Assembly (NCBI GenBank): GCA_965223905.1
Contig: CBDCXV010000011.1
Span: forward strand, 2,016,001-2,080,000
Length of the DNA: 64,000 bases
Direction: 5' to 3'
From: Candidatus Latescibacterota bacterium
GTDB lineage: Bacteria; Latescibacterota; UBA2968; UBA8231
Positions 1 to 64,000 of this stretch are shown here, in pieces. The position numbers and the translations under genes are program-made. Below the pieces are notes generated by a model. That model ran no database searches. It worked only from the letters and a program-made list of their open reading frames with translations, and was not told the DNA's origin. Each line of letters starts with the position of its first letter. The stretch's first letter is position 1.

Positions 1-45
1 TACCGCAAAAACTATGAAGACAACACGGGCAACATCCGATTTCAT
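1..45 (-). CDS. 5' end of a gene running off the window (MKSDVARVVFIVFAV..., signal-peptide-like)
   Basis: ATG at 45 preceded by GGAAGGATGGAG; hydrophobic N-terminus like that of the neighbouring gene. Confidence 0.45.
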   Translation of the reverse strand, partial: MKSDVARVVFIVFAV

Positions 46-79
46 TTCTCCCATCCTTCCATTTTTTGCATCTCCTATG

Positions 80-1117
80 CTAACGAATTCGTCGATCCAG
101 GTAGACATTTGCTTCGATCAGCGCACTACCGACTATTGCGTACGTTGCAAGACCAAGTCCTATTTCCAAACCCAGATTAAACTTTTTGGGCATTGGAATC
201 GAAAATCCAGCTCCCAATCGTACATATTCAAAAAAATTGCCAACGTCGCTAGCGGTTTGCAGCAACGAGGCATAACGATAATCTTCCTGGCTCCTTCCTT
301 CCAAGCGAGATCTTCGACGTTCTCCCGCGGCGGTACCTAACCATATCCCTCCAACTCCACCATAGACGAAAGTCCGAGGGATTATTGTATATATGTACCC
401 CGTCAGATCTGCACCTGCCCATGACAACAAACCGCCTTGTTGATCCTCCGTGCCTACCGAAAGATTGACCTGAAAATCCAGGTTTGAATCACGAACGCGT
501 TTTGCAAAAAAAGAAACTCCCCTGTAGGAATACAAACATATATAGAGACAATCATATTGAGGTATGTCAAAAGAGATCCGGCGCCCTGAAATGCCCCCGT
601 ACCACGAATTCTTTTTTGAATTTATGAATTCATTAATCTGTTGATTTTCAACATCAAAAGCGCAGTCGCCTGGGTCCACTATCGGGATGGAAGCCGCAGC
701 GGCCTCCGTCTCGACCGCCACATCGGGCCGCCTACTTTCCCGGTCCGCCGATGTCGGGGGATGTGCGCCCACCAGGACCAGCGTTTGGATACACTGGAGG
801 GTAATTCGCCACAGCCGACCATCTCGTCCCAAGGCAAGGGTCAACGTCTTCTCATCGACCGATTTAATGTAGCCTCTACTCGTAACCGGCGGTCCCCACT
901 CCCCCGATACCGAGTGGGGCATTTCTCGCCCATGGATTATCACGGCAAAGGCACCCACCGGCACCGTGCTGCTATCGATCTCTTCGGTTTCCAGAATCAA
1001 CCCTTCCTGTGCCGCCTCGGCCGGATTACTGGCTGCGCCCGCATGTCCACGTTCAACCGTTGGAAGAACCAAATATACCGTGACAAGAAATCGAAAAGCT
1101 GTTTTCATAATCTCCAT
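80..1117 (-). CDS. hypothetical secreted protein with AT-rich C-terminal half
   Basis: 345-aa ORF, signal-peptide-like N-terminus (MKTAFRFLVTVYLVLP), purine-rich RBS upstream. Confidence 0.6.
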   Translation of the reverse strand: MEIMKTAFRFLVTVYLVLPTVERGHAGAASNPAEAAQEGLILETEEIDSSTVPVGAFAVIIHGREMPHSVSGEWGPPVTSRGYIKSVDEKTLTLALGRDGRLWRITLQCIQTLVLVGAHPPTSADRESRRPDVAVETEAAAASIPIVDPGDCAFDVENQQINEFINSKKNSWYGGISGRRISFDIPQYDCLYICLYSYRGVSFFAKRVRDSNLDFQVNLSVGTEDQQGGLLSWAGADLTGYIYTIIPRTFVYGGVGGIWLGTAAGERRRSRLEGRSQEDYRYASLLQTASDVGNFFEYVRLGAGFSIPMPKKFNLGLEIGLGLATYAIVGSALIEANVYLDRRIR

Positions 1118-1129
1118 CTCCCTTTCTCA

Positions 1130-4040
1130 AGAACCGGGCAGGGCCGTCACCGTCATCTCGTGGGTCGTGTCCGCGGAGACGAAAGACCGTTGTCGGTCGC
1201 CTTCACCGTCACCTCGTAGACATTGTCGCCGCCGGCCTCCCCCGAGGACTCGTAGTGCTGTCGATCTCTCCTGTTCCAAGTATCACCCCGACCCTTGAGT
1301 CGGCTTTGTATCTGGTCGTCCACGCCTCCGGCCACGCCCCCCCGGCCAGCGGTTTGCTCTACCCTGCAGATCGTAGCCGCTGACCGCCTGCTTGATAGCT
1401 CACCCTCACCCGCAGCTTCTGCCCGACGTCGGCCGTTCCCGGCGTGTACCTCGCCGCCGTCGAGTCGTTAATCGCCGCCCACGAAGCCGTCACCTCGGCC
1501 CACCGCTGCCACCGCCACCCCTCGGGATTCACCCTCACGTCGCCGTCCGGATCTCTCAGCTCGGCCCTCAGCGCCTGGCCTACCTCCGGGGACGCCGGCG
1601 ATATGGTCACCGTGCCCGGCTCGTCCTTGGTGGTCACCGGTCACGGCCACGGGGAACGGGGCCGAGAAGTACGCCCCCACGTAGACGGCCTGCAAATCCA
1701 CGCCCGCATCGGCCGTCACCGTAACCGGAAGCGCCACCGCCCGGGTCGCCTTGGCCGACAAGGCCACCTCCACCGACACCGGCGCCCCCCCTTCCTGCGC
1801 CTCGTAGCTCGACGCCCCAAAGGCCACCTGAGGCTGCACCGGCGTCACCAACACCGGATCCGTTAACACACCCTCCGCCGCGGCGGACTTCGCCCGCACC
1901 CTGAACAGATATTCCACCCCGTTCGTCAGGTTTTCTACCCGGATATACCGGATCCTTCGTCCCTCATACTCGATGCGGGCCACGTCTCCGTCGGCCACCT
2001 TGGTCCATTCCATCTTGGCCGGCCTCTTCCTTTTCCCGTAGCGCCAATGGGTAATGCTGGCATCGGCGGAAGCGTCCCATAGCAGCAGCACCGCCTCATG
2101 GTCCGGCCACACCTCGAAACCCGTCGGCGGCGGCAACATCACCCCACGGGTCGGCTCACTCTGAACAAATCGGGAATAGCTGCCCGCATCCGGCACATAC
2201 CGCACCATCGCCCGCAACTGACGACCCAGATCCGCCCGCAACGGCGTGTAGCTGGCCGAGGTCGACGAGCCCGACAGATCCGACCAGGGCGCACTGTCGC
2301 TGTCATTCCGGCCCTGCCACTGCCAGCTCCCAGCGCTCACCCCCTCCAGAGAAGCCGTCAGTGCAACCCCCGGCTGCGGCCTCTTGGTGCTCAACGACAC
2401 CTCCTCCTCGCAATTGCTCAACGTGGTGTTCGTCATCGTCACCGTGCCCGACGTATGGGCCTGCACACAGCCACCCCCGTCCCGGATCGTGGCCCCGCTC
2501 AGATCGGCGCTGCCCCCGCTTTCCACCCGGATGCCCGACCAGGCGGAGGGGGACGGGGAAACAGCATTGCTTGACCGGAAGGTGACCCCCGTGCCCGCGC
2601 CAAGCGTACCCGACACGATCAGCGCCCCCGGGCTGAACGACACCTCCGTTCCCGAACCCAGGCTCAACGTCACCCCCGAAGGGATCGTCACCTCCCCGTC
2701 CACACAGACCGCGCCGCTCCACGTCGTATCCGACGACAGCGAGCCCGACCACTTCGGCGCCAACGCCAAAACCCGCACCGAGTCCCCGGCTCCCGCGTCG
2801 TTGCGCGCCCGAACCTCGAAGTAGTAGGTCGTGCAACTCCCCACCGACAGCGTCAGGCTCGTCGGAAGCGCCTCCTCCGGGGACGGCACCGCCGTCCAGT
2901 CCGACCACGTGCGCTCCCCGCCGCTCAATTGATAGGCGCCCTGACGATACTCATACCCCGTCAACGCCGTGCCCCCATCCGACAACGGCGCATCCCACGA
3001 AAGCTCCACCTGACCGTTCGCACCCGACGCTTCAGGGTTGCGAACCGGGGGCGGCCCCCGGCCCGGCGTCGCCTGAGCCTTTGACGAGTCCCCTGAACCC
3101 ACCGCGTTGACCGCACGCACCTCGAAGGTGTACTCCGTGCCGTTGCTCAGGCTCATCAGCGTGTGGCTCGCCGTCGTCGAATCGCTGTCCGCAATCGCCC
3201 CCCAGTCCGGAGACCACGTGACCGCCCCGTCCGCGCTTTGACGATACTCATACCCCGTCAAAGACGAGCCGTTGTTGAAAGGCGTCTGCCACGTCAGAAC
3301 AACCTGAGCGTCCCCCGGATCCGCTTCCAGGTTGCCCGGCGCATCCGGCTTCCCAACCGGCATCGCCCGCCGGGAGAACGAGACCGCTCCGGCCCGGTAA
3401 CTCCCCGCCGTGAGCTGGTACACCCCCCGCACCTGGAACCCGTAGACTTCCCCGTTCGCCAGGCCCGTGACCGTGTGCGACGTCGTCGACCCCGTGCTGC
3501 CGGGCACGTCCTGCCACTCCCCCCACGAGCCGAGGCCCCGCTGCTGCCGATACTGCCACTCCTCGAGCCTGTCGTGGCCCGGGCTGTCCCAGCTCAGCGT
3601 CACCTGACCGTCGCCGGCCTGCGCCCGCAAGGGTACCACCGCCACCGAGTCCGACGCCACGCCCGGCACCCCGTCCGCGTTGACCAGCCGCACGCGGATC
3701 TGGTGCACCACCGTGTCGGCCAGGCCCGACACCCGCACCGTGTCCCCTGCCGCCTCCACCCGCACCGGGGTCGCCGCCGCTCCACCACCGGAGGCGCCCC
3801 TGGCGCCGCTGGCCCCGGAGGCGCCACTCCCTCCGCCTGCCGGGGCGCGGGCCTTGACAAATAGCCCCACCTCGCCGCCGCTGTTCACCTGAGCCTCGAA
3901 ACCGAGCGCCGGGAGGGCAGTGCCGGATAACGGCTCGAACTCCTCCCGCCCGCAAGGCGGGCGCAGGCAATCCAAGACGATGAACTCCATCTTCCAGTTG
4001 GTCGCCGATTCCTCCGAGGATTGCTCCGACAGGTGCGCGC
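1130..4040 (-). pseudogene. fragmented large surface protein: several fibronectin type III repeats, beta-helix-like segment, Calx-beta-like and cadherin-like fragments
   Basis: FN3 motifs 'GDGQVTLSW...YRQ...LANGEVYGFQVRGV' and 'LSNGTEYTFEVRAVNAVG'; 'VAFGASSYEAQEG' (Calx-beta-like); 'DNVYEVTVKATD' (cadherin-like); spread over ORFs 1468-4167, 1359-1637, 1153-1335; no proper start. Confidence 0.75.
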
Positions 4041-4831
4041 CGCCGCCGCGCCGGGAGACTCCGGTACCAGCGAACGAACTCAACCTTCCCGGCATCCTTG
4101 AAAAACCGGGCCGGGTTTTCCGCCAGCACCTCGCTGGCCGTGTCCACCATCGGTCTCGACTCCACACACGTCACCGTCGCCGAACCCAGCCGCTGCGTGC
4201 GCACGATGCCGGCTGCCTCCAGGGCGCGTCCCATGGGTGTTCGGTCGTAGTAGGGAAAAGGGGGCTCGACCGAGAACTCGCTCCAGTACGGCTCGATGAA
4301 GACGCACTGCTGGTAGTGGAACATCGTGTTGACCTCCCAGTCGACACCCAGGAGCACGAGGGTGGCGTCGAGGTCGTAAAATCGCTGCCACGGGCTTTCG
4401 TGGCCGAAGGCCAGCTCCCCCCAGGGGCTCGGTCGTCCCTTCCCGCGGTCGTGCCCGGTCGTTATCTCCTCCGCCCGCGCCCCGATAGCCGCGACACTGT
4501 GGGTTGGATTGTTGCTGCGCCGCGCCTCGGCGCGCAGTCGAGCGGTTTCGGTGATGCGTCCGACCTCGGAAGGGGTCCGCTGAACATCGAACGGCGGCCG
4601 CGGCCCCTGGGCGGCGTAGACGATGGTGGGAACACAGAACGTTCCTGCCGGACCGAGGACGTGCAGGAACGCATCGATGACGGTATCGGCCCCGCCTTCC
4701 ACGTACCCCATGCTGCTGAGCGAGCTGTGGATGTAGACGACGCCGCCGTCACCGATGCTCAACTGCCGCAGGGCGCCCGCGATATCTTCGAAGGTTACCA
4801 GCGGTCCGTCCGGAATGCGCCCGCCTGCCAT
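4040..4831 (-). CDS. AAC(3)/YokD-family N-acetyltransferase; 3' end runs into the adhesin remnant without its own stop (boundary approximate)
   Basis: motifs 'VYIHSSLSSMGYVEGGA', 'RRSNNPTHSVAAIG', 'SPWQRFYDLDATLVLLGV...NTMFH'. Confidence 0.8.
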
Positions 4832-5003
4832 TGCGCCCCCCTTTCGCGTTCAACTGGATTGCTTCGATCGATCCAAACTTCGGCTCTGCGCCTGTTCTGA
4901 CATAGGCCGTAAGGAATTCGCTCCGGCCTTGATTGCCAACTATAGTTGGCGTCTCTAATTTCTACTGCAACCATGCGTAGCAGCACCAGGATAGGGTCTT
5001 AGG

Positions 5004-5333
5004 ATGGCTGCAGAGAAACATGTCATTTTCTACCGGGATGCGGCCGGGAAGGAGCCGTTCAACGACTGGTTGAAAAGCCTGCGCGACGCACGGGCAAGGC
5101 GCCGAATTCTGAGCCGTTTGTTGCGTGTCGAAAGTGGAAACTATGGCGATTGCAGATCGCTCAAGGAGGGTGTTTTTGAGTTGCGCTTTTTCTTTGGCCC
5201 CGGCTACCGCGCGTATTTCGGAGAAGTTGGAGACACGATAGTTGTGCTGCTGTGCGGGGGAGACAAGAGCAGTCAGCTCCAGGATGTTGCGAAAGCAAGA
5301 GCATATTGGAAGGAGTATTTGAGCCATGTCTAA
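5004..5333 (+). CDS. RelE/ParE-superfamily toxin (HigB-like addiction module killer)
   Basis: 'GNYGDCRSLKEGVFELRFFFGPGYRAYF...LLCGGDKSSQ'; overlaps downstream antitoxin. Confidence 0.9.
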   Translation: MAAEKHVIFYRDAAGKEPFNDWLKSLRDARARRRILSRLLRVESGNYGDCRSLKEGVFELRFFFGPGYRAYFGEVGDTIVVLLCGGDKSSQLQDVAKARAYWKEYLSHV

Positions 5334-5643
5334 GTACAGGACGTTGGGACAAGTGACCGAGCAGTATTTCAGAGAGCACCCCGAGGAGATAGAGGACTTT
5401 CTGACGGAGAACTTCGAGGAGTACGCCGCGGATGGCGATTCCGCGGCGTTGCTGTCTGCGTTGCGAATCGTTGCCCGCGTCAGGAGCCTGTCTGCGCTAG
5501 CCGATGAAGTCGGGATGACTCGTCATGGATTGCAGAAAGCGCTCTCTTCCAAAGGGAATCCGCGCCTCGACAACATCAACTCGATAATGCGGGCGATGGG
5601 ATACCGACTTATGCCGCAGAAGGTGGCGGAACGCGCTGAGTAA
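5326..5643 (+). CDS. HTH addiction module antitoxin (HigA/HI1420-like)
   Basis: 'ALADEVGMTRHGLQKALSSKGNPRLDNINSIMRAMG'. Confidence 0.9.
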   Translation: MSKYRTLGQVTEQYFREHPEEIEDFLTENFEEYAADGDSAALLSALRIVARVRSLSALADEVGMTRHGLQKALSSKGNPRLDNINSIMRAMGYRLMPQKVAERAE

Positions 5644-5678
5644 GTGGATACACCGCTGGTTCAGCGCCTGTGGTTCAG

Positions 5679-6470
5679 CTAATCCGGGTCGCTCCCCACT
5701 GCGTCGAGGCGCGCCATCTCCTCGGCTCCCAACTGCCAGTCGAACAAATCGAGATTGGCGCGCAAATGTGCCGTTGAGCTGGCCTTGGGGATGACGACCA
5801 TGTCTTTTTGCAAAAGCCACTTCATGGCCACCTGTGCCGGGGTTTTGCCGTGTTCGGCGGCCACCTGTTTCAGAGCCTTGTCCCGGGCCAGCTCGCCCTG
5901 GGCCAGCGGGCGGTGCGCGGTCAGCACCACATCGTGGGCATGGCAGTGGCGGCGCAGTTTTTCGCGGTTGTGGCGCAGGTGGTATTCCACCTGGTTGGTG
6001 CAGATGGGCAAACCGGTGGCGGCCCGGGCCCGGTCGGTCTGCTCGATGCTGAAGTTGCTGATACCAATGCTGCGGGCCTGGCCGGCCCGGTGGATCTTCT
6101 CGAAGGCGGCCAGGGTGCGCTCCACCGGCACGCCCTGACCGGGGTGGTGGATGAGCAGGAGGTCGACGTATCCGGTCCGCAGATCGCGCAGAATCTCCTC
6201 CATCTGCTCCAGGGTCGACTCGTACTCCAGGTGCGAATGCCAGATCTTGGAGGTGATGAAGAGCCGGTCGCGGTCGGCTCCCACCTCCTTCAGGGTGCGG
6301 CCGATGGCATCCTGGTTCTGGTACATCCAGGCCGAATCCAGGTGCGTATAGCCCAGTTCGAGGGCCTCTTCGACCACGGCCTGGCACTGCTTTCCGCGCA
6401 ACAGCCAGGTGCCCAGGCCCAGTTGCGGGATGGCGTGGCCCGAGGCCAAGGTAACGTTCGGCACGCTCAT
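5679..6470 (-). CDS. aldo/keto reductase (2,5-DKG reductase-like)
   Basis: 'IPQLGLGTW', 'HLDSAWMYQN', 'LFITSK', 'IGISNF', 'VIPKASS'; start MSVPNV at 6470 with AGGAGG RBS. Confidence 0.92.
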   Translation of the reverse strand: MSVPNVTLASGHAIPQLGLGTWLLRGKQCQAVVEEALELGYTHLDSAWMYQNQDAIGRTLKEVGADRDRLFITSKIWHSHLEYESTLEQMEEILRDLRTGYVDLLLIHHPGQGVPVERTLAAFEKIHRAGQARSIGISNFSIEQTDRARAATGLPICTNQVEYHLRHNREKLRRHCHAHDVVLTAHRPLAQGELARDKALKQVAAEHGKTPAQVAMKWLLQKDMVVIPKASSTAHLRANLDLFDWQLGAEEMARLDAVGSDPD

Positions 6471-6525
6471 GTTGATCCTCCTGCCCCTCCTCGCTGGATG
6501 GCCGCTGGAAGTTACTGGTCGAAGG

Positions 6526-7707
6526 TCAGGCGCACGCGGGCGCAGAACACGTCGACACGCGCCAGTCGCTGGGCGTTCGCACACACCGGTCTGAACCGCG
6601 TTCCTCGGCGATGGTTTCGCCGCCGGCATGGACGACGCGTTCGACTCCCTGCCAATCCTCCGGAATGCGCAGCATGTGGGCCTGGTAGTTCACTTCCACC
6701 GTGTGCCGCGCCGACAGGGCCCCGAAGCGGGGCACGCCCAAGAGCGGTCCGGCCATCATGGTGTCCATGACCCTGTGTGCCAGGGCGACCGAGCCGAACT
6801 CGACACCCCATGCAATCGTCCTGTTGCTGTAAGGGAGGAACTCGGCGGCCTCGTGCTCGTACCACAAGGTGGTCCAGGGAAATACCTCATGGGGAAAGAC
6901 GTACACGAGCAATAATCCGAGCCGGGGATTCGAGACCGCGGTAAACGCGTAGTCTCCCTCCGGTTCGAGAAGGACCGTGGCCACCGCCATGTAGCGATCC
7001 TCCGGATAGCGGCTCAGGTCGGCGGTGCCGCGATCGCCCTGAAGCAGAGCCCCAGGCCAGTCGAAAGACTGGTCCGGCAGCAGGGGGTCGGTGTCGTGGA
7101 TGGCGACCGGATTCGTCTGTCCCCTCCTTGCCGGCAGGTCGAGGCGGGTCAGGCCCCCTTCGACAAAAGGGGGTCCCATCGTCACGTGCTGCTGGCAGAA
7201 GAACGGGGCGTCCGAGCGCCGCAGGTTGGTCGTGCGCTCCCTGATGTAGAGGGTCGATTCGCCCGGTCGTATCTCCAGGGTGCGGAGAAAGCGCATCCGC
7301 GCATCCGGCAGGTCGAGGCCGTAATCGAGGCGGGCACTGCCCGCATCGGCCTGTTGGGCGAACACCGTCCAGGGCAGATTGGACGCTTCCCCGTGGTGAT
7401 ATCCGCCGGCTGCCTCTTCCGCTTCGCTGATGTCGCCGAAATGATTGAGACAGAGCGAGTGGCCGGCGAGCGAAGCGAGCAGACGCCCCTCACCGGGACC
7501 GTAGATTTCCAGATGCTTCTGCGGATCCCAGGCCTCCGGCTCGATCAACGGCCAGGGCGGTTCCCACAGCGGGTTCACATCGACATCCGGGCGGCGCAGA
7601 CTCGCCAGGTGTCCGCAGCCGGTCAGCGCGGTCACCTGCAACGCATCGCTCTCGAGACGAATCGCCTGGCGGTCGCGGAAGGTAGTGGTGTCGCATGTCA
7701 GATTCAC
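6526..7707 (-). CDS. hypothetical protein, possible galactose-mutarotase/aldose-epimerase-like fold
   Basis: 393-aa ORF; 'HHGEA', 'QQHVT', 'WGVEFG' motifs typical of that superfamily. Confidence 0.55.
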   Translation of the reverse strand: MNLTCDTTTFRDRQAIRLESDALQVTALTGCGHLASLRRPDVDVNPLWEPPWPLIEPEAWDPQKHLEIYGPGEGRLLASLAGHSLCLNHFGDISEAEEAAGGYHHGEASNLPWTVFAQQADAGSARLDYGLDLPDARMRFLRTLEIRPGESTLYIRERTTNLRRSDAPFFCQQHVTMGPPFVEGGLTRLDLPARRGQTNPVAIHDTDPLLPDQSFDWPGALLQGDRGTADLSRYPEDRYMAVATVLLEPEGDYAFTAVSNPRLGLLLVYVFPHEVFPWTTLWYEHEAAEFLPYSNRTIAWGVEFGSVALAHRVMDTMMAGPLLGVPRFGALSARHTVEVNYQAHMLRIPEDWQGVERVVHAGGETIAEERGSDRCVRTPSDWRVSTCSAPACA

Positions 7708-7932
7708 TGCACTCTTCTCCGGTCTGGATGTATCGCTTTCGAATCGGTCACCCTCGCCCCACCAGTTTATGGAAACAGCAGACGAACGCCACTGTGCCGG
7801 GAATATTGTTGCCGCCTGTACTCCAGCTCGATGCAGCCGCGGTATCCGCCTGGATCCATGACCTTGAACAGCCGCTTCCGGTCGAGCGTGCTATCGGCCA
7901 GGCTGGTGCTTCAGCTGCCACAAGCCCCGCCT

Positions 7933-9345
7933 TCATACAAACAGCTCTTGTACCAGCGTCCGAGCCTGCTCGACCACTGTTTCGAGGCAACCGGGGGCGA
8001 GCTTGGCCCAGTAGGTAACGTCTTCGTTGGCCTCGTGTCCGCCTCGGGCGCAGGCCTCCCGCGTCGGCAGGTAGCCGACATAGTGGGTCGTGAGGTGAGC
8101 TGGAAAGAGAAAAGGCGCCGCCGAGTTCGTTTTGAGCGCGAGCTGTCCTTCGACAAAAGGTTCCCCGGGCAGGCCGACTACGCCGAGGTCGCCGATGCGG
8201 AAAGCCTGGATTTCATAGGGGAACTCGGCGTCCCGCTGCCGGCACAGCTCGACGCTGCGGGTCGATGCGGCCCGGAACCAGCGCGGATCCACTTCGCCGT
8301 TTGCCCCGCGCGGCGGTTGTGGACTCTCAGCGAGAATCGCGTTGACCTCGCGCAAGCGCCCGGCCGGAATCTCGCGGAAGGGCAGGCCGACCTTTTCGAC
8401 CCTGCAAGCCAACGCAGCGTTGTCGGCAAACGCCATAGCGTGAACGATTCGTTCGCTCATCCGGGCCAGTTCGCGCCCCATCCGCCGGTGGTCCGGCAGG
8501 AAATCCGGGTCGAAGGGATGCCAGGGGTTGATGTTGCCGCAACAGCCGTTGACGACCAACGGCACGGCGCCGGAGCCGAACCGCTGCTGCATCTCCCGCG
8601 TCCAGGCGCCGGGCCAATCCGCCGACACGGCCCGGTAGGTCTCCGGGCACCCGAACGCATTGACCGGGTGACAGGTGTAGTGCAGGAGAAAGGCCAGCGG
8701 CTTCATGTCCATGTCCTGGACGCAGCAGACGCCGACTTCAGGATCAATCGGCCCTTCGAGGTAGCAGATATCCGCGTTCCCGAACGGCTGTTCCTCCCGG
8801 CCCCGGGGCTTGGGCATGGCGATGGTGCCGTCCCGGCGTATGCCGCGGCGATTGAAAGCCAGGTCCCCCAACACGCCGCGCCCCAGACCGATGCGCACGG
8901 GTTGCAGCCTGGCCACTGCTTCAACCGCTGCCTCCACCGCGGCGGCAGCGGCCCGGTTGCCGTAGGCGCGCTCGGCCCCACGCAGATACTCGGTCTCCTT
9001 TGTGGTTTCCAAGGGGAAATCCGGATCCAGCAAAAAGCAGCCGAGGCTCGGGGCCGAGTGCGTCTGGGTCGCCTGGACCATGATCGCCTCGGGCGGGATG
9101 CCCGTTTCCTCGCCGATGGCAGCGCGGATCTGGTCCGTGTAGTCGCCGGTGACCATGGTGAGATCCAGGATCACCATGCAGACGCGCCGCTCGCGGGCTT
9201 CGAAGACTATGGCCTTGGCAAAGAGCGGGTCCATCACGGCCTGGGCCGGGCGGTGCTCTCCGGCCCCGCTGCCTGCCAGGTGCGTACCTGCGGGCGGGGT
9301 GATGTCCTTCATCGCCGCGCCGGCTCTCAGGGTGGTCTCGTGCAT
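7933..9345 (-). CDS. neutral/alkaline ceramidase N-terminal-domain family hydrolase
   Basis: 'DITPPAGTHLAG', 'DPLFAKA', 'ATQTHSAP', 'YTCHP', 'GCCGNI', 'GLPGEPF'. Confidence 0.8.
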   Translation of the reverse strand: MHETTLRAGAAMKDITPPAGTHLAGSGAGEHRPAQAVMDPLFAKAIVFEARERRVCMVILDLTMVTGDYTDQIRAAIGEETGIPPEAIMVQATQTHSAPSLGCFLLDPDFPLETTKETEYLRGAERAYGNRAAAAAVEAAVEAVARLQPVRIGLGRGVLGDLAFNRRGIRRDGTIAMPKPRGREEQPFGNADICYLEGPIDPEVGVCCVQDMDMKPLAFLLHYTCHPVNAFGCPETYRAVSADWPGAWTREMQQRFGSGAVPLVVNGCCGNINPWHPFDPDFLPDHRRMGRELARMSERIVHAMAFADNAALACRVEKVGLPFREIPAGRLREVNAILAESPQPPRGANGEVDPRWFRAASTRSVELCRQRDAEFPYEIQAFRIGDLGVVGLPGEPFVEGQLALKTNSAAPFLFPAHLTTHYVGYLPTREACARGGHEANEDVTYWAKLAPGCLETVVEQARTLVQELFV

Positions 9346-9669
9346 GGTTTTCCGTCTGGCGCCAAGGGCGTATAAAGCGCAGAATAGGCACGGCGTGGGT
9401 CAGCGCTCTGATCCAAAGGACAGGATAACTGGATTTTAGCTGGTTTGGGAAGGATCCAGCCGGTCGCGCGAAAATGTGTGTTGTTCGGCCTGAGGAGAAA
9501 TTGAGGGAGGGCACACAGAATTGGAACGAGAAGGTTCTCTTTGAACGGCTGGCGGAGGAGGCCATCAACCTGGATCAACCGGTATTCTTGCTAGAGTCCA
9601 CCGGCCCATCTGCTGCGCTATAAATGACCGAAGAGCATTATTTTTGCCCTTTCAGGAATATGTGGTGCT

Positions 9670-9885
9670 TCACGCTTCAATCGGGGTCAGATGAAACACA
9701 CGAGACATCCGAGCCGCGTGCTCTAGATCACCCTTCCTTAGAGCCTCACGAACATCATCCAGCTTTTCAGCGTCCCTAACTGAAAGGTAGGGCGGCCATC
9801 CGGCGTCCCCATCGATCAGCTCCACCTCCACCTCCGCAGCATATTCCCCTGCGCGCACCAGTTTCGTAGTCACTCTGTTCGTCAT
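9670..9885 (-). CDS. putative antitoxin partner of DUF4258 toxin
   Basis: 71 aa MTNRVTTKLVRAGEYAAEVEVELI...; ATGA overlap with upstream gene. Confidence 0.7.
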   Translation of the reverse strand: MTNRVTTKLVRAGEYAAEVEVELIDGDAGWPPYLSVRDAEKLDDVREALRKGDLEHAARMSRVFHLTPIEA

Positions 9886-10208
9886 GTTCGTCTCCTGAGG
9901 AAACCCTCGTCCCAATCCTGTCTGTTGGGGCGATAGGCCGTCACTACGACGGCGGGTGAAGTGTATCCAGCTGGGATGCCCCACACAATGTGTATTGCTT
10001 GTCTTGTACGGTCATGCTGCAATACGAGAACACAGGGGCCTTTAGCGTAATGTGGATAATCTTCAACGACAATCGCATCTTCTACACCTTCAATAACATC
10101 GCGCACCCTAATGCCGTCCGCCGCAATTTCATCGTATCCATGGGCCGACACTCTTACTTCGCCTTTGCGCACTAACTGTTTCACAGTATCAAGTGTTTCG
10201 CCTGCCAC
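9882..10208 (-). CDS. DUF4258-family putative toxin (start uncertain)
   Basis: 'VSAHGYDE...VVEDYP..KGPCVLVL...IHIVWG...VVTAYRP..W'. Confidence 0.8.
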   Translation of the reverse strand: MAGETLDTVKQLVRKGEVRVSAHGYDEIAADGIRVRDVIEGVEDAIVVEDYPHYAKGPCVLVLQHDRTRQAIHIVWGIPAGYTSPAVVVTAYRPNRQDWDEGFLRRRT

Positions 10209-10265
10209 TTCGTCATCTCCAGAATAGGCGGACATGGGTTGCCGCCCCTACCGGCGCATATGTCA

Positions 10266-10354
10266 ACATAATGTCTTGGCCACTGGCGACGCTGCTCGTA
10301 GGGCGGCGGTCGCGGGGGGCCGAAGGCCCGGAGCCCCCAGTGGACCTGTTATGT
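10266..10354 (-). mobile_element. integron attC site A (R' core degenerate)
   Basis: minus strand ACATAAC-AGGTCCACTGG...CCAGTGGCCAAGAC-ATTATGT; homologous to sites B and C. Confidence 0.75.
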
Positions 10355-10368
10355 GGAAGCCCCGCCCT

Positions 10369-10943
10369 TCATGCAACGCTGGGCGAGAGCCGCCTCTTTA
10401 TGTCCTGCAATTCCGGAACGGCTCGCAGTAGCGCCCCAACGGCGGTAGAGAAGTAGGTCTCCAGAACCGGAAAGAAAGGCGTTCCCCTCAGATCGCGCAG
10501 CTGATCGGGGTGCTTGCCACGCGCATGTAGCGTCCCAAGGACGAAGATCTCGACAACATCTCGATATGTAAGGTAAGGTTACGTGTGTCTTCGATCGCGA
10601 TGTTTGTCGGGTGATCAAGTAAGGCGTTGAGATCGGCTCGAAGTGCTTGAAAGCGCTCTCGGATTTCTGGCGCCACGTTGAGCTGCTCGTACAACGTCCC
10701 CACCTTTCGCAACGAGATACGATCCCTCCCGTCGCGGATGAGCAACCGAAGATTAGGGATCACCGTGTTGCGCGATTTCTCCGATGGACCTTCAAAGATC
10801 GACTCCCAACCGCGTTCTCGGTCAAACACGATGAGTGCTCCGCCGTTGTCGGTCACGAACTCCTTGGTCGCGCCGAAACTCGCTATCCGATCCAGCCTCT
10901 CGCGAAACAGCTCTATCGTTTCAAGTGCCTTGGTTTTCGGCAT
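10369..10943 (-). pseudogene. gene cassette ORF of unknown function, frameshifted by a 5-bp duplication
   Basis: removing one CTTAC copy at ~10568-10577 gives a ~189-aa ORF (…NLTYRDVVEIFVLGTLHA…SPSVA*) filling the cassette. Confidence 0.7.
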
Positions 10944-10965
10944 CTCACATGCTCGAAAGGCTTTC

Positions 10966-11053
10966 ACATAACGTCTCGGCCACTGGGGAACTCGGCGTCA
11001 GCCGAGTTGCGTGGAGGGCCGAAGGCCCGGAGCCGCCAGGGGACCTGTTATCG
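10966..11053 (-). mobile_element. integron attC site B
   Basis: minus strand CGATAAC-AGGTCCCCTGG...CCAGTGGCCGAGAC-GTTATGT with internal hairpins. Confidence 0.85.
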
Positions 11054-11111
11054 GAAGTCGGCCCGGTTCGCCCGTGTCGTCTAACCCTTGTTAATCGCAT
11101 CGGCCCCGTGT

Positions 11112-12317
11112 CTACAGGATCTCGATGCTTTGCTCACCGTTCTTGTAGTAGTCAATCCATCCGTTTACCTGCTCGTAGAGGCCTTCGTCCTGCTCTCGTC
11201 GCAGGAAGTAGTGCATGGTGTCACCCCGTTCCAGTCGGAAGTCTACCGCACTCGGCATGTACGGCGACACGAGCAACATTCCGTCTGCGTCGCGATCGAT
11301 CGCGATTGCCGCGAAATGAGGGAGCGCGTCGTACGCGACGACCTTGAAGTCTCCGGGCAGGTCTTGGACTTCTGCGGAGAACGATTCGAGCCTCTCGAGC
11401 GACGCTCGGATCTTCTTTACGAGTTCCTCGCCCCGAGCCTTCTCATAGGTGTTTGCGATTTCGGCGTCTGGGTTCAACACAAGGCAGACGTAATTCACGC
11501 CGCGCCGCAACAGCTCCAACACCTGCTGCCGATATTCGCCGGGCTTTTCGCGAGTCAGCAAGTAGTTGGAGCACGTGCTGAGCGCGGTTCCGCAATCAAC
11601 CACCTCCGCAACTGCATGACTCATGATCCGAGCCTTGGCTGCCTGACTTGGCCGCTGAGCAACGGTGTTGAGTTGGAACGAGCCTTCGATCGGGATTCGG
11701 GCAATCCACTCGAAAACGTGTGCCGGTGAGGAGTGGCTCTGGAGGATGTACACATCCTCACCCTCAAACGAAAAGTCGAGCGGTGTGAACTTCTCTCGCA
11801 GTTTTGCCGAACTCGCTTCAAGGACGGCTCGTGAGATCACTAGAGCGTCGCGGGGCGCGACGCTCTCAAGGTGCGCCACGAAGTTCAGCTCCCGCGAGTG
11901 AATCGAGCCGTGACATTCTTTGTATCGAAACGCCCCCTTGTGAATCGCGACGCGGAGGTGCAGGTCTCCCCGAATCCCTTGCGTTCGAAAATCCTCGCGT
12001 AAGCCGGGCAGGCCACGCTCCAGAATCGCGATCGCGCTTTCGAGAGCCGTGGTGTTTGCCTTACTCTCATGGGAATCGTAGATGACGCATAACCCTCCGT
12101 CGCCCTGCCACCCCCAAAATTCGGCGTACGCGCAGTCATTCAGCGTCCTCCTAGACTGAACGAGGTCGTAAATGGATTTCTCTAATAGGTCGAACAGCAA
12201 GTCGGCCTTGTCGCTTGGGTTCTCGCGCACGATGGCGGAGTGCCCTGACGCATCCACTTTGACGAAGTATGCGTTGACCAGCGGGACTCCCTCCTCAAAG
12301 AGGCTGTCAGAATGCAT
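11112..12317 (-). CDS. gene cassette: class III nucleotide cyclase domain fused to PLD-like (DUF5919-like) domain
   Basis: 'VKVDASGHS', 'WQGDGGL', 'LRVAIHKG', 'LNFVAHLES'; C-terminal 'VCLVLNPD...YDALPHF...LLVSPY'; RBS AAAGGAG. Confidence 0.75.
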   Translation of the reverse strand: MHSDSLFEEGVPLVNAYFVKVDASGHSAIVRENPSDKADLLFDLLEKSIYDLVQSRRTLNDCAYAEFWGWQGDGGLCVIYDSHESKANTTALESAIAILERGLPGLREDFRTQGIRGDLHLRVAIHKGAFRYKECHGSIHSRELNFVAHLESVAPRDALVISRAVLEASSAKLREKFTPLDFSFEGEDVYILQSHSSPAHVFEWIARIPIEGSFQLNTVAQRPSQAAKARIMSHAVAEVVDCGTALSTCSNYLLTREKPGEYRQQVLELLRRGVNYVCLVLNPDAEIANTYEKARGEELVKKIRASLERLESFSAEVQDLPGDFKVVAYDALPHFAAIAIDRDADGMLLVSPYMPSAVDFRLERGDTMHYFLRREQDEGLYEQVNGWIDYYKNGEQSIEIL

Positions 12318-12403
12318 GAGGTCTTCTCCTTTCAGTCATCCGCAACGACGTGATGGTTTGACGGAGACACATGCGTACAAAACTCAAAGCGAATGACGAA
12401 TTC

Positions 12404-12495
12404 CTATAACGTCCCGGCCACTGGCGACGCCCGCCGTAGGCGGGTGTTCGCGGAGGCAGCCTCAGCGGCAGCAGCCACCAGTGGACCTGTTAGAT
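12404..12495 (-). mobile_element. integron attC site C
   Basis: minus strand ATCTAAC-AGGTCCACTGG...CCAGTGGCCGGGAC-GTTATAG. Confidence 0.85.
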
Positions 12496-12513
12496 GATGT
12501 GACGCTGGGCCTA

Positions 12514-13095
12514 TCAACAGTTCTTGGGCATCTCCTTCCAAGCCCGAGAAGCGACGTTCTCAGCAATGTCGCGCGTCACCTCGATGAACTCCTCCACTTC
12601 AGCTTCTCCGATGTTCAACTTGTGGTCGTGCGCGGCGACGTTTCGTAGCCTTCGCAGTTTCCCAAGGCCCTCTGCCTCCTGAGGCGTCACCAACTCGTGG
12701 GATCGCAGGGCCGCCAGCAAACGCGGAAACGAAACCGGTCTGTCTTGGGGAAGTAGATCCAGGGCGCGCGCGGAGGACACGGCAGTCGTTTCCAAACCGA
12801 TCCATGCCTCGATGATCGCGGCGCGCGGCGACCCCTCACCAACTGCTCGATAGTAGTCCGTGGCCTCTTCGTCCTCGGCGGGAGGCAGTCTCTTGGGTTC
12901 CGCTGGCGGTTCCAGCTGCGCCCTCACGGCAGCGAGCTCCTTGCTGAACTCTACTTCAAGATCTTTGTACCGGAATCGATTTAGGTTCGGGAGCAACGCC
13001 CGGACGGAACGGCGAAACAACACGAGAACCATCACCGCCGCAGCGGGCCAAGCTAGTGCTTCAACGAGAGCAGCGATGAACTCTAATGTCCCCAT
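12514..13095 (-). CDS. gene cassette: N-terminal TM helix plus HEPN-like domain
   Basis: hydrophobic residues ~5-27; RxxxxH motif 'LRRLRNVAAH'; RBS AGGGAG. Confidence 0.7.
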   Translation of the reverse strand: MGTLEFIAALVEALAWPAAAVMVLVLFRRSVRALLPNLNRFRYKDLEVEFSKELAAVRAQLEPPAEPKRLPPAEDEEATDYYRAVGEGSPRAAIIEAWIGLETTAVSSARALDLLPQDRPVSFPRLLAALRSHELVTPQEAEGLGKLRRLRNVAAHDHKLNIGEAEVEEFIEVTRDIAENVASRAWKEMPKNC

Positions 13096-13114
13096 AACTC
13101 CCTACAGCTAAACA

Positions 13115-13175
13115 AGCGTCACTGCATCTAAACTAATTGCATCTGAACAAATGGGTTCGGATAATGCCCGCCTGG
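13115..13175 (-). mobile_element. putative attI site at the head of the array
   Basis: minus strand TATCCGAAC-ccattt-GTTCAGATGCA-atta-GTTTAGATGCAGTGACGCT; the last part complements the end of cassette 1; no attC arm here. Confidence 0.55.
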
Positions 13176-13486
13176 TATTACCCATCCGATACGATGGTAC
13201 GTTTCGGGGTGAACCGTCGCAACTGTTTCCCCGTTCGGGATATCCGGCCTAACTCGTTGCGGTTGTGACAGATAGGACGATCTCCGACCCCTGGTCGGAC
13301 TGGACGGCTTTCACTACGGCAGGGCCTACCTGTGCCTTGGAGAAACGTGTTTGGCGGCGCTCGGAGACACCGGACCTTGCCGACGCCCAGTTCGCCATCC
13401 TCAAACGGATCGAATCCGATGAGTAGACAGGAAAATGAGATTCGGCTGGTTTGGAAAGGGTCCAGGCGGTCGCGAAATTGTGCTTA

Positions 13487-13845
13487 GCGGTCACACTCCG
13501 GAAAGCTGTGCCGCCACGTGGTCCGCGAGATCCTCGAATTCACAGGTCCCCCGGTACTGCACGAGCTCGGACCGCTGCTCCTGTTTCAGCCTCTCGGCCC
13601 GCCGCTCGTTGAGCGGGACCTCGTGCGTGATGAACTGCCCCCACCAACCCAATCCCCGCATGCGGTCGGGACTCGCCGCGACGAATGAATCGCGGTAGCT
13701 CGCCGGAAACAGCTCGGTGTAGGCGGCGTAGTTGTTCAGCCACGAGCTCGTGCCGATGCGCCTGATCCCCGGGGCGTTCCTCGCCGCGTCTTCGAGCAGC
13801 TGCTGCATCCAGGCGAACTTTCTGAGCCGGTCCACGAAAGGGGAA
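13487..13845 (-). repeat. diverged ~359-bp duplicate of the 3' end of the gene at 26652-27503
   Basis: near-identical to 26648-27006. Confidence 0.9.
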
Positions 13846-14868
13846 GCGCTCCAGCGTGAACGCTGTCCTCGCCTGACCCTCGACTTCGACGGCTCGGTGT
13901 CCTCCACTTGTGGTCATGCTGAAGGTACCGCGGTCGGCTACAATCCCAAGAAAAAAGGGGCGCGCAGCTACTACAACCTGTTTTGCACGGTGGCCCAAAC
14001 CGGTCAATTCTTCGATGTCCTTCACCGGCCCGGCAACGTCCATGACAGCAAGGACGCTCATGAATTCATGATGAACGTTTTCGATCGCGTGGGCGACGAA
14101 CTGGCGCACCCCGTGCTCGAGTCCCGACTGGACAGCGCCTTCTTCAGCCAACACACGCTTACCCTCATGGACCTGTATGGCGTCGAATGCACGATCAGTG
14201 TCCCTTTCGAACGCTTTGCGCTACTCAAGGACAAAATCGAGGCGCGCCAGCGCTGGTGCTATCTCGATGAGCAATGCTCCTATTTCGAGAGTGACTGGAA
14301 ACCCAAAAGCTGGCCGGCCTCGTACCGGTTTCTCTTCGTGCGCCGTAGGGTACGGCGCACGACCAAGGAAGCGCTGCAACTGGATCTGTTCGAACCCCGA
14401 GCATTCGATCACGAGTACCGCGTTGTGGTTACCAACAAGCCGAGCCTCGGCACGTAGCGTGCTCCTCTTCCACTATGGCCGCGGCGCTCAGGAAGGGATC
14501 TTCGCCGAGGCCAAGCAACATGCCGGGCTGGATCTGATCCCCACCCGACGGCTGCTCGGAAACCAGATGGTTACTTTGGGTGCGATGATGGCCCACAACC
14601 TGGGGCGCGAAATGCAGATGCTGGCGCAGGCGCGATCCAACTATTCGCGTGGCAAACGTCCGGCGGCGTGGACCTTCCAGACCCTGGGCACCTTGCGTCA
14701 GCGCTTCCTGCATCGCGCCGGGCGTCTCACTCAGCCCAAGGGAGAGTTGACCCTGACCATGAATTCGAATCCAAAAATCGAAAAGGATCTGTTGCATTTT
14801 CTCGATACACTGAAGGATGCGGCCTGACCACAACCACCTCCTTCAAGCTGATTTATGCAACGTTAGGG
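13846..14868 (+). mobile_element. IS1380-family element, 5'-truncated, frameshifted transposase
   Basis: 'LTLDFDGSV', '[12 protein letters not shown]', 'RPGNVH', 'RLDSAFF'; ends TGCAACGTTAGGG. Confidence 0.88.
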
Positions 14869-14980
14869 TGAAGTACAGCAAACAAGCGATTTGTGCCCGT
14901 TTTCCCAAGCTCCCGCGTCTTCGCTTCGAGGATTCCGGCCCGTGAAAAGCTCGGCCATCTTCGGCCCCCATGTCATTGTG

Positions 14981-16444
14981 GGGTCTATCCGGGTTTTTCA
15001 ACGCCGAAACGTAAGTACGGAAAGTACCTGAGCCCTTGCTGTCCATCTGAGTACATGACAAGGCCATAGGTCGTTCCCTATGCTTGGTGTATCCCCATCA
15101 AGCACTCCCCAAGAAAGGGAAGGGAAGGCGACCTATGACCGCTATGAAGTTCGTCTCCAAGCTGTTCCAATTCAAGGGATTTCGCGCGGTGGGCGTGTGC
15201 TTCGAAGGACACGGGGAAGAAGCGGCCGTCGTGGTCGCGGTGAAGCCCCAAAGGAACGGGTGCCGGTGTCCCGAGTGTGGGCGCCGCGGCAAGATCGTAC
15301 AGGTCATGGAGTTCCGCCGCTGGCGCGACGTCCGCGTTTGCGGCCGTACCCTCTGGTTGCACCACGCCCCTCGGGAGATCCGCTGCCCGACCCACGGCCG
15401 TCGCGTCGAGGAGGTGCCCTGGGCGGCGCCCTCGGCCCAGGTCAGCTACCGCTTCGAATACCTGCTGCTGAGGTACTGCCAGTGGATGACGCAGGCCGCC
15501 GCCGCGCGCCTGCTGGGTCTGGCCCCGTCGACCCTGTCCGACCAGCTGCACCGGCTCATCGAGCGCCGGCGTACGGGGCACCGCATCCGCCGGCTGAAGA
15601 CCCTCGGCATCGACGAGATCTCCTACGCCAAGGGCCATAAATACGCTACCCTGGTCTACGACCTGGAACGCTCCCGTGTCGTCTGGGTCGGCAAGGGCAA
15701 GGCACGGAAGACCATCGACGCGTTTTTCCGGGACCATCTCAGCGCCTTCCAGAAGGACCGCATCCGCTGGGCCTGCTGCGACCTGAGCGAGACCTTCATC
15801 GGCGCCATCCGGCAGCATGGTCCCAACGCCGAGTTGGTCCTGGACCGATTCCACGTCGTCAAGGCCCTCAACGAAGCCGTCGACGAGGTGCGCAAGGAGC
15901 AGTGGCGGCAAGCCTGTGGCGAGGACCGCAAGCTGCTCAAGGGCCTGCGCTGGGTGCTGCTGCATCACTCCGCCCAGCGCTCGCGAAAGGATCGGCGCAC
16001 GCTCCAAACCCTGGAGAAGGCCAACCGCCGCATCTACCGCGCCTGGCGCCTGAAGGACGAGTTCGAGCACTTCTGGCGCTACAAGGCGCGCTGGGCCGCC
16101 GAACGCTTCCTCAAGAAGTGGACGACGGCGGCCCTGCGCAGCCGCCTGCAGCCCCTGCGCAAGTTCGTCAACACGGTGCGCAAGCAGGCGGCCGGCATCA
16201 CCGCCTTCGTCGACACGCACCTGACCAACGCCGCCGCCGAAGGGCTCAATCGCATTATCCGCATGGTCAAGAATCGAGCCAGTGGATTTAAAACTCTGGA
16301 TGCCTTTGCCGACCTGATTTACCTGTGCGTCGGAGACCTCGATATCCCTGCGCAGATTCCGGCCCGATTCCGTACAGTATGAAACCCTAAAAATCTCATT
16401 GGGGAAACGCTATAAATACCACGTTGAAAAACCCGTATATAGCC
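14981..16444 (+). mobile_element. ISL3-family element, copy 1 (1464 bp), no target duplication
   Basis: IRs GGGTCTATCCGGGTTTTTCAACG / GGCTATATACGGGTTTTTCAACG. Confidence 0.95.
15084..16382 (+). CDS. ISL3 transposase
   Basis: Zn finger CPECG…CPTH, 'LGIDE', 'DRFHVVK', 'TNAAAEGLN'. Confidence 0.95.
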   Translation: MVYPHQALPKKGKGRRPMTAMKFVSKLFQFKGFRAVGVCFEGHGEEAAVVVAVKPQRNGCRCPECGRRGKIVQVMEFRRWRDVRVCGRTLWLHHAPREIRCPTHGRRVEEVPWAAPSAQVSYRFEYLLLRYCQWMTQAAAARLLGLAPSTLSDQLHRLIERRRTGHRIRRLKTLGIDEISYAKGHKYATLVYDLERSRVVWVGKGKARKTIDAFFRDHLSAFQKDRIRWACCDLSETFIGAIRQHGPNAELVLDRFHVVKALNEAVDEVRKEQWRQACGEDRKLLKGLRWVLLHHSAQRSRKDRRTLQTLEKANRRIYRAWRLKDEFEHFWRYKARWAAERFLKKWTTAALRSRLQPLRKFVNTVRKQAAGITAFVDTHLTNAAAEGLNRIIRMVKNRASGFKTLDAFADLIYLCVGDLDIPAQIPARFRTV

Positions 16445-17643
16445 GGTTTCCGGCGCCTGCGAGACGTGGACTATTACCGGGACGATCCGGTCGTGCGGCG
16501 TTTGTTGGGGCTGCGTCGTCTCCCCGACGTGGCCACCGTCAGTCGCACCCTGGCGACCCTGAAGCCCTCGAATATTGCCACGGTGCGGCAGCTGTCCTCG
16601 ACCTTGGTGAGGAACGCCCTGCAGCGTGAGCGTTTTGCCCGTCTGACCCTCGACTTCGACGGCTCGGTGGTGTCCACGCGCGGTCATGCCGAAGGCACCG
16701 CTGTCGGCTACAACCCCAAAAGAAAGGGCGCGCGCAGCTACTACAACCTGTTCGGCACCGTGGCCCAAACCGGGCAATTCCTCGATGTCCTGCACCGTCC
16801 CGGCAACGTCCATGACAGCAAGGGCGCTCATGAGTTCATGATGGACGCCTTCGATCGCGTGCGCGCCCTTCTTCCCCACACCGTGCTCGAGGCTCGACTG
16901 GACAGCGCCTTCTTCAGCCAACACACGCTCACTCTCCTCGACCTGTATGGCGTCGAATCCACTCTCAGCGTGCCGTTCGAACGCTTCCCCGTACTCAAGC
17001 ACAAAATCGAGTCCCGCAAGCGCTGGCGCTATCTGGATGAGGAACGCTCCTATTTCGAGAGTGCGTGGAAACCGGCCAGCCGGCCGGCCACGTATCGGTT
17101 TGTCTTTGTGCGCCGTACGGTCAAGCGTCAGACCAAGGAGCCCTTGCAGCTGGATCTGTTTCAACCTCGCGAAACCGACTAGGACTACCGCGTCCTGGTC
17201 ACCAACAAGAGGACCTCGGCAGGCAACGTGGTCCTCTTCCACGGGGGCCGCGGCGCTCAGGAAGGGATCTTCGGCGAGGCCAAGCAGCAGGCCGGGTTGG
17301 ACCTGATCCCCACCCGAAGGGTACTCGGCAACCAGATGGTCACCTTGTGTGCGAGGATGGCTCACAACCTGGGGCGCGAAATGCAGATGCTCACCCAGGG
17401 GCGCTCGACCTATTCGCGCGCCAAACGTCCGCCGCCGTGGACCTTCCAGACCCTGGACACCTTGCGTCATCGCTTCATCCAACGCGCCGGCCGGCTCACC
17501 CAGCCCAAGGGCGAGTTGACCCTGACGATGAACTCGAACCCAAAAGCCCAAAAAGATCTGTTGCATTTCCTCGAAACACTGAAGCAAGCGGCCTGATCAC
17601 AACCGCCTCATACTCGTTCAAACAGGTTTTTGCAACGTTAGGG
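16445..17643 (+). mobile_element. IS1380-family element, second diverged copy, 5' cut by ISL3, internal TAG at 17180-17182
   Basis: same motifs as 13846-14868; same right end TGCAACGTTAGGG. Confidence 0.88.
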
Positions 17644-17934
17644 TAGATCCAACAGGAATTCGCCATCCACTTCGAGATCCCGATCCTTGATGTGTATCAG
17701 TCCCTGGGGATCGACCCGGTCCACGGCCCAAGACTTCTCCCTGATGAACGCAGGACTGGATTGAAGGGTCAGAACCATGTCCTCAAGGCGCCGCTCTGTA
17801 TGGAGGTTCTCCAATTGTAGCCGGCGCAAGACCGGGAAAGCGCTCTGGTGGGCCGCAAAGTTCAGTTTTGGGGCAATGTCCGCGTGAATTCGCATCGCAG
17901 TAGTTTCCTGATCGCCGTATTCGAAGGTTTGCAT
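17644..17934 (-). pseudogene. N-terminal stump of a DUF4011/DUF3320-type large SF1 helicase-nuclease, cut by IS1380
   Basis: 'KLNFAAHQSAFPVLRRLQLEN...LTLQSSPAFIREKSWAVDRV' resembles the N-terminus of this family. Confidence 0.65.
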
Positions 17935-18748
17935 TTCTCTGTTACCGCCTCAGGTGGACCAACTCCGATCCTCGGGTCCGCATCGACGCCACCCCACTCA
18001 GACGGCCTACAATAAGAGGACAGTGCCGAATGATCGAGTCAAGCAGGACCTGGGGCATGGACGGACTGAGGATATTCGCACGACTCCCCCGAGGTAAACC
18101 GGGGGTAAGAGAAAGGGGGCCATCGTCCCAGTGCCTGTACCTTCCCTACGAGATCTGCGCCGAGGGAATTCCTCAAGCTGGCCGCATTCCAGGGGGAGCG
18201 GTCTCTCCAAGGATACAATCTGGTGGCGCTGTTTCTCGGCGGCCACAAGGGACTGGCAAGGCAGTCGGGTCGGTGCAGGAAATGCATTGCATGGGTGTAG
18301 CAGCTGCCCGTATCCCATAAGGATTAGAAGGTTGTCTGGTATCTGTCCCGGATGCGGCCCCGTGGGCGTACATGATTCCCGTTCTCTTGCCTCGCTTTCG
18401 GCTGCTACTCCGGCATGCATCGAATTTCTCGGGAGCACATTGTTTCCGGGATCAACAACCCTCCGATTTCCAGGAGGCGGTAGGCCGTCAGCATTAGGAA
18501 CTTCTATCGCGGTTACGCCGAAGTTCGTCGGCATTCCGGTCTTCGACGAAATCCGCAGCAGTTTCGAGTTCTCTACGTCGGACCCAGTCCGGTCTGGGGA
18601 GGTGCGGAGGGTTTGTTTGGAGGAGACCGACCTGGAGGGCGGCGATCTGCGTTGGCGCAGGTGGTCCGAAAAGGGGGAGGCCACTTAACTTCTCCCCGGT
18701 CGTTGACCCCCTTTCCCGTCCCCGGGGGCTTGAGGGTTGGCTTGCCCA

Positions 18749-19657
18749 TCATGGGCCGAACGTGGCCTTGATGCGGGACCAGGAATCCCATCGGATGGCC
18801 GTCGGGACCTGGCCGTCCGGGCCCAGCAGAATGCCATCGGAGAAATTATCCGCGCCCCCGTACGGGTCGGGTTCGGCCGTTGTCCGAAGGCCGAAAAAAT
18901 CGTTCCCGCCCTGGTTACGGCGGTCCCATTCCATGACACCGACGCTGAGGCCGATGATCTGCCCGGCCCGAAAATCCGATATCCGACTGTAGTCCGGGCC
19001 CCGGCTGTCTAGTTCGTCCCAAGCCGTAACATAGAGCTCCACAACCCATATAGTCGGATTTTCGCCGGCCGTGTCTCCGCCGCCGTGGGCGAACGGCGGC
19101 CAATACATCCATGGGCCATAATCTTCCTGCTCGAACACGGATAGTTCAACCGAAGCCCGGCCGTTCTCCGTTTGGGAAACGGCATGCCACCGTTGCGCCT
19201 GCCGATGGGATTCATGCGTCGTCGGATCGTCGCCGTGCGGGCCACGGAAATCGTATTCCCCGCCCGTATGGTCCCCGTCCACCGCAAGGGAAACGTTGTC
19301 CGAAACCATGAAGCCGCCCGGATGGTCTTCGTAGTAGTGCGCGTCATCGGCAAAGACGGCCGCCATGTACAGGCGGCCCGGTTCCCCCCAGGCAAGCCAA
19401 ATGCGGAAATCCAGGTTCGCCGGGTCATACGGAACCGAACCCTCAAAATCCAACGCCGTAAGCAGCGGCGGGCCGAGGGCTTCCCGCCAATCGTCTATGC
19501 TGCCATCATCCAGATCAATGCCTTCCAGCACATGGGCCGGAACCTGCGGGATGGGCAAAAGCCGCTCCCCGATGTGTCCGTCGGCCGGATCGGCCAACAA
19601 GCCGGTCACCAGTACGGCCCATGGCATAGCCCACAAAAACGCCGCCGGACACATCAT
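18749..19657 (-). CDS. secreted CBM9/DOMON-like sugar-binding protein with SWxRIK tail
   Basis: signal peptide; 'IDLDDGSIDDW', 'DFRIWLAW', 'VDGDHTGG'; ends TAIRWDSWSRIKATFGP. Confidence 0.7.
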   Translation of the reverse strand: MMCPAAFLWAMPWAVLVTGLLADPADGHIGERLLPIPQVPAHVLEGIDLDDGSIDDWREALGPPLLTALDFEGSVPYDPANLDFRIWLAWGEPGRLYMAAVFADDAHYYEDHPGGFMVSDNVSLAVDGDHTGGEYDFRGPHGDDPTTHESHRQAQRWHAVSQTENGRASVELSVFEQEDYGPWMYWPPFAHGGGDTAGENPTIWVVELYVTAWDELDSRGPDYSRISDFRAGQIIGLSVGVMEWDRRNQGGNDFFGLRTTAEPDPYGGADNFSDGILLGPDGQVPTAIRWDSWSRIKATFGP

Positions 19658-20112
19658 TTCGACACCCGGCCCATGGCCTTGACTCGGGCCCAAGAAGCGG
19701 GCCGAACGGCCGTCAGAGGCACGGGTGGGTCGGAGTAGAAATTGGCCGTCCAGGTAAAATCGGAGCTAAGCCCATCCTGCTGGGCTACCACGCCCCATGC
19801 AAAGGGCCCCGAACCGCCAAACTTGTTTGTGTGCCGGAACCGCATGACGGCCACGTCCGGCCGATGTTCCACCTGCTGGCCGCCGGCAAGGCCGATTACC
19901 CGCCATCTGCCGTCCCTGAATTCTTCCCAATGGTGAAAAATCTGGTAGCTGTCCGCATCCGGCACCGGAGTCCAGGCCAAGTCGATAAAATCCTCCGGGG
20001 CCCCAGGCTCGACCCAAATAGAATCCGGGGCCGGGATGGAGCCGGTACCGTGCCCATGGGCCGGGACCGTCCACAGGGCGAACACCCCGAGGGCAAAAAG
20101 TGCGTTCCTCAT
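19654..20112 (-). CDS. secreted hypothetical protein with SWxRVK tail
   Basis: AAGGAGG RBS, signal peptide MRNALFALGVFALW, ends TAVRPASWARVKAMGRVSK; ATGA-coupled to next gene. Confidence 0.7.
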   Translation of the reverse strand: MRNALFALGVFALWTVPAHGHGTGSIPAPDSIWVEPGAPEDFIDLAWTPVPDADSYQIFHHWEEFRDGRWRVIGLAGGQQVEHRPDVAVMRFRHTNKFGGSGPFAWGVVAQQDGLSSDFTWTANFYSDPPVPLTAVRPASWARVKAMGRVSK

Positions 20113-20287
20113 GGCAAACCTCCTTGGGGTTAAGGGGCCGCGTCGGACACGAAACACATGGAAATTCATCGAAACTAAGAGATGACGCCTCGCCGCCCAA
20201 TCGTGTAAACAGAAAGGTACCCACACCGCGTGTAAAGGATCCAAACCGTTGATACAGCAGTCCGACCCCTCGTCAGCGACAAGAAAT

Positions 20288-20304
20288 GGGTCTATCCGGG
20301 TTTT
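20288..20304 (+). mobile_element. isolated ISL3 left-end remnant
   Basis: GGGTCTATCCGGGTTTT identical to the first 17 bp of the ISL3 copies. Confidence 0.65.
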
Positions 20305-20841
20305 ATTTGTGCCGCTTCTTGCCAAGGTGCGACTGCCAGAAGCCGTACAACAGCGCCTGCGGAAACCATCCCATCAGGGGCCCGCACTCCCAGGGAGTGG
20401 CCCTGAAGATCGATTGTCCGAGCTCGGTTCTGATGAAGTCCTCGTCTCCGTGCCTGGGTCCCGGAGATACGCATCGGCATTGCGGTGCGGAAACTCCAGG
20501 CTCGATAGCTGTTTCGGCAGGTGGGCTGGAAGGTTGCTCAGGGAGGACAGGTCAAGCACCAGCTGAGGAACCGGCGTCGCGCAATTCCGGCGCAGGGCTT
20601 CCTCCAGGCGGTTGGCCTGGGAAGGGACGTTATCGATCACAATCACCGGAGTGGACTCGTCATCGTCGGACGATGCCCAGCGTCGATTCGTCTGGTACGT
20701 CCCGCCTTCGTACACCGCAGGTTTGACCGGGCCGCCGGGACCCGACAGCGGCTCCAGTTCGGTGTCGATGCGGATACCGTCATCAAACGAATCGTCAGCG
20801 CAGCCCTTCCGTAGCATCTCGAGTGTGATAGTGCAGGCCAT
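20305..20841 (-). pseudogene. csb1: type I-G (I-U) CRISPR Cas7/Csb1, frameshifted and truncated
   Basis: 'VKPAVY', 'VIDNVPSQANRLEEAL', 'FPHRNADAYLRD', then in shifted frame 'FPQALLYGFWQSHLGKKR'. Confidence 0.85.
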
Positions 20842-21266
20842 GCAACCACCTCCATTTCAGTGAAATTCGATTGCAGAACGAAAAGGTATGGGCGCAAGGA
20901 AGCAGGGAATAAAACCGTCATGTCCTGCTTCGAAGCCATCCCGACGGACCCTATGAGGGGGCGAAGCACATCGTAAAGGTGGTTATCGTAGTCACCCGCC
21001 GCGTTGGCACGAAGTATCTTTGAATTTAATATAGTGCTCTGTAGTAAGATAATAGTAAAATAAAAGACCATTGTTGTGATATGTTTTTAAAATTGTACCA
21101 AAAAAGAGCTTATTTTTGCGAGGTGACCTGAAATCGTGGGGGAGGTTCTCCGTCCCCACCAGGAAAGAGGACGCGGGGGAGGTATCCGGTGAACGGGACA
21201 GATTCCAGTTGGCAGGAAAAATCAGGACGATGCTACGAGCTAAAAGATAGGTGCAACGTATTACAC

Positions 21267-21359
21267 CTACTCCTTGGTCGGCCTGCGCCAGTGGTTCAAG
21301 ACGATCTGAATCACCTCAAACGCGACTTCCAGCACAATCGCCAACCATCTTGGCATCAT
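21267..21359 (-). CDS. putative 30-aa small peptide
   Basis: MMPRWLAIVLEVAFEVIQIVLNHWRRPTKE with AAGGA RBS; below the ORF-track cutoff. Confidence 0.35.
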   Translation of the reverse strand: MMPRWLAIVLEVAFEVIQIVLNHWRRPTKE

Positions 21360-21623
21360 GAGGTATCCTTCTCAAATTCAATAATAATTTCATTATTCAG
21401 GGATCGGATTCCCATCTTTTTTTCATCTCAGAGGTTTATAATTCTTTTCAGAAAGGAACCTTCCCTTTGAGAAAGGAACCTGTCCTCTGTTGGATTAGGA
21501 CATCGGCAGTTGTGCCGATAACAAGCCCCGGATCGCCGGTGGTACCGCGCATAAGGAGAACACAGTATGAAACGGCATGGCTTCAATCTAACCCTCGCAA
21601 ATAAACCTTCCCGAGGCCGGGTC

Positions 21624-21914
21624 ATGAGACGCTGCCTCTCCAGATGGCAGCTTCGGTTCCGACTTCTTCTCCTGCCGCTGCTTGGTTGCAGTGACGACAA
21701 GTCTGTTGATCCAGCAACTGCCAGAATCGAGGCTTGTGTGCGGGCGCAGGAAGAATACCTGAGCCTACTGTCGAGCTCCGAGGGTCCGTACTATTTGAAC
21801 ATTGCCAAGGAAGACAGCATCATACACAATCGGATGGTGGCGGGAAGTCGGTATCTGTGCGAGACCGGAATCCAACTAGGGGGTGAGCCGTTCGATGAGG
21901 CCGCGTGTTTCTAG
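21624..21914 (+). CDS. small putative lipoprotein
   Basis: 'LLLLPLLGC-SDD' lipobox-like sequence. Confidence 0.5.
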   Translation: MRRCLSRWQLRFRLLLLPLLGCSDDKSVDPATARIEACVRAQEEYLSLLSSSEGPYYLNIAKEDSIIHNRMVAGSRYLCETGIQLGGEPFDEAACF

Positions 21915-22163
21915 GAGTGTCAGCATCGGGAAGATAGACGCCGGGAAGCCGGGTTCGACCGGGGCAATGGCAGATCACGGAGATGTGCAAGGACGCCTGC
22001 ACCGCCGTCACGGTAGCACACCGGACTGAGGATTGAAGGAGATTGCCGTCTTCTACAAAGGAGAATAAAATTTTGAAGACTCTTGCTGACCTGTTGTGTG
22101 AGAACAAGGACCGGATCCTTCGACTCCTTCCAGGTTCGGGTCGTTGGTAGGTGACCTTATGCC

Positions 22164-23019
22164 GGAACCTATCTCAAAATTGAAATTGTTTAAGTACAAT
22201 CAAAATGGATGCAAGTTGGACGAAGCCAAGAAAATTCTCCGGATACAATTCCCAGCGAGTGATCACTCGACGCTGCCATTGAAGCCAAGCAAAGAATCTC
22301 TCAACCATCCAACGCCGCACATAACGCCGCAATCGCCGTCCATCCTGAGTCTTTTTCTTGGTCCGATTCTGGCGATGCGGGGCGATCATCTCGATCCCGT
22401 CTTTCTTAAGCTCTTCATCCAACGAATCGCTGTCGTACGCTTTGTCACCGATCAAGTTGTCAGGTTTGTCTTCGATCAGGTAAAAGTCAAAGGTCAACTG
22501 AACCAGCGTCACTTCATGATGGTTCGCTGCATGCGTGCTCACCGACAAGGGAAGCCCATTGCCGTCCACGATCCCCATGACCCGCACCCCCTTACCTCGC
22601 TTGGTGTGGCCGATATCGGCACCTCCACCCTTGGCCGCCGAGAACATGCCATCGATGAAAGCCTCCGATTCGTCCAGGCCCCCTTGCTCGTGAAGGGTCT
22701 GGGCCAGGTCCATGAGAACTTCGCCTACCACCCCTTGACGACACCAGTTTTGAAAACGGCGATGCACGGTTTTGTAGTTCGGATAGCACTGCGGCAACAT
22801 ATGCCATTGAGCCCCGGTGTTTAGAATCCAAAGGACGGCTTCAAAAACATCACGCGTGCAAACCGGTTTGCGACCCGGATGGCTCTTGGGACGAAGTTCT
22901 TCAGGAAAGTGATGACGGATTCGCTCCCATTGCTTGTCGGTCAGATTGACCATACACCAATGGTACATCACTGTCATTTCGAAAACAAGTTTAAGTTTGC
23001 CTATTTTGAGATAGGTTCC
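22164..23019 (-). mobile_element. IS5-family element (intact), inserted at CCGG
   Basis: perfect 17-bp IR GGAACCTATCTCAAAAT. Confidence 0.92.
22174..22953 (-). CDS. IS5-family transposase
   Basis: 'LTDKQWERI', 'TGAQWHMLP', 'GDKAYDSD', 'RWMVERFFAWL'. Confidence 0.92.
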   Translation of the reverse strand: MVNLTDKQWERIRHHFPEELRPKSHPGRKPVCTRDVFEAVLWILNTGAQWHMLPQCYPNYKTVHRRFQNWCRQGVVGEVLMDLAQTLHEQGGLDESEAFIDGMFSAAKGGGADIGHTKRGKGVRVMGIVDGNGLPLSVSTHAANHHEVTLVQLTFDFYLIEDKPDNLIGDKAYDSDSLDEELKKDGIEMIAPHRQNRTKKKTQDGRRLRRYVRRWMVERFFAWLQWQRRVITRWELYPENFLGFVQLASILIVLKQFQF

Positions 23020-23525
23020 GGTCAAGGACCTTTCCGATGGTCACATGGGGAAAACCCTTGGGGATCATCTGGCTCCCGACCAGACAGTCGGTCGCTTGCG
23101 CAGCGACCACTGATTGAAGGGGTGGGCCGAAGGCCCGAGGAGGCATCCTGGCAATCTCCACCACCACCGACTCGTCTTCGGGCGTCAGCGCAGGGTGCGC
23201 CCCGGATGAATTCGCGTGCGTAGCGCCGCCAGCCCTTCCTCGTTGTATTGTCGCAGCAACTGGCGGACGTACTCCTCGTGCAGGTGCAGGGTCGCCGACA
23301 GTTCCTGGACCCGCATCCCCTGGGTACTGAGGGAGATCAACTGCCCTCGCCGCATTTGGACGGCATTGCGGGGCCGCTTCAGCCATCGGCTCAGTTTCTT
23401 CGATTCGGCGGCATCCGGTGTTCGAGCATAAAGACACATGGCAGGACCCTCCCTGAAGAATGGCCATATGTCCCCCTGATACTACCACGTACGGGAAAGT
23501 ACAACCCCGAATCCTTAACGGAGCA

Positions 23526-24875
23526 CTAGAAAGCTTTACGCAGTCGATGGAGCCGGCCCTTTAATTCCGGATCGACCACTCGGCCGTCCGGTCCGATCCA
23601 CACATAGGACGGGAAGCCCCCGATATTGTAGAGCTCGGTCACCTTCCCCTGGTTGTCGATCCTGTCGAGGATCTGCGGCCAGGCGATGTTGTTCTCGGCG
23701 ACGTAGCTGGCCACGACATCTCTGCTCCCGTCGGTGCTGACTCCGAGTATTTCAAGCCCCCGGGCGTGCAGGTCATCGTACAGCGAAACCAGTTCGGGCG
23801 TGTCCTGGATGCACGGTGCGCAGGTGGTGAACCAGAAGTCGAGCAGTACGTGCTGGCCCCGGAGGTCGGACAGCATCAACGTGTCGCCGGACATGTCGAC
23901 AACCGAGAAATCGGGGGCGAGGATGTCGGCGGCGATCTCGCGTTTGCGGGCCACGGCCTCTTCTGCTGGCGCCAAGACGATGAAGTCCCCCGCAGGATCG
24001 ATGCGTCGAACCTCGAGGGACAGACCCCTTATGTTGAACGGTTTTTCGCTGAGGTAGAATTCCTCCGACTCACACTCGTTCTCGAAGATGCCGTCCTTGT
24101 TCAGATCCCACAGGACGTAGTTGCCGTGGCTGTTGTGGTAGGTGGGAACGTCGTAACCGTTGCGGATGGCGAGTCGCAGAGAATCCCCGTTGAGGACAGC
24201 CGATCCCGTGAGCAATTCATAGACCTCGCCTCTGAACTTCGGGTTGTCCGGAGCCCGGCTGCGGATGTACTTCTCGTATTTCACGACTTCGACCGTTACC
24301 GTCTTGCGCGCCACGGATTCGCCGTGGGAAAACTCGAACTCCACGTCCGCGCGAGCCGTGTGTCCGTAGAGCACGGGTAGGGCCCGACTCAACAGGCTGA
24401 GGACAAGGCCGTCGTCCTCGGGATGAACGGGGCTCTCGTCGGCAAAGTCCTCGTCGTTGTCCGTATCGAAGTAGAAGACCTCGTCGCCGTCCGCATCGAC
24501 ACCGTTCAGGAAGGAGACCTTCGAGTCGGCTTGGAGACCGACTGGCGGAGACCAGAGGTATTGGGGAGCGGCTTCCGCACCGTACCTGCCGACGATGATC
24601 GACTCGACGCTGAGATCGAAGATGCCGTAGAACCGGATGCTGGGGCCGGCGGGGAGTCCGGACAGATCCTCGAGGGGCGTGCGGCTGATCCAGCCACGGT
24701 CCTCGAAGTCGATCCCCGGCCAGTGGAAATCCGCCAGGATGTCCTCGCTGGGGACCACCCTCTCCAACCGCACGGTTAGGGCCGCCTCCAGGCCCTCGGG
24801 TTGGGGATGGGATGGCGTTGCCAGGAGTCGGGAGCCCAGGACGAATGCCAGCGCTGCCGGGTTTTTCCAGATCAT
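23526..24875 (-). CDS. secreted protein with C-terminal TlpA/AhpC-TSA thioredoxin-like domain; stop codon coincides with the IS630 end
   Basis: 'APDFSVVDMSGDTLMLSDLRGQHVLLDFWFTTCAPC', 'GFPSYVWIGPDG'. Confidence 0.8.
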   Translation of the reverse strand: MIWKNPAALAFVLGSRLLATPSHPQPEGLEAALTVRLERVVPSEDILADFHWPGIDFEDRGWISRTPLEDLSGLPAGPSIRFYGIFDLSVESIIVGRYGAEAAPQYLWSPPVGLQADSKVSFLNGVDADGDEVFYFDTDNDEDFADESPVHPEDDGLVLSLLSRALPVLYGHTARADVEFEFSHGESVARKTVTVEVVKYEKYIRSRAPDNPKFRGEVYELLTGSAVLNGDSLRLAIRNGYDVPTYHNSHGNYVLWDLNKDGIFENECESEEFYLSEKPFNIRGLSLEVRRIDPAGDFIVLAPAEEAVARKREIAADILAPDFSVVDMSGDTLMLSDLRGQHVLLDFWFTTCAPCIQDTPELVSLYDDLHARGLEILGVSTDGSRDVVASYVAENNIAWPQILDRIDNQGKVTELYNIGGFPSYVWIGPDGRVVDPELKGRLHRLRKAF

Positions 24876-25039
24876 GTTCGCTCCCTTCGAAAACCTGCTG
24901 CCGCCTGCCTGGTCTCTCGTCATCGGGTCGCCTCCCCGGCCAACGTCGTCACCGCATCGACCAGTCTGTCCAACTCCGTTCGCTGGTGTAGAAAGCCGCC
25001 AAGATACGCACTCCGGGATACGCACTCCGGTCGGATCGG

Positions 25040-25360
25040 TCAAGTTCGGTCAAGTGTTGGAAAGGATCCAGGCGGTCCGACGCCTGTGAGGTAAGCGCGG
25101 ATGGAGGCGGAGTCGGTCAGGACAGCAACGATGCCCAGGGCGGTGAGTTTTTCGATGAGCTCGAGAGGGGACACCAGCAGATGAGAGGTGCCGTCGGCCC
25201 ACGGTGTCTTCGGGAAAGGCGATTTGGTCATGGGCGGTGATGCGCAGGCGGCCAGCGGCAAAAGGGGGGGGTCGGAGGACGTATCGGCAGAGCCGTTCCA
25301 GGCCGATGCGATCATCCGCGCCAATGCGGGTAGCTGCGTGCAGGGAGAAGCCACGAGCCG
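25040..25360 (-). mobile_element. IS91/ISCR-family (Y2) transposase remnant
   Basis: 'GFSLHAAT...LERLCRYVLRP', 'KTPWADGTSHL...PLELIEKL', 'IVAVLTD..SIRAYL' over two frames. Confidence 0.8.
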
Positions 25361-25662
25361 ACGCCGAACTGCTCGACGAGCACATCGGCGTCTGGGTCCA
25401 GGAGCCGGAGCCCGGCTTCGATCTGGTGATCGAATTCCTGCCTGGTCATGCCGAGGCTCGGGACAATGCGGAGTGGGTCGTCACCCGACTCGTCGAGAAC
25501 GACGTCCGGTCGCTGCCGGAGGGTTTTCTGGCCTACCACCAGGGCACGCTGTCGCCTTATCGCGGCATGCGCGGGGTGGTGATCGAGACCGACGAGCATC
25601 CCTTGGCCGAGGCCTGGGCCAAGTCCGTGCTGGAGCGGTTCGCTTCCGACCGCATCGCCTGA
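25360..25662 (+). pseudogene. 3' fragment of hypothetical gene
   Basis: high-GC3 coding-like stretch abutting the IS91 remnant, no start. Confidence 0.45.
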
Positions 25663-25679
25663 CTTGGCCGAGCCGAAAA

Positions 25680-25998
25680 ATGAAGTAAAGACCGGCCGTA
25701 CACATTGACGCGATTCGGACTTAGCTAGAACGCTGACAACCACGGCTCGGATGCTTTCTCTTCCCCTGCGCTCAGCGGCTTCGCATCGGTGGCGGCCATC
25801 CAAGCCCCACATTTCTCCCCCGGTTGGCCGGGCAACTACAATCGGCAGGAGATCCTGCTCCCGCGCTCGAAGGATGCTCTCTAGGCGATCGGGGTATAAC
25901 CTCAGGCTTGAAGTAGAACCAAATTTGTACCTGAGCGAAAGAATTCCAAATATTCCCCTTGGATCCCATTCAAATTCCATCCTTGGCGGGTTCCTCAT
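25680..25998 (-). pseudogene. ParB/Srx-like domain fragment with a BrnT-like first heptapeptide
   Basis: 'LLPIVV...LDGRHRCEAA..RGRESIRAVVV'; begins MEFEWDP. Confidence 0.5.
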
Positions 25999-26059
25999 TA
26001 AAATAGTGGTCAGTCTCTCGAATTATGGGCGATAACGCACAAATCCATCAATTCAAAAA

Positions 26060-26311
26060 TCAGCTCGCTGCGTGCAATTCCTCACGCAACACTCGACGCA
26101 GGGTATCCTCGTCAACAGGAGGCTTCCTTTTTCCAAGGTAATCTCTCAATGCCTCGTTGATCATGGTTTGATAACCTGTCCCCGCCTCATCTGAAAATGA
26201 ACGAAAGGCATCCAGTATGTCGTTATCTACATACATGGTAATTCGCGTTTTTCCCCTTTGCGGGACTACCGCCCCTCGTCTCCCACGGCTGAAATCATAT
26301 TCCTGTTTCAT
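26060..26311 (-). CDS. brnA: BrnA-family antitoxin
   Basis: 'MKQEYDFS...KTRITMYVDNDILDAFR...GYQTMINEALR'. Confidence 0.9.
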   Translation of the reverse strand: MKQEYDFSRGRRGAVVPQRGKTRITMYVDNDILDAFRSFSDEAGTGYQTMINEALRDYLGKRKPPVDEDTLRRVLREELHAAS

Positions 26312-26567
26312 AAATCTTCCTTTCTCCCCGAGTCGCTGATCTCGCCGAAATTATCCTTATGGTTTCTTCGTAAACTGCATATACTACCACGAGGGTCCGC
26401 CCCAAAGCATCCAAACCAATAGTAACATGCCGTTCTTCGACTACCTCCCGATCATCTGCAACCGTCAAGGCATAGGGGTCAAAGAGTACCGATTCTGCGT
26501 CTGAGAATGATACACCGTGCTTGGCAAGGTTACTCCTGGCTTTTCCTGGATCCCATTCGATGTCCAT
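26295..26567 (-). CDS. brnT: BrnT-family toxin
   Basis: 'EWDPGKARSNLAKHGVSF...RIISARSAT'. Confidence 0.92.
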   Translation of the reverse strand: MDIEWDPGKARSNLAKHGVSFSDAESVLFDPYALTVADDREVVEERHVTIGLDALGRTLVVVYAVYEETIRIISARSATRGERKIYETGI

Positions 26568-26651
26568 CGTCTGAATATATGCATATTATGCATATATTAC
26601 AAATGGCCGGATAGCGGGGGGTGTAGGCACCTGCGAAAGTGCGCGTTGCGG

Positions 26652-27503
26652 TCACAGGCCGGAAAGCTGTTCCGCCACGTGGTCCGCGAGATCCTCGAAT
26701 TCACAGGTGCCCCGGTACTGCACGAGTTCGAACCGCTGCGCCTGTTTCAGCGTCTCGGCCCGCCGCTCGTTGAGCGTGACCTCGTGCGTGATGAATTGCC
26801 CCCACCAACCCAATCCCCGCATGCGGCCGGGACTCGCCGCGACGAATGAATCGCGGTAGCTCGCCGGAAACAGCTCGGTGTAGGCGGCGTAGCTGTTCAG
26901 CCACGAGCTCGTGCCGATGCGCCTGATCCCCGGGGCGTTCCCCGCCGCGTCTTCGAGCAGCTGCTGCATCCAGGCGAACTTTCTGCGCCTGTCCGCGAAA
27001 GGGGAATGGGGTGCCTTGTCGTTGCCGATGTGTATCTCCGCTCTGTCCCTGTCCGGGTCCCCCGCGGTGTAGCGAAAGCAGCCGAACCAGTTCATCCCCG
27101 CGTCCCTGGCGATGAGTTCCTCGAGAAGACTCTCCGCGTTGGCATCCTCGTACTGCTCTTCGCACTCGTACATCGGAACGACGAAGCCCATGGCGGCACC
27201 GGTAAACGCCCGTGCATCGCCAGCCCGTTCGAACGAGGTGAAGATGGCGGCCAGGCCCTCGCGGAACTCCTGCCAAAGCACGTTCGCTTCCGAGACCGGG
27301 TCCTGCGTTATCGACCGGCTTTTCCAGGGAAGGTATCGCCAGATCATGGTGCGCTCGTACAGGCACTTGTCGAAGTTCCCGCTGCCGTTGCGCGCCGTCT
27401 GAAACGCGTGCCAGAGGCAGAGGCCGGTCATCTCTCTCTTGAGCGCGCGCAGCCGTCTCGTTATATCATCGCCGGGATGGAAGGACCAGTGGTGGATGTT
27501 CAT
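26652..27503 (-). CDS. hypothetical protein
   Basis: 283 aa from MNIHHW; its 3' end is conserved in the duplicate at 13.5 kb. Confidence 0.65.
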   Translation of the reverse strand: MNIHHWSFHPGDDITRRLRALKREMTGLCLWHAFQTARNGSGNFDKCLYERTMIWRYLPWKSRSITQDPVSEANVLWQEFREGLAAIFTSFERAGDARAFTGAAMGFVVPMYECEEQYEDANAESLLEELIARDAGMNWFGCFRYTAGDPDRDRAEIHIGNDKAPHSPFADRRRKFAWMQQLLEDAAGNAPGIRRIGTSSWLNSYAAYTELFPASYRDSFVAASPGRMRGLGWWGQFITHEVTLNERRAETLKQAQRFELVQYRGTCEFEDLADHVAEQLSGL

Positions 27504-27614
27504 GGCGCGAAGGTAGCTTCGATGCCGCGGACCCGACAGAATCGAAGACATGAGGAGGTCCACCTCACATCGCATACAGCCCGAGACGGCTGCACGCCGA
27601 GGAGTTGAAGAGAG

Positions 27615-29099
27615 ATGATCGTATTGAACGGAGGACCCGGAATCGAGATAAGCGAAGCGGTGCTGTTCCCCTACGACGACCGCACGATACCGTTCCGGTA
27701 CCGGCTGCAGATCGGGCTCGTCGAGGGCGTGAACCCCTACAAGGGCCACCTCGTCGCCATGGAGCGGGGCGGGCCGGGGACCCCGGACAGCCGCGTGGTC
27801 AAGTACTACGGCGCCGTCTGCCAGGTCGAGGACGAGCTGCGGCTCTGGTACCTCGGCCACGGGGATATCGACGGCGAGCCGACGCCGGCGCAGGTCTGCT
27901 ACGCCGTCAGCACCGACGGCGTCAACTGGGAGAAGCCCGAGCTGGGACTCGTCGAGTTCAACGGCTCGAAGCGGAACAACCTCCTCCCCTTCCAAGCCCC
28001 GGGAACGCCGGCCTCCTGCTCGGTGCTCTACGACCCGGAGGACCCCGATCCGGCGCGCCGCTTCAAGATGGTGACCGAGGACAACCCCTACTACATCACC
28101 GTTTCGTACAGCGATGACGGCATCCACTGGAAGGAGGGGCCGAACAACCCGATCCTCAAGCACAACGCCATCGAGCCGACCGGGCTGATCCGGTTCAACG
28201 GCTGCTACCTCCTCAACGGGCAGGGGGGCAACGTCGGCACCAAGAGAGCGCTGGTCACCTTCGTCTCCTGGGACTTCGACAACTGGAGCGACGCCGTGGT
28301 GCTGGGGCTGCGCCGCGACCGGCACCCGTACCGGCAGATCGCCGGCTGCCACGCCGGCGAGCAGGTGCACCTCGGAGCCGGCCTCTGGGACCGGGGCAAC
28401 GTCCTCATCGGGGTGTACGGCATGTGGCACGGCGAGTCGAACGACCGCCGTTTCATCAGCATGGACCTCGGGTTTCTCGTCAGCAACGACGCCCTTCACT
28501 TCACCGAGCCGATTCCGGATTTCAAGTTCATCGCCGGGTACGAGATCGAAAAGGAGGGGAGCGACTTCCCCACCCTCGAGCAGGGCCAGGGGTTCGCCAA
28601 CGTCGGCGACGAGTCCCTCGTCTGGTACTCGAACTGGCGGGGGGGCGACCTGCACGTGGCGCGCTTCCCGCGCGACCGCCTCGGCTATTTCGAGGTCGTG
28701 CCCGACCCCAGGCCGAACCTGCTGCCGAGCGAGGACACCCATCAGCTCTACTGGCGGGAGCACATCGGCGACATGGTGCCGGAGTACGCCGAGCCCCACT
28801 GCATCTCCTGTCCCATCGACCTCAAGGGCTCACCGGCTTCGGTGTACGTCAACGTCCAGGGACTGTCGCCGCAGAACCGGCTCACCGTCGAACTGCTGGA
28901 CGAGCGCATGCGGCCGCTTCCCGGGTTCGGCAGGGCCGACTGCCTTCCCGTTGCCGACGGGCTGCGGACGCCGGTCGCCTGGAAGGAAGCGCGGATCCTG
29001 GAGGGAATCGACTCCCCCGTGCGGGTGCGGATCAACTGGGAGTGCGAGCGTCCCGGGGACGTGTTCCTTTACGCGGCGTACGTGGCGAATGACGGTTGA
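27615..29099 (+). CDS. five-bladed beta-propeller glycoside-hydrolase-like protein
   Basis: 'YAVSTDGVNWEKPELG', 'YSDDGIHW' Asp-box-like repeats. Confidence 0.75.
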   Translation: MIVLNGGPGIEISEAVLFPYDDRTIPFRYRLQIGLVEGVNPYKGHLVAMERGGPGTPDSRVVKYYGAVCQVEDELRLWYLGHGDIDGEPTPAQVCYAVSTDGVNWEKPELGLVEFNGSKRNNLLPFQAPGTPASCSVLYDPEDPDPARRFKMVTEDNPYYITVSYSDDGIHWKEGPNNPILKHNAIEPTGLIRFNGCYLLNGQGGNVGTKRALVTFVSWDFDNWSDAVVLGLRRDRHPYRQIAGCHAGEQVHLGAGLWDRGNVLIGVYGMWHGESNDRRFISMDLGFLVSNDALHFTEPIPDFKFIAGYEIEKEGSDFPTLEQGQGFANVGDESLVWYSNWRGGDLHVARFPRDRLGYFEVVPDPRPNLLPSEDTHQLYWREHIGDMVPEYAEPHCISCPIDLKGSPASVYVNVQGLSPQNRLTVELLDERMRPLPGFGRADCLPVADGLRTPVAWKEARILEGIDSPVRVRINWECERPGDVFLYAAYVANDG

Positions 29100-29195
29100 G
29101 GTCGAACGGCGGATTCATCAGTATCTATTCTTGTCGCAATAGCCATCCTGTACCTTTCTGATGAAACTCGCCCCGCCCCTTTCGGAAAGCCCCTG

Positions 29196-32133
29196 ATGAA
29201 ACGGTTACTCGCCCTCGTTTTCTTGCCGGCAACGCTGGCCCAAGCTGACGACGAAATCACCATTGAGTTGCCGGGGGGAGTGCCGCTGGAAATGGTGTGG
29301 ATCGAGCCGGGCAACTTCACCATGGGATCGCCGGAGTACGACGGTACGAGAGAGGTGACGATCTCTCATGGCTTCTACCTGGGCAAGTACGAGCTCACCC
29401 GGGAGCAGTGGCAGGCGGTCATGGGCACCGCGCCCTGGTCGTCTCAGGAGAGTGATCCCCAAGGGCCAAGACTCCCTGCCAACATTTCCTGGCATGACGC
29501 ACAGGAGTTTGCCCAAAGGCTGAACGACCACTTTGGGCAGGACGCTTATCGTCTGCCGACCGAAGCTGAGTGGGAGTACGCCTGCCGGGCGGGCACGACG
29601 ACCCGCTGGTTCTTTGGAGATGACGAGAGCCAGCTGGCGTCCTACGCATGGTACGAAGCCAACGCTATGGGGGATGTTCACTCCGTAGGTGAGAAGCTGC
29701 CCAATCCCTGGGGGCTGTTCGACATGTACGGTAATGCGCTCGAGTGGGTGTGGGACTGGGGTAGCCGCGACTATTACGATGGAACGCCGACGACAGATCC
29801 GTCAGGTCCATTTTGGGGCCACTCCCGGATACTACGAGGTGGGGGCCATCGCTGGAGCGCCGAGTATGTGTCGTCGTTCCGCCAAGAGCCGCATTTCCCG
29901 CACTTTGATGGGTCTGTCTATGGGGAGGCCCCGGGTATGCGTCTCCTCAAAGGGGAACCGCTCGATCTACCTACACCCACTCCCTTTCCCCAAGACAGTT
30001 CAGGCCCGTTTCTGCCCGTCCACGAAGGGAATATCTGGATTATGGCCGTGTATGATCCAGTGAGTTCAGCAAACGTGTCTTTCAGTGCGTACGTATTGGA
30101 GAGGAGTGAGGTCATCGATGGGAAGCAGTACTGGGAATGGCAGAGCCACCTGACTCTACCAATGATTAGAGGCCCCTTCCGCGTAGACGAGAAGGGCATC
30201 TGGGAACTAATCCAGGAACGTTGGACATCCGATGCCCTTAACGAATTGCTGGGAGCGATTGACGCGAATCCCGAACTGCGTGAGTCGCAGTACTATAAGC
30301 AGTCCGCTTTCTTCCAAAGCCTGGAACCCGACCAGAAAGAGTTTTTGCTATACGACTTCGTTGGAGGCACAATCGACTACGACTCCCCTACCATAGGGTT
30401 GGACGGGGAGCTCGTGTGGCTTCATGCAATTACTTTTGAACTTGGAAGGTACATTAAGAAGGAGGAGTGGAGTGTTCCCAATCAGGAAAAATTCTCCTGG
30501 GTTTGCTGCGGCACTGAGGCAGGGGAGGGATGGATAATTTTCCAACGCGGTCTGGGTCCGGTCTCAATTACTATTAGCGATCCCCACGGGTGGTTTGCCC
30601 CAACGCAAGATGAACTGGTGTGGGCCCGTATTGATGGTGTGGAATACGGCCTTCACCCAGGACCTGACTACCCTGGATATCGACAGATTGAGACTGTGGT
30701 CGCGTCTCCCGAGATGAAATCCGCCTACCCAGTTACCAGCCGCCTTTCGCCCAACTTCCCCAACCCTTTCAACGCCAGCACCCAGATCGCCTACCACTTA
30801 GCCACCCCCGGCCCGGTGCGGCTGAGAATCTACAATACCTTGGGCCAGCCCGTGCTCACGCTAGTGCCTAATTGCATAATTCCGCGTATGTATCATGGAG
30901 CCGGCCCTGGTAGACCTTCTCTTTCTTCCACTCGAAGGGGTGTGCCCTGGAATTGTAAGCGGCGATGAAGGCGTCGATGGCGTTACGCAGCTGTCGGGGC
31001 GAAGTAAAGCTGGCTCCGTGCAAGGCACGACGGCTGAGGATGCTGAACCAGATTTCGATGAGGTTGAGCCAGCACGCATTGGTGGGCGTAAAGTGGAAGT
31101 GAACGTTGGGATGGCGCGCCAACCAGCGGTCGCGCTTGGGCTTGTGGGTGTTGAGGTTGTCCAGGATCACGTGGAGGGTCTGGCCGGCCGGATAGGCGGC
31201 CACCACGTCGTTCATGAAGTCGAGGAACTCCCGGCGCCGGCGTCTCTTGGCGTGCCCGGCCTGGATGTGGCCGGTGGCCACCTCGAGGGCGGCAAACAGG
31301 GTCGTGGTGCCGTGGCGTTGGTAGCGATGGCTGAAGCCGCTCAGCGCCGCACCCCGGGGCAGACGCAAATAGCCCTGGGCGCGCTCCAGCGCCTGGATGG
31401 ACGGCTTCTCGTCGACACACACCACCACCGCGTTCTCCGGCGGGTCGAGATACAAGCCGACGATGTCGGCCGCTTTGGCGGCGAATTCCGGGTCGGTGCT
31501 TACGCAATACGAGCGTCGCCTTTGCAGGTAGATCTTATGCTGACCCAGCACTCTCCACACATGATGGACGGACACCTCTCCCAACGTCTCGGCCACCAGG
31601 GCGGCGGTCCAGGTCGCGTGCCCGGCCGGCGGCGGCTGCGACACCAGGTCGAGGATGCGGTGCTCGGTTTCTTCATCATACCGTTTCGGCTGACCGGGCC
31701 GCGGCGCATCCTGCAGGCCGCCCAGGCCGTGGCGGGCAAAGCGCGTTCGCCACTTGCTCACAGTGGCCGTGCGCATCCTCAGCCGCTGCGCGATCGCATC
31801 GGTCGGTTGACCGGAGGCGGCCGCCAGGATGATGCGCGCACGCAAAGCGAACCGCTGTTCGCTGGTAGCCGACCGCGCCCAGAGCTCCAGGGTGGCCCGA
31901 TCCTCTTCCGTCAACGAAATGGGGGTAGCTTTTCGGGGCATAACCCCAATAAACGTTATAACGATAATTAATGCAATTATGCACCAGTCAACCAATTCCA
32001 GACTGCCGGCTCGTACCAAGTCCGCTGGGACGCCCGTGACCAGGAGGGCTCAGCAGTGTCGGCTGGGATCTATCTCCTGCGCCTGAACTTTCTCGGCGGC
32101 GAGCAGACCCGGCGGTTGGTCCTGCTCAAGTAG
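29196..32133 (+). pseudogene. secreted FGE-sulfatase (SUMF1) domain protein with FlgD-Ig/T9SS-like C-terminal domain, split by IS630
   Basis: 'RLPTEAEWEYACRAG', 'PNPWGLFDMYGN'; 'NFPNPFNAST...TL' resumes at 31987 as 'VNQFQTAGSYQVRWDARD...GIYLLRL...LVLLK*'. Confidence 0.88.
30864..31984 (-). mobile_element. IS630-family element, intact transposase (~30868-31940)
   Basis: IRs GTGCCTAATTGCAT / GTGCATAATTGCAT; CTAG target; 'VDEK', 'LDNLNTHK', 'WLNLIEIWF'. Confidence 0.93.
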
Positions 32134-32274
32134 CTCCTGTATCTGCGTCTATCATCCTCCTTAACGTGGCGGACCTGGGGAAAGCAGCATGAGCGGCAGA
32201 TGTACATCTTGTAAACGCAAACTCGCCATGTATCCTTTCAGACACGTAAAATTCGAAAACGCGGGGAGCTGAAT

Positions 32275-32505
32275 ATGAAAGATCCTTCTGTAGAAAAAGA
32301 AATTCTCGATGAGATCCATAAATTGGAAGAAGGCCAACAAGCGGAGGTGCTGGAATTCGTTCGTTCGTTAGCAAAATCCGAGATGAAAGGCGTCCCTGGC
32401 AAGACTCTGCTGCGCTTTGCAGGAACAATAGATAGAGAAGACTTGGACAAGATGGCTGAAGCGATCCAAGTCGACTGCGGAAGCGTAGATCTCCATGAAT
32501 GGTAG
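32275..32505 (+). CDS. putative VapB-type antitoxin
   Basis: 76 aa overlapping the PIN toxin start. Confidence 0.75.
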   Translation: MKDPSVEKEILDEIHKLEEGQQAEVLEFVRSLAKSEMKGVPGKTLLRFAGTIDREDLDKMAEAIQVDCGSVDLHEW

Positions 32506-32893
32506 ATACCTACTGGATACCAATATCATCATCGCTCTCTTTGCTCAAGAAGGAATAATTCAGCAACGTCTGGGCCAAGCCGTTGAAGTTTTCTCGTCCA
32601 GTATTGTACTTGGCGAACTGTATTATGGCGCTGGGCGATCCATTCGCGTGAATGAAAACATTCAGCGCATAAATGAATTCGCCTCCACAACGGTGGTCAT
32701 TGGCTGCAATCAGGAAACGGCTCGACAGTATGGTCGGATAAAGAACGCGCTTCGGGCAGAGGGTCGTCCCATACCGGAGAATGATATATGGATAGCAGCT
32801 CAGGCTCTACAGCATCAGTTGACTTTGGTCGCACGAGACGATCACTTTCAAGAAATTGACGCGATTTCTCTTGAACGATGGGAACGCAACTAA
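32495..32893 (+). CDS. vapC: VapC PIN-domain toxin
   Basis: 'YLLDTNIII', 'GELYYGA', 'GRPIPENDIWIAA', 'RDDHF'. Confidence 0.92.
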   Translation: MNGRYLLDTNIIIALFAQEGIIQQRLGQAVEVFSSSIVLGELYYGAGRSIRVNENIQRINEFASTTVVIGCNQETARQYGRIKNALRAEGRPIPENDIWIAAQALQHQLTLVARDDHFQEIDAISLERWERN

Positions 32894-32956
32894 TCTGACC
32901 GTGGGACGCCCGCGACCAGCGGGGGTCCTCGATTCCGAGCGGCTTTGCTTCGCGCT

Positions 32957-33398
32957 CCCCGCGACCGCCTCGGCTTCTTCGAGGTCGTGCCCGACCCCAG
33001 GCCGAACCTGCTGCCGAGCGAGGACACCCACCAGCTCTACTGGCGGGAGCACATCGGCGACGACATGGTGCCGGAGTACGCCGACCCCCACTGCATCTCC
33101 TACCCCATCGATCTGAAGGGGCTTCGGCGTCGGTGTACGTCAACGCCCAGGGGATGTCCCCGCAGAACCGGCTCACCGTGGAACTGCTGGACGAGCGCAT
33201 GCGGACGCTTCCCGGGTACGGCAGGGCCGACTGCCTTCCCGTTGTCCACGGGCTGCGGACGCCGGTCGCCCTGGAAGGGAGCGCGGTCCCTGGAGGGGAT
33301 CGACTCTCCCGTGCGGGTGCGGATCAACTGGGAGTGCGAGCGTTCCGGCGACGTGTTTCTGTACGCGGCGTACGTGGCGAATGACGGCTGAGATCGAA
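32957..33398 (+). repeat. diverged, frameshifted duplicate of 28668-29107
   Basis: near-identical DNA (EVVPDPRPNLLPSEDTHQLYW...YAAYVANDG). Confidence 0.92.
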
Positions 33399-34265
33399 AC
33401 GCGGAGGATCGGGAAAACCGGGCTGACGGCCCGGGCCGTCGGGGTCGGCTGGGCGGCGATCACCGGCCTGCCGGACAGGGAGTCGACGGCGACGATCCGG
33501 CGGGCAATCGAGGTCGGGTTCGACTTCCACGACACCTCCTCGATGTACGCCGACAGCGAGCGCCGGGTCGGTCTCGCGCTGGAGGGGGGCTGGCGCGAGA
33601 AGGTGATCCTGCAGACCAAGGCCGGGTACCACCGCGGCATCCGCGGGTACGACTACTCCGGTCCCGCCATCCGCTCCTCGGTCGAGAACAGCCTGAGGAT
33701 GCTGAAGACCGACTACCTCGACTCGGTGCTCGTCCACGACCCGGAGGACATCGAGGCGGCGCTCGGTCCGGGCCGCGCCTTCGACGTGCTCCACCGCATG
33801 AAGGAGGAGGGGGTGATCGGGCACGTCGGGCTCGGCGTGCGCGGAATCGCCCAGCATCTGCGCGCCATGGAGGCGGGGATCGCCGAAATCCACCTGACCC
33901 ACATGGACTACACTCTCCTCGACCAGGAGGCCGGGCCGGTGCTGTTTCCGGAGCTGAAGAAGCAGGGGGTCGGCGTCCTCATCGCCAGCCCGCTCAAGCG
34001 GGTGCTCGCCGGGCCGGAGCCGGACCGCGCCGAGGAGCCGGAGGCGCACGCCATGTGGTCCTGGTGCCGCGACCGGGGCGCCAACCTCCGCGACCTCGCC
34101 CTGCAGTTCTGCCTGCGGGCGCCGATCGAGGCCATCGTCCTGACCGGTCCGGCCAGCGTCAGGCAGGTCGAAGAGAACTGGGCCTCGGCCCATGCCGAGG
34201 TGCCGGCCGACCTCTGGGCGGAGTTCAAGGCCGAGTTCGGGATCGTCGAGTACGACGGGTCCTAG
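33381..34265 (+). CDS. aldo/keto reductase
   Basis: 'RRIGKTGL', 'DTSSMY', 'QTKAG', 'SLRMLKTDYLDSVLVHDP'. Confidence 0.88.
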   Translation: MTAEIETRRIGKTGLTARAVGVGWAAITGLPDRESTATIRRAIEVGFDFHDTSSMYADSERRVGLALEGGWREKVILQTKAGYHRGIRGYDYSGPAIRSSVENSLRMLKTDYLDSVLVHDPEDIEAALGPGRAFDVLHRMKEEGVIGHVGLGVRGIAQHLRAMEAGIAEIHLTHMDYTLLDQEAGPVLFPELKKQGVGVLIASPLKRVLAGPEPDRAEEPEAHAMWSWCRDRGANLRDLALQFCLRAPIEAIVLTGPASVRQVEENWASAHAEVPADLWAEFKAEFGIVEYDGS

Positions 34266-34309
34266 TGCCTGCGGGCGGCCCCCTCATCCACCGGAACCGT
34301 GTCGCTGGG

Positions 34310-34590
34310 TTACGGAGACAGCAAGGCGCGTTTCACGGCCTCCGGCTCTTTCTGGATCACGCGCAGAAGCGTCGCCGCCGGACCGCTGACCCGCCGCGTT
34401 CCCTGCTCCCATTTCCGATACCCGGACAGCTCATGCCCATCAACGGCACTATCTGCGCCTGCGTGAGCTTCGCCTGCTTGCGGACCATTCGCGGCGATAT
34501 GGGGGTGTGAACGATGGCGGGGCCTTCGCCCTTCGCATGGGCGAGGGCTTCGGTGAGGGATTGGATCAGATCGTCGCCGAATGTGCTCAT
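34310..34590 (-). pseudogene. HigA-like HTH antitoxin, frameshifted, no adjacent cognate toxin
   Basis: 'MSTFGDDLIQSLTEALAH...LTQAQ' then 'YRKWEQGTRRVSGPAATLLRVI'. Confidence 0.75.
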
Positions 34591-34684
34591 GTCATCCTCG
34601 TTGCACAGCTTGTCAACCTGACCGGAGAAGGCCGGATCCTCCGCTACCGACTTCAGTACACCCGGACCGTTAGCGGAACTGACT

Positions 34685-35022
34685 TCACTGGTGGCGTATC
34701 TGAATAGTCCAGATTCGGACGGCAGGCTGTCCCAAGCCATCACGCTGCTGGCGACGAACTCGGTTTTCACTGTGTCGGGGACTGATGGGTGAATGCGGAA
34801 CAGGATCACGCCGCAAGGGGCAGGCATACGGTTTCGGTGCACCAGATCTCCAAAGTCCTTGTCGTAGGTGATCAGGGTGCGTCCTTCCCTCGTCGCCAGT
34901 TCCAGCAGGTCGGGGTCTGCTTCCCCCCGGTCGGTTTCCCGCGCCCAGCGCACATCGCAACCAGCAGTACGCAGCCGGACGACAATCTCTTCCGCCATAT
35001 TTTCGTCGGCCAGGACTCTCAC
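34685..35022 (-). CDS. DUF5615 PIN-like toxin (frameshift near 3' end)
   Basis: 'VLADENM', 'DPDLLELATREGRTLITYDKDFG'. Confidence 0.85.
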
Positions 35023-35303
35023 GCCTCTTTGCCGTCCATAATGGCGTCAATGTCCTCCCAGGTAACGCTGGACAGCTTCGCGCCGGTGGCGGCATACTCG
35101 CGGCAGGCCCTGATGTCCTCCGGGGTGAGGTGGGAGTACATACGGATGATGTCGGCTTCACTCCGGCCCCCGTCCAGCAGCTCCATAACCAGTTCCACCG
35201 AGATCCGAGTGCCCCTTACCGTTGGTTTGCCTGCCAGAATAAGGGGATCGGTAACAATCCGCTCCTGCCAGATTGGTGACTGATCCTTGTCTTTATCGGT
35301 CAT
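35019..35303 (-). CDS. DUF433 antitoxin
   Basis: 'DPLILAGKPTVRGTRISVE...LTPEDIRAC'. Confidence 0.9.
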   Translation of the reverse strand: MTDKDKDQSPIWQERIVTDPLILAGKPTVRGTRISVELVMELLDGGRSEADIIRMYSHLTPEDIRACREYAATGAKLSSVTWEDIDAIMDGKEA

Positions 35304-35733
35304 GGCCCATCTCCTCTTTTTCCTGGCGCTCCCTGTCAGACCCGGGGGCTGCCCGGTCACGTTGGACTTGGAATCTGCCTTGCTGAAATGCCATCAAAAT
35401 CAGGCTGGAACAATGAGGCGTGCCCCGGCAACCGGATGGAAGCGGACTGAAATAATATACCTCAGCGGGACGCCACCACCGCGGGCAGGCCGGTCTCACG
35501 GACCCGCTCATTGAACCCGGCCAGCGTTTTCCTGAACTGAAATCCGCGAGGAATCCTGAACCGGGTCCGGGCGGTCATGAGACGCGGAGTCGCATCGCCC
35601 AGCCCGTACCGGTACTCTGAACTGGCAAACGACCTGGAAATAAACCACCCAGAAATAACCCTGTTTCACCCCAGTTTCTGTTCAGTTGGAGTACACCTGA
35701 TATTTACGATTTCAATCTACGGAGGAGAATACC

Positions 35734-37472
35734 GTGAAAAACGACCGATTCGTGGTCTCCGCCCTGGTCGACTTCCCCGACGACTGCGGCAACATCGTCT
35801 TTACTCGGGCGCTGGTGGAAAACCTGATCGAGCGTCTGCAGTCGGTGGGCGCCACCAGGGTCTACTGGAACTTCTATCAGGCAGGTATGTGGGAGTTCTT
35901 CGGCGTCGGAAGTAAGGCTACCCGGGAGACACTCAGGAACCTTGGCGAGCCCGTGGCGGTGGGTGCCCGCGCCGCCCGCGAGCGGGGCATGGAGTTCTGG
36001 GCCACCATCAAGCCCTACGAGACCGGCGCCAGCCACTCCAACCCCAGGAACAGCCCCAAGATGCTCGAGTACCCCGGCCTTCCCGGCATCGGCGGCGACT
36101 ACACGGTCGACCCCTGGGTCCTGAACCACCCGCAAATGCGCCTGAAGATTCGCTCCGCGGACCTGCCGCAGGGGCTGGAGACGGTCCCGATCCGCCGCAT
36201 CCAGCTTCGCCAGAAGAACATGGCCCCGGTCCGCATCAAACCTGAGAACATTCAGATCTGGACCAGCGACGACAACGTGGGCTACCGGCGCAAGGACGTG
36301 TCGTTCAACGTCAGCGAATCGGTGGAGACCTGCCCCAGAAAGGTCGTCGAGATCCAGGGCGGTGCGGTGACCGGAAAGGGGGAGTCCGTGCGCGCCCTGG
36401 ACCTGACCGGCCTCGACCTTTTCGACCCCTTCATCGTCGTCACGACGGACTTCGACGACGACAGCGGCACCTTCGCCAACACCGCGCTGGAGATGGTCCG
36501 GGCTTACGGGCCGGAGGAGCGTGAGTTCCCCGTCGTCGTGGCCAGTCACAAAGCCATCTGGCGGCCCGAACGCGACCTGCGCACCGACGACCTGGAGTAC
36601 GACTGCGGCATTGGAGACGTGGTGGTCTGCCTGGACGTGACCAACTCGCGCAACGTTACCCCCGGCTGGTTCGGCACGGGCGCCACCAGGGACGGGGTCA
36701 TCGCCGTCGCCAGGGGGCGCAACGAGTACGTGTCCGGCGCGCTCTGCGAGGCCTACCCGGAAGTGAGGGATTACTGGTTGGACTGGGTGGGAACGTGCAT
36801 CGCCTCGGGTGTCGACGGGGTCGACGTGCGCATATCCAACCACAGCTCCTGGGTCAACACACAGGAGATATACGGCTTCAACGAGCCGGTGGCGGAGGAG
36901 TACGAACGGCGGTACGGCAGCGACCCCGACACAGGGTACTTCGACCCGGAGCTCCTCGGCGCAGTGCGGGGCGAGTTCTTCGACCACTTCCTGCGGGCGG
37001 CGAAGACCCGGCTTTCGGCAGCCGGCAAGAAGCTGTCCGTGCACACCGAGATGGAGGGATTCCGGCCGGATTCCTGCCAGGCCCGATGGAGGTCAATGCC
37101 CAACATCACCTTCAACTGGCGGAACTGGCTGCGGTCAGGCCTGGCCGACGAGGCCACCCTCTTTGGGAGAGCATGGAACGTCGACCGCCTACTCGACGAT
37201 CCCCTGACCCAGGAGATGCTGGGCGAGGCCGCCGCGGCCGGAGTGCCCGTGCATATGAACAATCCGGTCGGCACCATCACGAGGAGATGTCGGACGCCGA
37301 AAAGCTGGAGTACTCATACAGCAAGGGAGGGCTGGGCGGCTACTGCTTCTATGAGACCGCTGCGATGTACGACAGCGAGGAGCCGGTCAGCGCGGACGGC
37401 ACGCTCAACTTCCGCCCCGGCCTGCTGGAGTCGATCCGGAAAAAGGTCGACAGCCTGGGGCTGGGGGGATAA
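35734..37472 (+). CDS. hypothetical protein, possible glycoside-hydrolase-like TIM barrel; frameshift near 37280
   Basis: 'YPEVRDYWL...GVDGVDVR'; natural C-terminus lies in another frame ending at 37472. Confidence 0.6.
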
Positions 37473-37750
37473 CCGCAGAGCCTCGCCGTCCGCGCGGGTT
37501 GAACCCTCATTCGCCGATCCGGACGACGTTGGCCACGGTGGCGCGATCCTGGTGAAAAGCTGCCGCGGTAGACGCAGGATACATGCCCGAAATCCCCCCT
37601 CTCGGGGACCTGCCCCTGGATGCCGGTCAGCCCGGGGCAGGCTCCCGGGGTTTTGGCCTCAAAGCAGAATACGTACACTACGGGGGCGATGTTGAGGTGT
37701 GAATCGGGCGAGTGGGTGGGTGAAGTAAGAGGCAACGGAATGGAGGAATT

Positions 37751-38080
37751 ATGAACGCGATCCATATGATAGAAGACCTGAGACAGCGAGCTAATGAAGG
37801 CGATCCGGAAGCACAGTATAAACTTGGCTGGAGGTATTCCGCTGGTCGTGATGTACCCCAAAATGATGAAGAAGCGGTGAAGTGGCTCCGCAAGGCAGCC
37901 GATCAAGGCCTTGCTCAAGCCAAGCATGACCTTGGCGTGATGTATGCAAACGGCCAAGGCGTGCTGCAAGACTATTTGGAGGCCCACATGTGGTGGAATC
38001 TCGCCGCGGCACAGGGTAACGAGGAAGCACGAGAAAAACGCGATATAGTTGCCAGAATATTGACCGCTTCTCAAGTTTAG
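37751..38080 (+). CDS. Sel1-repeat protein
   Basis: 'GDPEAQYKLG...GRDVPQNDEEAVKWLRKAADQG'. Confidence 0.88.
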   Translation: MNAIHMIEDLRQRANEGDPEAQYKLGWRYSAGRDVPQNDEEAVKWLRKAADQGLAQAKHDLGVMYANGQGVLQDYLEAHMWWNLAAAQGNEEAREKRDIVARILTASQV

Positions 38081-38123
38081 GATGCTCAGTGCCGGGCACG
38101 CAAAAAGATGGAAGAGATTCACG

Positions 38124-38499
38124 ATGAATGAAGAAGAAACATTTGAGGAGACAGTCCAGAACTTCCAGCAGATAAATAAAATTCACTGGAACCTGGAGCA
38201 AAACGTTATTATAACCACTGAGGATAAGCTCAAGCTCTGTCTCTACAAAGCTATTGACCGTCTCGACGCCAAACGGAAGTGGTGGACACCATCGGCTCTC
38301 TTGGTGACACTCGTTCTTGCACTAACCACGGCCGAATTCAAAGAGCAATTCTCTATTTCGCCAGCAACTTGGCAGGCGGTTTTTCTTGATTTTGACAGCA
38401 GCCTCACTAATCTGGGCAGTTGTGGCTATATGGAAGGCGCGCAGAGTCGAGATATCCGTTGAATCGATCGTATCAGAAATTAAGCAGCCACATCAATAA
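38124..38499 (+). CDS. small two-TM membrane protein (frameshift near 38385)
   Basis: 'IITTEDKLKLCL...WWTPSALLVTLVLAL', second TM 'ILTAASLIWAVVAIWK' in shifted frame. Confidence 0.6.
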
Positions 38500-38616
38500 A
38501 CAGGGAACAGCGAGATTGAGAAAGCAGGAAATTCTCAGCACTTCTGGGATGAAATACTCCGGTTATTCAGCTCTTTCAGTCTGTAAATCCCTACGATTCC
38601 TTTCAAGGGTCATGTT

Positions 38617-39966
38617 ATGAAAATTATGAACATCAATTTTCACACATGGTGCCAAAATCATCTTAGCGATCACGACGCCAAATGGTGTCGAGAACTTTAT
38701 CCATGGAATGCATTTTCAGCGATAGATTACTGCGAGAAAAAAATCGGAAGGACACAAAAATTAGAATTAAGTCGGGTCGAGTATTTGGCAACTATACGAT
38801 ACTTCTATATTGGTGAAAAAAATAGAATCCATTATCTGATTGATTTGAAATCAAATCCAACATCCAAACGGACTGCGTGGCAAAATATATTGTGGGACAA
38901 TCAATTCCATCTGGTCGCCAGTTCCGATGGGAATTTCATTACTTTATTTACTGAAAAAAGAGACCCGGCAAAAAGTCTACTAGGATCTTTTATGGGTTCA
39001 GATTTGGACAGAGTCGAAGCCCAAAGGTGCCTACCATACAGCAGCTTACTGTTTCGAACTTTAGTTTCATATCGATCAGAAGAATTGTTCGGCAGGCTGA
39101 ACAATTCGAACCCCTTTGAATGGATACCGGGAGGTCTCCGAGAACTAGATCCCCACCACCAGTTTTCCCAATCAGCTCGTCTAATAACTCCGCTGTGGGC
39201 TAACGAAAGAATCCTTTGGGTAACTTCTGCGTGGACAGAAAAGAACGCACATCGGTTTGCGCTGTACAACGCAAATCAATGCGAAGAATTAGTTGTTGTC
39301 TATTGCCATCCAACATTCTCCTCCCACCACAGATGCTCGTATCCTAAAACCAAGATCACTTCCTTATTGAATTTCGTTTCGACCAGTGATAATCGAAAGA
39401 GGTCGGTCTTCCATCGTCAAGCCAAATTGTTAATTAACAATTTAAGAATTCATGACATAAGGAGTAAAAAGCAATCACTAACCTCTAAAGATATTGCGTC
39501 AGAAATAATGAGAACAAATAACGGAAAAGACATTACTATCCCCGTTTCACTATTACGGGAAGCGAAGTCAGGGCTTGAATTCGAAGTTGCTACATCCCAA
39601 GATGCTGCATATTTCTTTTCCTGCGCTAACTTGCTGAATGCGGCTTTGACTGGTCGGTATGGAATCGGCTCGATTCCTAGGTCATTGCGAAAAGAAGTGT
39701 ATTCGTTCAAGGGCCAAGTAGGAACAGTTGTGGAATCCTTAGTAAAAAACCCTATAGATGGAGTCGAGATCTATTTCGATGAACGTCTATTGTACGTTGC
39801 AATAGATGGAATTCAATTTAGCTTCCACGCCATTCCCCGCACACAGCCGATTAAGAACTTTATCGCAAATAATGCAAACCAGAAACAGCATTGGAGTGGC
39901 ATCCGATTGCAACCTATTTCCCCGTTGGTATTAGACTGGGGGCGAGCCAAATTCGTCGAGAGATGA
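38617..39966 (+). CDS. AT-rich hypothetical protein (449 aa)
   Basis: long ORF in visibly low-GC DNA; no family recognised. Confidence 0.7.
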   Translation: MKIMNINFHTWCQNHLSDHDAKWCRELYPWNAFSAIDYCEKKIGRTQKLELSRVEYLATIRYFYIGEKNRIHYLIDLKSNPTSKRTAWQNILWDNQFHLVASSDGNFITLFTEKRDPAKSLLGSFMGSDLDRVEAQRCLPYSSLLFRTLVSYRSEELFGRLNNSNPFEWIPGGLRELDPHHQFSQSARLITPLWANERILWVTSAWTEKNAHRFALYNANQCEELVVVYCHPTFSSHHRCSYPKTKITSLLNFVSTSDNRKRSVFHRQAKLLINNLRIHDIRSKKQSLTSKDIASEIMRTNNGKDITIPVSLLREAKSGLEFEVATSQDAAYFFSCANLLNAALTGRYGIGSIPRSLRKEVYSFKGQVGTVVESLVKNPIDGVEIYFDERLLYVAIDGIQFSFHAIPRTQPIKNFIANNANQKQHWSGIRLQPISPLVLDWGRAKFVER

Positions 39967-39984
39967 CGACGACTGATCATTTTT

Positions 39985-40116
39985 GGCTATATCTGGGTTT
40001 TCAAAGGACCATTTATACCATGTACAAAGAGAGATAGTGAGGGCTTCATACTGTTCGGAATCGAGCCGGAATCTGCGCAGGGATATCGAGGTCACCCAAC
40101 CACAGGTAAATCAAAT
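39985..40116 (-). mobile_element. right-end remnant of a related ISL3
   Basis: IR GGCTATATCTGGGTTTTCAA plus 'LIYLWLGDLDIPAQIPARFRTV*'. Confidence 0.85.
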
Positions 40117-40216
40117 CGTACTGCGCAGCGATGGTAACTAATGGCAACTATCTGACACTCGACCCTGCTTGTGGCGTCAGGCCGGTGCTGATGACAAGGA
40201 GAGGAACGCCGATACA

Positions 40217-40750
40217 ATGCGGGAAACGACTGATGCTGCGAAGGTCCAGGAACTCATGCGGCTTCTCGGTACAGAGGCGCGAGGCAAAGGCCGGATCTAC
40301 CTCGTCGGGGGAAGTTCGGCGGTGTTGCTGGGTTGGCGGGGGACCACCGTCGATGTCGATCTCAAGCTCGATCCGGAATCCATCGGTGTTTTCCATGCGA
40401 TTGCCCGCGCCAAGAATATCTTGAACATAAACGTCGAGTTGGCGGCTCCCGACGATTTTATTCCTCCTCTTCCCAATTGGCGCGAGCGCAGCGCCTTCAT
40501 CGCTCGATACGGGTCGGTCGATTTTTTCCATTACGATTTCTACGCGCAGGCTCTCGCGAAGATTGAACGCGGACATGAACAGGATCTGCGCGATGTCGAG
40601 GCGATGCGCCGAGAACAATTGATTGAGCCGATGCGCCTGATCGAGTTTTTTGACGCGATTGAGCCAAGCTTGGTGCGTTATCCCGCGATTGATGCCGCCT
40701 GTTTCCGCGAGAAGGTGAAAAAGGCGGCGAAGGCGATGGAGGAGCAGTGA
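40217..40750 (+). CDS. DUF6036-like nucleotidyltransferase (putative toxin)
   Basis: 'YLVGGSSA...RGTTVDVDL', 'LAKIERGHEQD'. Confidence 0.78.
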   Translation: MRETTDAAKVQELMRLLGTEARGKGRIYLVGGSSAVLLGWRGTTVDVDLKLDPESIGVFHAIARAKNILNINVELAAPDDFIPPLPNWRERSAFIARYGSVDFFHYDFYAQALAKIERGHEQDLRDVEAMRREQLIEPMRLIEFFDAIEPSLVRYPAIDAACFREKVKKAAKAMEEQ

Positions 40751-41058
40751 CCAAGGTGCCGCAAAAAAACCTGCCCGGCGCGGATCTCGTTGTATCGGGC
40801 ATCGAAGCGTTGCAACGCGGTGAGATGACGGTCGAAGCCTTGCTTGTCGCCGTTGGCGCGACACGTCTGCGCGCGGCTGGTTTGCAGGTGCCTCAAGCAG
40901 GGTTGCCGGACCACCCTGAACTCGCGCTCTACACGGCCCTTGGTGCCATGTATCCCGGAGACACCCATTCCCGGTACAACAGCCTCATTCGCCGACTCGT
41001 CAGCTTCGAGCGGGCACTTGAAAGCCAAGCTGTACGCGCCGAAGTGGAGCCGGTATAG
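40747..41058 (+). CDS. coupled partner protein (putative antitoxin)
   Basis: GTGA overlap; 103 aa. Confidence 0.65.
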   Translation: MTKVPQKNLPGADLVVSGIEALQRGEMTVEALLVAVGATRLRAAGLQVPQAGLPDHPELALYTALGAMYPGDTHSRYNSLIRRLVSFERALESQAVRAEVEPV

Positions 41059-41393
41059 ATACATACAGACGGTTCGCCGAGGAGAGAAATGCAGTACTCG
41101 TCCTGCCAAAAAAAACAAACGACCGAGACCTTCGATCCCCTTGGCACCTCGTCGCAATCGACGTTATCCACGACTTGCTGAAAACCGCACTCAAGAGTTG
41201 ACCGCAGCAACCCCGGCACCCCCTCCTTTTGCCTTTCGTTCACCCCCCCATGCACAGCCCGCTTCGAGAGAAAATCCGAGTGGGCAGGTTGGACCAGTGC
41301 CATCGCTGCTGTTCGTCCTGGGGTAGGCCACTAAGCCGCTACAGGATAGGACAATACCTATTCGGCAGTGTATATGGTCCACGTTACAGGAAT

Positions 41394-44300
41394 TCATTTA
41401 GAAGATGAACCTCCTTGTAGGATGGTCCTTATGTCGTGACGGTGGGTTTCTACGAATCGGAGCCTTGTCTGTAAATCTCCCAATTGCAACGGGATTTCAA
41501 GACCGTCCGCGTTTTGAAAATATTCATGCATTCTTCTCATGGCCTCATCATCCTTTTTTACAAACTCCTTGTACCTCGCAGCGCACTCGGGACATAAAGC
41601 GAGAAACTGGGCTTCGTGTTCCTTGGTCAAATAGTCTTTAGAGAGAGCTTCCACTGCTTCAAAGTAGTACTCGCCATCGCGTTTCTTGAACGACATTTCC
41701 TTTTGACAAATTTGACAACACATCTTCCCGCTGGTATTTGTATATTGCTCGCTAAGCCATGTACGAGTGTAGGCGGTCGCCTCAGTTATTCGAACGGACC
41801 TTCTGCGCGGCTCGTAGTCTTTGGTTGCGGCATCGTGAAGTTTTTCGGTAAGTCTTTCCCATCGACGATCAGGGTTTCTCACTGCCCTTGTCGGGAATTC
41901 GGTTTGTCTGAGCTGATCTCTCAGCTCATTTGGAGATTTTCCCTGTTTCCTCAAAAGGTCAAGGATTTCGGCCATTTGTTCCGCTTCGTGGACAGAACTG
42001 AAACCTAGATTCTTGGCTTGTAGGTTCCGTGTAAATTCCTTCGCTTGCGGCCGAGTCTGCTCGTCTCTCGCCTTTTTTGCCGTTTCTCCGAATTCAATCG
42101 TTTTGAGCCACTTCTTTCCTGTATCATATGTGAATCCATCGGGAAGACATTCAATTAGGGCATCTCCGGGACGGACAAAGCTATGCGAATCTCCATTTCC
42201 CTGTGGCACCCATTCTGCCTCTCTCAGATCATGTACGAGGCTTGAGGCTCCGCAATGGAATCCTCGACTTCTGCTTTTTCGGTACCTTGCTTCCAAACAA
42301 CTATCATCGAGCGAGTTCATCGTTCGCCAGATCAGTCGCGACTTATCGAGATCGGGTTTATCGAATAAAACCTTAAATTCAGAAATCGTGTAATCGAGAT
42401 CGATCCAATCGCGGAATCGGTCGCCAGGAGCAGATATCAAATGAGAATATTCGGGATGACTATCTGGAATCATTTGCTCATTGACCTGCAGCTGTGTCTG
42501 AGCACCCACCGCTCTGGCAAATTTCCCAAGTTTTTCCAGGTCAATCCCGAGCTTTGCATAAGCCGAGGAGAGCCCCCATTTGCTTGCCTGTTCACTCCGC
42601 GCTTTGTAGTAGGCGCTCAATCCCGTATCCAGATAGGGTAAATCAAGATAAACCATACCAGGTTTTCCCCACCACGTTTTCCCATCCAGGTTCTTATCAA
42701 TTTTGAAAATATAGAAATCTCGAAACAGGTCTGCCTGACCGTGGTTCTCCTCCACTAATGAGATAAATCTAACAATGTCTTGTTCATGGTTTTCTCCCGT
42801 AAGTGATGTTTCTATATATCGCCGTTTCAGAATCTCCCTTACGCGATCTGTTTCCTGAACTTCACAGACACCTATTTTTTCAAGAAAGTTATAGGCTTTT
42901 TCCTGCAAATTCTGGTCTTTTCCGGACGAATATACGGCTTTGGAGACACGAGGAAATATATCGTCGTTATCCAAATCATCACTTGGAAAGTAGCAGTCTC
43001 TCCCTTTTTTATGGCTATATACGGGTTTTTCAACGTGGTATTTATAGCGTTTCCCCAATGAGATTTTTAGGGTTTCATACTGTACGGAATCGGGCCGGAA
43101 TCTGCGCAGGGATATCGAGGTCTCCGACGCACAGGTAAATCAGGTCGGCAAAGGCATCCAGAGTTTTAAATCCACTGGCTCGATTCTTGACCATGCGGAT
43201 AATGCGATTGAGCCCTTCGGCGGCGGCGTTGGTCAGGTGCGTGTCGACGAAGGCGGTGATGCCGGCCGCCTGCTTGCGCACCGTGTTGACGAACTTGCGC
43301 AGGGGCTGCAGGCGGCTGCGCAGGGCCGCCGTCGTCCACTTCTTGAGGAAGCGTTCGGCGGCCCAGCGCGCCTTGTAGCGCCAGAAGTGCTCGAACTCGT
43401 CCTTCAGGCGCCAGGCGCGGTAGATGCGGCGGTTGGCCTTCTCCAGGGTTTGGAGCGTGCGCCGATCCTTTCGCGAGCGCTGGGCGGAGTGATGCAGCAG
43501 CACCCAGCGCAGGCCCTTGAGCAGCTTGCGGTCCTCGCCACAGGCTTGCCGCCACTGCTCCTTGCGCACCTCGTCGACGGCTTCGTTGAGGGCCTTGACG
43601 ACGTGGAATCGGTCCAGGACCAACTCGGCGTTGGGACCATGCTGCCGGATGGCGCCGATGAAGGTCTCGCTCAGGTCGCAGCAGGCCCAGCGGATGCGGT
43701 CCTTCTGGAAGGCGCTGAGATGGTCCCGGAAAAACGCGTCGATGGTCTTCCGTGCCTTGCCCTTGCCGACCCAGACGACACGGGAGCGTTCCAGGTCGTA
43801 GACCAGGGTAGCGTATTTATGGCCCTTGGCGTAGGAGATCTCGTCGATGCCGAGGGTCTTCAGCCGGCGGATGCGGTGCCCCGTACGCCGGCGCTCGATG
43901 AGCCGGTGCAGCTGGTCGGACAGGGTCGACGGGGCCAGACCCAGCAGGCGCGCGGCGGCGGCCTGCGTCATCCACTGGCAGTACCTCAGCAGCAGGTATT
44001 CGAAGCGGTAGCTGACCTGGGCCGAGGGCGCCGCCCAGGGCACCTCCTCGACGCGACGGCCGTGGGTCGGGCAGCGGATCTCCCGAGGGGCGTGGTGCAA
44101 CCAGAGGGTACGGCCGCAAACGCGGACGTCGCGCCAGCGGCGGAACTCCATGACCTGTACGATCTTGCCGCGGCGCCCACACTCGGGACACCGGCACCCG
44201 TTCCTTTGGGGCTTCACCGCGACCACGACGGCCGCTTCTTCCCCGTGTCCTTCGAAGCACACGCCCACCGCGCGAAATCCCTTGAATTGGAACAGCTTGG

Positions 44301-45982
44301 AGACGAACTTCATAGCGGTCATAGGTCGCCTTCCCTTCCCTTTCTTGGGGAGTGCTTGATGGGGATACACCAAGCATAGGGAACGACCTATGGCCTTGTC
44401 ATGTACTCAGATGGACAGCAAGGGCTCAGGTACTTTCCGTACTTACGTTTCGGCGTTGAAAAACCCGGATAGACCCTTTTTTATAGGTGCCATCACTGAT
44501 GCGAACGATCGCAAGATACCGGAGCTTATATAGGCAGCTTTGTCGTCGTTTCGACAGAAATTCTCCAAGTAACGCATAGAATTCCTGATGCCATTCGTTC
44601 GTTTTCCTCTTCAACCACGTCTCGATCAATTCAGGTTTTTCAGACAGGTGATCTGAAAGATCTTCCTCATCCAATTCGGAAATTTCAAGAAGGGATAGAA
44701 AATTATCTTCACGCTGGTTCCGTTGCGGAGCATTTGCAGCCCATAGAGGCAGAGATTTATCCTCTTCAAGAATCGTAGCCAGATCTTCGTCCTTGAGTAG
44801 TTCAGACAACTGCCTGCTTCCGCGATATATTCCTGGCGCCGCAGCATGGCCACCGTGTTTCATTGGCGTCAGTTTCTCGTTCTTGAACACCTCCACCAAT
44901 TTTTCTTGGATAGGCTTGTAAAATGCCTCCAAGGCGTCGGGGTCATTGGGCAACACTGCCAGAAATGCCACGTCCAGCAATTCCTGGTTACAGATAACGC
45001 TAATAGATTCTGCGACCAAATCTGCAAGATGGTCCCGTAGTTCGTCATTTGCTGGACAATCGCGGACGCTATCGCGGGCAACGGTAGAGGCAAACGGCGC
45101 GTGAAGATGAAACCGCAGTTTTGATGTTTCCTTTTCGGCGGGGAAATAGATACAGACCTTTCCTCTGCCTAATGGCTGGATTCTCCATCCTTGTTCCTTA
45201 CTGCTTTCCATGCCAAAGGCCACAGCAATTCGACATGATTTCAGATCTCCCTCGTCTTCGTCTTTGACATCAACCACTTTTTCAAAGCGAAGATAGTGAA
45301 ATGTATCAGGTGGTAAGTTCTCGGTACGCCAAACAGAAATTTCAATGCGATCTCCATCCTCCTCCATTCGTTCCAGTGATCCCGATTTCGAATCAGGCAG
45401 CCGATATTCTATCTTTCGTATGTTTTTGAGAAAGAGTAATGCGCCTTCATCCAACTGCCGGAGACTTTTCTCAATCTCAGCACAAGCCTTTTCAGGGGGC
45501 TTTTGGGGATTGTCGAATGGAAAAAGGAAATAAGTTCTGTTCTCATCGAGTTTTCTTGGTGACAGACCTTCCGTATCAGGCACAAGCAAGTTCCGGATGC
45601 GAAAATGGTACTCGCCAGACTTAATTTCTGGCGTGGAGGTATAGGCAAACACAGCCTTGAATCCAACGCCAAATTCGCCGATGCTGGTAGAATCATCTTT
45701 TTTGGTAGTATCGCCGATACTTGTTATGGATTTTACATCTTCTATTGAGAAGAGCCGATTTCCATCGTGCTCGAACTGGACACTGTCAGAATTTAGAATG
45801 AATCGGACTTCCGACGCCTCCGCGTCCTCGGCATTCTGAAGAAGCTCGTAGATAAAATGGGCGTTGTCTGGATAGAGGTCCGTCAGCAAACGCTTGATGC
45901 CATCTTCAAAGTCGTTCTCTCGAATAGCTTCGACCCATTTTTTGCGTTTTTCAGATAGTTGCTGGACGGCTTCCAATGACAT
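41394..45982 (-). pseudogene. sacsin-like GHKL ATPase with C-terminal HNH-like Zn domain, split by ISL3 (1038 aa reconstructed)
   Basis: 'HFIYELLQNAEDA', 'IGEFGVGFKAVF', 'FHLHAPF'; C-terminal 'CQIC...FEAVE...LALCPEC'; frame restored on removing IS plus TSD. Confidence 0.88.
43013..44476 (-). mobile_element. ISL3-family element, copy 2 (transposase 43075-44373), 8-bp TSD TTTTTTAT
   Basis: same IRs, length and protein as copy 1; TSD at 43005-43012 and 44477-44484. Confidence 0.97.
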
Positions 45983-45984
45983 CG

Positions 45985-48900
45985 CTAATCTCCATCCAGC
46001 TCGATTACGCCATACGCCACCGGCTCGGCGATAATATCCGCCTTCTCCAGAGCAGTTTCCAAATCTTGGATGCGCCGCTTGTAATCTGCCTCAGCAGCCG
46101 CGATTTGTGACCGCCGCATTCGTTGCAGTTTCTCATCGCTGGCCTGAGCGAGTTGCTCCGCTAGCAATGCCATCCGCCCCTGGTGGCTTTTCCACAGACT
46201 TTCCCTGCGATAATCGGCGAGCTCTCCCGTCCGTTGTCGATGATCTTTCTTCGCTCGCGACCACACCGAATAATGCTGCTCGTCGAGGGCGTCCCACACC
46301 GGAGAGCCGCTACCCGGCGGATCAGCAACCGAAGTATCAACCGCTTTTTCAAGCAATTTTCCCAAGTGCGGCGTTACCGCCTCTGACGAGGCTATCGGCT
46401 TGAGCACCAGATCCTCCCGAATGCCGTGGAACTGCCACTGATATACAGCAAATTCATACCGGCCTGTAGGGACCTCGTTGCTCTGTGCCTTCAGCCCGGT
46501 TAACACTCGTTTTCCGGTCTTTAGCGACCGGGCTGCCTGCTTCACCAAGGGATGGAGAGGCGTGATAAACGCAGCGTCAGGATGTTGCCTTGCGCAGTCC
46601 CCCTCCAGGGTTATTGACAAATGGGGATCGCTCCCCTTCAGCCACTTTTCCCATGCCCGGTATTCAGGACCGTTCTTTTCCGGAAGTTCCTGGAAATCGC
46701 GAAACAGGGCAGTTCTCGCCTCCTGCGATAGCCGGAGTGTTTTCAAAGCTTTTTCGCCGAGAATGAATCCCCGTTCCTCTCCGCAGATTCCGTTCAAATA
46801 ATTCGCAACTAGCCTTTGTATAGAGGCAGGGGACAGCCAGAAGCTGGAAGCGTCTTCAACCTCCTTTTTCATCTGGTCTTCAGGCAGGCGGATGCCGAAA
46901 AGCTCCAGCTGCTGCTGTTCGAGTTTTTCCTGTTCCTTTACCAACCGGATTTTGTTATCGGCCAACTGTTGCAGCCTGGCCCTCCGGTCCTCTTCGCCCA
47001 AGGCGTAGTTCTCCGCGATGGTTTTTATCTCCTTGGAGATTTCCCCCAGGATTTCTTCGCTGCCGCCCAAGGCGTTCTCGAACACCCCGATGCGAACCAG
47101 ACAGCGTTCATAGATGTCGGCATCCACTGTTCCCGGGGTGATCAGGTTGACAATGGCTACGGTCTTGCTCTTTTGGCCCACCCGGTCAATGCGGCCGATG
47201 CGTTGCTCGACGCGCATTGGATTCCACGGCAAGTCGTAGTTGACGATGCAGTCGCAGAACTGGTAGTCCAACCCTTCGCAACCGATTTCCGAGAACAGCA
47301 AGACATCGAGCGCGTCGTTAGCTTCTCGCGGCTGCTCAAAACGGCTTCTGAGCACAATGCGATCTTCATCCGGTGTCCCGCCGTGGACCATGCCGACCCG
47401 AAACCCGTCTGTTTTCAGATGTTCGTACAGGTATGAAAGAGTGTGCCGGAAGCTGCTGAACAGCATCACCTTGTTGTTGGGCAAGCGTTGCTTTTCGCCG
47501 ATGATGTTGCGAAGGGCTTCCAGCTTCGGGTCGTGAGGATCAAGGCTGCGCGCCTGTTCAAGGACAGCTTGAATCCTCCCCTGGATGGAGCCGATGGTCT
47601 CCCCGGGCGGGACCGTCCCCATATCGTCGGCTTCCTCCCATTCCAGTTCGTCGAGGTGACGGTTCAGAATGCTCTCGAGGAACGGGACCAGCCCATACAG
47701 GCAACTCGCCGCTTGTCGCCTGATCGTGGTCAACAGGAACTTTACGTTGATGTCGTCGTGTAGCCGGCGAAATATGTCCGCCTGGACCTGGAGCAATTCG
47801 TCGTGGAGCTGTTGCTGGGGGGTAGTGAATGCAACCATTACCGTTTCCGGTTTTCTGACGGTAAACGCACCGATGTCGCGCCGTCGCGTCCGGTTTATGA
47901 TCCCTGCAAAGGTGTGCAATGCCTCCGTATCGGTGATGAGTTGGACCCTTTCGTCGGCTGCTACGCTGCCCTCCGCAAGCTGTTCTTTTATACGGTTGAA
48001 CTCAGGATTTGCCTTGAGCATCGTCTGTCCCCAAGCAGTTGCTGCGGCCTTGTCCAGAGCTTGGGTCGCCTGAGCTGTCCAGTCGGGTGGCTGGGCGCGC
48101 ACCTGGTGGACCGCCTCGTTGATAAACGGATTGGGAGCCGCGATATGCTCGAACGTCTCCTCGTCCAGAATGAGGTCGGGGCGCAACGTATTCAGCAGTA
48201 CGAACAGATCGTGGTTGCCGAGTTGGATCGGGGTGGCAGTGAGAAAGACCACCGCTTCCGCATGGTCGCAGAAAAAACGCACCGCCTTGTGCGCGAAGGT
48301 GTGCTGGTTGCGGATGCGGTGGGCTTCATCGACAATCACGAGATCGAAGCGCGGCGGCGGGTCCAGGTCCAAAAGCCCTTTTCCGCGCCTTCGCGTCCGG
48401 TTGCCTTCGGGACCGTAAAGGAGGGCCTCGTCAAACAGCGAATAGGGAAGAATCGCCTTCTGGTGCCGCTCGGGCCACTCCCCTTCCAGGTTTATCTCAC
48501 TGATGCAGTATCGCAGGGTGGGGCCGTCGAGATGAGTGAATCGCTCGTCGAACCGTTTCATCTCAAGCTCCCACTTGCGCTCGATTACCAGTTGGCGGGG
48601 ACAGACGACGAGCACCGATTGGATTTCCCGCCTTGCCTGCAATTCCCGCAGAATCAGTCCAGCTTCGATGGTTTTGCCGACTCCGACGCCATCGGCGATC
48701 AGCAGTCGCGGACGATCCGATCGGATGAACTTGAGCACCGGGCGGAACTGGTAGGGGATGAAGTCGACCCGTGCTGCGTTCAGCGAATACAGGGTCGACA
48801 GATTGGGATGGCGTATTTGCAGGGCGGTCAGGCAGGCGTGAAACTGTTCGGAAGAGAGGAGCGAGACCGCATCCCCTTGATCGTCGGCCTGCAACTGAGA

Positions 48901-49134
48901 GGCGTAATACGTCTGAACGTTGCTACCGACAAAAACCTTGATGCGGTCTTCGGGGGTCCCCGGGACTACTTCGACAACTGCTCCCTTGACGGATGGGTTG
49001 GACGCGAGGCAAACGAGCTGGCCTGGGGCAAACTCCGCTTGGGGTCGACTGTCAGAAGTTGGTAACTGCAACTCTGCCCCTTCACGGAAGAATTTTCCTC
49101 TCTCGGCCCTGGAAAAATCATATTCCTGTTTCAT
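45985..49134 (-). CDS. SNF2/RapA-like helicase with N-terminal BrnA-type antitoxin peptide
   Basis: 'LIADGVGVGKT', 'DEAH', 'LTATP', 'NYDLPWNPMRVEQRIGRIDRVGQ'; starts MKQEYDFSRAERGKFF. Confidence 0.9.
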   Translation of the reverse strand: MKQEYDFSRAERGKFFREGAELQLPTSDSRPQAEFAPGQLVCLASNPSVKGAVVEVVPGTPEDRIKVFVGSNVQTYYASQLQADDQGDAVSLLSSEQFHACLTALQIRHPNLSTLYSLNAARVDFIPYQFRPVLKFIRSDRPRLLIADGVGVGKTIEAGLILRELQARREIQSVLVVCPRQLVIERKWELEMKRFDERFTHLDGPTLRYCISEINLEGEWPERHQKAILPYSLFDEALLYGPEGNRTRRRGKGLLDLDPPPRFDLVIVDEAHRIRNQHTFAHKAVRFFCDHAEAVVFLTATPIQLGNHDLFVLLNTLRPDLILDEETFEHIAAPNPFINEAVHQVRAQPPDWTAQATQALDKAAATAWGQTMLKANPEFNRIKEQLAEGSVAADERVQLITDTEALHTFAGIINRTRRRDIGAFTVRKPETVMVAFTTPQQQLHDELLQVQADIFRRLHDDINVKFLLTTIRRQAASCLYGLVPFLESILNRHLDELEWEEADDMGTVPPGETIGSIQGRIQAVLEQARSLDPHDPKLEALRNIIGEKQRLPNNKVMLFSSFRHTLSYLYEHLKTDGFRVGMVHGGTPDEDRIVLRSRFEQPREANDALDVLLFSEIGCEGLDYQFCDCIVNYDLPWNPMRVEQRIGRIDRVGQKSKTVAIVNLITPGTVDADIYERCLVRIGVFENALGGSEEILGEISKEIKTIAENYALGEEDRRARLQQLADNKIRLVKEQEKLEQQQLELFGIRLPEDQMKKEVEDASSFWLSPASIQRLVANYLNGICGEERGFILGEKALKTLRLSQEARTALFRDFQELPEKNGPEYRAWEKWLKGSDPHLSITLEGDCARQHPDAAFITPLHPLVKQAARSLKTGKRVLTGLKAQSNEVPTGRYEFAVYQWQFHGIREDLVLKPIASSEAVTPHLGKLLEKAVDTSVADPPGSGSPVWDALDEQHYSVWSRAKKDHRQRTGELADYRRESLWKSHQGRMALLAEQLAQASDEKLQRMRRSQIAAAEADYKRRIQDLETALEKADIIAEPVAYGVIELDGD

Positions 49135-49420
49135 TGTACTGCCTTGCTTCATTGGTGGTTGCCTTGCGTGCGGAGATCAGCCGTATCCGGCCGCTTGAGG
49201 CAGTCTCTTCGCGATACGTATGACAAACGACCAGTAAACTACCTGTCCGATCCAGGCCAAGAGTGATCCACCGGGCCTCGTCCAAGCTGTGTTCCTCGTC
49301 GAACTCAGAGAGCGCTCGCGGATCCTGAAAAACGGTAGCAGCACGTTCGAACGTAATCCCATGGGCCCTGAGATTCTGTTCTGCCTTGCTGGAATCCCAT
49401 TCAAACTTATGCTGAAACAA
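49118..49420 (-). CDS. brnT: BrnT-family toxin
   Basis: 'FEWDSSKAEQNLRAHGITF...RLISARKAT'. Confidence 0.9.
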   Translation of the reverse strand: MFQHKFEWDSSKAEQNLRAHGITFERAATVFQDPRALSEFDEEHSLDEARWITLGLDRTGSLLVVCHTYREETASSGRIRLISARKATTNEARQYNETGI

Positions 49421-49469
49421 ATGAGGCGCACCCCGTCAACCGGACAGAAGTGGGCTGAAATACACCCCT

Positions 49470-52400
49470 TCAGTCCACCACCACCGCCGGAAGGCCGGAC
49501 TCCCGGACCTGTTCGTTGAACGCGGCCAACTCAGTTTCAGCGAAGCGGTCGAGGCGGCCCTGGATCTCATCGAGCTGCGCCGACAGGTCGTCGAACAGCT
49601 CGCGCGCCTGCCGGGGCGGCGCCGCGTCGGCGATCCCGACGACGCTGGCCACGGTGGCGAGCTTGGAGATCAGCTGCCGCGGCAGACGCAGGATGTCGGC
49701 CGGCGATTCGTCACCGATCTGCACGAGCAGCGCCTCGATCTCCGTCAGCTCGTCGCACAGCTTACCGGCGCTCTCGGCGATTTCCCCGGCCCCGCCCTCC
49801 TCCGCCCTTCCCTTCCATTCCAGCAGCTGCCGCTGGATTCTGCGGATGCGGTCGACGGCCTGGTTCCCCTGCTCGACCCGGTCGCGGACCGCGGACCCGA
49901 GCTGGAACTGCGCCTCGAAGTCGGCCTGCGTCGCCGACACGCGCGGGTCCTTGACGACCTCGAACGATTGCTCGAAGGTCGCGTCCCCCACCTTGAGCTG
50001 CACCTGGTACCTGCCCGGGGGGGCCACCTGCCCCTGGCCCTTCCCCGGGGGGGCGACCAGGCCCTTGGGATCGCCGCGGACCGGGCTCTCTTCCGAGATC
50101 TTCTCCGCACCCGGATAGCGCAGGTCCCAGACGAAGCGGTTCAGGCCGGCCTCGGCGGGAGCATGGAGCTCCTGCTTCTGCTTTTCCTTCTCCTCCTCCC
50201 CTTCCCCGTCATCGGCGTCGGGGACGCGGCTATTGAAGCTGCGCACCACTTCCCCCCCCGAGTCGCTGATCGTCAGCTCGATCGGCTCCTCCGGCTCCGC
50301 GGCTAGCGAGTAGTAGATGATCGCCCCTTTCGGCGGATTCTCCCCGGCGTCGAGCCATTTCCGCCCGACCTCGCCGTTGGCGTCCGTTTTAACGTAGTAC
50401 CCCGCGTTGGCTCCCAACCCCATCATGTAGTTCTTGACGCTCTCGTTGTCGCTGCGGAACATCGCCGCGGACCAGTGCAGGGTGTGGCGGATGGTCGTGC
50501 GCGGCGCGTACAGGGAATCGGCGCCCACCGCGGCCCCGGCTGCGAGGGCGCGCAGCGGCGTCAGGTCGTCGAGAATCCAGAAGGAGCGGCCGTGCGTGCC
50601 GGCGACCAGATCGCCGCGGACGATGGCGATGTCGTAGACCGGCACCACCGGCAGGTTGTTGCGCAGGGACAGCCAGGTGCCGCCGTCGTCCGGCGACCAG
50701 GCGATCCCGGTCTCGGTGCCGGCGTAGAGGAGTCCTGCCTGCTTCGGGTCCTCGCGGACGACGCGGCTGATCTCCCCTTCCGGGAAGCCCCCGGCGAGGG
50801 ATCGCCAGGTCTCGCCGTAGTTCTCGGTCTTGTACAGGTAAGCGCCGAAGTCGTCGAGCTTGTAGCGCGTCGCCGCCACGTACGCGGTGCCGGCCTCGTG
50901 GTGGGAGGCCTCGATGTTGGCCACCATCGTCCTCGGCTCGAGTTCCGGTGGGGTGACCTCCCGCCACTCGCCGCCGTTGTCGCGGCTGACGTGAACGAGC
51001 CCGTCGTCGCTTCCGGCCCACAACACCCCGGCCTCGAGCGGCGATTCCGCGAAGGCGTAGATCGTGCCGTATTGCTCGGCGCCGCTGGCGTCCTTGGTGA
51101 GCGGCCCCCCCGACGCCAGCAGGGTCTCGGCCTCGCCGCGCGTCAGGTCCGGGCTGATCGCCTCCCAGCTCGAGCCCTCGTCCCGGGTGCGGAAGAGGAT
51201 GTTGCCCGCGGCGTAGAGCACGTCCTCCTCGTGCTTCGAGAAGGCGATCGGGAAGGTCCAGTTGAAGCGGTACTTGAGGTCGGCGGTGTCGCTGCCGATC
51301 GACTCTTCCGGCCACACGTTGACGAGGCGGATCTGGCGGGTGTGGTGGTCGTAGCGCTGCAGCGCCCCGTTGCCCCCCGGGGAGCTGCCGATGGCTCCGA
51401 TGTAGACGATGCCGGGGTCCTTCGGGTCGACGGCGATGTCGCCGCTCTCCCCGGACCCGACCGGGTAGCAGTGCTGCCAGGAGATGCCGCCGAACTCGGT
51501 GGCGCTCGGCACGCTGATGCTCGAGTTGTCCTGCTGCGTGGCGCAGACCCGGTAGGGGAACTGGCTGTCGACGCTGATGCGGTAGAACTGGGAGGTCGGC
51601 TGGTTGTAGATCGTCGACCAGGACTCGCCGCCGTTGAGGGAAACGCAGGCGCCGCCGTCGTTCCCCTGGGCCATCCGCCGCGGATTGCGGGGGTCGATCC
51701 ACAGGTCGTGGTTGTCGCCGTGCGGGGTCGAGACCTCGCTGAAGGTCGCCCCGCCGTCCGTCGACTTCCACATCTTGAGGTTGAGGATGTAGAGGGTGTC
51801 GGCGTCCTGCGGGTCGGCGAAGACGTGGCAGTAGTAGAACGGGCGGTGGATGAGGTCGCGGTTGCCCGACACCAGGTCCCAGTTCTCGCCGCCGTCGTCC
51901 GACCGGTACAGCCCGGCTTTTTCCGCCTCGACGATGGCCCACACCCTTTGCGGGCGGGCCGGGGAAACGGCGACGCCGATCTTCCCCTTGATGCCCTTGG
52001 GAAGTCCCGGCCTGTCCGAGAGGTCCTCCCAGGTGTCGCCGCCGTCGCTCGTTTTGTGCAGGCCGCTGCCGGGGCCGCCGCTCGACATGTTCCAGAAGTT
52101 GCGGTACGCCTCCCAGATCGAAGCGTAGATGATCCTCGGGTTGTTCGGGTCCATCGACAGGTCGACCGCCCCCGCCCTGTCGCTCTCGAACAGGACCCGC
52201 TCCCACTCTGCACCGCCGTTGCGCGAGCGGTACACCCCGCGCTGGTCGTTGGGGCCGAACAGGTGGCCGAAGGCGGCGGCGTACACGAGGTCGGGGTCGC
52301 CCGGATGAACGCGGATCTTGCCGATGTGGCGGGTATCCTCCAGCCCGGTGTGGCTCCAGGTGCGGCCTCCGTCCGAGCTGCGGTACACCCCGTCCCCCCA

Positions 52401-52682
52401 GGAGATGTCGAGGCGGGTCGCCGTCTCCCCCATGCCGGCGTAGAGGACGTTGGGGTCGGACTCGGAGATCGCCAGGGCCCCGACCGGGGCGCTGTTGAAG
52501 TACCCGTCGGAGACGTTCTGCCAGTAGGTGCCGGCATCCTCCGTCTTCCACACCCCGCCGGCGCAGGCGCCGAAATAGAAGACCGGGGTCTCGGTCGGAT
52601 GGCCGGCCACGGCGACCACGCGGCCCCCGCGCGGCGGGCCTATGCATCGGTACTTCAGGGCTTCGAAAGCTTTCGGGTCCAT
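49470..52682 (-). CDS. BNR/Asp-box (VPS10/GH74-like) beta-propeller glycosyl hydrolase
   Basis: repeated 'S/TxDGGxTW'; 'IGPPRGGRV'; start MDPKAF. Confidence 0.88.
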   Translation of the reverse strand: MDPKAFEALKYRCIGPPRGGRVVAVAGHPTETPVFYFGACAGGVWKTEDAGTYWQNVSDGYFNSAPVGALAISESDPNVLYAGMGETATRLDISWGDGVYRSSDGGRTWSHTGLEDTRHIGKIRVHPGDPDLVYAAAFGHLFGPNDQRGVYRSRNGGAEWERVLFESDRAGAVDLSMDPNNPRIIYASIWEAYRNFWNMSSGGPGSGLHKTSDGGDTWEDLSDRPGLPKGIKGKIGVAVSPARPQRVWAIVEAEKAGLYRSDDGGENWDLVSGNRDLIHRPFYYCHVFADPQDADTLYILNLKMWKSTDGGATFSEVSTPHGDNHDLWIDPRNPRRMAQGNDGGACVSLNGGESWSTIYNQPTSQFYRISVDSQFPYRVCATQQDNSSISVPSATEFGGISWQHCYPVGSGESGDIAVDPKDPGIVYIGAIGSSPGGNGALQRYDHHTRQIRLVNVWPEESIGSDTADLKYRFNWTFPIAFSKHEEDVLYAAGNILFRTRDEGSSWEAISPDLTRGEAETLLASGGPLTKDASGAEQYGTIYAFAESPLEAGVLWAGSDDGLVHVSRDNGGEWREVTPPELEPRTMVANIEASHHEAGTAYVAATRYKLDDFGAYLYKTENYGETWRSLAGGFPEGEISRVVREDPKQAGLLYAGTETGIAWSPDDGGTWLSLRNNLPVVPVYDIAIVRGDLVAGTHGRSFWILDDLTPLRALAAGAAVGADSLYAPRTTIRHTLHWSAAMFRSDNESVKNYMMGLGANAGYYVKTDANGEVGRKWLDAGENPPKGAIIYYSLAAEPEEPIELTISDSGGEVVRSFNSRVPDADDGEGEEEKEKQKQELHAPAEAGLNRFVWDLRYPGAEKISEESPVRGDPKGLVAPPGKGQGQVAPPGRYQVQLKVGDATFEQSFEVVKDPRVSATQADFEAQFQLGSAVRDRVEQGNQAVDRIRRIQRQLLEWKGRAEEGGAGEIAESAGKLCDELTEIEALLVQIGDESPADILRLPRQLISKLATVASVVGIADAAPPRQARELFDDLSAQLDEIQGRLDRFAETELAAFNEQVRESGLPAVVVD

Positions 52683-52765
52683 CGTTTCACCTTCTGTCGT
52701 CTGTGGGTTTTGCGAGGCGGTGAGGGTATGGCGCCGCTCGCGGTTCGGCAACCTGCCGGCGGCAA

Positions 52766-53353
52766 CTACTCCGCCAGGGGCAGCAGCATGCCGTCCTCGC
52801 CGCCGATCATCTCCGCGGCCCCCCTGAAGAACTCCCGCCCCACCAGTGCCGCGGCCACCGCGTCGAGCTCGTGTCCGCTCATCGAAGCGCGCAGCCCCCT
52901 GACTCCCAGCCGGGCCAGGCCCCTGCGCAGCCCGTCGCGGTCGTGCTGTTGCCGGGGCAGCCCCCAGGTATCGATGGCTCCGCCGGGGTAGCACTCCACC
53001 GGCACCAGGCCGGCAGCCTCGATCTGCGACTTCAGCCCGAGCCCGCGCTCGGTCAGCATGCGCATCGGGCCCAGGGTTATCGGGAAGAAGCGGATTCCCC
53101 GCCGCTGCAGCTCGCGGTCGCACGGCCTGAAGTGTTCCCCGTTGCGATCTTCGATCTCACGCCGGCCCGGCGGCAGGCTGAGCGGCGCGTCGATCGGCAC
53201 GAGGTCCGGGCCGGCGGCGAGGATCAGTTCCAGGATTTCGGCGTCGTCGAAGGCGTGCTGCGTGCAGGCGCGGTCCCCGGTCAGGATGCAGATGCCGGTC
53301 GGTCTCGCGGGTGAGCCGGCCAGGTCGATGCCGGCGACGACCAGCGGTTTCAT
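52766..53353 (-). CDS. DUF429-family RNase H-like protein
   Basis: 'AGIDLAG', 'IDAPLSLP', 'ECYPG', 'ELDAVAAA'. Confidence 0.8.
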   Translation of the reverse strand: MKPLVVAGIDLAGSPARPTGICILTGDRACTQHAFDDAEILELILAAGPDLVPIDAPLSLPPGRREIEDRNGEHFRPCDRELQRRGIRFFPITLGPMRMLTERGLGLKSQIEAAGLVPVECYPGGAIDTWGLPRQQHDRDGLRRGLARLGVRGLRASMSGHELDAVAAALVGREFFRGAAEMIGGEDGMLLPLAE

Positions 53354-53700
53354 TGCGTACCTGTTTTCATCTTGGCCTGACCCCGACGCAGCGGGGATGC
53401 CCGGCTTTCCGCCCGAATCGACTTGTTCACGCCGCGTCGAGTTCCGCACATTAGCAGCTCATTCACCATCGTTTCGTCGCTTTCCCGGGAACAGACGAGG
53501 GGCGCGAAAGGATAGGGGCAAGCAGGGCAAGAGCAACGCCTGCCGGCAGATCACAGGCGGCAGATATTCCGTTCATTAGCATGGGGACCAGGCATCAATC
53601 GCGTTCCCGGATCCGTACACCAGGAGAACGGGGACTTTCAGGTCGCCGGAAGCAGAGTCTGAAAAGATGGAAGCATCCTCCGGCGAGATCGAGGGATCGA

Positions 53701-54891
53701 ATGGCTACATACTCCGATGAAGAACTCGAGAAATTGATGACGGATCTGGAGTCCGACTTCGTGGAACGAAAGGAGTCTGCAGCCGATGGCGTGAAGATCC
53801 GGCGCAATATCTGCGCCTTCGCCAATGATCTGCCGGGAAATGGCAGACCTGGAGTCATTTTTGTGGGGGTGCGGGATGACGGCTCCTGCGCCTCGTTGCG
53901 GATCGACGACGAGCTGTTGAACCGGTTGGCGAACATCAGAGGCGAGGGTGACGTTCAGCCGCTTCCGTCGATGACGGTACAGCGCCGGGTTATCAAAGGC
54001 TGTGAAGTTGCCGTGGTAGCGGTCGAGCCGTCGGCCGATAGGCCGGTGCGTTACCGCGGCCGGGTTTGGGTACGGGTCGGTCCTTCCGTTCGCGGAGGTT
54101 CCGTGGAGGACGAGCGCCGGCTGGGCGAACGCCGCCGCGCCGCAGACCTGCCGTTCGACATGAGGCCCGCTGCTGGCGCGACCATGGCGGACCTCGATTT
54201 GCGCTTCGCCCAGGAACACTACCTTGCCAACGCCATCGCACCCGACGTTCTGGACCGGAACGCCAGACCGCTCGAACACCAACTGCGTTCCTTGCGGCTC
54301 GTCCGGGAAGACAGGCCGACGTGGGGCGCAGTGCTTGCCTTTGGAGAGGATCCGCAGGCATGGGTGCCTGGGGCGTACATTCAGTTCCTGCGCATCGACG
54401 GCACGGAGATTACCGACCCGATCCTGGACCAGAAGCAGCTCACCGGGCGGCTGGACGACGTTCTTCGCCGGCTCGACGAGCTTTTCGACCTGAATATTTC
54501 GGTGCGTACCGAGGTTGCGGGCGTGATCCGGGAAGAGCGACGCCCGGACTATCCGAGCGATGCGCTGCGGCAACTCGCTTACAACGCCGTCATGCATCGC
54601 AGCTATGAAGGCACCAACGCACCGGTAAGGATTCGTTGGTTCACCGACCGTGTCGAAATCGTCAGCCCCGGCGGATTGTACGGCAGAATCACACCCGAAA
54701 ACTTCGGCACCGGTGACACCGACTACCGCAACCCTCTGTTGGCTGAAATCATGTATCATCTGGGGTTCGCGCAACGCTTCGGTCTCGGCGTGCCGTTGGC
54801 TCGCCAAGCCCTTGCCGATAACGGCAATCCACCCCCCGAATTCGGGTTCGAGCCTACCCTCGTCACCGCAACGGTGAGAGCCGCGCAGTGA
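53701..54891 (+). CDS. AlbA_2 (Schlafen-like) plus HATPase_c_4 domain protein
   Basis: 'ESDFVERKES...ICAFAND...IFVGVRDDG'; 'NAVMHRSY', 'IVSPGGL', 'YRNPLLA'. Confidence 0.88.
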   Translation: MATYSDEELEKLMTDLESDFVERKESAADGVKIRRNICAFANDLPGNGRPGVIFVGVRDDGSCASLRIDDELLNRLANIRGEGDVQPLPSMTVQRRVIKGCEVAVVAVEPSADRPVRYRGRVWVRVGPSVRGGSVEDERRLGERRRAADLPFDMRPAAGATMADLDLRFAQEHYLANAIAPDVLDRNARPLEHQLRSLRLVREDRPTWGAVLAFGEDPQAWVPGAYIQFLRIDGTEITDPILDQKQLTGRLDDVLRRLDELFDLNISVRTEVAGVIREERRPDYPSDALRQLAYNAVMHRSYEGTNAPVRIRWFTDRVEIVSPGGLYGRITPENFGTGDTDYRNPLLAEIMYHLGFAQRFGLGVPLARQALADNGNPPPEFGFEPTLVTATVRAAQ

Positions 54892-55898
54892 AGAGCATCG
54901 CAGTATTCAACAACAAGGGTGGGATTGGGAAAACATCCCTCGTTTACCATCTCGCCTGGATGTACGCCAGTCTGGACTACAACGTACTTGCGGCAGATCT
55001 CGACCCTCAGGCGAATCTCACAAGTATGTTCCTGGACGACGACGCAATGGAAAAGCTGTGGGCTGAAGATAACAGAGGCGGCACGATCTACACCGCTCTC
55101 CAGCCCCTCCTGGACGGCGAAGGGGACGTGATGAAGCCGTATGTGACCGAGCCGGCGCCGGGAATCGGGCTGGTTGCGGGCGACCTGTTGTTGTCCGGGG
55201 CTGAAGACGATCTCTCGAGTCAGTGGCCGGACTGTCTCGACCGGAAGCCCCGCGCGTTCCGCGTACTATCGGCCCTGTGGCGAGCCCTGCGGATGGCCGC
55301 GGCAGAGACGGCAGCCGACCTGGTCCTGGTGGATGTCGGGCCGAATCTCGGTGCCCTCAACCGGGCGGCCCTGATAACGGCTGACCACGTGGTCGTACCG
55401 CTGGCGCCTGATTTGTACTCGCTGCAAGGGCTGCGCAACCTCGGGCCGACGCTTCGCCGGTGGAGACAGGAGTGGTTGGACCGCCGGGAACGCAACCCGG
55501 TGCAGGACCTCGACCTTCCCGGTGGAGACATGCGTCCGACAGGCTACGTGGTACTGCAACATGCCGTGCGTCTGAACCGGCCGGTAATGGCGTATGAACG
55601 CTGGATAGGACGTATTCCGGGCGCGTACCGGAACTTCGTGCTCAGCGAGTCCGCCGGAAATCCCGTTGCAACGGACAACGACCCGCATTGCCTGGCCACT
55701 CTCAAACATTTCCGAAGCCTGATGCCGCTCGCCCAGGAGGCGCGCAAACCGATGTTCGCCCTGAAGCCGGCGGACGGGGCGATCGGCGGGCATGTCAATG
55801 CCGTGCGGACCTGCTACCGCGACTTTCGAGCCCTCGCCCGTGAGGTGGCGCTACGATGCAAGGTGCCGAGTCCCGATTTCGAGGCGGTGAGCCAATGA
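54888..55898 (+). CDS. ParA/Soj-like ATPase (orphan)
   Basis: 'FNNKGGIGKTS', 'DLDPQANLT', 'DVGPNLG'. Confidence 0.9.
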   Translation: MKSIAVFNNKGGIGKTSLVYHLAWMYASLDYNVLAADLDPQANLTSMFLDDDAMEKLWAEDNRGGTIYTALQPLLDGEGDVMKPYVTEPAPGIGLVAGDLLLSGAEDDLSSQWPDCLDRKPRAFRVLSALWRALRMAAAETAADLVLVDVGPNLGALNRAALITADHVVVPLAPDLYSLQGLRNLGPTLRRWRQEWLDRRERNPVQDLDLPGGDMRPTGYVVLQHAVRLNRPVMAYERWIGRIPGAYRNFVLSESAGNPVATDNDPHCLATLKHFRSLMPLAQEARKPMFALKPADGAIGGHVNAVRTCYRDFRALAREVALRCKVPSPDFEAVSQ

Positions 55899-57484
55899 CC
55901 GAACCGGAAACCGGCATCCCCAATCCGGGAACGGACGCCGCCGGGCGCAAGCTGCCGATCGGCATTCAGACCTTCCGCACGATCCGCGAGGAGAACTGTT
56001 ACTACGTCGACAAGACCGCCTACCTGCACCGGCTCGTGGAGGGCGGCAAGCACTACTTCCTTTCGCGGCCGCGGCGCTTCGGCAAGAGCCTGTTCCTCGA
56101 CACCTGCAAGGAGCTGTTCGAGGGGAACGAGCCGCTCTTCGAGGGGCTTTACATCCATCCCCGATGGGACTGGTCGGTCCGCCATCCTGTCGTGCGCCTG
56201 AGCTTCGGCAGCGGCAACTTCAAGGAGCCGGGCTACGTCAAGGCGAACCTCATGGCGCAGCTGGACGCCGTTGAACGCCGCGCGAACCTGGCGTCGAAAT
56301 ACGAGACGGAGCCCGAGCGGTTCGCTTTTCTCCTGGAAACTCTGCACGACCGGGCCGGGCAGCCGGTCGCGGTGCTCATCGACGAGTACGACAAGCCGAT
56401 TCTCGACGCCCTCGAGGAGCCGGAAACGGCCCGCACCAACCGCGACTTCCTGCGCGGCCTCTACGCGGTCGTCAAGGACTGCGACGCCCACATCCGCTTC
56501 ACCTTCATCACCGGGGTGAGCAAGTTCTCCAAGGTCAGCCTGTTCTCCGGCCTCAACAACCTCTCCGACATCACCCTGGACCCGCGCTATTCCGCCCTCT
56601 GCGGATACACCGAAGAGGACGTCGATGCGGTGTTCGCCCCCGAGCTTTCCGGCCTCGACCGGGACGAGATCCGCGACTGGTACAACGGCTACAGCTGGCT
56701 CGGGGACGACAAGGTCTACAATCCCTTCGACATCCTGCTGCTGTTCGACAAGCGCCGCTTCGGCGCCTGGTGGTTCGAGACCGGCACGCCGGCGTTCCTG
56801 GTCGAGACGTTGATGGACCGCGGAGTGAGCTCCGTTTCGCTGGACGGCATGCTCGGCAGCGACGCCCTGCTCTCCAGGTTCGACGTCGAGGACATGGCGA
56901 CCGAAGCGCTGCTGTTCCAGACCGGGTACCTGACCATTGACGCTATCGAGCCTCGCGGCGGAAGGACCTTCTACCGGTTGGGCTACCCGAACCGGGAGGT
57001 CCGGCAGAGCCTCAATGAGAGCCTCCTGAACCATCTTGCCGGGGATTCGAGCCGCGGGGAGGAGCACAGCGCCCGGTTGTACGACCTGCTGATGGTCAAC
57101 GACTTCGCCGGGCTGGAGACCCTGTTCCGGGCGTTCCTTTCCGGGATACCCTACCAGTGGCACACGAACAACGACATCGCCGGGTACGAGGGGTACTACG
57201 CCAGCGTCTTCTACTCCTGCTTCGCCGGCCTCGGCCTCGATGTCATCGTCGAGGACAGCACCAGCCACGGGCGCCTCGACATGGCGGTGCTGTTCAACGG
57301 CAACGTGTACCTGTTCGAGTTCAAGGTCGTGGAGCTGACGACGGAGGGGGCGGCCATGGCGCAGTTGAAGGAACGGCGCTATGCCGACAAGTACCGTGCC
57401 CGCGGCGAGCCGATCCACCTGGTCGCCGTGGAGTTCAGCCGCGAGAGCAGGAACATCGTGACTTTCGAAGTGGTCCCCGCATGA
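55895..57484 (+). CDS. AAA-ATPase-like plus PD-(D/E)XK nuclease
   Basis: 'KLPIGIQTF', 'SRPRRFGKSL', 'IDEYDKP', 'GRLDM...FEFK'. Confidence 0.92.
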   Translation: MTEPETGIPNPGTDAAGRKLPIGIQTFRTIREENCYYVDKTAYLHRLVEGGKHYFLSRPRRFGKSLFLDTCKELFEGNEPLFEGLYIHPRWDWSVRHPVVRLSFGSGNFKEPGYVKANLMAQLDAVERRANLASKYETEPERFAFLLETLHDRAGQPVAVLIDEYDKPILDALEEPETARTNRDFLRGLYAVVKDCDAHIRFTFITGVSKFSKVSLFSGLNNLSDITLDPRYSALCGYTEEDVDAVFAPELSGLDRDEIRDWYNGYSWLGDDKVYNPFDILLLFDKRRFGAWWFETGTPAFLVETLMDRGVSSVSLDGMLGSDALLSRFDVEDMATEALLFQTGYLTIDAIEPRGGRTFYRLGYPNREVRQSLNESLLNHLAGDSSRGEEHSARLYDLLMVNDFAGLETLFRAFLSGIPYQWHTNNDIAGYEGYYASVFYSCFAGLGLDVIVEDSTSHGRLDMAVLFNGNVYLFEFKVVELTTEGAAMAQLKERRYADKYRARGEPIHLVAVEFSRESRNIVTFEVVPA

Positions 57485-57506
57485 ATGAAGTGGTCCCCGC
57501 ATGAAT
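57467..57506 (+). repeat. perfect 20-bp tandem duplication at gene junction
   Basis: GAAGTGGTCCCCGCATGAAT x2. Confidence 0.9.
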
Positions 57507-59606
57507 ACTGAACCCATCGCATCCACCGCCGGCCGCGTGCGCGTGAGCGCCGACGTCGGCGGCACTTTCACCGACGTCGTCCTCGTCGACGGCCGCGGCT
57601 CGGTCTGGACCCACAAGGTTCCGTCGACGCCGCCCGACTTCGAGCGCGCCGTGCTCGAGGCCACCCGGCACCTGCTAGAACGGTCGGGGACCGCGGCCTC
57701 CGAGGTCGGCGAGGTGGCGCACGGAACGACCGTGGCGACCAACGCCGTGCTCGAGCGCCGCGGCGCGCGCACCGCCCTGGTGACCACCGGCGGCTTCCGC
57801 GACGTCCTCGAGCTGCGCCGCATCCGCGCCCCGCAGATCTACGACCTCTTCTGGGACAAACCGCCGCAGCTCGTCGAGCGCAGCCTGCGCCTCGAGCTGA
57901 GCGAGCGCGTCGCCGCCGACGGCGAGGTGCTGCGGCCGCTCGTCGAGGAGGAGTTGCGCGCCGTCGGGGAGCGGCTGTCGGGCGAGGAGATCGAATCGGT
58001 GGCGGTCTGCCTGCTGCACTCCTACGCCCACTCCGGGCACGAGCAGGCGGTCGGCGACTATCTGAGCCGCGAGCTGCCCGGGATCCCGGTCTCGCTATCC
58101 CACCAGGTGCTGCCCGAGCGCAAGGAGTACGAGCGCACCGCGACGACGGTCGTCAACGCCTACGTGCGCCCGGTGATGAAGGGCTACCTCGGGGCCCTGG
58201 GGGACGGCCTGCGCGGCATCGGCTGCGACGCCCCGCTGCTGATCATGCAGTCGGCGGGCGGCCTGACCCCCGAGGCGGACGCCGTGGAGCGGCCGGTTTT
58301 CGTCCTCGAGTCCGGGCCCGCGGCCGGGGTGCTGGCCGCGGCCGCGGCGGCCGAAGCCGGGGGGATCGGCAACGTCATCACCCTCGACATGGGGGGGACG
58401 ACGGCGAAGGCCTCGATGATCGAAGGAGGGCGGGTCGGTTACAGCCCGGAGTACGAGGTCGGCTCCACCCTGTCGGCAGGGAGCCGGCTGATGGGGGGCG
58501 GCGGCGAGCTGATACGCGCCCCCAGCCTCGACATAGCCGAGGTCGGGGCGGGGGGCGGCAGTATCGCCTTCCTCGACGCCGCCGGCGGCCTGCGGGTCGG
58601 CCCGCGCAGCGCCGGGGCGGTTCCCGGCCCGGTCTGCTACGGCCGCGGCGGCACCGAGCCGACCCTGACCGACGCCGACGTCGCCCTCGGGTACATCCGC
58701 CCGGGAGCGCTCGCCGACGGCGAGGTCCGCATCGACCCGGAGGCGGCCGCAGCGGTGATCGCCGACCGGGTCGCGGCGCCGCTCGGCCTCGACCTGCTCG
58801 CCGCGGCCGAGGGGATCCACCGCATCGCCAACGCCCGCACCATGCGCGCCCTGCGCTCGGTCTCGACGGAGCGCGGCCGCGACCCCCGCGACTTCGCGCT
58901 GATCGCCTTCGGAGGCGCCGGCCCGGTCCACGCCGCGGGACTGGCGCGCGAGCTGGCCATCGGCACCGTCATCGTCCCTCCGAACCCGGGGCTGTTCAGC
59001 GCCGTCGGGCTGCTCTGCTCCGGGGTCGAGCACCACGAGGTCCGCAGCTGCCTGCTCTCCGGGGAGCAGTTGACCCCTCATGCCCTGGCGGCGATCCGCG
59101 GCGAGATCGACGCCGCCCTGAAGCAGCGCTTCCGCTCCGAGGGGTTCGCGGAGGATGAGGTCGAGCTGCTCTGCTCCGTCGACATGCGCTTCAAGGGACA
59201 GGCCTCCGAGATCCGGATCGAGCTGCCGGGGGCCATCGACCCCGAGGTGATCCCGCGGCTGTCCGCGCACTTCGAAGAGGAGCACGAGCGCCTGTACGGG
59301 CACCGCTCCGACCCGGACAACCCGATCGAGGTGATCGCCGTGCGCGGCATCGGACGCACCGAGGGAAGCGGCCTTCCAGGACGGACCGAGCCCACCGGCG
59401 CTGCCGTGGAAGGGGGTGAGCGCTCTGCGTATTTCGGCGACCTCGGGTCGATCTCCACCCCGGTGGTGGCGCGGGGCGACCTCGATCGATGGGCGGACGG
59501 GCCGTTGCTGATCGACGAGTACGACTCGACCATCGTCGTCCCCCCCGGGGCGCGGGCCCGCCGCGACGACCGGGGCAACCTCCTTATAGAGACCGGTCCC
59601 GCATGA
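57501..59606 (+). CDS. hydantoinase A / 5-oxoprolinase subunit
   Basis: 'DVGGTFTD', 'HGTTVATNA', 'ESGPAAG', 'DMGGTT'. Confidence 0.93.
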   Translation: MNTEPIASTAGRVRVSADVGGTFTDVVLVDGRGSVWTHKVPSTPPDFERAVLEATRHLLERSGTAASEVGEVAHGTTVATNAVLERRGARTALVTTGGFRDVLELRRIRAPQIYDLFWDKPPQLVERSLRLELSERVAADGEVLRPLVEEELRAVGERLSGEEIESVAVCLLHSYAHSGHEQAVGDYLSRELPGIPVSLSHQVLPERKEYERTATTVVNAYVRPVMKGYLGALGDGLRGIGCDAPLLIMQSAGGLTPEADAVERPVFVLESGPAAGVLAAAAAAEAGGIGNVITLDMGGTTAKASMIEGGRVGYSPEYEVGSTLSAGSRLMGGGGELIRAPSLDIAEVGAGGGSIAFLDAAGGLRVGPRSAGAVPGPVCYGRGGTEPTLTDADVALGYIRPGALADGEVRIDPEAAAAVIADRVAAPLGLDLLAAAEGIHRIANARTMRALRSVSTERGRDPRDFALIAFGGAGPVHAAGLARELAIGTVIVPPNPGLFSAVGLLCSGVEHHEVRSCLLSGEQLTPHALAAIRGEIDAALKQRFRSEGFAEDEVELLCSVDMRFKGQASEIRIELPGAIDPEVIPRLSAHFEEEHERLYGHRSDPDNPIEVIAVRGIGRTEGSGLPGRTEPTGAAVEGGERSAYFGDLGSISTPVVARGDLDRWADGPLLIDEYDSTIVVPPGARARRDDRGNLLIETGPA

Positions 59607-61330
59607 GCGCCATCGATCCCATTACCCGGGAAATCATCCAGAACGCCCTGGCCGCCACCGCCGACGAGATGGCCGTCGCCCTCTACCGCACCGCCTACTC
59701 GACGGTGGTCCGCGACTGCCTCGACTACTCGACCTCCCTGTGCGACGCCAACGGCGACATGATCGCCCAGGGGGTCACCATCCCCCTTCATCTCGGCGCC
59801 GTCCCCTACGCCATGGAGACCCTGTTCGCCAAGTTCGAAGGCGACATGGAGCCCGGGGACGTCTTCATCATGAACGACCCGTTCGACGGCGGCATGCACA
59901 TCCCCGACATCTTCATCGTCAAGCCGATCTTCCGCGAGGAGGAGAGGATCGGGTTCGCGGTCAGCACCGCCCACCACCTCGACCTCGGCGGCCGCCTCCC
60001 GGGAAGCTCCGCCTGCGACAACACCGAGATCTTCCACGACGGCCTGCGCATCCCCTGGCTGAAGCTCCATCACCGCGGCGTCCCGGACGACGCCCTCTAC
60101 ACCTTGCTGCGCGCCAACGTACGCGTCCCCCGCATGACCCTCGGCGACCTCAACGCCCAACTGTCGGCCTGCCACATCGGCGAACGCCGCATCCTCGAGC
60201 TGGCCGCCAAGTACGGGGTCGAGACCTTCAGGAGCTGCGCCGCCGACCTCATCGACTACACCGAGCGGCTGGTGCGCGCCGAGATCGCCTCCTGGCCGGA
60301 CGGCAGCCACACCTTCACCGACTACCTCGACAGCAACGGCGTCGGCGGCCCGCGCGTGAAGCTAAAAGTGACGATCACCGTCGAGGGGGACTCGCTCACC
60401 GCCGACTTCCGCGGCACCGACCCGCAGGCGCCCGGGGCGATCAACAACTCCCTCTCCTTCACCGCGTCGGTCGCCACCCTCTGCGTGCGCTCGGTGTTCC
60501 GCGAGGAGATCCCCAACACCGCAGGCATGTTCCGCCCCATCCGGATCGTCACCGAGCCGGGCACCGTGGTCCACGGGGTGATGCCGGCGGCCTCGTCGAT
60601 GCGCGGGATCACCGGCTTCCGCCTCGTCGACACCATGTTCGGGGCGCTGTCGGGGATCGTCCCGGACCGGGTGATGGCCGCCGGCGAAGGGGGCAACTCG
60701 CTGGTGATCATCGGCGGCGAGCACGAGGACAAGTCCCCGTACGTCTACTTCGAGCTCATCTGCGGGACCTGGGGCGGGCGCCCGGACCGCGACGGCATCG
60801 ACGGCATCACCAATCCCGCCAACGTCGCCAGCAACGTCCCGGTCGAGCAGGCGGAGTCGGAGTACCCCCTTCGCATCGAGCGCTACGGCCTCGTCGACGA
60901 CAGCGGCGGCGCCGGGAAGTACCGCGGCGGCATGGCCATCGAGCGCGAGTGGACCCTGCTGAGGGACGACGCCCACCTCGCCATCCGCTCCGACCGCCGC
61001 GACCACCTGCCGTACGGGCTGTACGGCGGCCTGCCGGGATCGCCGTCGAACTCGATCAGGCGCGGGCCTGGCGGCGACGAGGTGCTGCCGACCATGATCT
61101 CGACCCGGCTTGCCGCAGGGGAGAGCCTCTACCACCGGCAGCCGGGAGGCGGCGGCTGGGGCGACCCGCTGGAGCGGCCGCCGCAGGAGGTCGCCCGGGA
61201 CGTCGGCAACGGCAAGGTGTCGCTGCAGTCCGCCCGCCGGGAATACGGGGTCGTCCTCGACGATGGCTTGGCGGTGCTCGAGGAGGAAACCGACAGGCTG
61301 CGCAGCGAAATCCGCGCTTCCCGGGGATGA
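59603..61330 (+). CDS. hydantoinase B / 5-oxoprolinase subunit
   Basis: 'NDPFDGGMHIPD', 'HHLDLGG', 'SGGAGKYRGG', 'GGGGWGDP'. Confidence 0.93.
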   Translation: MSAIDPITREIIQNALAATADEMAVALYRTAYSTVVRDCLDYSTSLCDANGDMIAQGVTIPLHLGAVPYAMETLFAKFEGDMEPGDVFIMNDPFDGGMHIPDIFIVKPIFREEERIGFAVSTAHHLDLGGRLPGSSACDNTEIFHDGLRIPWLKLHHRGVPDDALYTLLRANVRVPRMTLGDLNAQLSACHIGERRILELAAKYGVETFRSCAADLIDYTERLVRAEIASWPDGSHTFTDYLDSNGVGGPRVKLKVTITVEGDSLTADFRGTDPQAPGAINNSLSFTASVATLCVRSVFREEIPNTAGMFRPIRIVTEPGTVVHGVMPAASSMRGITGFRLVDTMFGALSGIVPDRVMAAGEGGNSLVIIGGEHEDKSPYVYFELICGTWGGRPDRDGIDGITNPANVASNVPVEQAESEYPLRIERYGLVDDSGGAGKYRGGMAIEREWTLLRDDAHLAIRSDRRDHLPYGLYGGLPGSPSNSIRRGPGGDEVLPTMISTRLAAGESLYHRQPGGGGWGDPLERPPQEVARDVGNGKVSLQSARREYGVVLDDGLAVLEEETDRLRSEIRASRG

Positions 61331-61461
61331 CCCCCTTGCCGGCCAGGTTGGGAAAGATTCCTTACAGGCCCTGCCGTTGCACCCCTGCCAGGGCGATGGA
61401 CTCTCTCGCACCGCGCCCCTGGGGCCGCCTTTATCCCGTTTAAAGAGAGGATACTTGCGTC

Positions 61462-63039
61462 ATGCGCTTTTTCAACACGAGCGGCCCCATCAAGCCCGAA
61501 AGGCACTACTGCATCCCGCCGTTGGAACGCCTGGATATGGCCGAGGTGCTCGGACTGGTCCGGGACGAGAAGTACTTCGTCCTGCATGCGCCCCGGCAGA
61601 CGGGCAAGACCTCGGCGCTGCTGGCGCTGTGCGACCTGCTCAATGCCGAAGGCTATTACCGCTGCGTGTATGTCAATGTGGAAGGTGGGCAGGCCGGGCG
61701 CGAAGAAGTCGAACAGGTCATGCGCACTATTTTGGGCGCGCTGGCACTGCGGGCGAACTTGACGCTGGGCGACGAGTTTTTACTTGAGGTCTGGTCGAAT
61801 ATCCTCGCCGAGTTTGGGCCGCACGCTGCTTTGCAGGCGGCGTTGACGCGCTGGGCGCAGGCTGATCCCAAACCGCTGGTGCTGCTCATCGACGAAATCG
61901 ACGCGCTGATGGGCGATTCGCTGCTGTCGGTGCTGCGTCAGTTGCGCGCCGGCTACGACCTGCGTCCGGGGGGTTTTCCGCAGAGCGTGGTGCTGTGCGG
62001 GGTGCGCGACGTGCGCGATTACCGCATCCACTCCCGTTCGGCCAATGCGGTAATCGCCGGCGGCAGCGCGTTCAACATCAAGGCGCGCTCGTTGCGCTTG
62101 GCCGACTTCTCGCGGGAGGAGGTGCGGGCGCTGCTGGCCCAGCACACCGGGGAGACGGGACAGGCGTTCACGCCCGAGGCGCTGGACGCGATCTGGACGC
62201 AGACGCAAGGGCAGCCGTGGCTGGTCAACGCGTTGGCCGAAGAAACCTGTTTCCGGGACGGTGCCGACGCGACCCGGGACCGTCCGATCACCGCCGACGC
62301 GGTCCGCCAGGCGCAAGAGCAACTCATTCTGCGCCGGGAGACGCACCTCGACCAGTTGGCCGACAAGCTGCAGGAAGACCGCGTACGGCGCGTGGTGGAG
62401 CCGCTTTTGAGCGGCGGCGAGGGACGCCGTTTTACCGACCGCGACATCGAGTATGTGCGCGATCTGGGGCTGCTCGCCCAGGATCGTCCGCTCCGCATCG
62501 CCAATCCGATCTACGCCGAAGTCGTGCCGCGTGAACTGACGTGGGTGACCCAGGAGGAGTTCGATCACGAGAATGCCTGGTACGTGGATGCCGGGGGCGG
62601 CTTGAACGTAGTCTCGCTGCTGACGGCGTTCCAAAACTTCTTCCGCGAGCACTCCGAGCATTGGGTCGAACGATTCCAGTACAAGGAAGCGGGTCCGCAA
62701 CTTCTGTTGCAGGCGTTTTTGCAGCGCATCGTCAACAGCGGCGGGCGCATTGAGCGGGAGTATGGCTTGGGGCGCAGGCGCACGGACCTGCTGATCGTGT
62801 GGCCGCAGGGCGAGCGCGCGCGGAAGATCGTGATTGAGTGCAAAGTGCTCCACAAAAGTTTGGAGCAGACTTTGGCCGAAGGGGTGGAGCAGACGGCTGG
62901 CTACATGGATCGCTGCGCCGCGGAGGCGGGGCATCTGGTGGTCTTCGACCGACGCGCGGACCGGCGTTGGGAGGACAGGCTGTTCCGCTGCCGGCGGGCG
63001 GCCGACAGCGGAGTCGAGATCGACATTTGGGGCATGTGA
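61462..63039 (+). CDS. AAA ATPase with C-terminal PD-(D/E)XK-like domain
   Basis: 'RFFNTSGP', 'APRQTGKTS', 'IDEID', 'RREYGLGRRRTDL...IECK'-type motif. Confidence 0.88.
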   Translation: MRFFNTSGPIKPERHYCIPPLERLDMAEVLGLVRDEKYFVLHAPRQTGKTSALLALCDLLNAEGYYRCVYVNVEGGQAGREEVEQVMRTILGALALRANLTLGDEFLLEVWSNILAEFGPHAALQAALTRWAQADPKPLVLLIDEIDALMGDSLLSVLRQLRAGYDLRPGGFPQSVVLCGVRDVRDYRIHSRSANAVIAGGSAFNIKARSLRLADFSREEVRALLAQHTGETGQAFTPEALDAIWTQTQGQPWLVNALAEETCFRDGADATRDRPITADAVRQAQEQLILRRETHLDQLADKLQEDRVRRVVEPLLSGGEGRRFTDRDIEYVRDLGLLAQDRPLRIANPIYAEVVPRELTWVTQEEFDHENAWYVDAGGGLNVVSLLTAFQNFFREHSEHWVERFQYKEAGPQLLLQAFLQRIVNSGGRIEREYGLGRRRTDLLIVWPQGERARKIVIECKVLHKSLEQTLAEGVEQTAGYMDRCAAEAGHLVVFDRRADRRWEDRLFRCRRAADSGVEIDIWGM

Positions 63040-63069
63040 CGGCCGCGGTCCCACCATCCTGGCGCCGAT

Positions 63070-63827
63070 GCCCCCCTCCGGCGAATCGTGTCCTCAATTC
63101 CAGGACCGGCTCCCTCCTTGATCCGTCCGACCTGGACTTCCGCATCTGGCTGGCCTGGCACGACGACCCGGCTCGCCTCTACGCCGCCTTCCTCGCCAGC
63201 GATGACGCGTACCAGAACACCCACGACTACAATGCCAGTTCTCCCCAGATTTTCCTGCATGACAGCATCACCCTGGTGATTGATGGAGATCACGGTGGGG
63301 GTCCGGGCTGCGGGGATTGCATGCTCGAAGAGGGGGTGGAACGTGGGCCGAATCAGTTGTATGACGCCATCGCCCGCACCTCTTCAGGCCCGATTTTGGA
63401 TGATTGGTATTCCAGAAATTTGCCTGGAGAAGAATTTGCCTCGACGGTCCGGCCTCCCTACGGAGACGGGGGCGGTGGGGTGTTCGGAGAAAACCCGACC
63501 ATCAGCGCCATCGAACTCTACGTCACCCCGTTCGACCGCCTGGCGTACGATGACATCGAGGGGAGTGTGGCGAGCGATCTGACCGCCGGGCAGGTCATAG
63601 GCTTTGCGATTCTGGTACATGATTGGGACGACCGTCATGATGTGAGAGCCTGGGTACCCGAAGCCATGTTTCCCGGTTCCCCGCCTGCACTCATCCGGAT
63701 TTTGTCAGTTCAAGCAGACAGTTTTCTCGACGGCATTCTCCTTCCCGCCGACCCGGGCGGACCGGAAGACACCGCGGTCGAGTCGGTCTCCTGGGGCCGA
63801 ATCAAGGCCTCCCTGGAGATCGATTAG
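63070..63827 (+). pseudogene. CBM9-like secreted protein lacking N-terminus; paralog of 18749-19657
   Basis: 'DPSDLDFRIWLAW', 'IDGDHGGG', 'GENPT...ELYVT'; ends TAVESVSWGRIKASLEID. Confidence 0.7.
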
Positions 63828-64000
63828 CCTGTCCCCCCGCTGCCTCCGGCCCTGGCTGGCTGACCCACTGGCCAGACGACGACGGTCTGAACCCGATCCG
63901 CAGGTCTGGCCTGCCCGCGTTCCCCTCGGCCGGCTCTCTTCTTACTCTTGCTCCTCGACTGGCAGCGGCATGCCGCCACCGGCGGATGCCGGCCAGGGAG

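Follow-up and report, generated by a model that had tools for sequence, protein, structure and literature searches.

A putative nucleotide cyclase with a PLD-like C-terminal domain, alone in a cassette-like unit between attC-like sites of a Latescibacterota genome

The window analysed here, a stretch of 64,000 nucleotides from a Candidatus Latescibacterota bacterium (assembly GCA_965223905.1, contig CBDCXV010000011.1, positions 2,016,001 to 2,080,000), carries a gene whose 401-aa product joins a domain of predicted class III nucleotidyl-cyclase fold to a C-terminal domain of predicted phospholipase D (PLD) fold. A sequence-only reading of the locus had described it as a cyclase-PLD-like fusion lodged alone in an integron cassette, and had put it forward as a candidate new cyclic-nucleotide defence system. 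The gene and the sites that surround it are the following.

11112..12317, minus strand: whole open reading frame, cyclase plus PLD-like domain, 401 aa plus stop, ATG start
12326..12329, minus strand: GGAG ribosome-binding site, 8 nt 5' of the ATG, as read from the sequence
10968..11051, plus strand: attC-like site downstream of the gene, ATAAC...GTTAT; a crossover between G and TT would fall between 11047 and 11048
12406..12493, plus strand: attC-like site upstream of the gene, ATAAC...GTTAG; a crossover between G and TT would fall between 12489 and 12490
10268..10352, plus strand: third attC-like site of the cluster, bounding a unit with a 159-aa ORF
11048..12489, no strand: cassette-like unit holding this gene alone, 1442 nt, which is the spacing of the repeats

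The attC-like pattern gave these three matches where 0.32 would be expected by chance. The sites are 84-88 nt long, start with ATAAC or ATAAT and end with GTTAT or GTTAG, to be compared with the RYYYAAC ... GTTRRRY imperfect hairpins of attC, and when folded as single-stranded DNA they show paired ends and an L-box-like stem on the plus strand (z of -2.1 to -2.6). With a GC content of 0.578, the cassette-like unit lies below the core genes next to it (0.653). No further attC-like site was found elsewhere in the 7.9-Mb genome, which is 93.6% complete and in which no integron integrase scored over the TIGR02249 cut-off: the best match, on another contig and with profile positions 182-253 missing, reached 127 bits against the 265 bits of the cut-off. 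Three related genomes had no match over the cut-off either. Thus, the "integron" amounts to a few clustered attC-like sites that come with no integrase, and what stands of the earlier description as an integron cassette is the one-gene unit bounded by attC-like sites.

The R-box complementarity of the sites is symmetric and gives no orientation. From the asymmetry of the hairpins and the rules known for attC, our reading is that the ORFs probably run antisense to the usual cassette direction. No sigma-70-like promoter was found 5' of the gene, the sole site being inside the ORF, with a consensus that may not be that of the host. In one sequencing run (X6), a contig passes from 10224 to 10971, so that 746 nt are absent and 50 nt stand in between, and it has the cyclase gene at about 94% identity; presence or absence cassette by cassette was seen in this way for the neighbouring unit with the 159-aa ORF, and not for the cyclase unit. 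Another run (X3) contains joints from 11008 to 10328 and from 11017 to 10328, with inserted letters. The immediate neighbours of the cassette are the 159-aa protein and a DUF4145 protein; a neighbouring cassette encodes a DUF4258 toxin, a toxin-antitoxin-like unit lies beside that of the cyclase, and upstream neighbours in the window have metabolic products, namely an aldo-keto reductase and a protein resembling ceramidases.

The gene is rare in its own phylum. A profile of the PLD-like domain matched 1 of 168 genomes of the phylum, that of the source alone. A genome of the same genus is syntenic with the window up to about position 9351 and unrelated beyond, the gene is missing at the syntenic site, and both same-genus genomes lack it. 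This gene is accessory, was probably acquired horizontally and lies in a mobile context. When 185,579 species genomes were scanned, the two domains occurred together in only 10 of the 79 loci kept, and beyond these 10 fused cases no separate PLD-like gene was found near the cyclase-only relatives of the 79 loci. We also considered that cyclase-PLD proteins might feed other effectors carrying the PLD-like domain, and rejected it, the four genomes G000, G168, G169 and G170 having one PLD-like match each. No homologue was found in the phage collection, and none in IMG/VR for A1 or A6.

The homologues of about 400 aa form 43 clusters. Conservation was read from the alignment A1, which holds 33 of the 43 matches, P0003-P0005 being left out as near P0002, P0007, P0034, P0036, P0038, P0039 and P0041 as incomplete sequences, and P0018 by oversight. 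The protein has no membrane segment, the highest Kyte-Doolittle mean over 19 residues being 1.03, and it matches 0 families in PADLOC and 0 in NCBIfam. The absence of a transmembrane domain noted in the sequence-only reading was borne out, and PADLOC found nothing, as that reading had expected of a new system. The lack of a PADLOC model fits novelty, and it equally fits a function outside defence.

The N-terminal half contains the following features.

11703..12296, minus strand: class III nucleotidyl-cyclase-fold domain, residues ~8-205, from the AF2 model, Foldseek against the PDB and profile matches
12252..12254, minus strand: codon of D22, putative first metal-binding Asp, motif V-D-A-S-G-H-S, invariant in 33/33 of A1
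12099..12101, minus strand: codon of D73, putative second metal-binding Asp, motif W-Q-G-D-G-G, invariant in 33/33 of A1
11871..11885, minus strand: N145-F-V-A-H149, transition-state motif with His for Arg, N145 and H149 invariant in 33/33

By its predicted structure (AF2, pLDDT 90.6), this N-terminal domain is a class III cyclase fold, as had been proposed. Foldseek against the PDB retrieved CyaB (3r5g_B, E 5.1e-10), CyaC (1wc1_A, TM 0.80, rmsd 2.5) and the Pycsar cUMP synthase 7r65_A (E 6.4e-9), together with 8jsz, and at the profile level the domain matches CyaB, 3mr7 and Ma1120. All the motifs quoted earlier are present: KVDASGHS with D22, WQGDGG with D73, LRVAIHKG with R122 and H126, and the N145-FVA-H149 stretch. 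Residues D22, G72-D73-G74-G75, R122, H126, H140, S141, N145 and H149 are invariant among the 33 homologues of A1, and in profile alignments the GD of the D73 motif lines up with that of CyaB and Ma1120. The canonical N-x3-R is altered: N145 is kept, and the position that is Arg in 3mr7, CyaB, Ma1120 and the sister family A8 is H149 in 33/33 homologues. This invariance makes N-x3-H a family trait rather than a one-off substitution. It was read in 65 of 82 domain matches (71 outside the two-domain loci), the regular expression giving no match in the other 17, and it is also common in Spirochaetota relatives of about 310-350 aa that carry the cyclase-like domain at the C-terminus, so that it is not specific to defence.

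In class III cyclases, the residue found four positions before the second Asp specifies the base, Lys being adenylyl and Glu guanylyl. Here, this position is Gly69, neither Lys nor Glu (A1 consensus F-W-G-W-Q-G-D), and a non-canonical nucleotide specificity is possible on that ground. The change of Arg to His and the missing Lys could also mean reduced or different chemistry. The Pfam cyclase family PF00211 does not match the 401-aa protein at E <= 10; among the relatives it was precomputed on one homologue, P0037, and another, P0088, scored 20.9 bits against a cut-off of 21.9. The 39 proteins that are related through the N-domain only include fusions to Trypsin_2, caspase, FGE-sulfatase, TPR, FHA and EAD7, and 3 of them carry Response_reg.

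The C-terminal half contains two features.

11115..11681, minus strand: PLD-fold, DUF5919-like domain without HKD, residues ~213-401, from the domain model, fold searches and Pfam
11295..11318, minus strand: H334-F-A336-A-I-A-I-D341, the expected place of an H-x-K-x4-D (HKD) motif, counted back from the invariant D341

The model of this domain (pLDDT 93.5) predicts a PLD fold, again in agreement with the first description. Its best matches in a fold search are TrmB (2f5t, Z 12.6) and FAM83B (5lzk, Z 12.0), TrmBL2 follows at Z 11.4-11.8, and Foldseek retrieved TrmBL2 at E 6e-6 among 80 matches with E <= 0.001. The PLD nucleases SauUSI (Z 11.7), NucT (11.2) and Nuc (1bys, 10.8) were found as well, Nuc, NucT, Zucchini, BfiI and SauUSI together spanning Z 9.5-11.7. 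Twenty-two chains reach Z >= 8, and those listed at or above 8 are all of PLD fold. The only Pfam family that touches the domain is DUF5919: it aligns with residues 267-357 at E 6.9e-4, its 19.9 bits staying below the cut-off of 23.5. DUF5919 matches 19 of 48 C-domain relatives at E <= 0.001. In ESM Atlas, residues 205-401 gave scores of at most 0.87, to be taken as leads only, with 15% DUF5919 in one cluster, and we met no mention of DUF5919 in the literature searched.

There is no H-x-K motif in the C-domain, as had been noticed. At the place where HKD would be expected, the Lys position is A336, as invariant (33/33) as D341, and position 334 varies between H, Y, R, G and S; this placement was deduced from spacing and not from a residue-level structural alignment. 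In the C-domain, R222, D341, Y353, R364, D366 and H369 are conserved in the family. We infer that the domain is a catalytically dead PLD fold that lacks the HKD residues.

The protein is predicted to form a homodimer through both domains. The prediction scores 0.83, where the best of 3 controls scores 0.00, and three runs have at least 86% of their contacts in common, with a partner pLDDT of at least 84. In the calibration of the predictor, 20 of 30 proteins whose solved structure is a pair of one chain attained the mark for a dimer, and 1 of 23 whose solved structure is a single chain did so. The predicted interface involves cyclase motifs (residues 68-73 and 138-149) and a face of the PLD-like domain (residues 331-335, 340-341, 352-355 and 366-373). 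Since solved dimers of cyclases and of Nuc exist, the score may partly reflect memorised structures.

The partners that the C-domain takes in other proteins are informative as to its role. Among the 150 listed of 280 representatives, 48 match the C-domain alone. Most of these (27/48) begin with one to four hydrophobic segments, 8/48 carry a second cyclase family (A8), 2/48 a TIR domain, and 5/48 are short proteins. The N-terminus of the remaining 6/48 was judged by eye to be HTH-like, with no Pfam match to HTH in these six at E <= 0.001. The TIR sister P0137 matches the PADLOC models of a TIR effector (E 2.5e-47) and of PycTIR (E 8.4e-35), that is, the effector type of CBASS and Pycsar, and plasmid-borne genes annotated as PycTIR share about 43% identity with the sister TIR. 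The A8 cyclases are canonical, with K-x-x-G-D and the Arg, and match Ma1120 at E 6e-20. In hhalign (probability 99.9, E 7e-34), their family aligns with that of the 401-aa protein across the two domains, which indicates that the pairing of cyclase and PLD-like domain is old and has been retained.

The genomic context of the sisters with two hydrophobic segments (2TM) was judged from the two loci that were long enough. On the Nostoc plasmid pNPM2, the 2TM gene, named "DUF5919 domain-containing protein" by NCBI and the sole match of the plasmid search, adjoins SAVED and a CBASS cyclase; in a metagenome, it lies in an island with an AAA_21 ATPase, a DNA methylase and a kinase-dCTP-deaminase. The ATPases beside two 2TM loci show no homology to each other. 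No match to the N-domain lies beside the 2TM sister in loci L086-L089. Upstream in L086, we read the G-S...D-I-D pattern of a 266-aa ORF as nucleotidyltransferase-like; this ORF matches neither Pfam nor PADLOC. As for the fusion itself, a PNP-family gene adjoins it in 5 of the 10 reference loci, and the one such gene that was scanned matches the CBASS "PN-superfamily" effector of PADLOC (E 5.4e-32). In the Actinomadura loci, the neighbouring genes include a PRTase besides the PNP. In the source genome, one query did not find a PNP partner.

By analogy with these sisters, a role in sensing or dimerisation is more likely for the PLD-like part than one as an effector. The sensor reading fits because the HKD residues are missing, because the nearest folds are non-catalytic, and because the domain is the constant partner of interchangeable outputs (2TM, TIR, HTH-like and the second cyclase). 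In the TIR effectors of Pycsar and Pucsar, a sensor domain sits where the PLD-like domain sits in the TIR sister (Pucsar preprint, section 5). The original proposal left the choice between a cyclase-effector and a cyclase-sensor: dead-PLD folds and modular partners favour the latter, and the effector half is not supported. The proposed sensor role draws on architectural analogy and on the closest fold matches, and PLD nucleases score comparably in the fold search.

The best explanation that we can offer, held tentatively and at somewhat less than an even chance, is that the gene encodes a stand-alone, horizontally acquired, homodimeric enzyme of conflict or defence signalling, in which a dead PLD input would switch a remodelled cyclase. 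In this mechanism, two N-terminal class III cyclase domains would pair head to tail, so as to place D22 and D73 of one chain opposite N145, H149 and R122 of its partner. The active site thus formed would be remodelled, having a His for the transition-state Arg and missing the canonical base-specifying Lys or Glu. Two DUF5919-like dead PLD folds would pair across the would-be HKD face and act as the input module, where a cue, which might be a component of the phage or else a small ligand with a phosphate, would set the geometry of the dimer. It is this cue-set geometry that would turn the cyclase on, and the same module would turn on the 2TM, TIR and HTH partners of the sisters, all of which may work when they are brought together. 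The resulting signal would be a nucleotide, cyclic or of another kind, for which the receptor is encoded elsewhere. A more daring version is possible but on the doubtful side: the DUF5919-like dead PLD would be a dimerising immune sensor that switches 2TM, TIR, HTH and cyclase outputs alike, and the cassette gene would be a one-gene infection alarm made of a remodelled cyclase, possibly with a non-canonical messenger. The earlier proposal of a new cyclic-nucleotide defence system stays plausible: the 0 matches in PADLOC and the accessory, mobile context are in its favour, whereas the cassette contains no downstream receptor.

Among the competing explanations, the one that survives best, although we find it rather unlikely, is that of an ordinary one-component signalling cyclase without any role in defence, whose PLD-like domain would sense a metabolite to tune cAMP or cGMP and which would have been captured by chance between attC-like sites. 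The best fold match, TrmB, is indeed a sugar sensor, the combination of DUF5919 and an HTH-like region resembles a one-component regulator, the spirochaete relatives of the cyclase domain appear regulatory, and the absence of a PADLOC match and the metabolic neighbours upstream in the window point in the same direction. Such a regulator is harder to reconcile with a gene present in 1/168 genomes of the phylum and absent from both same-genus genomes, with a C-domain that other proteins combine, in defence-island contexts, with 2TM modules and with a TIR of the Pycsar/CBASS type, with the PNP-family gene that adjoins 5/10 loci (CBASS-type in the one scanned), and with the DUF4258 toxin of the neighbouring cassette.

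It is improbable that the protein is a cyclase-effector whose signal activates its own PLD-like domain as a nuclease or phospholipase that kills the infected cell. The PLD fold does include such nucleases as those retrieved here, and the conserved R222, D341, Y353, R364, D366 and H369 could form a site other than HKD; yet His-x-Lys is absent, with (by spacing) an invariant Ala at the Lys position and a variable His position, the top fold matches TrmB and FAM83 are non-catalytic, and the TIR and 2TM sisters would then hold two effectors and no sensor.

Toxins that consume nucleotides exist, and the cyclase itself could be the effector, converting NTP into cNMP wholesale once triggered by the PLD-like domain and arresting the cell by nucleotide depletion or cNMP overload. 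This would need no separate receptor and would thus explain a one-gene cassette, in which no receptor is found. The cyclase stands where the sister proteins have their toxic 2TM and TIR modules, no PNP partner was found in the genome (with one query), and 4/4 genomes that carry the fusion have no other PLD-like protein. We consider this quite improbable all the same, as class III cyclases usually generate signals, as the PNP gene in half of the reference loci suggests downstream partners, and as Kaur et al. 2020 (PMC7159879) treat such cyclases as generators of second messengers.

Lastly, a cyclase-like domain that no longer cyclises, being a nucleotide-binding pseudo-enzyme or one that performs another nucleotidyl transfer, would agree with H149 in place of Arg in 33/33, with Gly69 four residues before D73, with the absence of a PF00211 match at E <= 10 and with the inactive cNMP cyclase domains described in conflict systems (Kaur et al. 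2020, PMC7159879), but it is very improbable, since D22, D73, R122 and N145 are invariant in 33/33, the pattern expected from selection for catalysis, and since a His may also stabilise a phosphoryl transition state.

Returning to the preferred reading of a cyclase switched by a dead PLD input, its interest lies first in the architecture. CBASS, Pycsar, Pucsar and type III CRISPR all couple a signal maker to an effector that links a sensor domain to a toxic domain. Here, since the C-domain is joined elsewhere to membrane-pore and TIR immune modules, the gene may be a one-gene maker of the alarm signal. Should the dead PLD fold prove to be a sensor, it would represent a new sensor class for cyclic-nucleotide immunity and would give a function to the Pfam family DUF5919 (PF19319), which has none assigned. 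The two sister families that share a C-terminal partner also amount to a natural experiment on cyclase chemistry, A8 having the textbook Lys and Arg and the family of the 401-aa protein an invariant His without any base selector. Lastly, the locus bears on the spread of such genes, being a candidate defence gene that stands by itself between attC-like sites while the rest of the phylum lacks it.

Compared with known systems, the protein is closest in fold to the class III cyclases (CyaB 3r5g, CyaC 1wc0, Ma1120 4wp8), with a TM of 0.7-0.8 to the solved domains. It shares with them the two metal Asp, the GDG loop, the R-x-x-x-H-x-G strand and the catalytic Asn, and a head-to-tail dimer is predicted for it; it differs from them by the His for Arg, by the Gly at the Lys/Glu position, by a regulatory domain that is C-terminal and of PLD fold, and by the lack of a PF00211 match at E 10. 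The non-catalytic PLD folds of the TrmB/TrmBL2 C-terminal domain and of FAM83 DUF1669 all lack a working HKD, as the C-domain does, and the TrmB domain was deposited as a sugar-binding domain (entry title); the identity to the C-domain is only 9-12%, and the partner is a cyclase instead of the winged helix of TrmB.

With the phage-defence integron cassettes (bioRxiv 10.1101/2024.07.02.601719), the gene has in common the one-gene unit between attC-like sites, the toxin-antitoxin-like unit beside it and a neighbouring unit that comes and goes between related genomes, the differences being that there are three sites only, that no IntI is found in the genome or in three relatives, and that the ORFs probably run antisense to the usual direction. 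By title or abstract, we met no cyclase-PLD fusion in an integron cassette or in phage defence in the literature searched. The cNMP cyclases of the vWA-MoxR/VMAP conflict systems are partnered with trypsin, caspase, FGS, TPR and EAD (Kaur et al. 2020, PMC7159879), the same partners as those of the N-domain relatives; unlike these systems, the protein is a compact two-domain one, its cassette holds no vWA, MoxR, VMAP or STAND gene, and neither "PLD" nor "phospholipase D" was found in the main text of that article. Pycsar and Pucsar, which pair PycC/PucC with a cNMP-binding TIR or TM effector, resemble the present case in their class III-type cyclase and their mobile accessory context, and for Pycsar the likeness extends to the PycC structures 7r65 and 8jsz among the fold matches and to the PycTIR-like TIR of the C-domain sisters. 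In contrast to them, the cassette (11048-12489) consists of one ORF rather than a pair of cyclase and effector genes, and the protein has no cNMP-binding domain. The PADLOC models, including those of Pycsar, gave 0 matches on the 401-aa protein, and a cyclase fused to a PLD-like domain is not mentioned in the main text of the Pucsar preprint. Taken together, these comparisons lead us to infer that the protein belongs to cyclase-based conflict signalling and is distinct from Pycsar.

The cyclase-PLD gene is an open frame, and no second copy of it is present in the 7.9-Mb assembly of the source genome (G000).

11112-12317, minus strand: cyclase-PLD ORF, 401 codons, ATG start
8 nt upstream of this ATG, minus strand: GGAG, read from the sequence
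G000:C11:2027115-2028317: the same gene in the assembly

A word-indexed search of 5.8 billion clusters returned 43 homologues, nearly all of about 400 aa, with full-length coverage and 30-69% identity, and five of them are named 'class 3 adenylate cyclase' by JGI. In the alignment of 33 of these 43 (A1), the invariant positions include D22, W68, W70, G72-D73-G74-G75, R122, H126, H140, S141, N145 and H149 in the first half, and R222, G243, A336, D341 and Y353 in the second. Longer forms also exist (P0055, 741 aa; P0054, 537 aa), one with an N-terminal Trans_reg_C and BTAD (SARP-like) module and one with a C-terminal CXXCXGXG zinc-finger region. HMMER, run exhaustively over 1.84 billion representatives, yielded 280 matches at E <= 0.001, among which each half is found without the other. 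No PADLOC or NCBIfam family matches the protein, the PADLOC blank being what the sequence-only reading had expected of a new system, and PF00211 is absent from its Pfam matches. The protein contains no hydrophobic segment (maximum 19-residue hydropathy mean 1.03), which bears out the earlier statement that it has no transmembrane domain.

The N-terminal half resembles class III cyclases. Its AF2 model (pLDDT 90.6, pTM 0.80) matches CyaB (3r5g_B, E 5.1e-10) and CyaC (1wc1_A, TM 0.80, rmsd 2.5), as well as Ma1120, Rv1900c and the Pycsar uridylate cyclases 7r65 and 8jsz, and sequence profiles match 3mr7 (E 0.0067), CyaB and Ma1120 (E 2.8e-4). These profile alignments set Q-G-D-G-G over the G-D of the second metal site, L-R-V-A-I-H-K-G over the R-I-G-I-H-x-G strand and N-F-V-A-H over N-x-A-A-R, so the cyclase motifs had been correctly assigned from sequence. 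The canonical N-x3-R is indeed replaced, as had been noticed: His149 occupies the position of the transition-state Arg in 33 of 33 sequences. Four positions ahead of D73, where adenylyl cyclases carry Lys and guanylyl cyclases Glu, stands Gly69.

A pattern scan of one genome per species (185,579 species) kept 79 loci, only 10 of which encode both domains. N-x3-H is present in 65 of the 82 domain matches across the stored loci, the regex being blank in the other 17; 71 of the 82 come from loci other than the two-domain ones, for the most part from Spirochaetota proteins of 310-350 aa whose cyclase-like domain is C-terminal. The signature extends beyond the cyclase-PLD family. The count is only partly circular, since most of these loci were retrieved through the W[GS]W[QA]GDGG pattern and have N-Y-A-A-H, a sequence outside the N-F pattern of the scan. 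Among 39 relatives with the N-domain only, Pfam finds Response_reg (three), FGE-sulfatase (two) and, once each, Trypsin_2, FHA, caspase, TPR, EAD7, methyltransferase, phosphoribosyltransferase and radical SAM, among others. In Kaur et al. 2020 (PMC7159879), cNMP cyclases of vWA-MoxR/VMAP conflict systems are described with trypsin, FGS, caspase and related domains as fusion partners, and are interpreted as second-messenger generators. A 2026 preprint (10.64898/2026.08.12.744502) splits immune cNMP cyclases into two clades and places Pycsar, together with the new cGMP-based Pucsar, in one of them. A PLD partner appears in neither main text.

The C-terminal half has a PLD fold. Residues 200-401, modelled alone with 57 sequences (pLDDT 93.5, pTM 0.89), match 22 chains at Z >= 8 in an all-against-all structural search, with the PLD fold throughout among the matches listed, and Foldseek agrees. 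The best match is the TrmB sugar-binding domain 2f5t (Z 12.6, rmsd 2.7 over 131 residues), followed by the DUF1669 domain of FAM83B (12.0), TrmB 3qph (11.8), SauUSI (11.7), TrmBL2 (11.4), NucT (11.2) and Nuc (10.8). Of the proposed resemblance to a PLD-fold DUF5919 domain, the fold thus stands, while DUF5919 itself, the only Pfam match of the protein (residues 267-357), stays below threshold at 19.9 bits against a cut-off of 23.5. The earlier remark that there is no clear HKD motif also holds, as H-x-K is absent from this half. Spacing and strand order would map the H-x-K-x4-D motif onto the A336/D341 stretch; counted back from the invariant D341, the Lys position is Ala336 in 33 of 33 sequences, and the His position varies (H, Y, R, G or S).

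This domain is found with several other partners. A hydropathy script and inspection of the sequences served to sort 48 C-domain-only proteins, taken from 150 of the 280 HMMER representatives (among the matches listed). N-terminal hydrophobic segments, one to four in number, occur in 27 of these proteins, which are typically about 280 aa long with two helices; eight carry another cyclase-like N-domain, six an HTH-like N-terminus (assigned by eye) and two an N-terminal TIR, and five are short proteins. Pfam finds DUF5919 in 19 of the 48 and the CAP12/Pycsar TIR in two. The TIR of one protein, P0137, matches the PADLOC CBASS TIR effectors (E 2.5e-47) and PycTIR (E 8.4e-35), and it is about 43% identical to annotated, plasmid-borne pycTIR genes. 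A second cyclase family with a PLD-like C-domain (A8) has a textbook class III N-domain, with K-x-x-G-D and the Arg (Ma1120, E 6e-20). It aligns with the cyclase-PLD family over both domains (hhalign probability 99.9, E 7e-34, 293 columns), with H149 sitting on the A8 Arg, and a divergent PLD-like C-domain was found in 10 of the 22 apparent N-only relatives tested. Both results argue that the cyclase plus PLD-like build is an old one, diverged and retained.

In the window, the gene lies among three imperfect hairpins of 84-88 nt, which start with ATAAC or ATAAT and finish with GTTAT or GTTAG (three matches where 0.32 were expected). G000 has no further copies. Folded as single-stranded DNA, the hairpins have paired ends, and they split the region into one-gene units.

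9670-10235, minus strand: DUF4258 toxin unit with a small overlapping ORF
9670-9984, minus strand: 104-aa ORF overlapping the DUF4258 gene
9882-10235, minus strand: DUF4258 protein (Pfam E 9.6e-14)
10268-10352: attC-like hairpin
Between the DUF4258 and cyclase units: unit of a 159-aa unknown protein
10968-11051: attC-like hairpin
11048-12489: cyclase-PLD unit, 1442 nt
12406-12493: attC-like hairpin
After the cyclase-PLD unit: DUF4145 protein unit

The DUF4258 gene and the 104-aa ORF look like a toxin-antitoxin pair, and such pairs are typical of attC arrays. All four ORFs appear to be antisense to the usual cassette direction, going by the hairpin asymmetry and the usual rules for attC sites. 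At 0.578, the GC content of the cyclase unit is below that of the adjacent core genes (0.653). A genome of the same genus (G103) is 96% identical up to about 9351 and shares nothing with the window beyond, the next 15.7 kb of G103 past the break (L095, G103:C1:480000-496000) having no match to the 64-kb window, so that the window past 9.35 kb is a variable island. Of the 168 phylum genomes, G000 alone has a match to the PLD-like profile. A related 2071-nt contig (record 26 of the coded run X6) carries a cyclase gene that is about 94% identical (94 other letters and 12 gaps over 1726). It aligns to 10014-10224 and 10971-12688, with 10971 joined to 10224 and 50 nt between, so that its array is that of the window minus exactly the 159-aa unit, the toxin and cyclase units being side by side. 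This cassette-sized indel looks like cassette-wise gain or loss; recombination between similar repeats would yield an identical picture. The gene had been placed in an integron cassette: the attC-like sites and one-gene units support this, but the integrase does not, as no IntI above the TIGR02249 cut-off occurs in G000 or three relatives. A genome of another genus of the family (G105) has one attC-like site (L096, G105:C1, 9999-10093), 79-84% identical to the three of the window, and no IntI above the cut-off.

The stretch is IS-rich, with IS elements from beyond 13.4 kb. About 40 nt (GCTGGTTTGG.AAGG.TCCAG.CGGTCGCG) are common to 9441-9478, just left of the attC cluster, and 13444-13480, at the start of an IS copy (13458), with a weaker third copy at 26619. 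Possibly, IS ends flank the attC cluster on both sides.

13458-17513: region of IS copies
13732-14827: DDE_Tnp_1_4 transposase, frameshifted
15084-16382: ISL3 transposase
16611-17513: second DDE_Tnp_1_4 copy, 84-86% identity
22174-23025: IS4/5 transposase
28668-29113 and 32957-33405: duplicated segment of about 450 nt, 90-96% identity, 4.29 kb apart
29196-30968, plus strand: FGE-sulfatase-domain protein, 590 aa, between the duplicate copies
43075-44373: ORF of 432 aa, equal in length to the ISL3 transposase
44426-49152, minus strand: SNF2/ResIII helicase, 1055 aa, then sacsin-domain protein, 518 aa

The helicase and sacsin pair, which lies where GC is lower (0.42-0.57 from 38 to 47 kb), is a possible further defence-like module.

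Of the 10 fused loci, Actinomadura supplies four, Actinophytocola two and Actinoallomurus one; the other three are from MAGs (one alphaproteobacterial, one Magnetococcales and one Actinomycetota). Searches of phage and viral collections turned up no homologue. A PNP_UDP_1 gene adjoins the fused gene or lies within about 3 kb of it in five of the ten (L008-L012), which are not independent because four are from related actinomycetes. At L008 it is a PNP-STAND fusion, after a radical SAM gene on the same strand, and the single PNP protein scanned, that of L009, matches the PADLOC CBASS model 'Effector PN-superfamily' (E 5.4e-32). A double phosphoribosyltransferase is present at three of the ten. 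L009, L012 and L016 (Actinomadura, Actinophytocola) share as conserved neighbours a PNP-family protein (not at L016), a double phosphoribosyltransferase of 560-570 aa and an unknown protein of 360-440 aa; L010 and L011 share others, a PNP and two unknowns of about 500 and 256 aa.

The sister protein with two N-terminal membrane helices and the same PLD-like C-domain (2TM) is encoded on the conjugative Nostoc plasmid pNPM2, downstream of CBASS-type genes.

L097 (pNPM2), 2932-8528, all in one direction: SAVED protein, CBASS oligonucleotide cyclase, hypothetical protein, AAA ATPase, 279-aa 2TM 'DUF5919 domain-containing protein'

It also occurs on a 15.7-kb metagenome contig, amid an AAA_21/AAA_15 ATPase, an HD protein, a DNA methylase and a guanylate-kinase/dCTP-deaminase fusion. 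Since the flanking ATPases of these two informative loci have no relation to each other, we take the 2TM gene to reside in defence islands on its own. At L086, a 266-aa ORF (2278-3078, plus strand) lies 91 nt upstream of a 2TM-PLD-like gene; we read it as putatively nucleotidyltransferase-like from a G-S...D-I-D pattern, and it has no Pfam or PADLOC match.

The cyclase-PLD protein is predicted to form a homodimer, scoring 0.83 where the best of three controls scores 0.00; three runs agree on at least 86% of contacts, and the partner pLDDT is no lower than 84. In the calibration of the tool, this mark was reached by 20 of 30 solved proteins with same-chain pairs and by one of 23 solved single chains; the pass may partly be model memory, because solved dimers of both folds exist. 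The predicted interface includes 68-73 and 138-149, the two halves of the class III active site, and also 205-236, 331-335, 340-341, 352-355 and 366-373 on the PLD-like face, on which Nuc-type dimers build their shared site. The modules found with this domain (2TM pores, TIR NADases, HTH regulators and class III cyclases) would all function only when brought together, and we therefore propose the dead PLD fold as a ligand- or trigger-responsive dimerisation switch whose output would be the N-terminal module, a tentative view to which we give just under an even chance. The nucleotide could act on a host cNMP receptor or on a partner such as the PNP enzymes of the other genomes, of which one query found none in G000; alternatively, there would be no receptor and the cyclase itself would be the toxic step. 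That the PLD-like domain forms a new immune sensor domain family we consider possible and rather unlikely.

The sequence-only reading did not recognise a described system, and we likewise found no account of the fusion or of DUF5919 in the main texts and abstracts of the literature searched. Pycsar requires a gene for a cNMP-binding effector; none accompanies the cyclase-PLD gene, which for this reason falls outside the Pycsar definition. The protein differs from class III cyclases in missing both the Arg and the base selector hallmarks, and from the PLD superfamily in missing the catalytic hallmark. It would work like a sensor-coupled class III cyclase, placed among the conflict-type cyclases.
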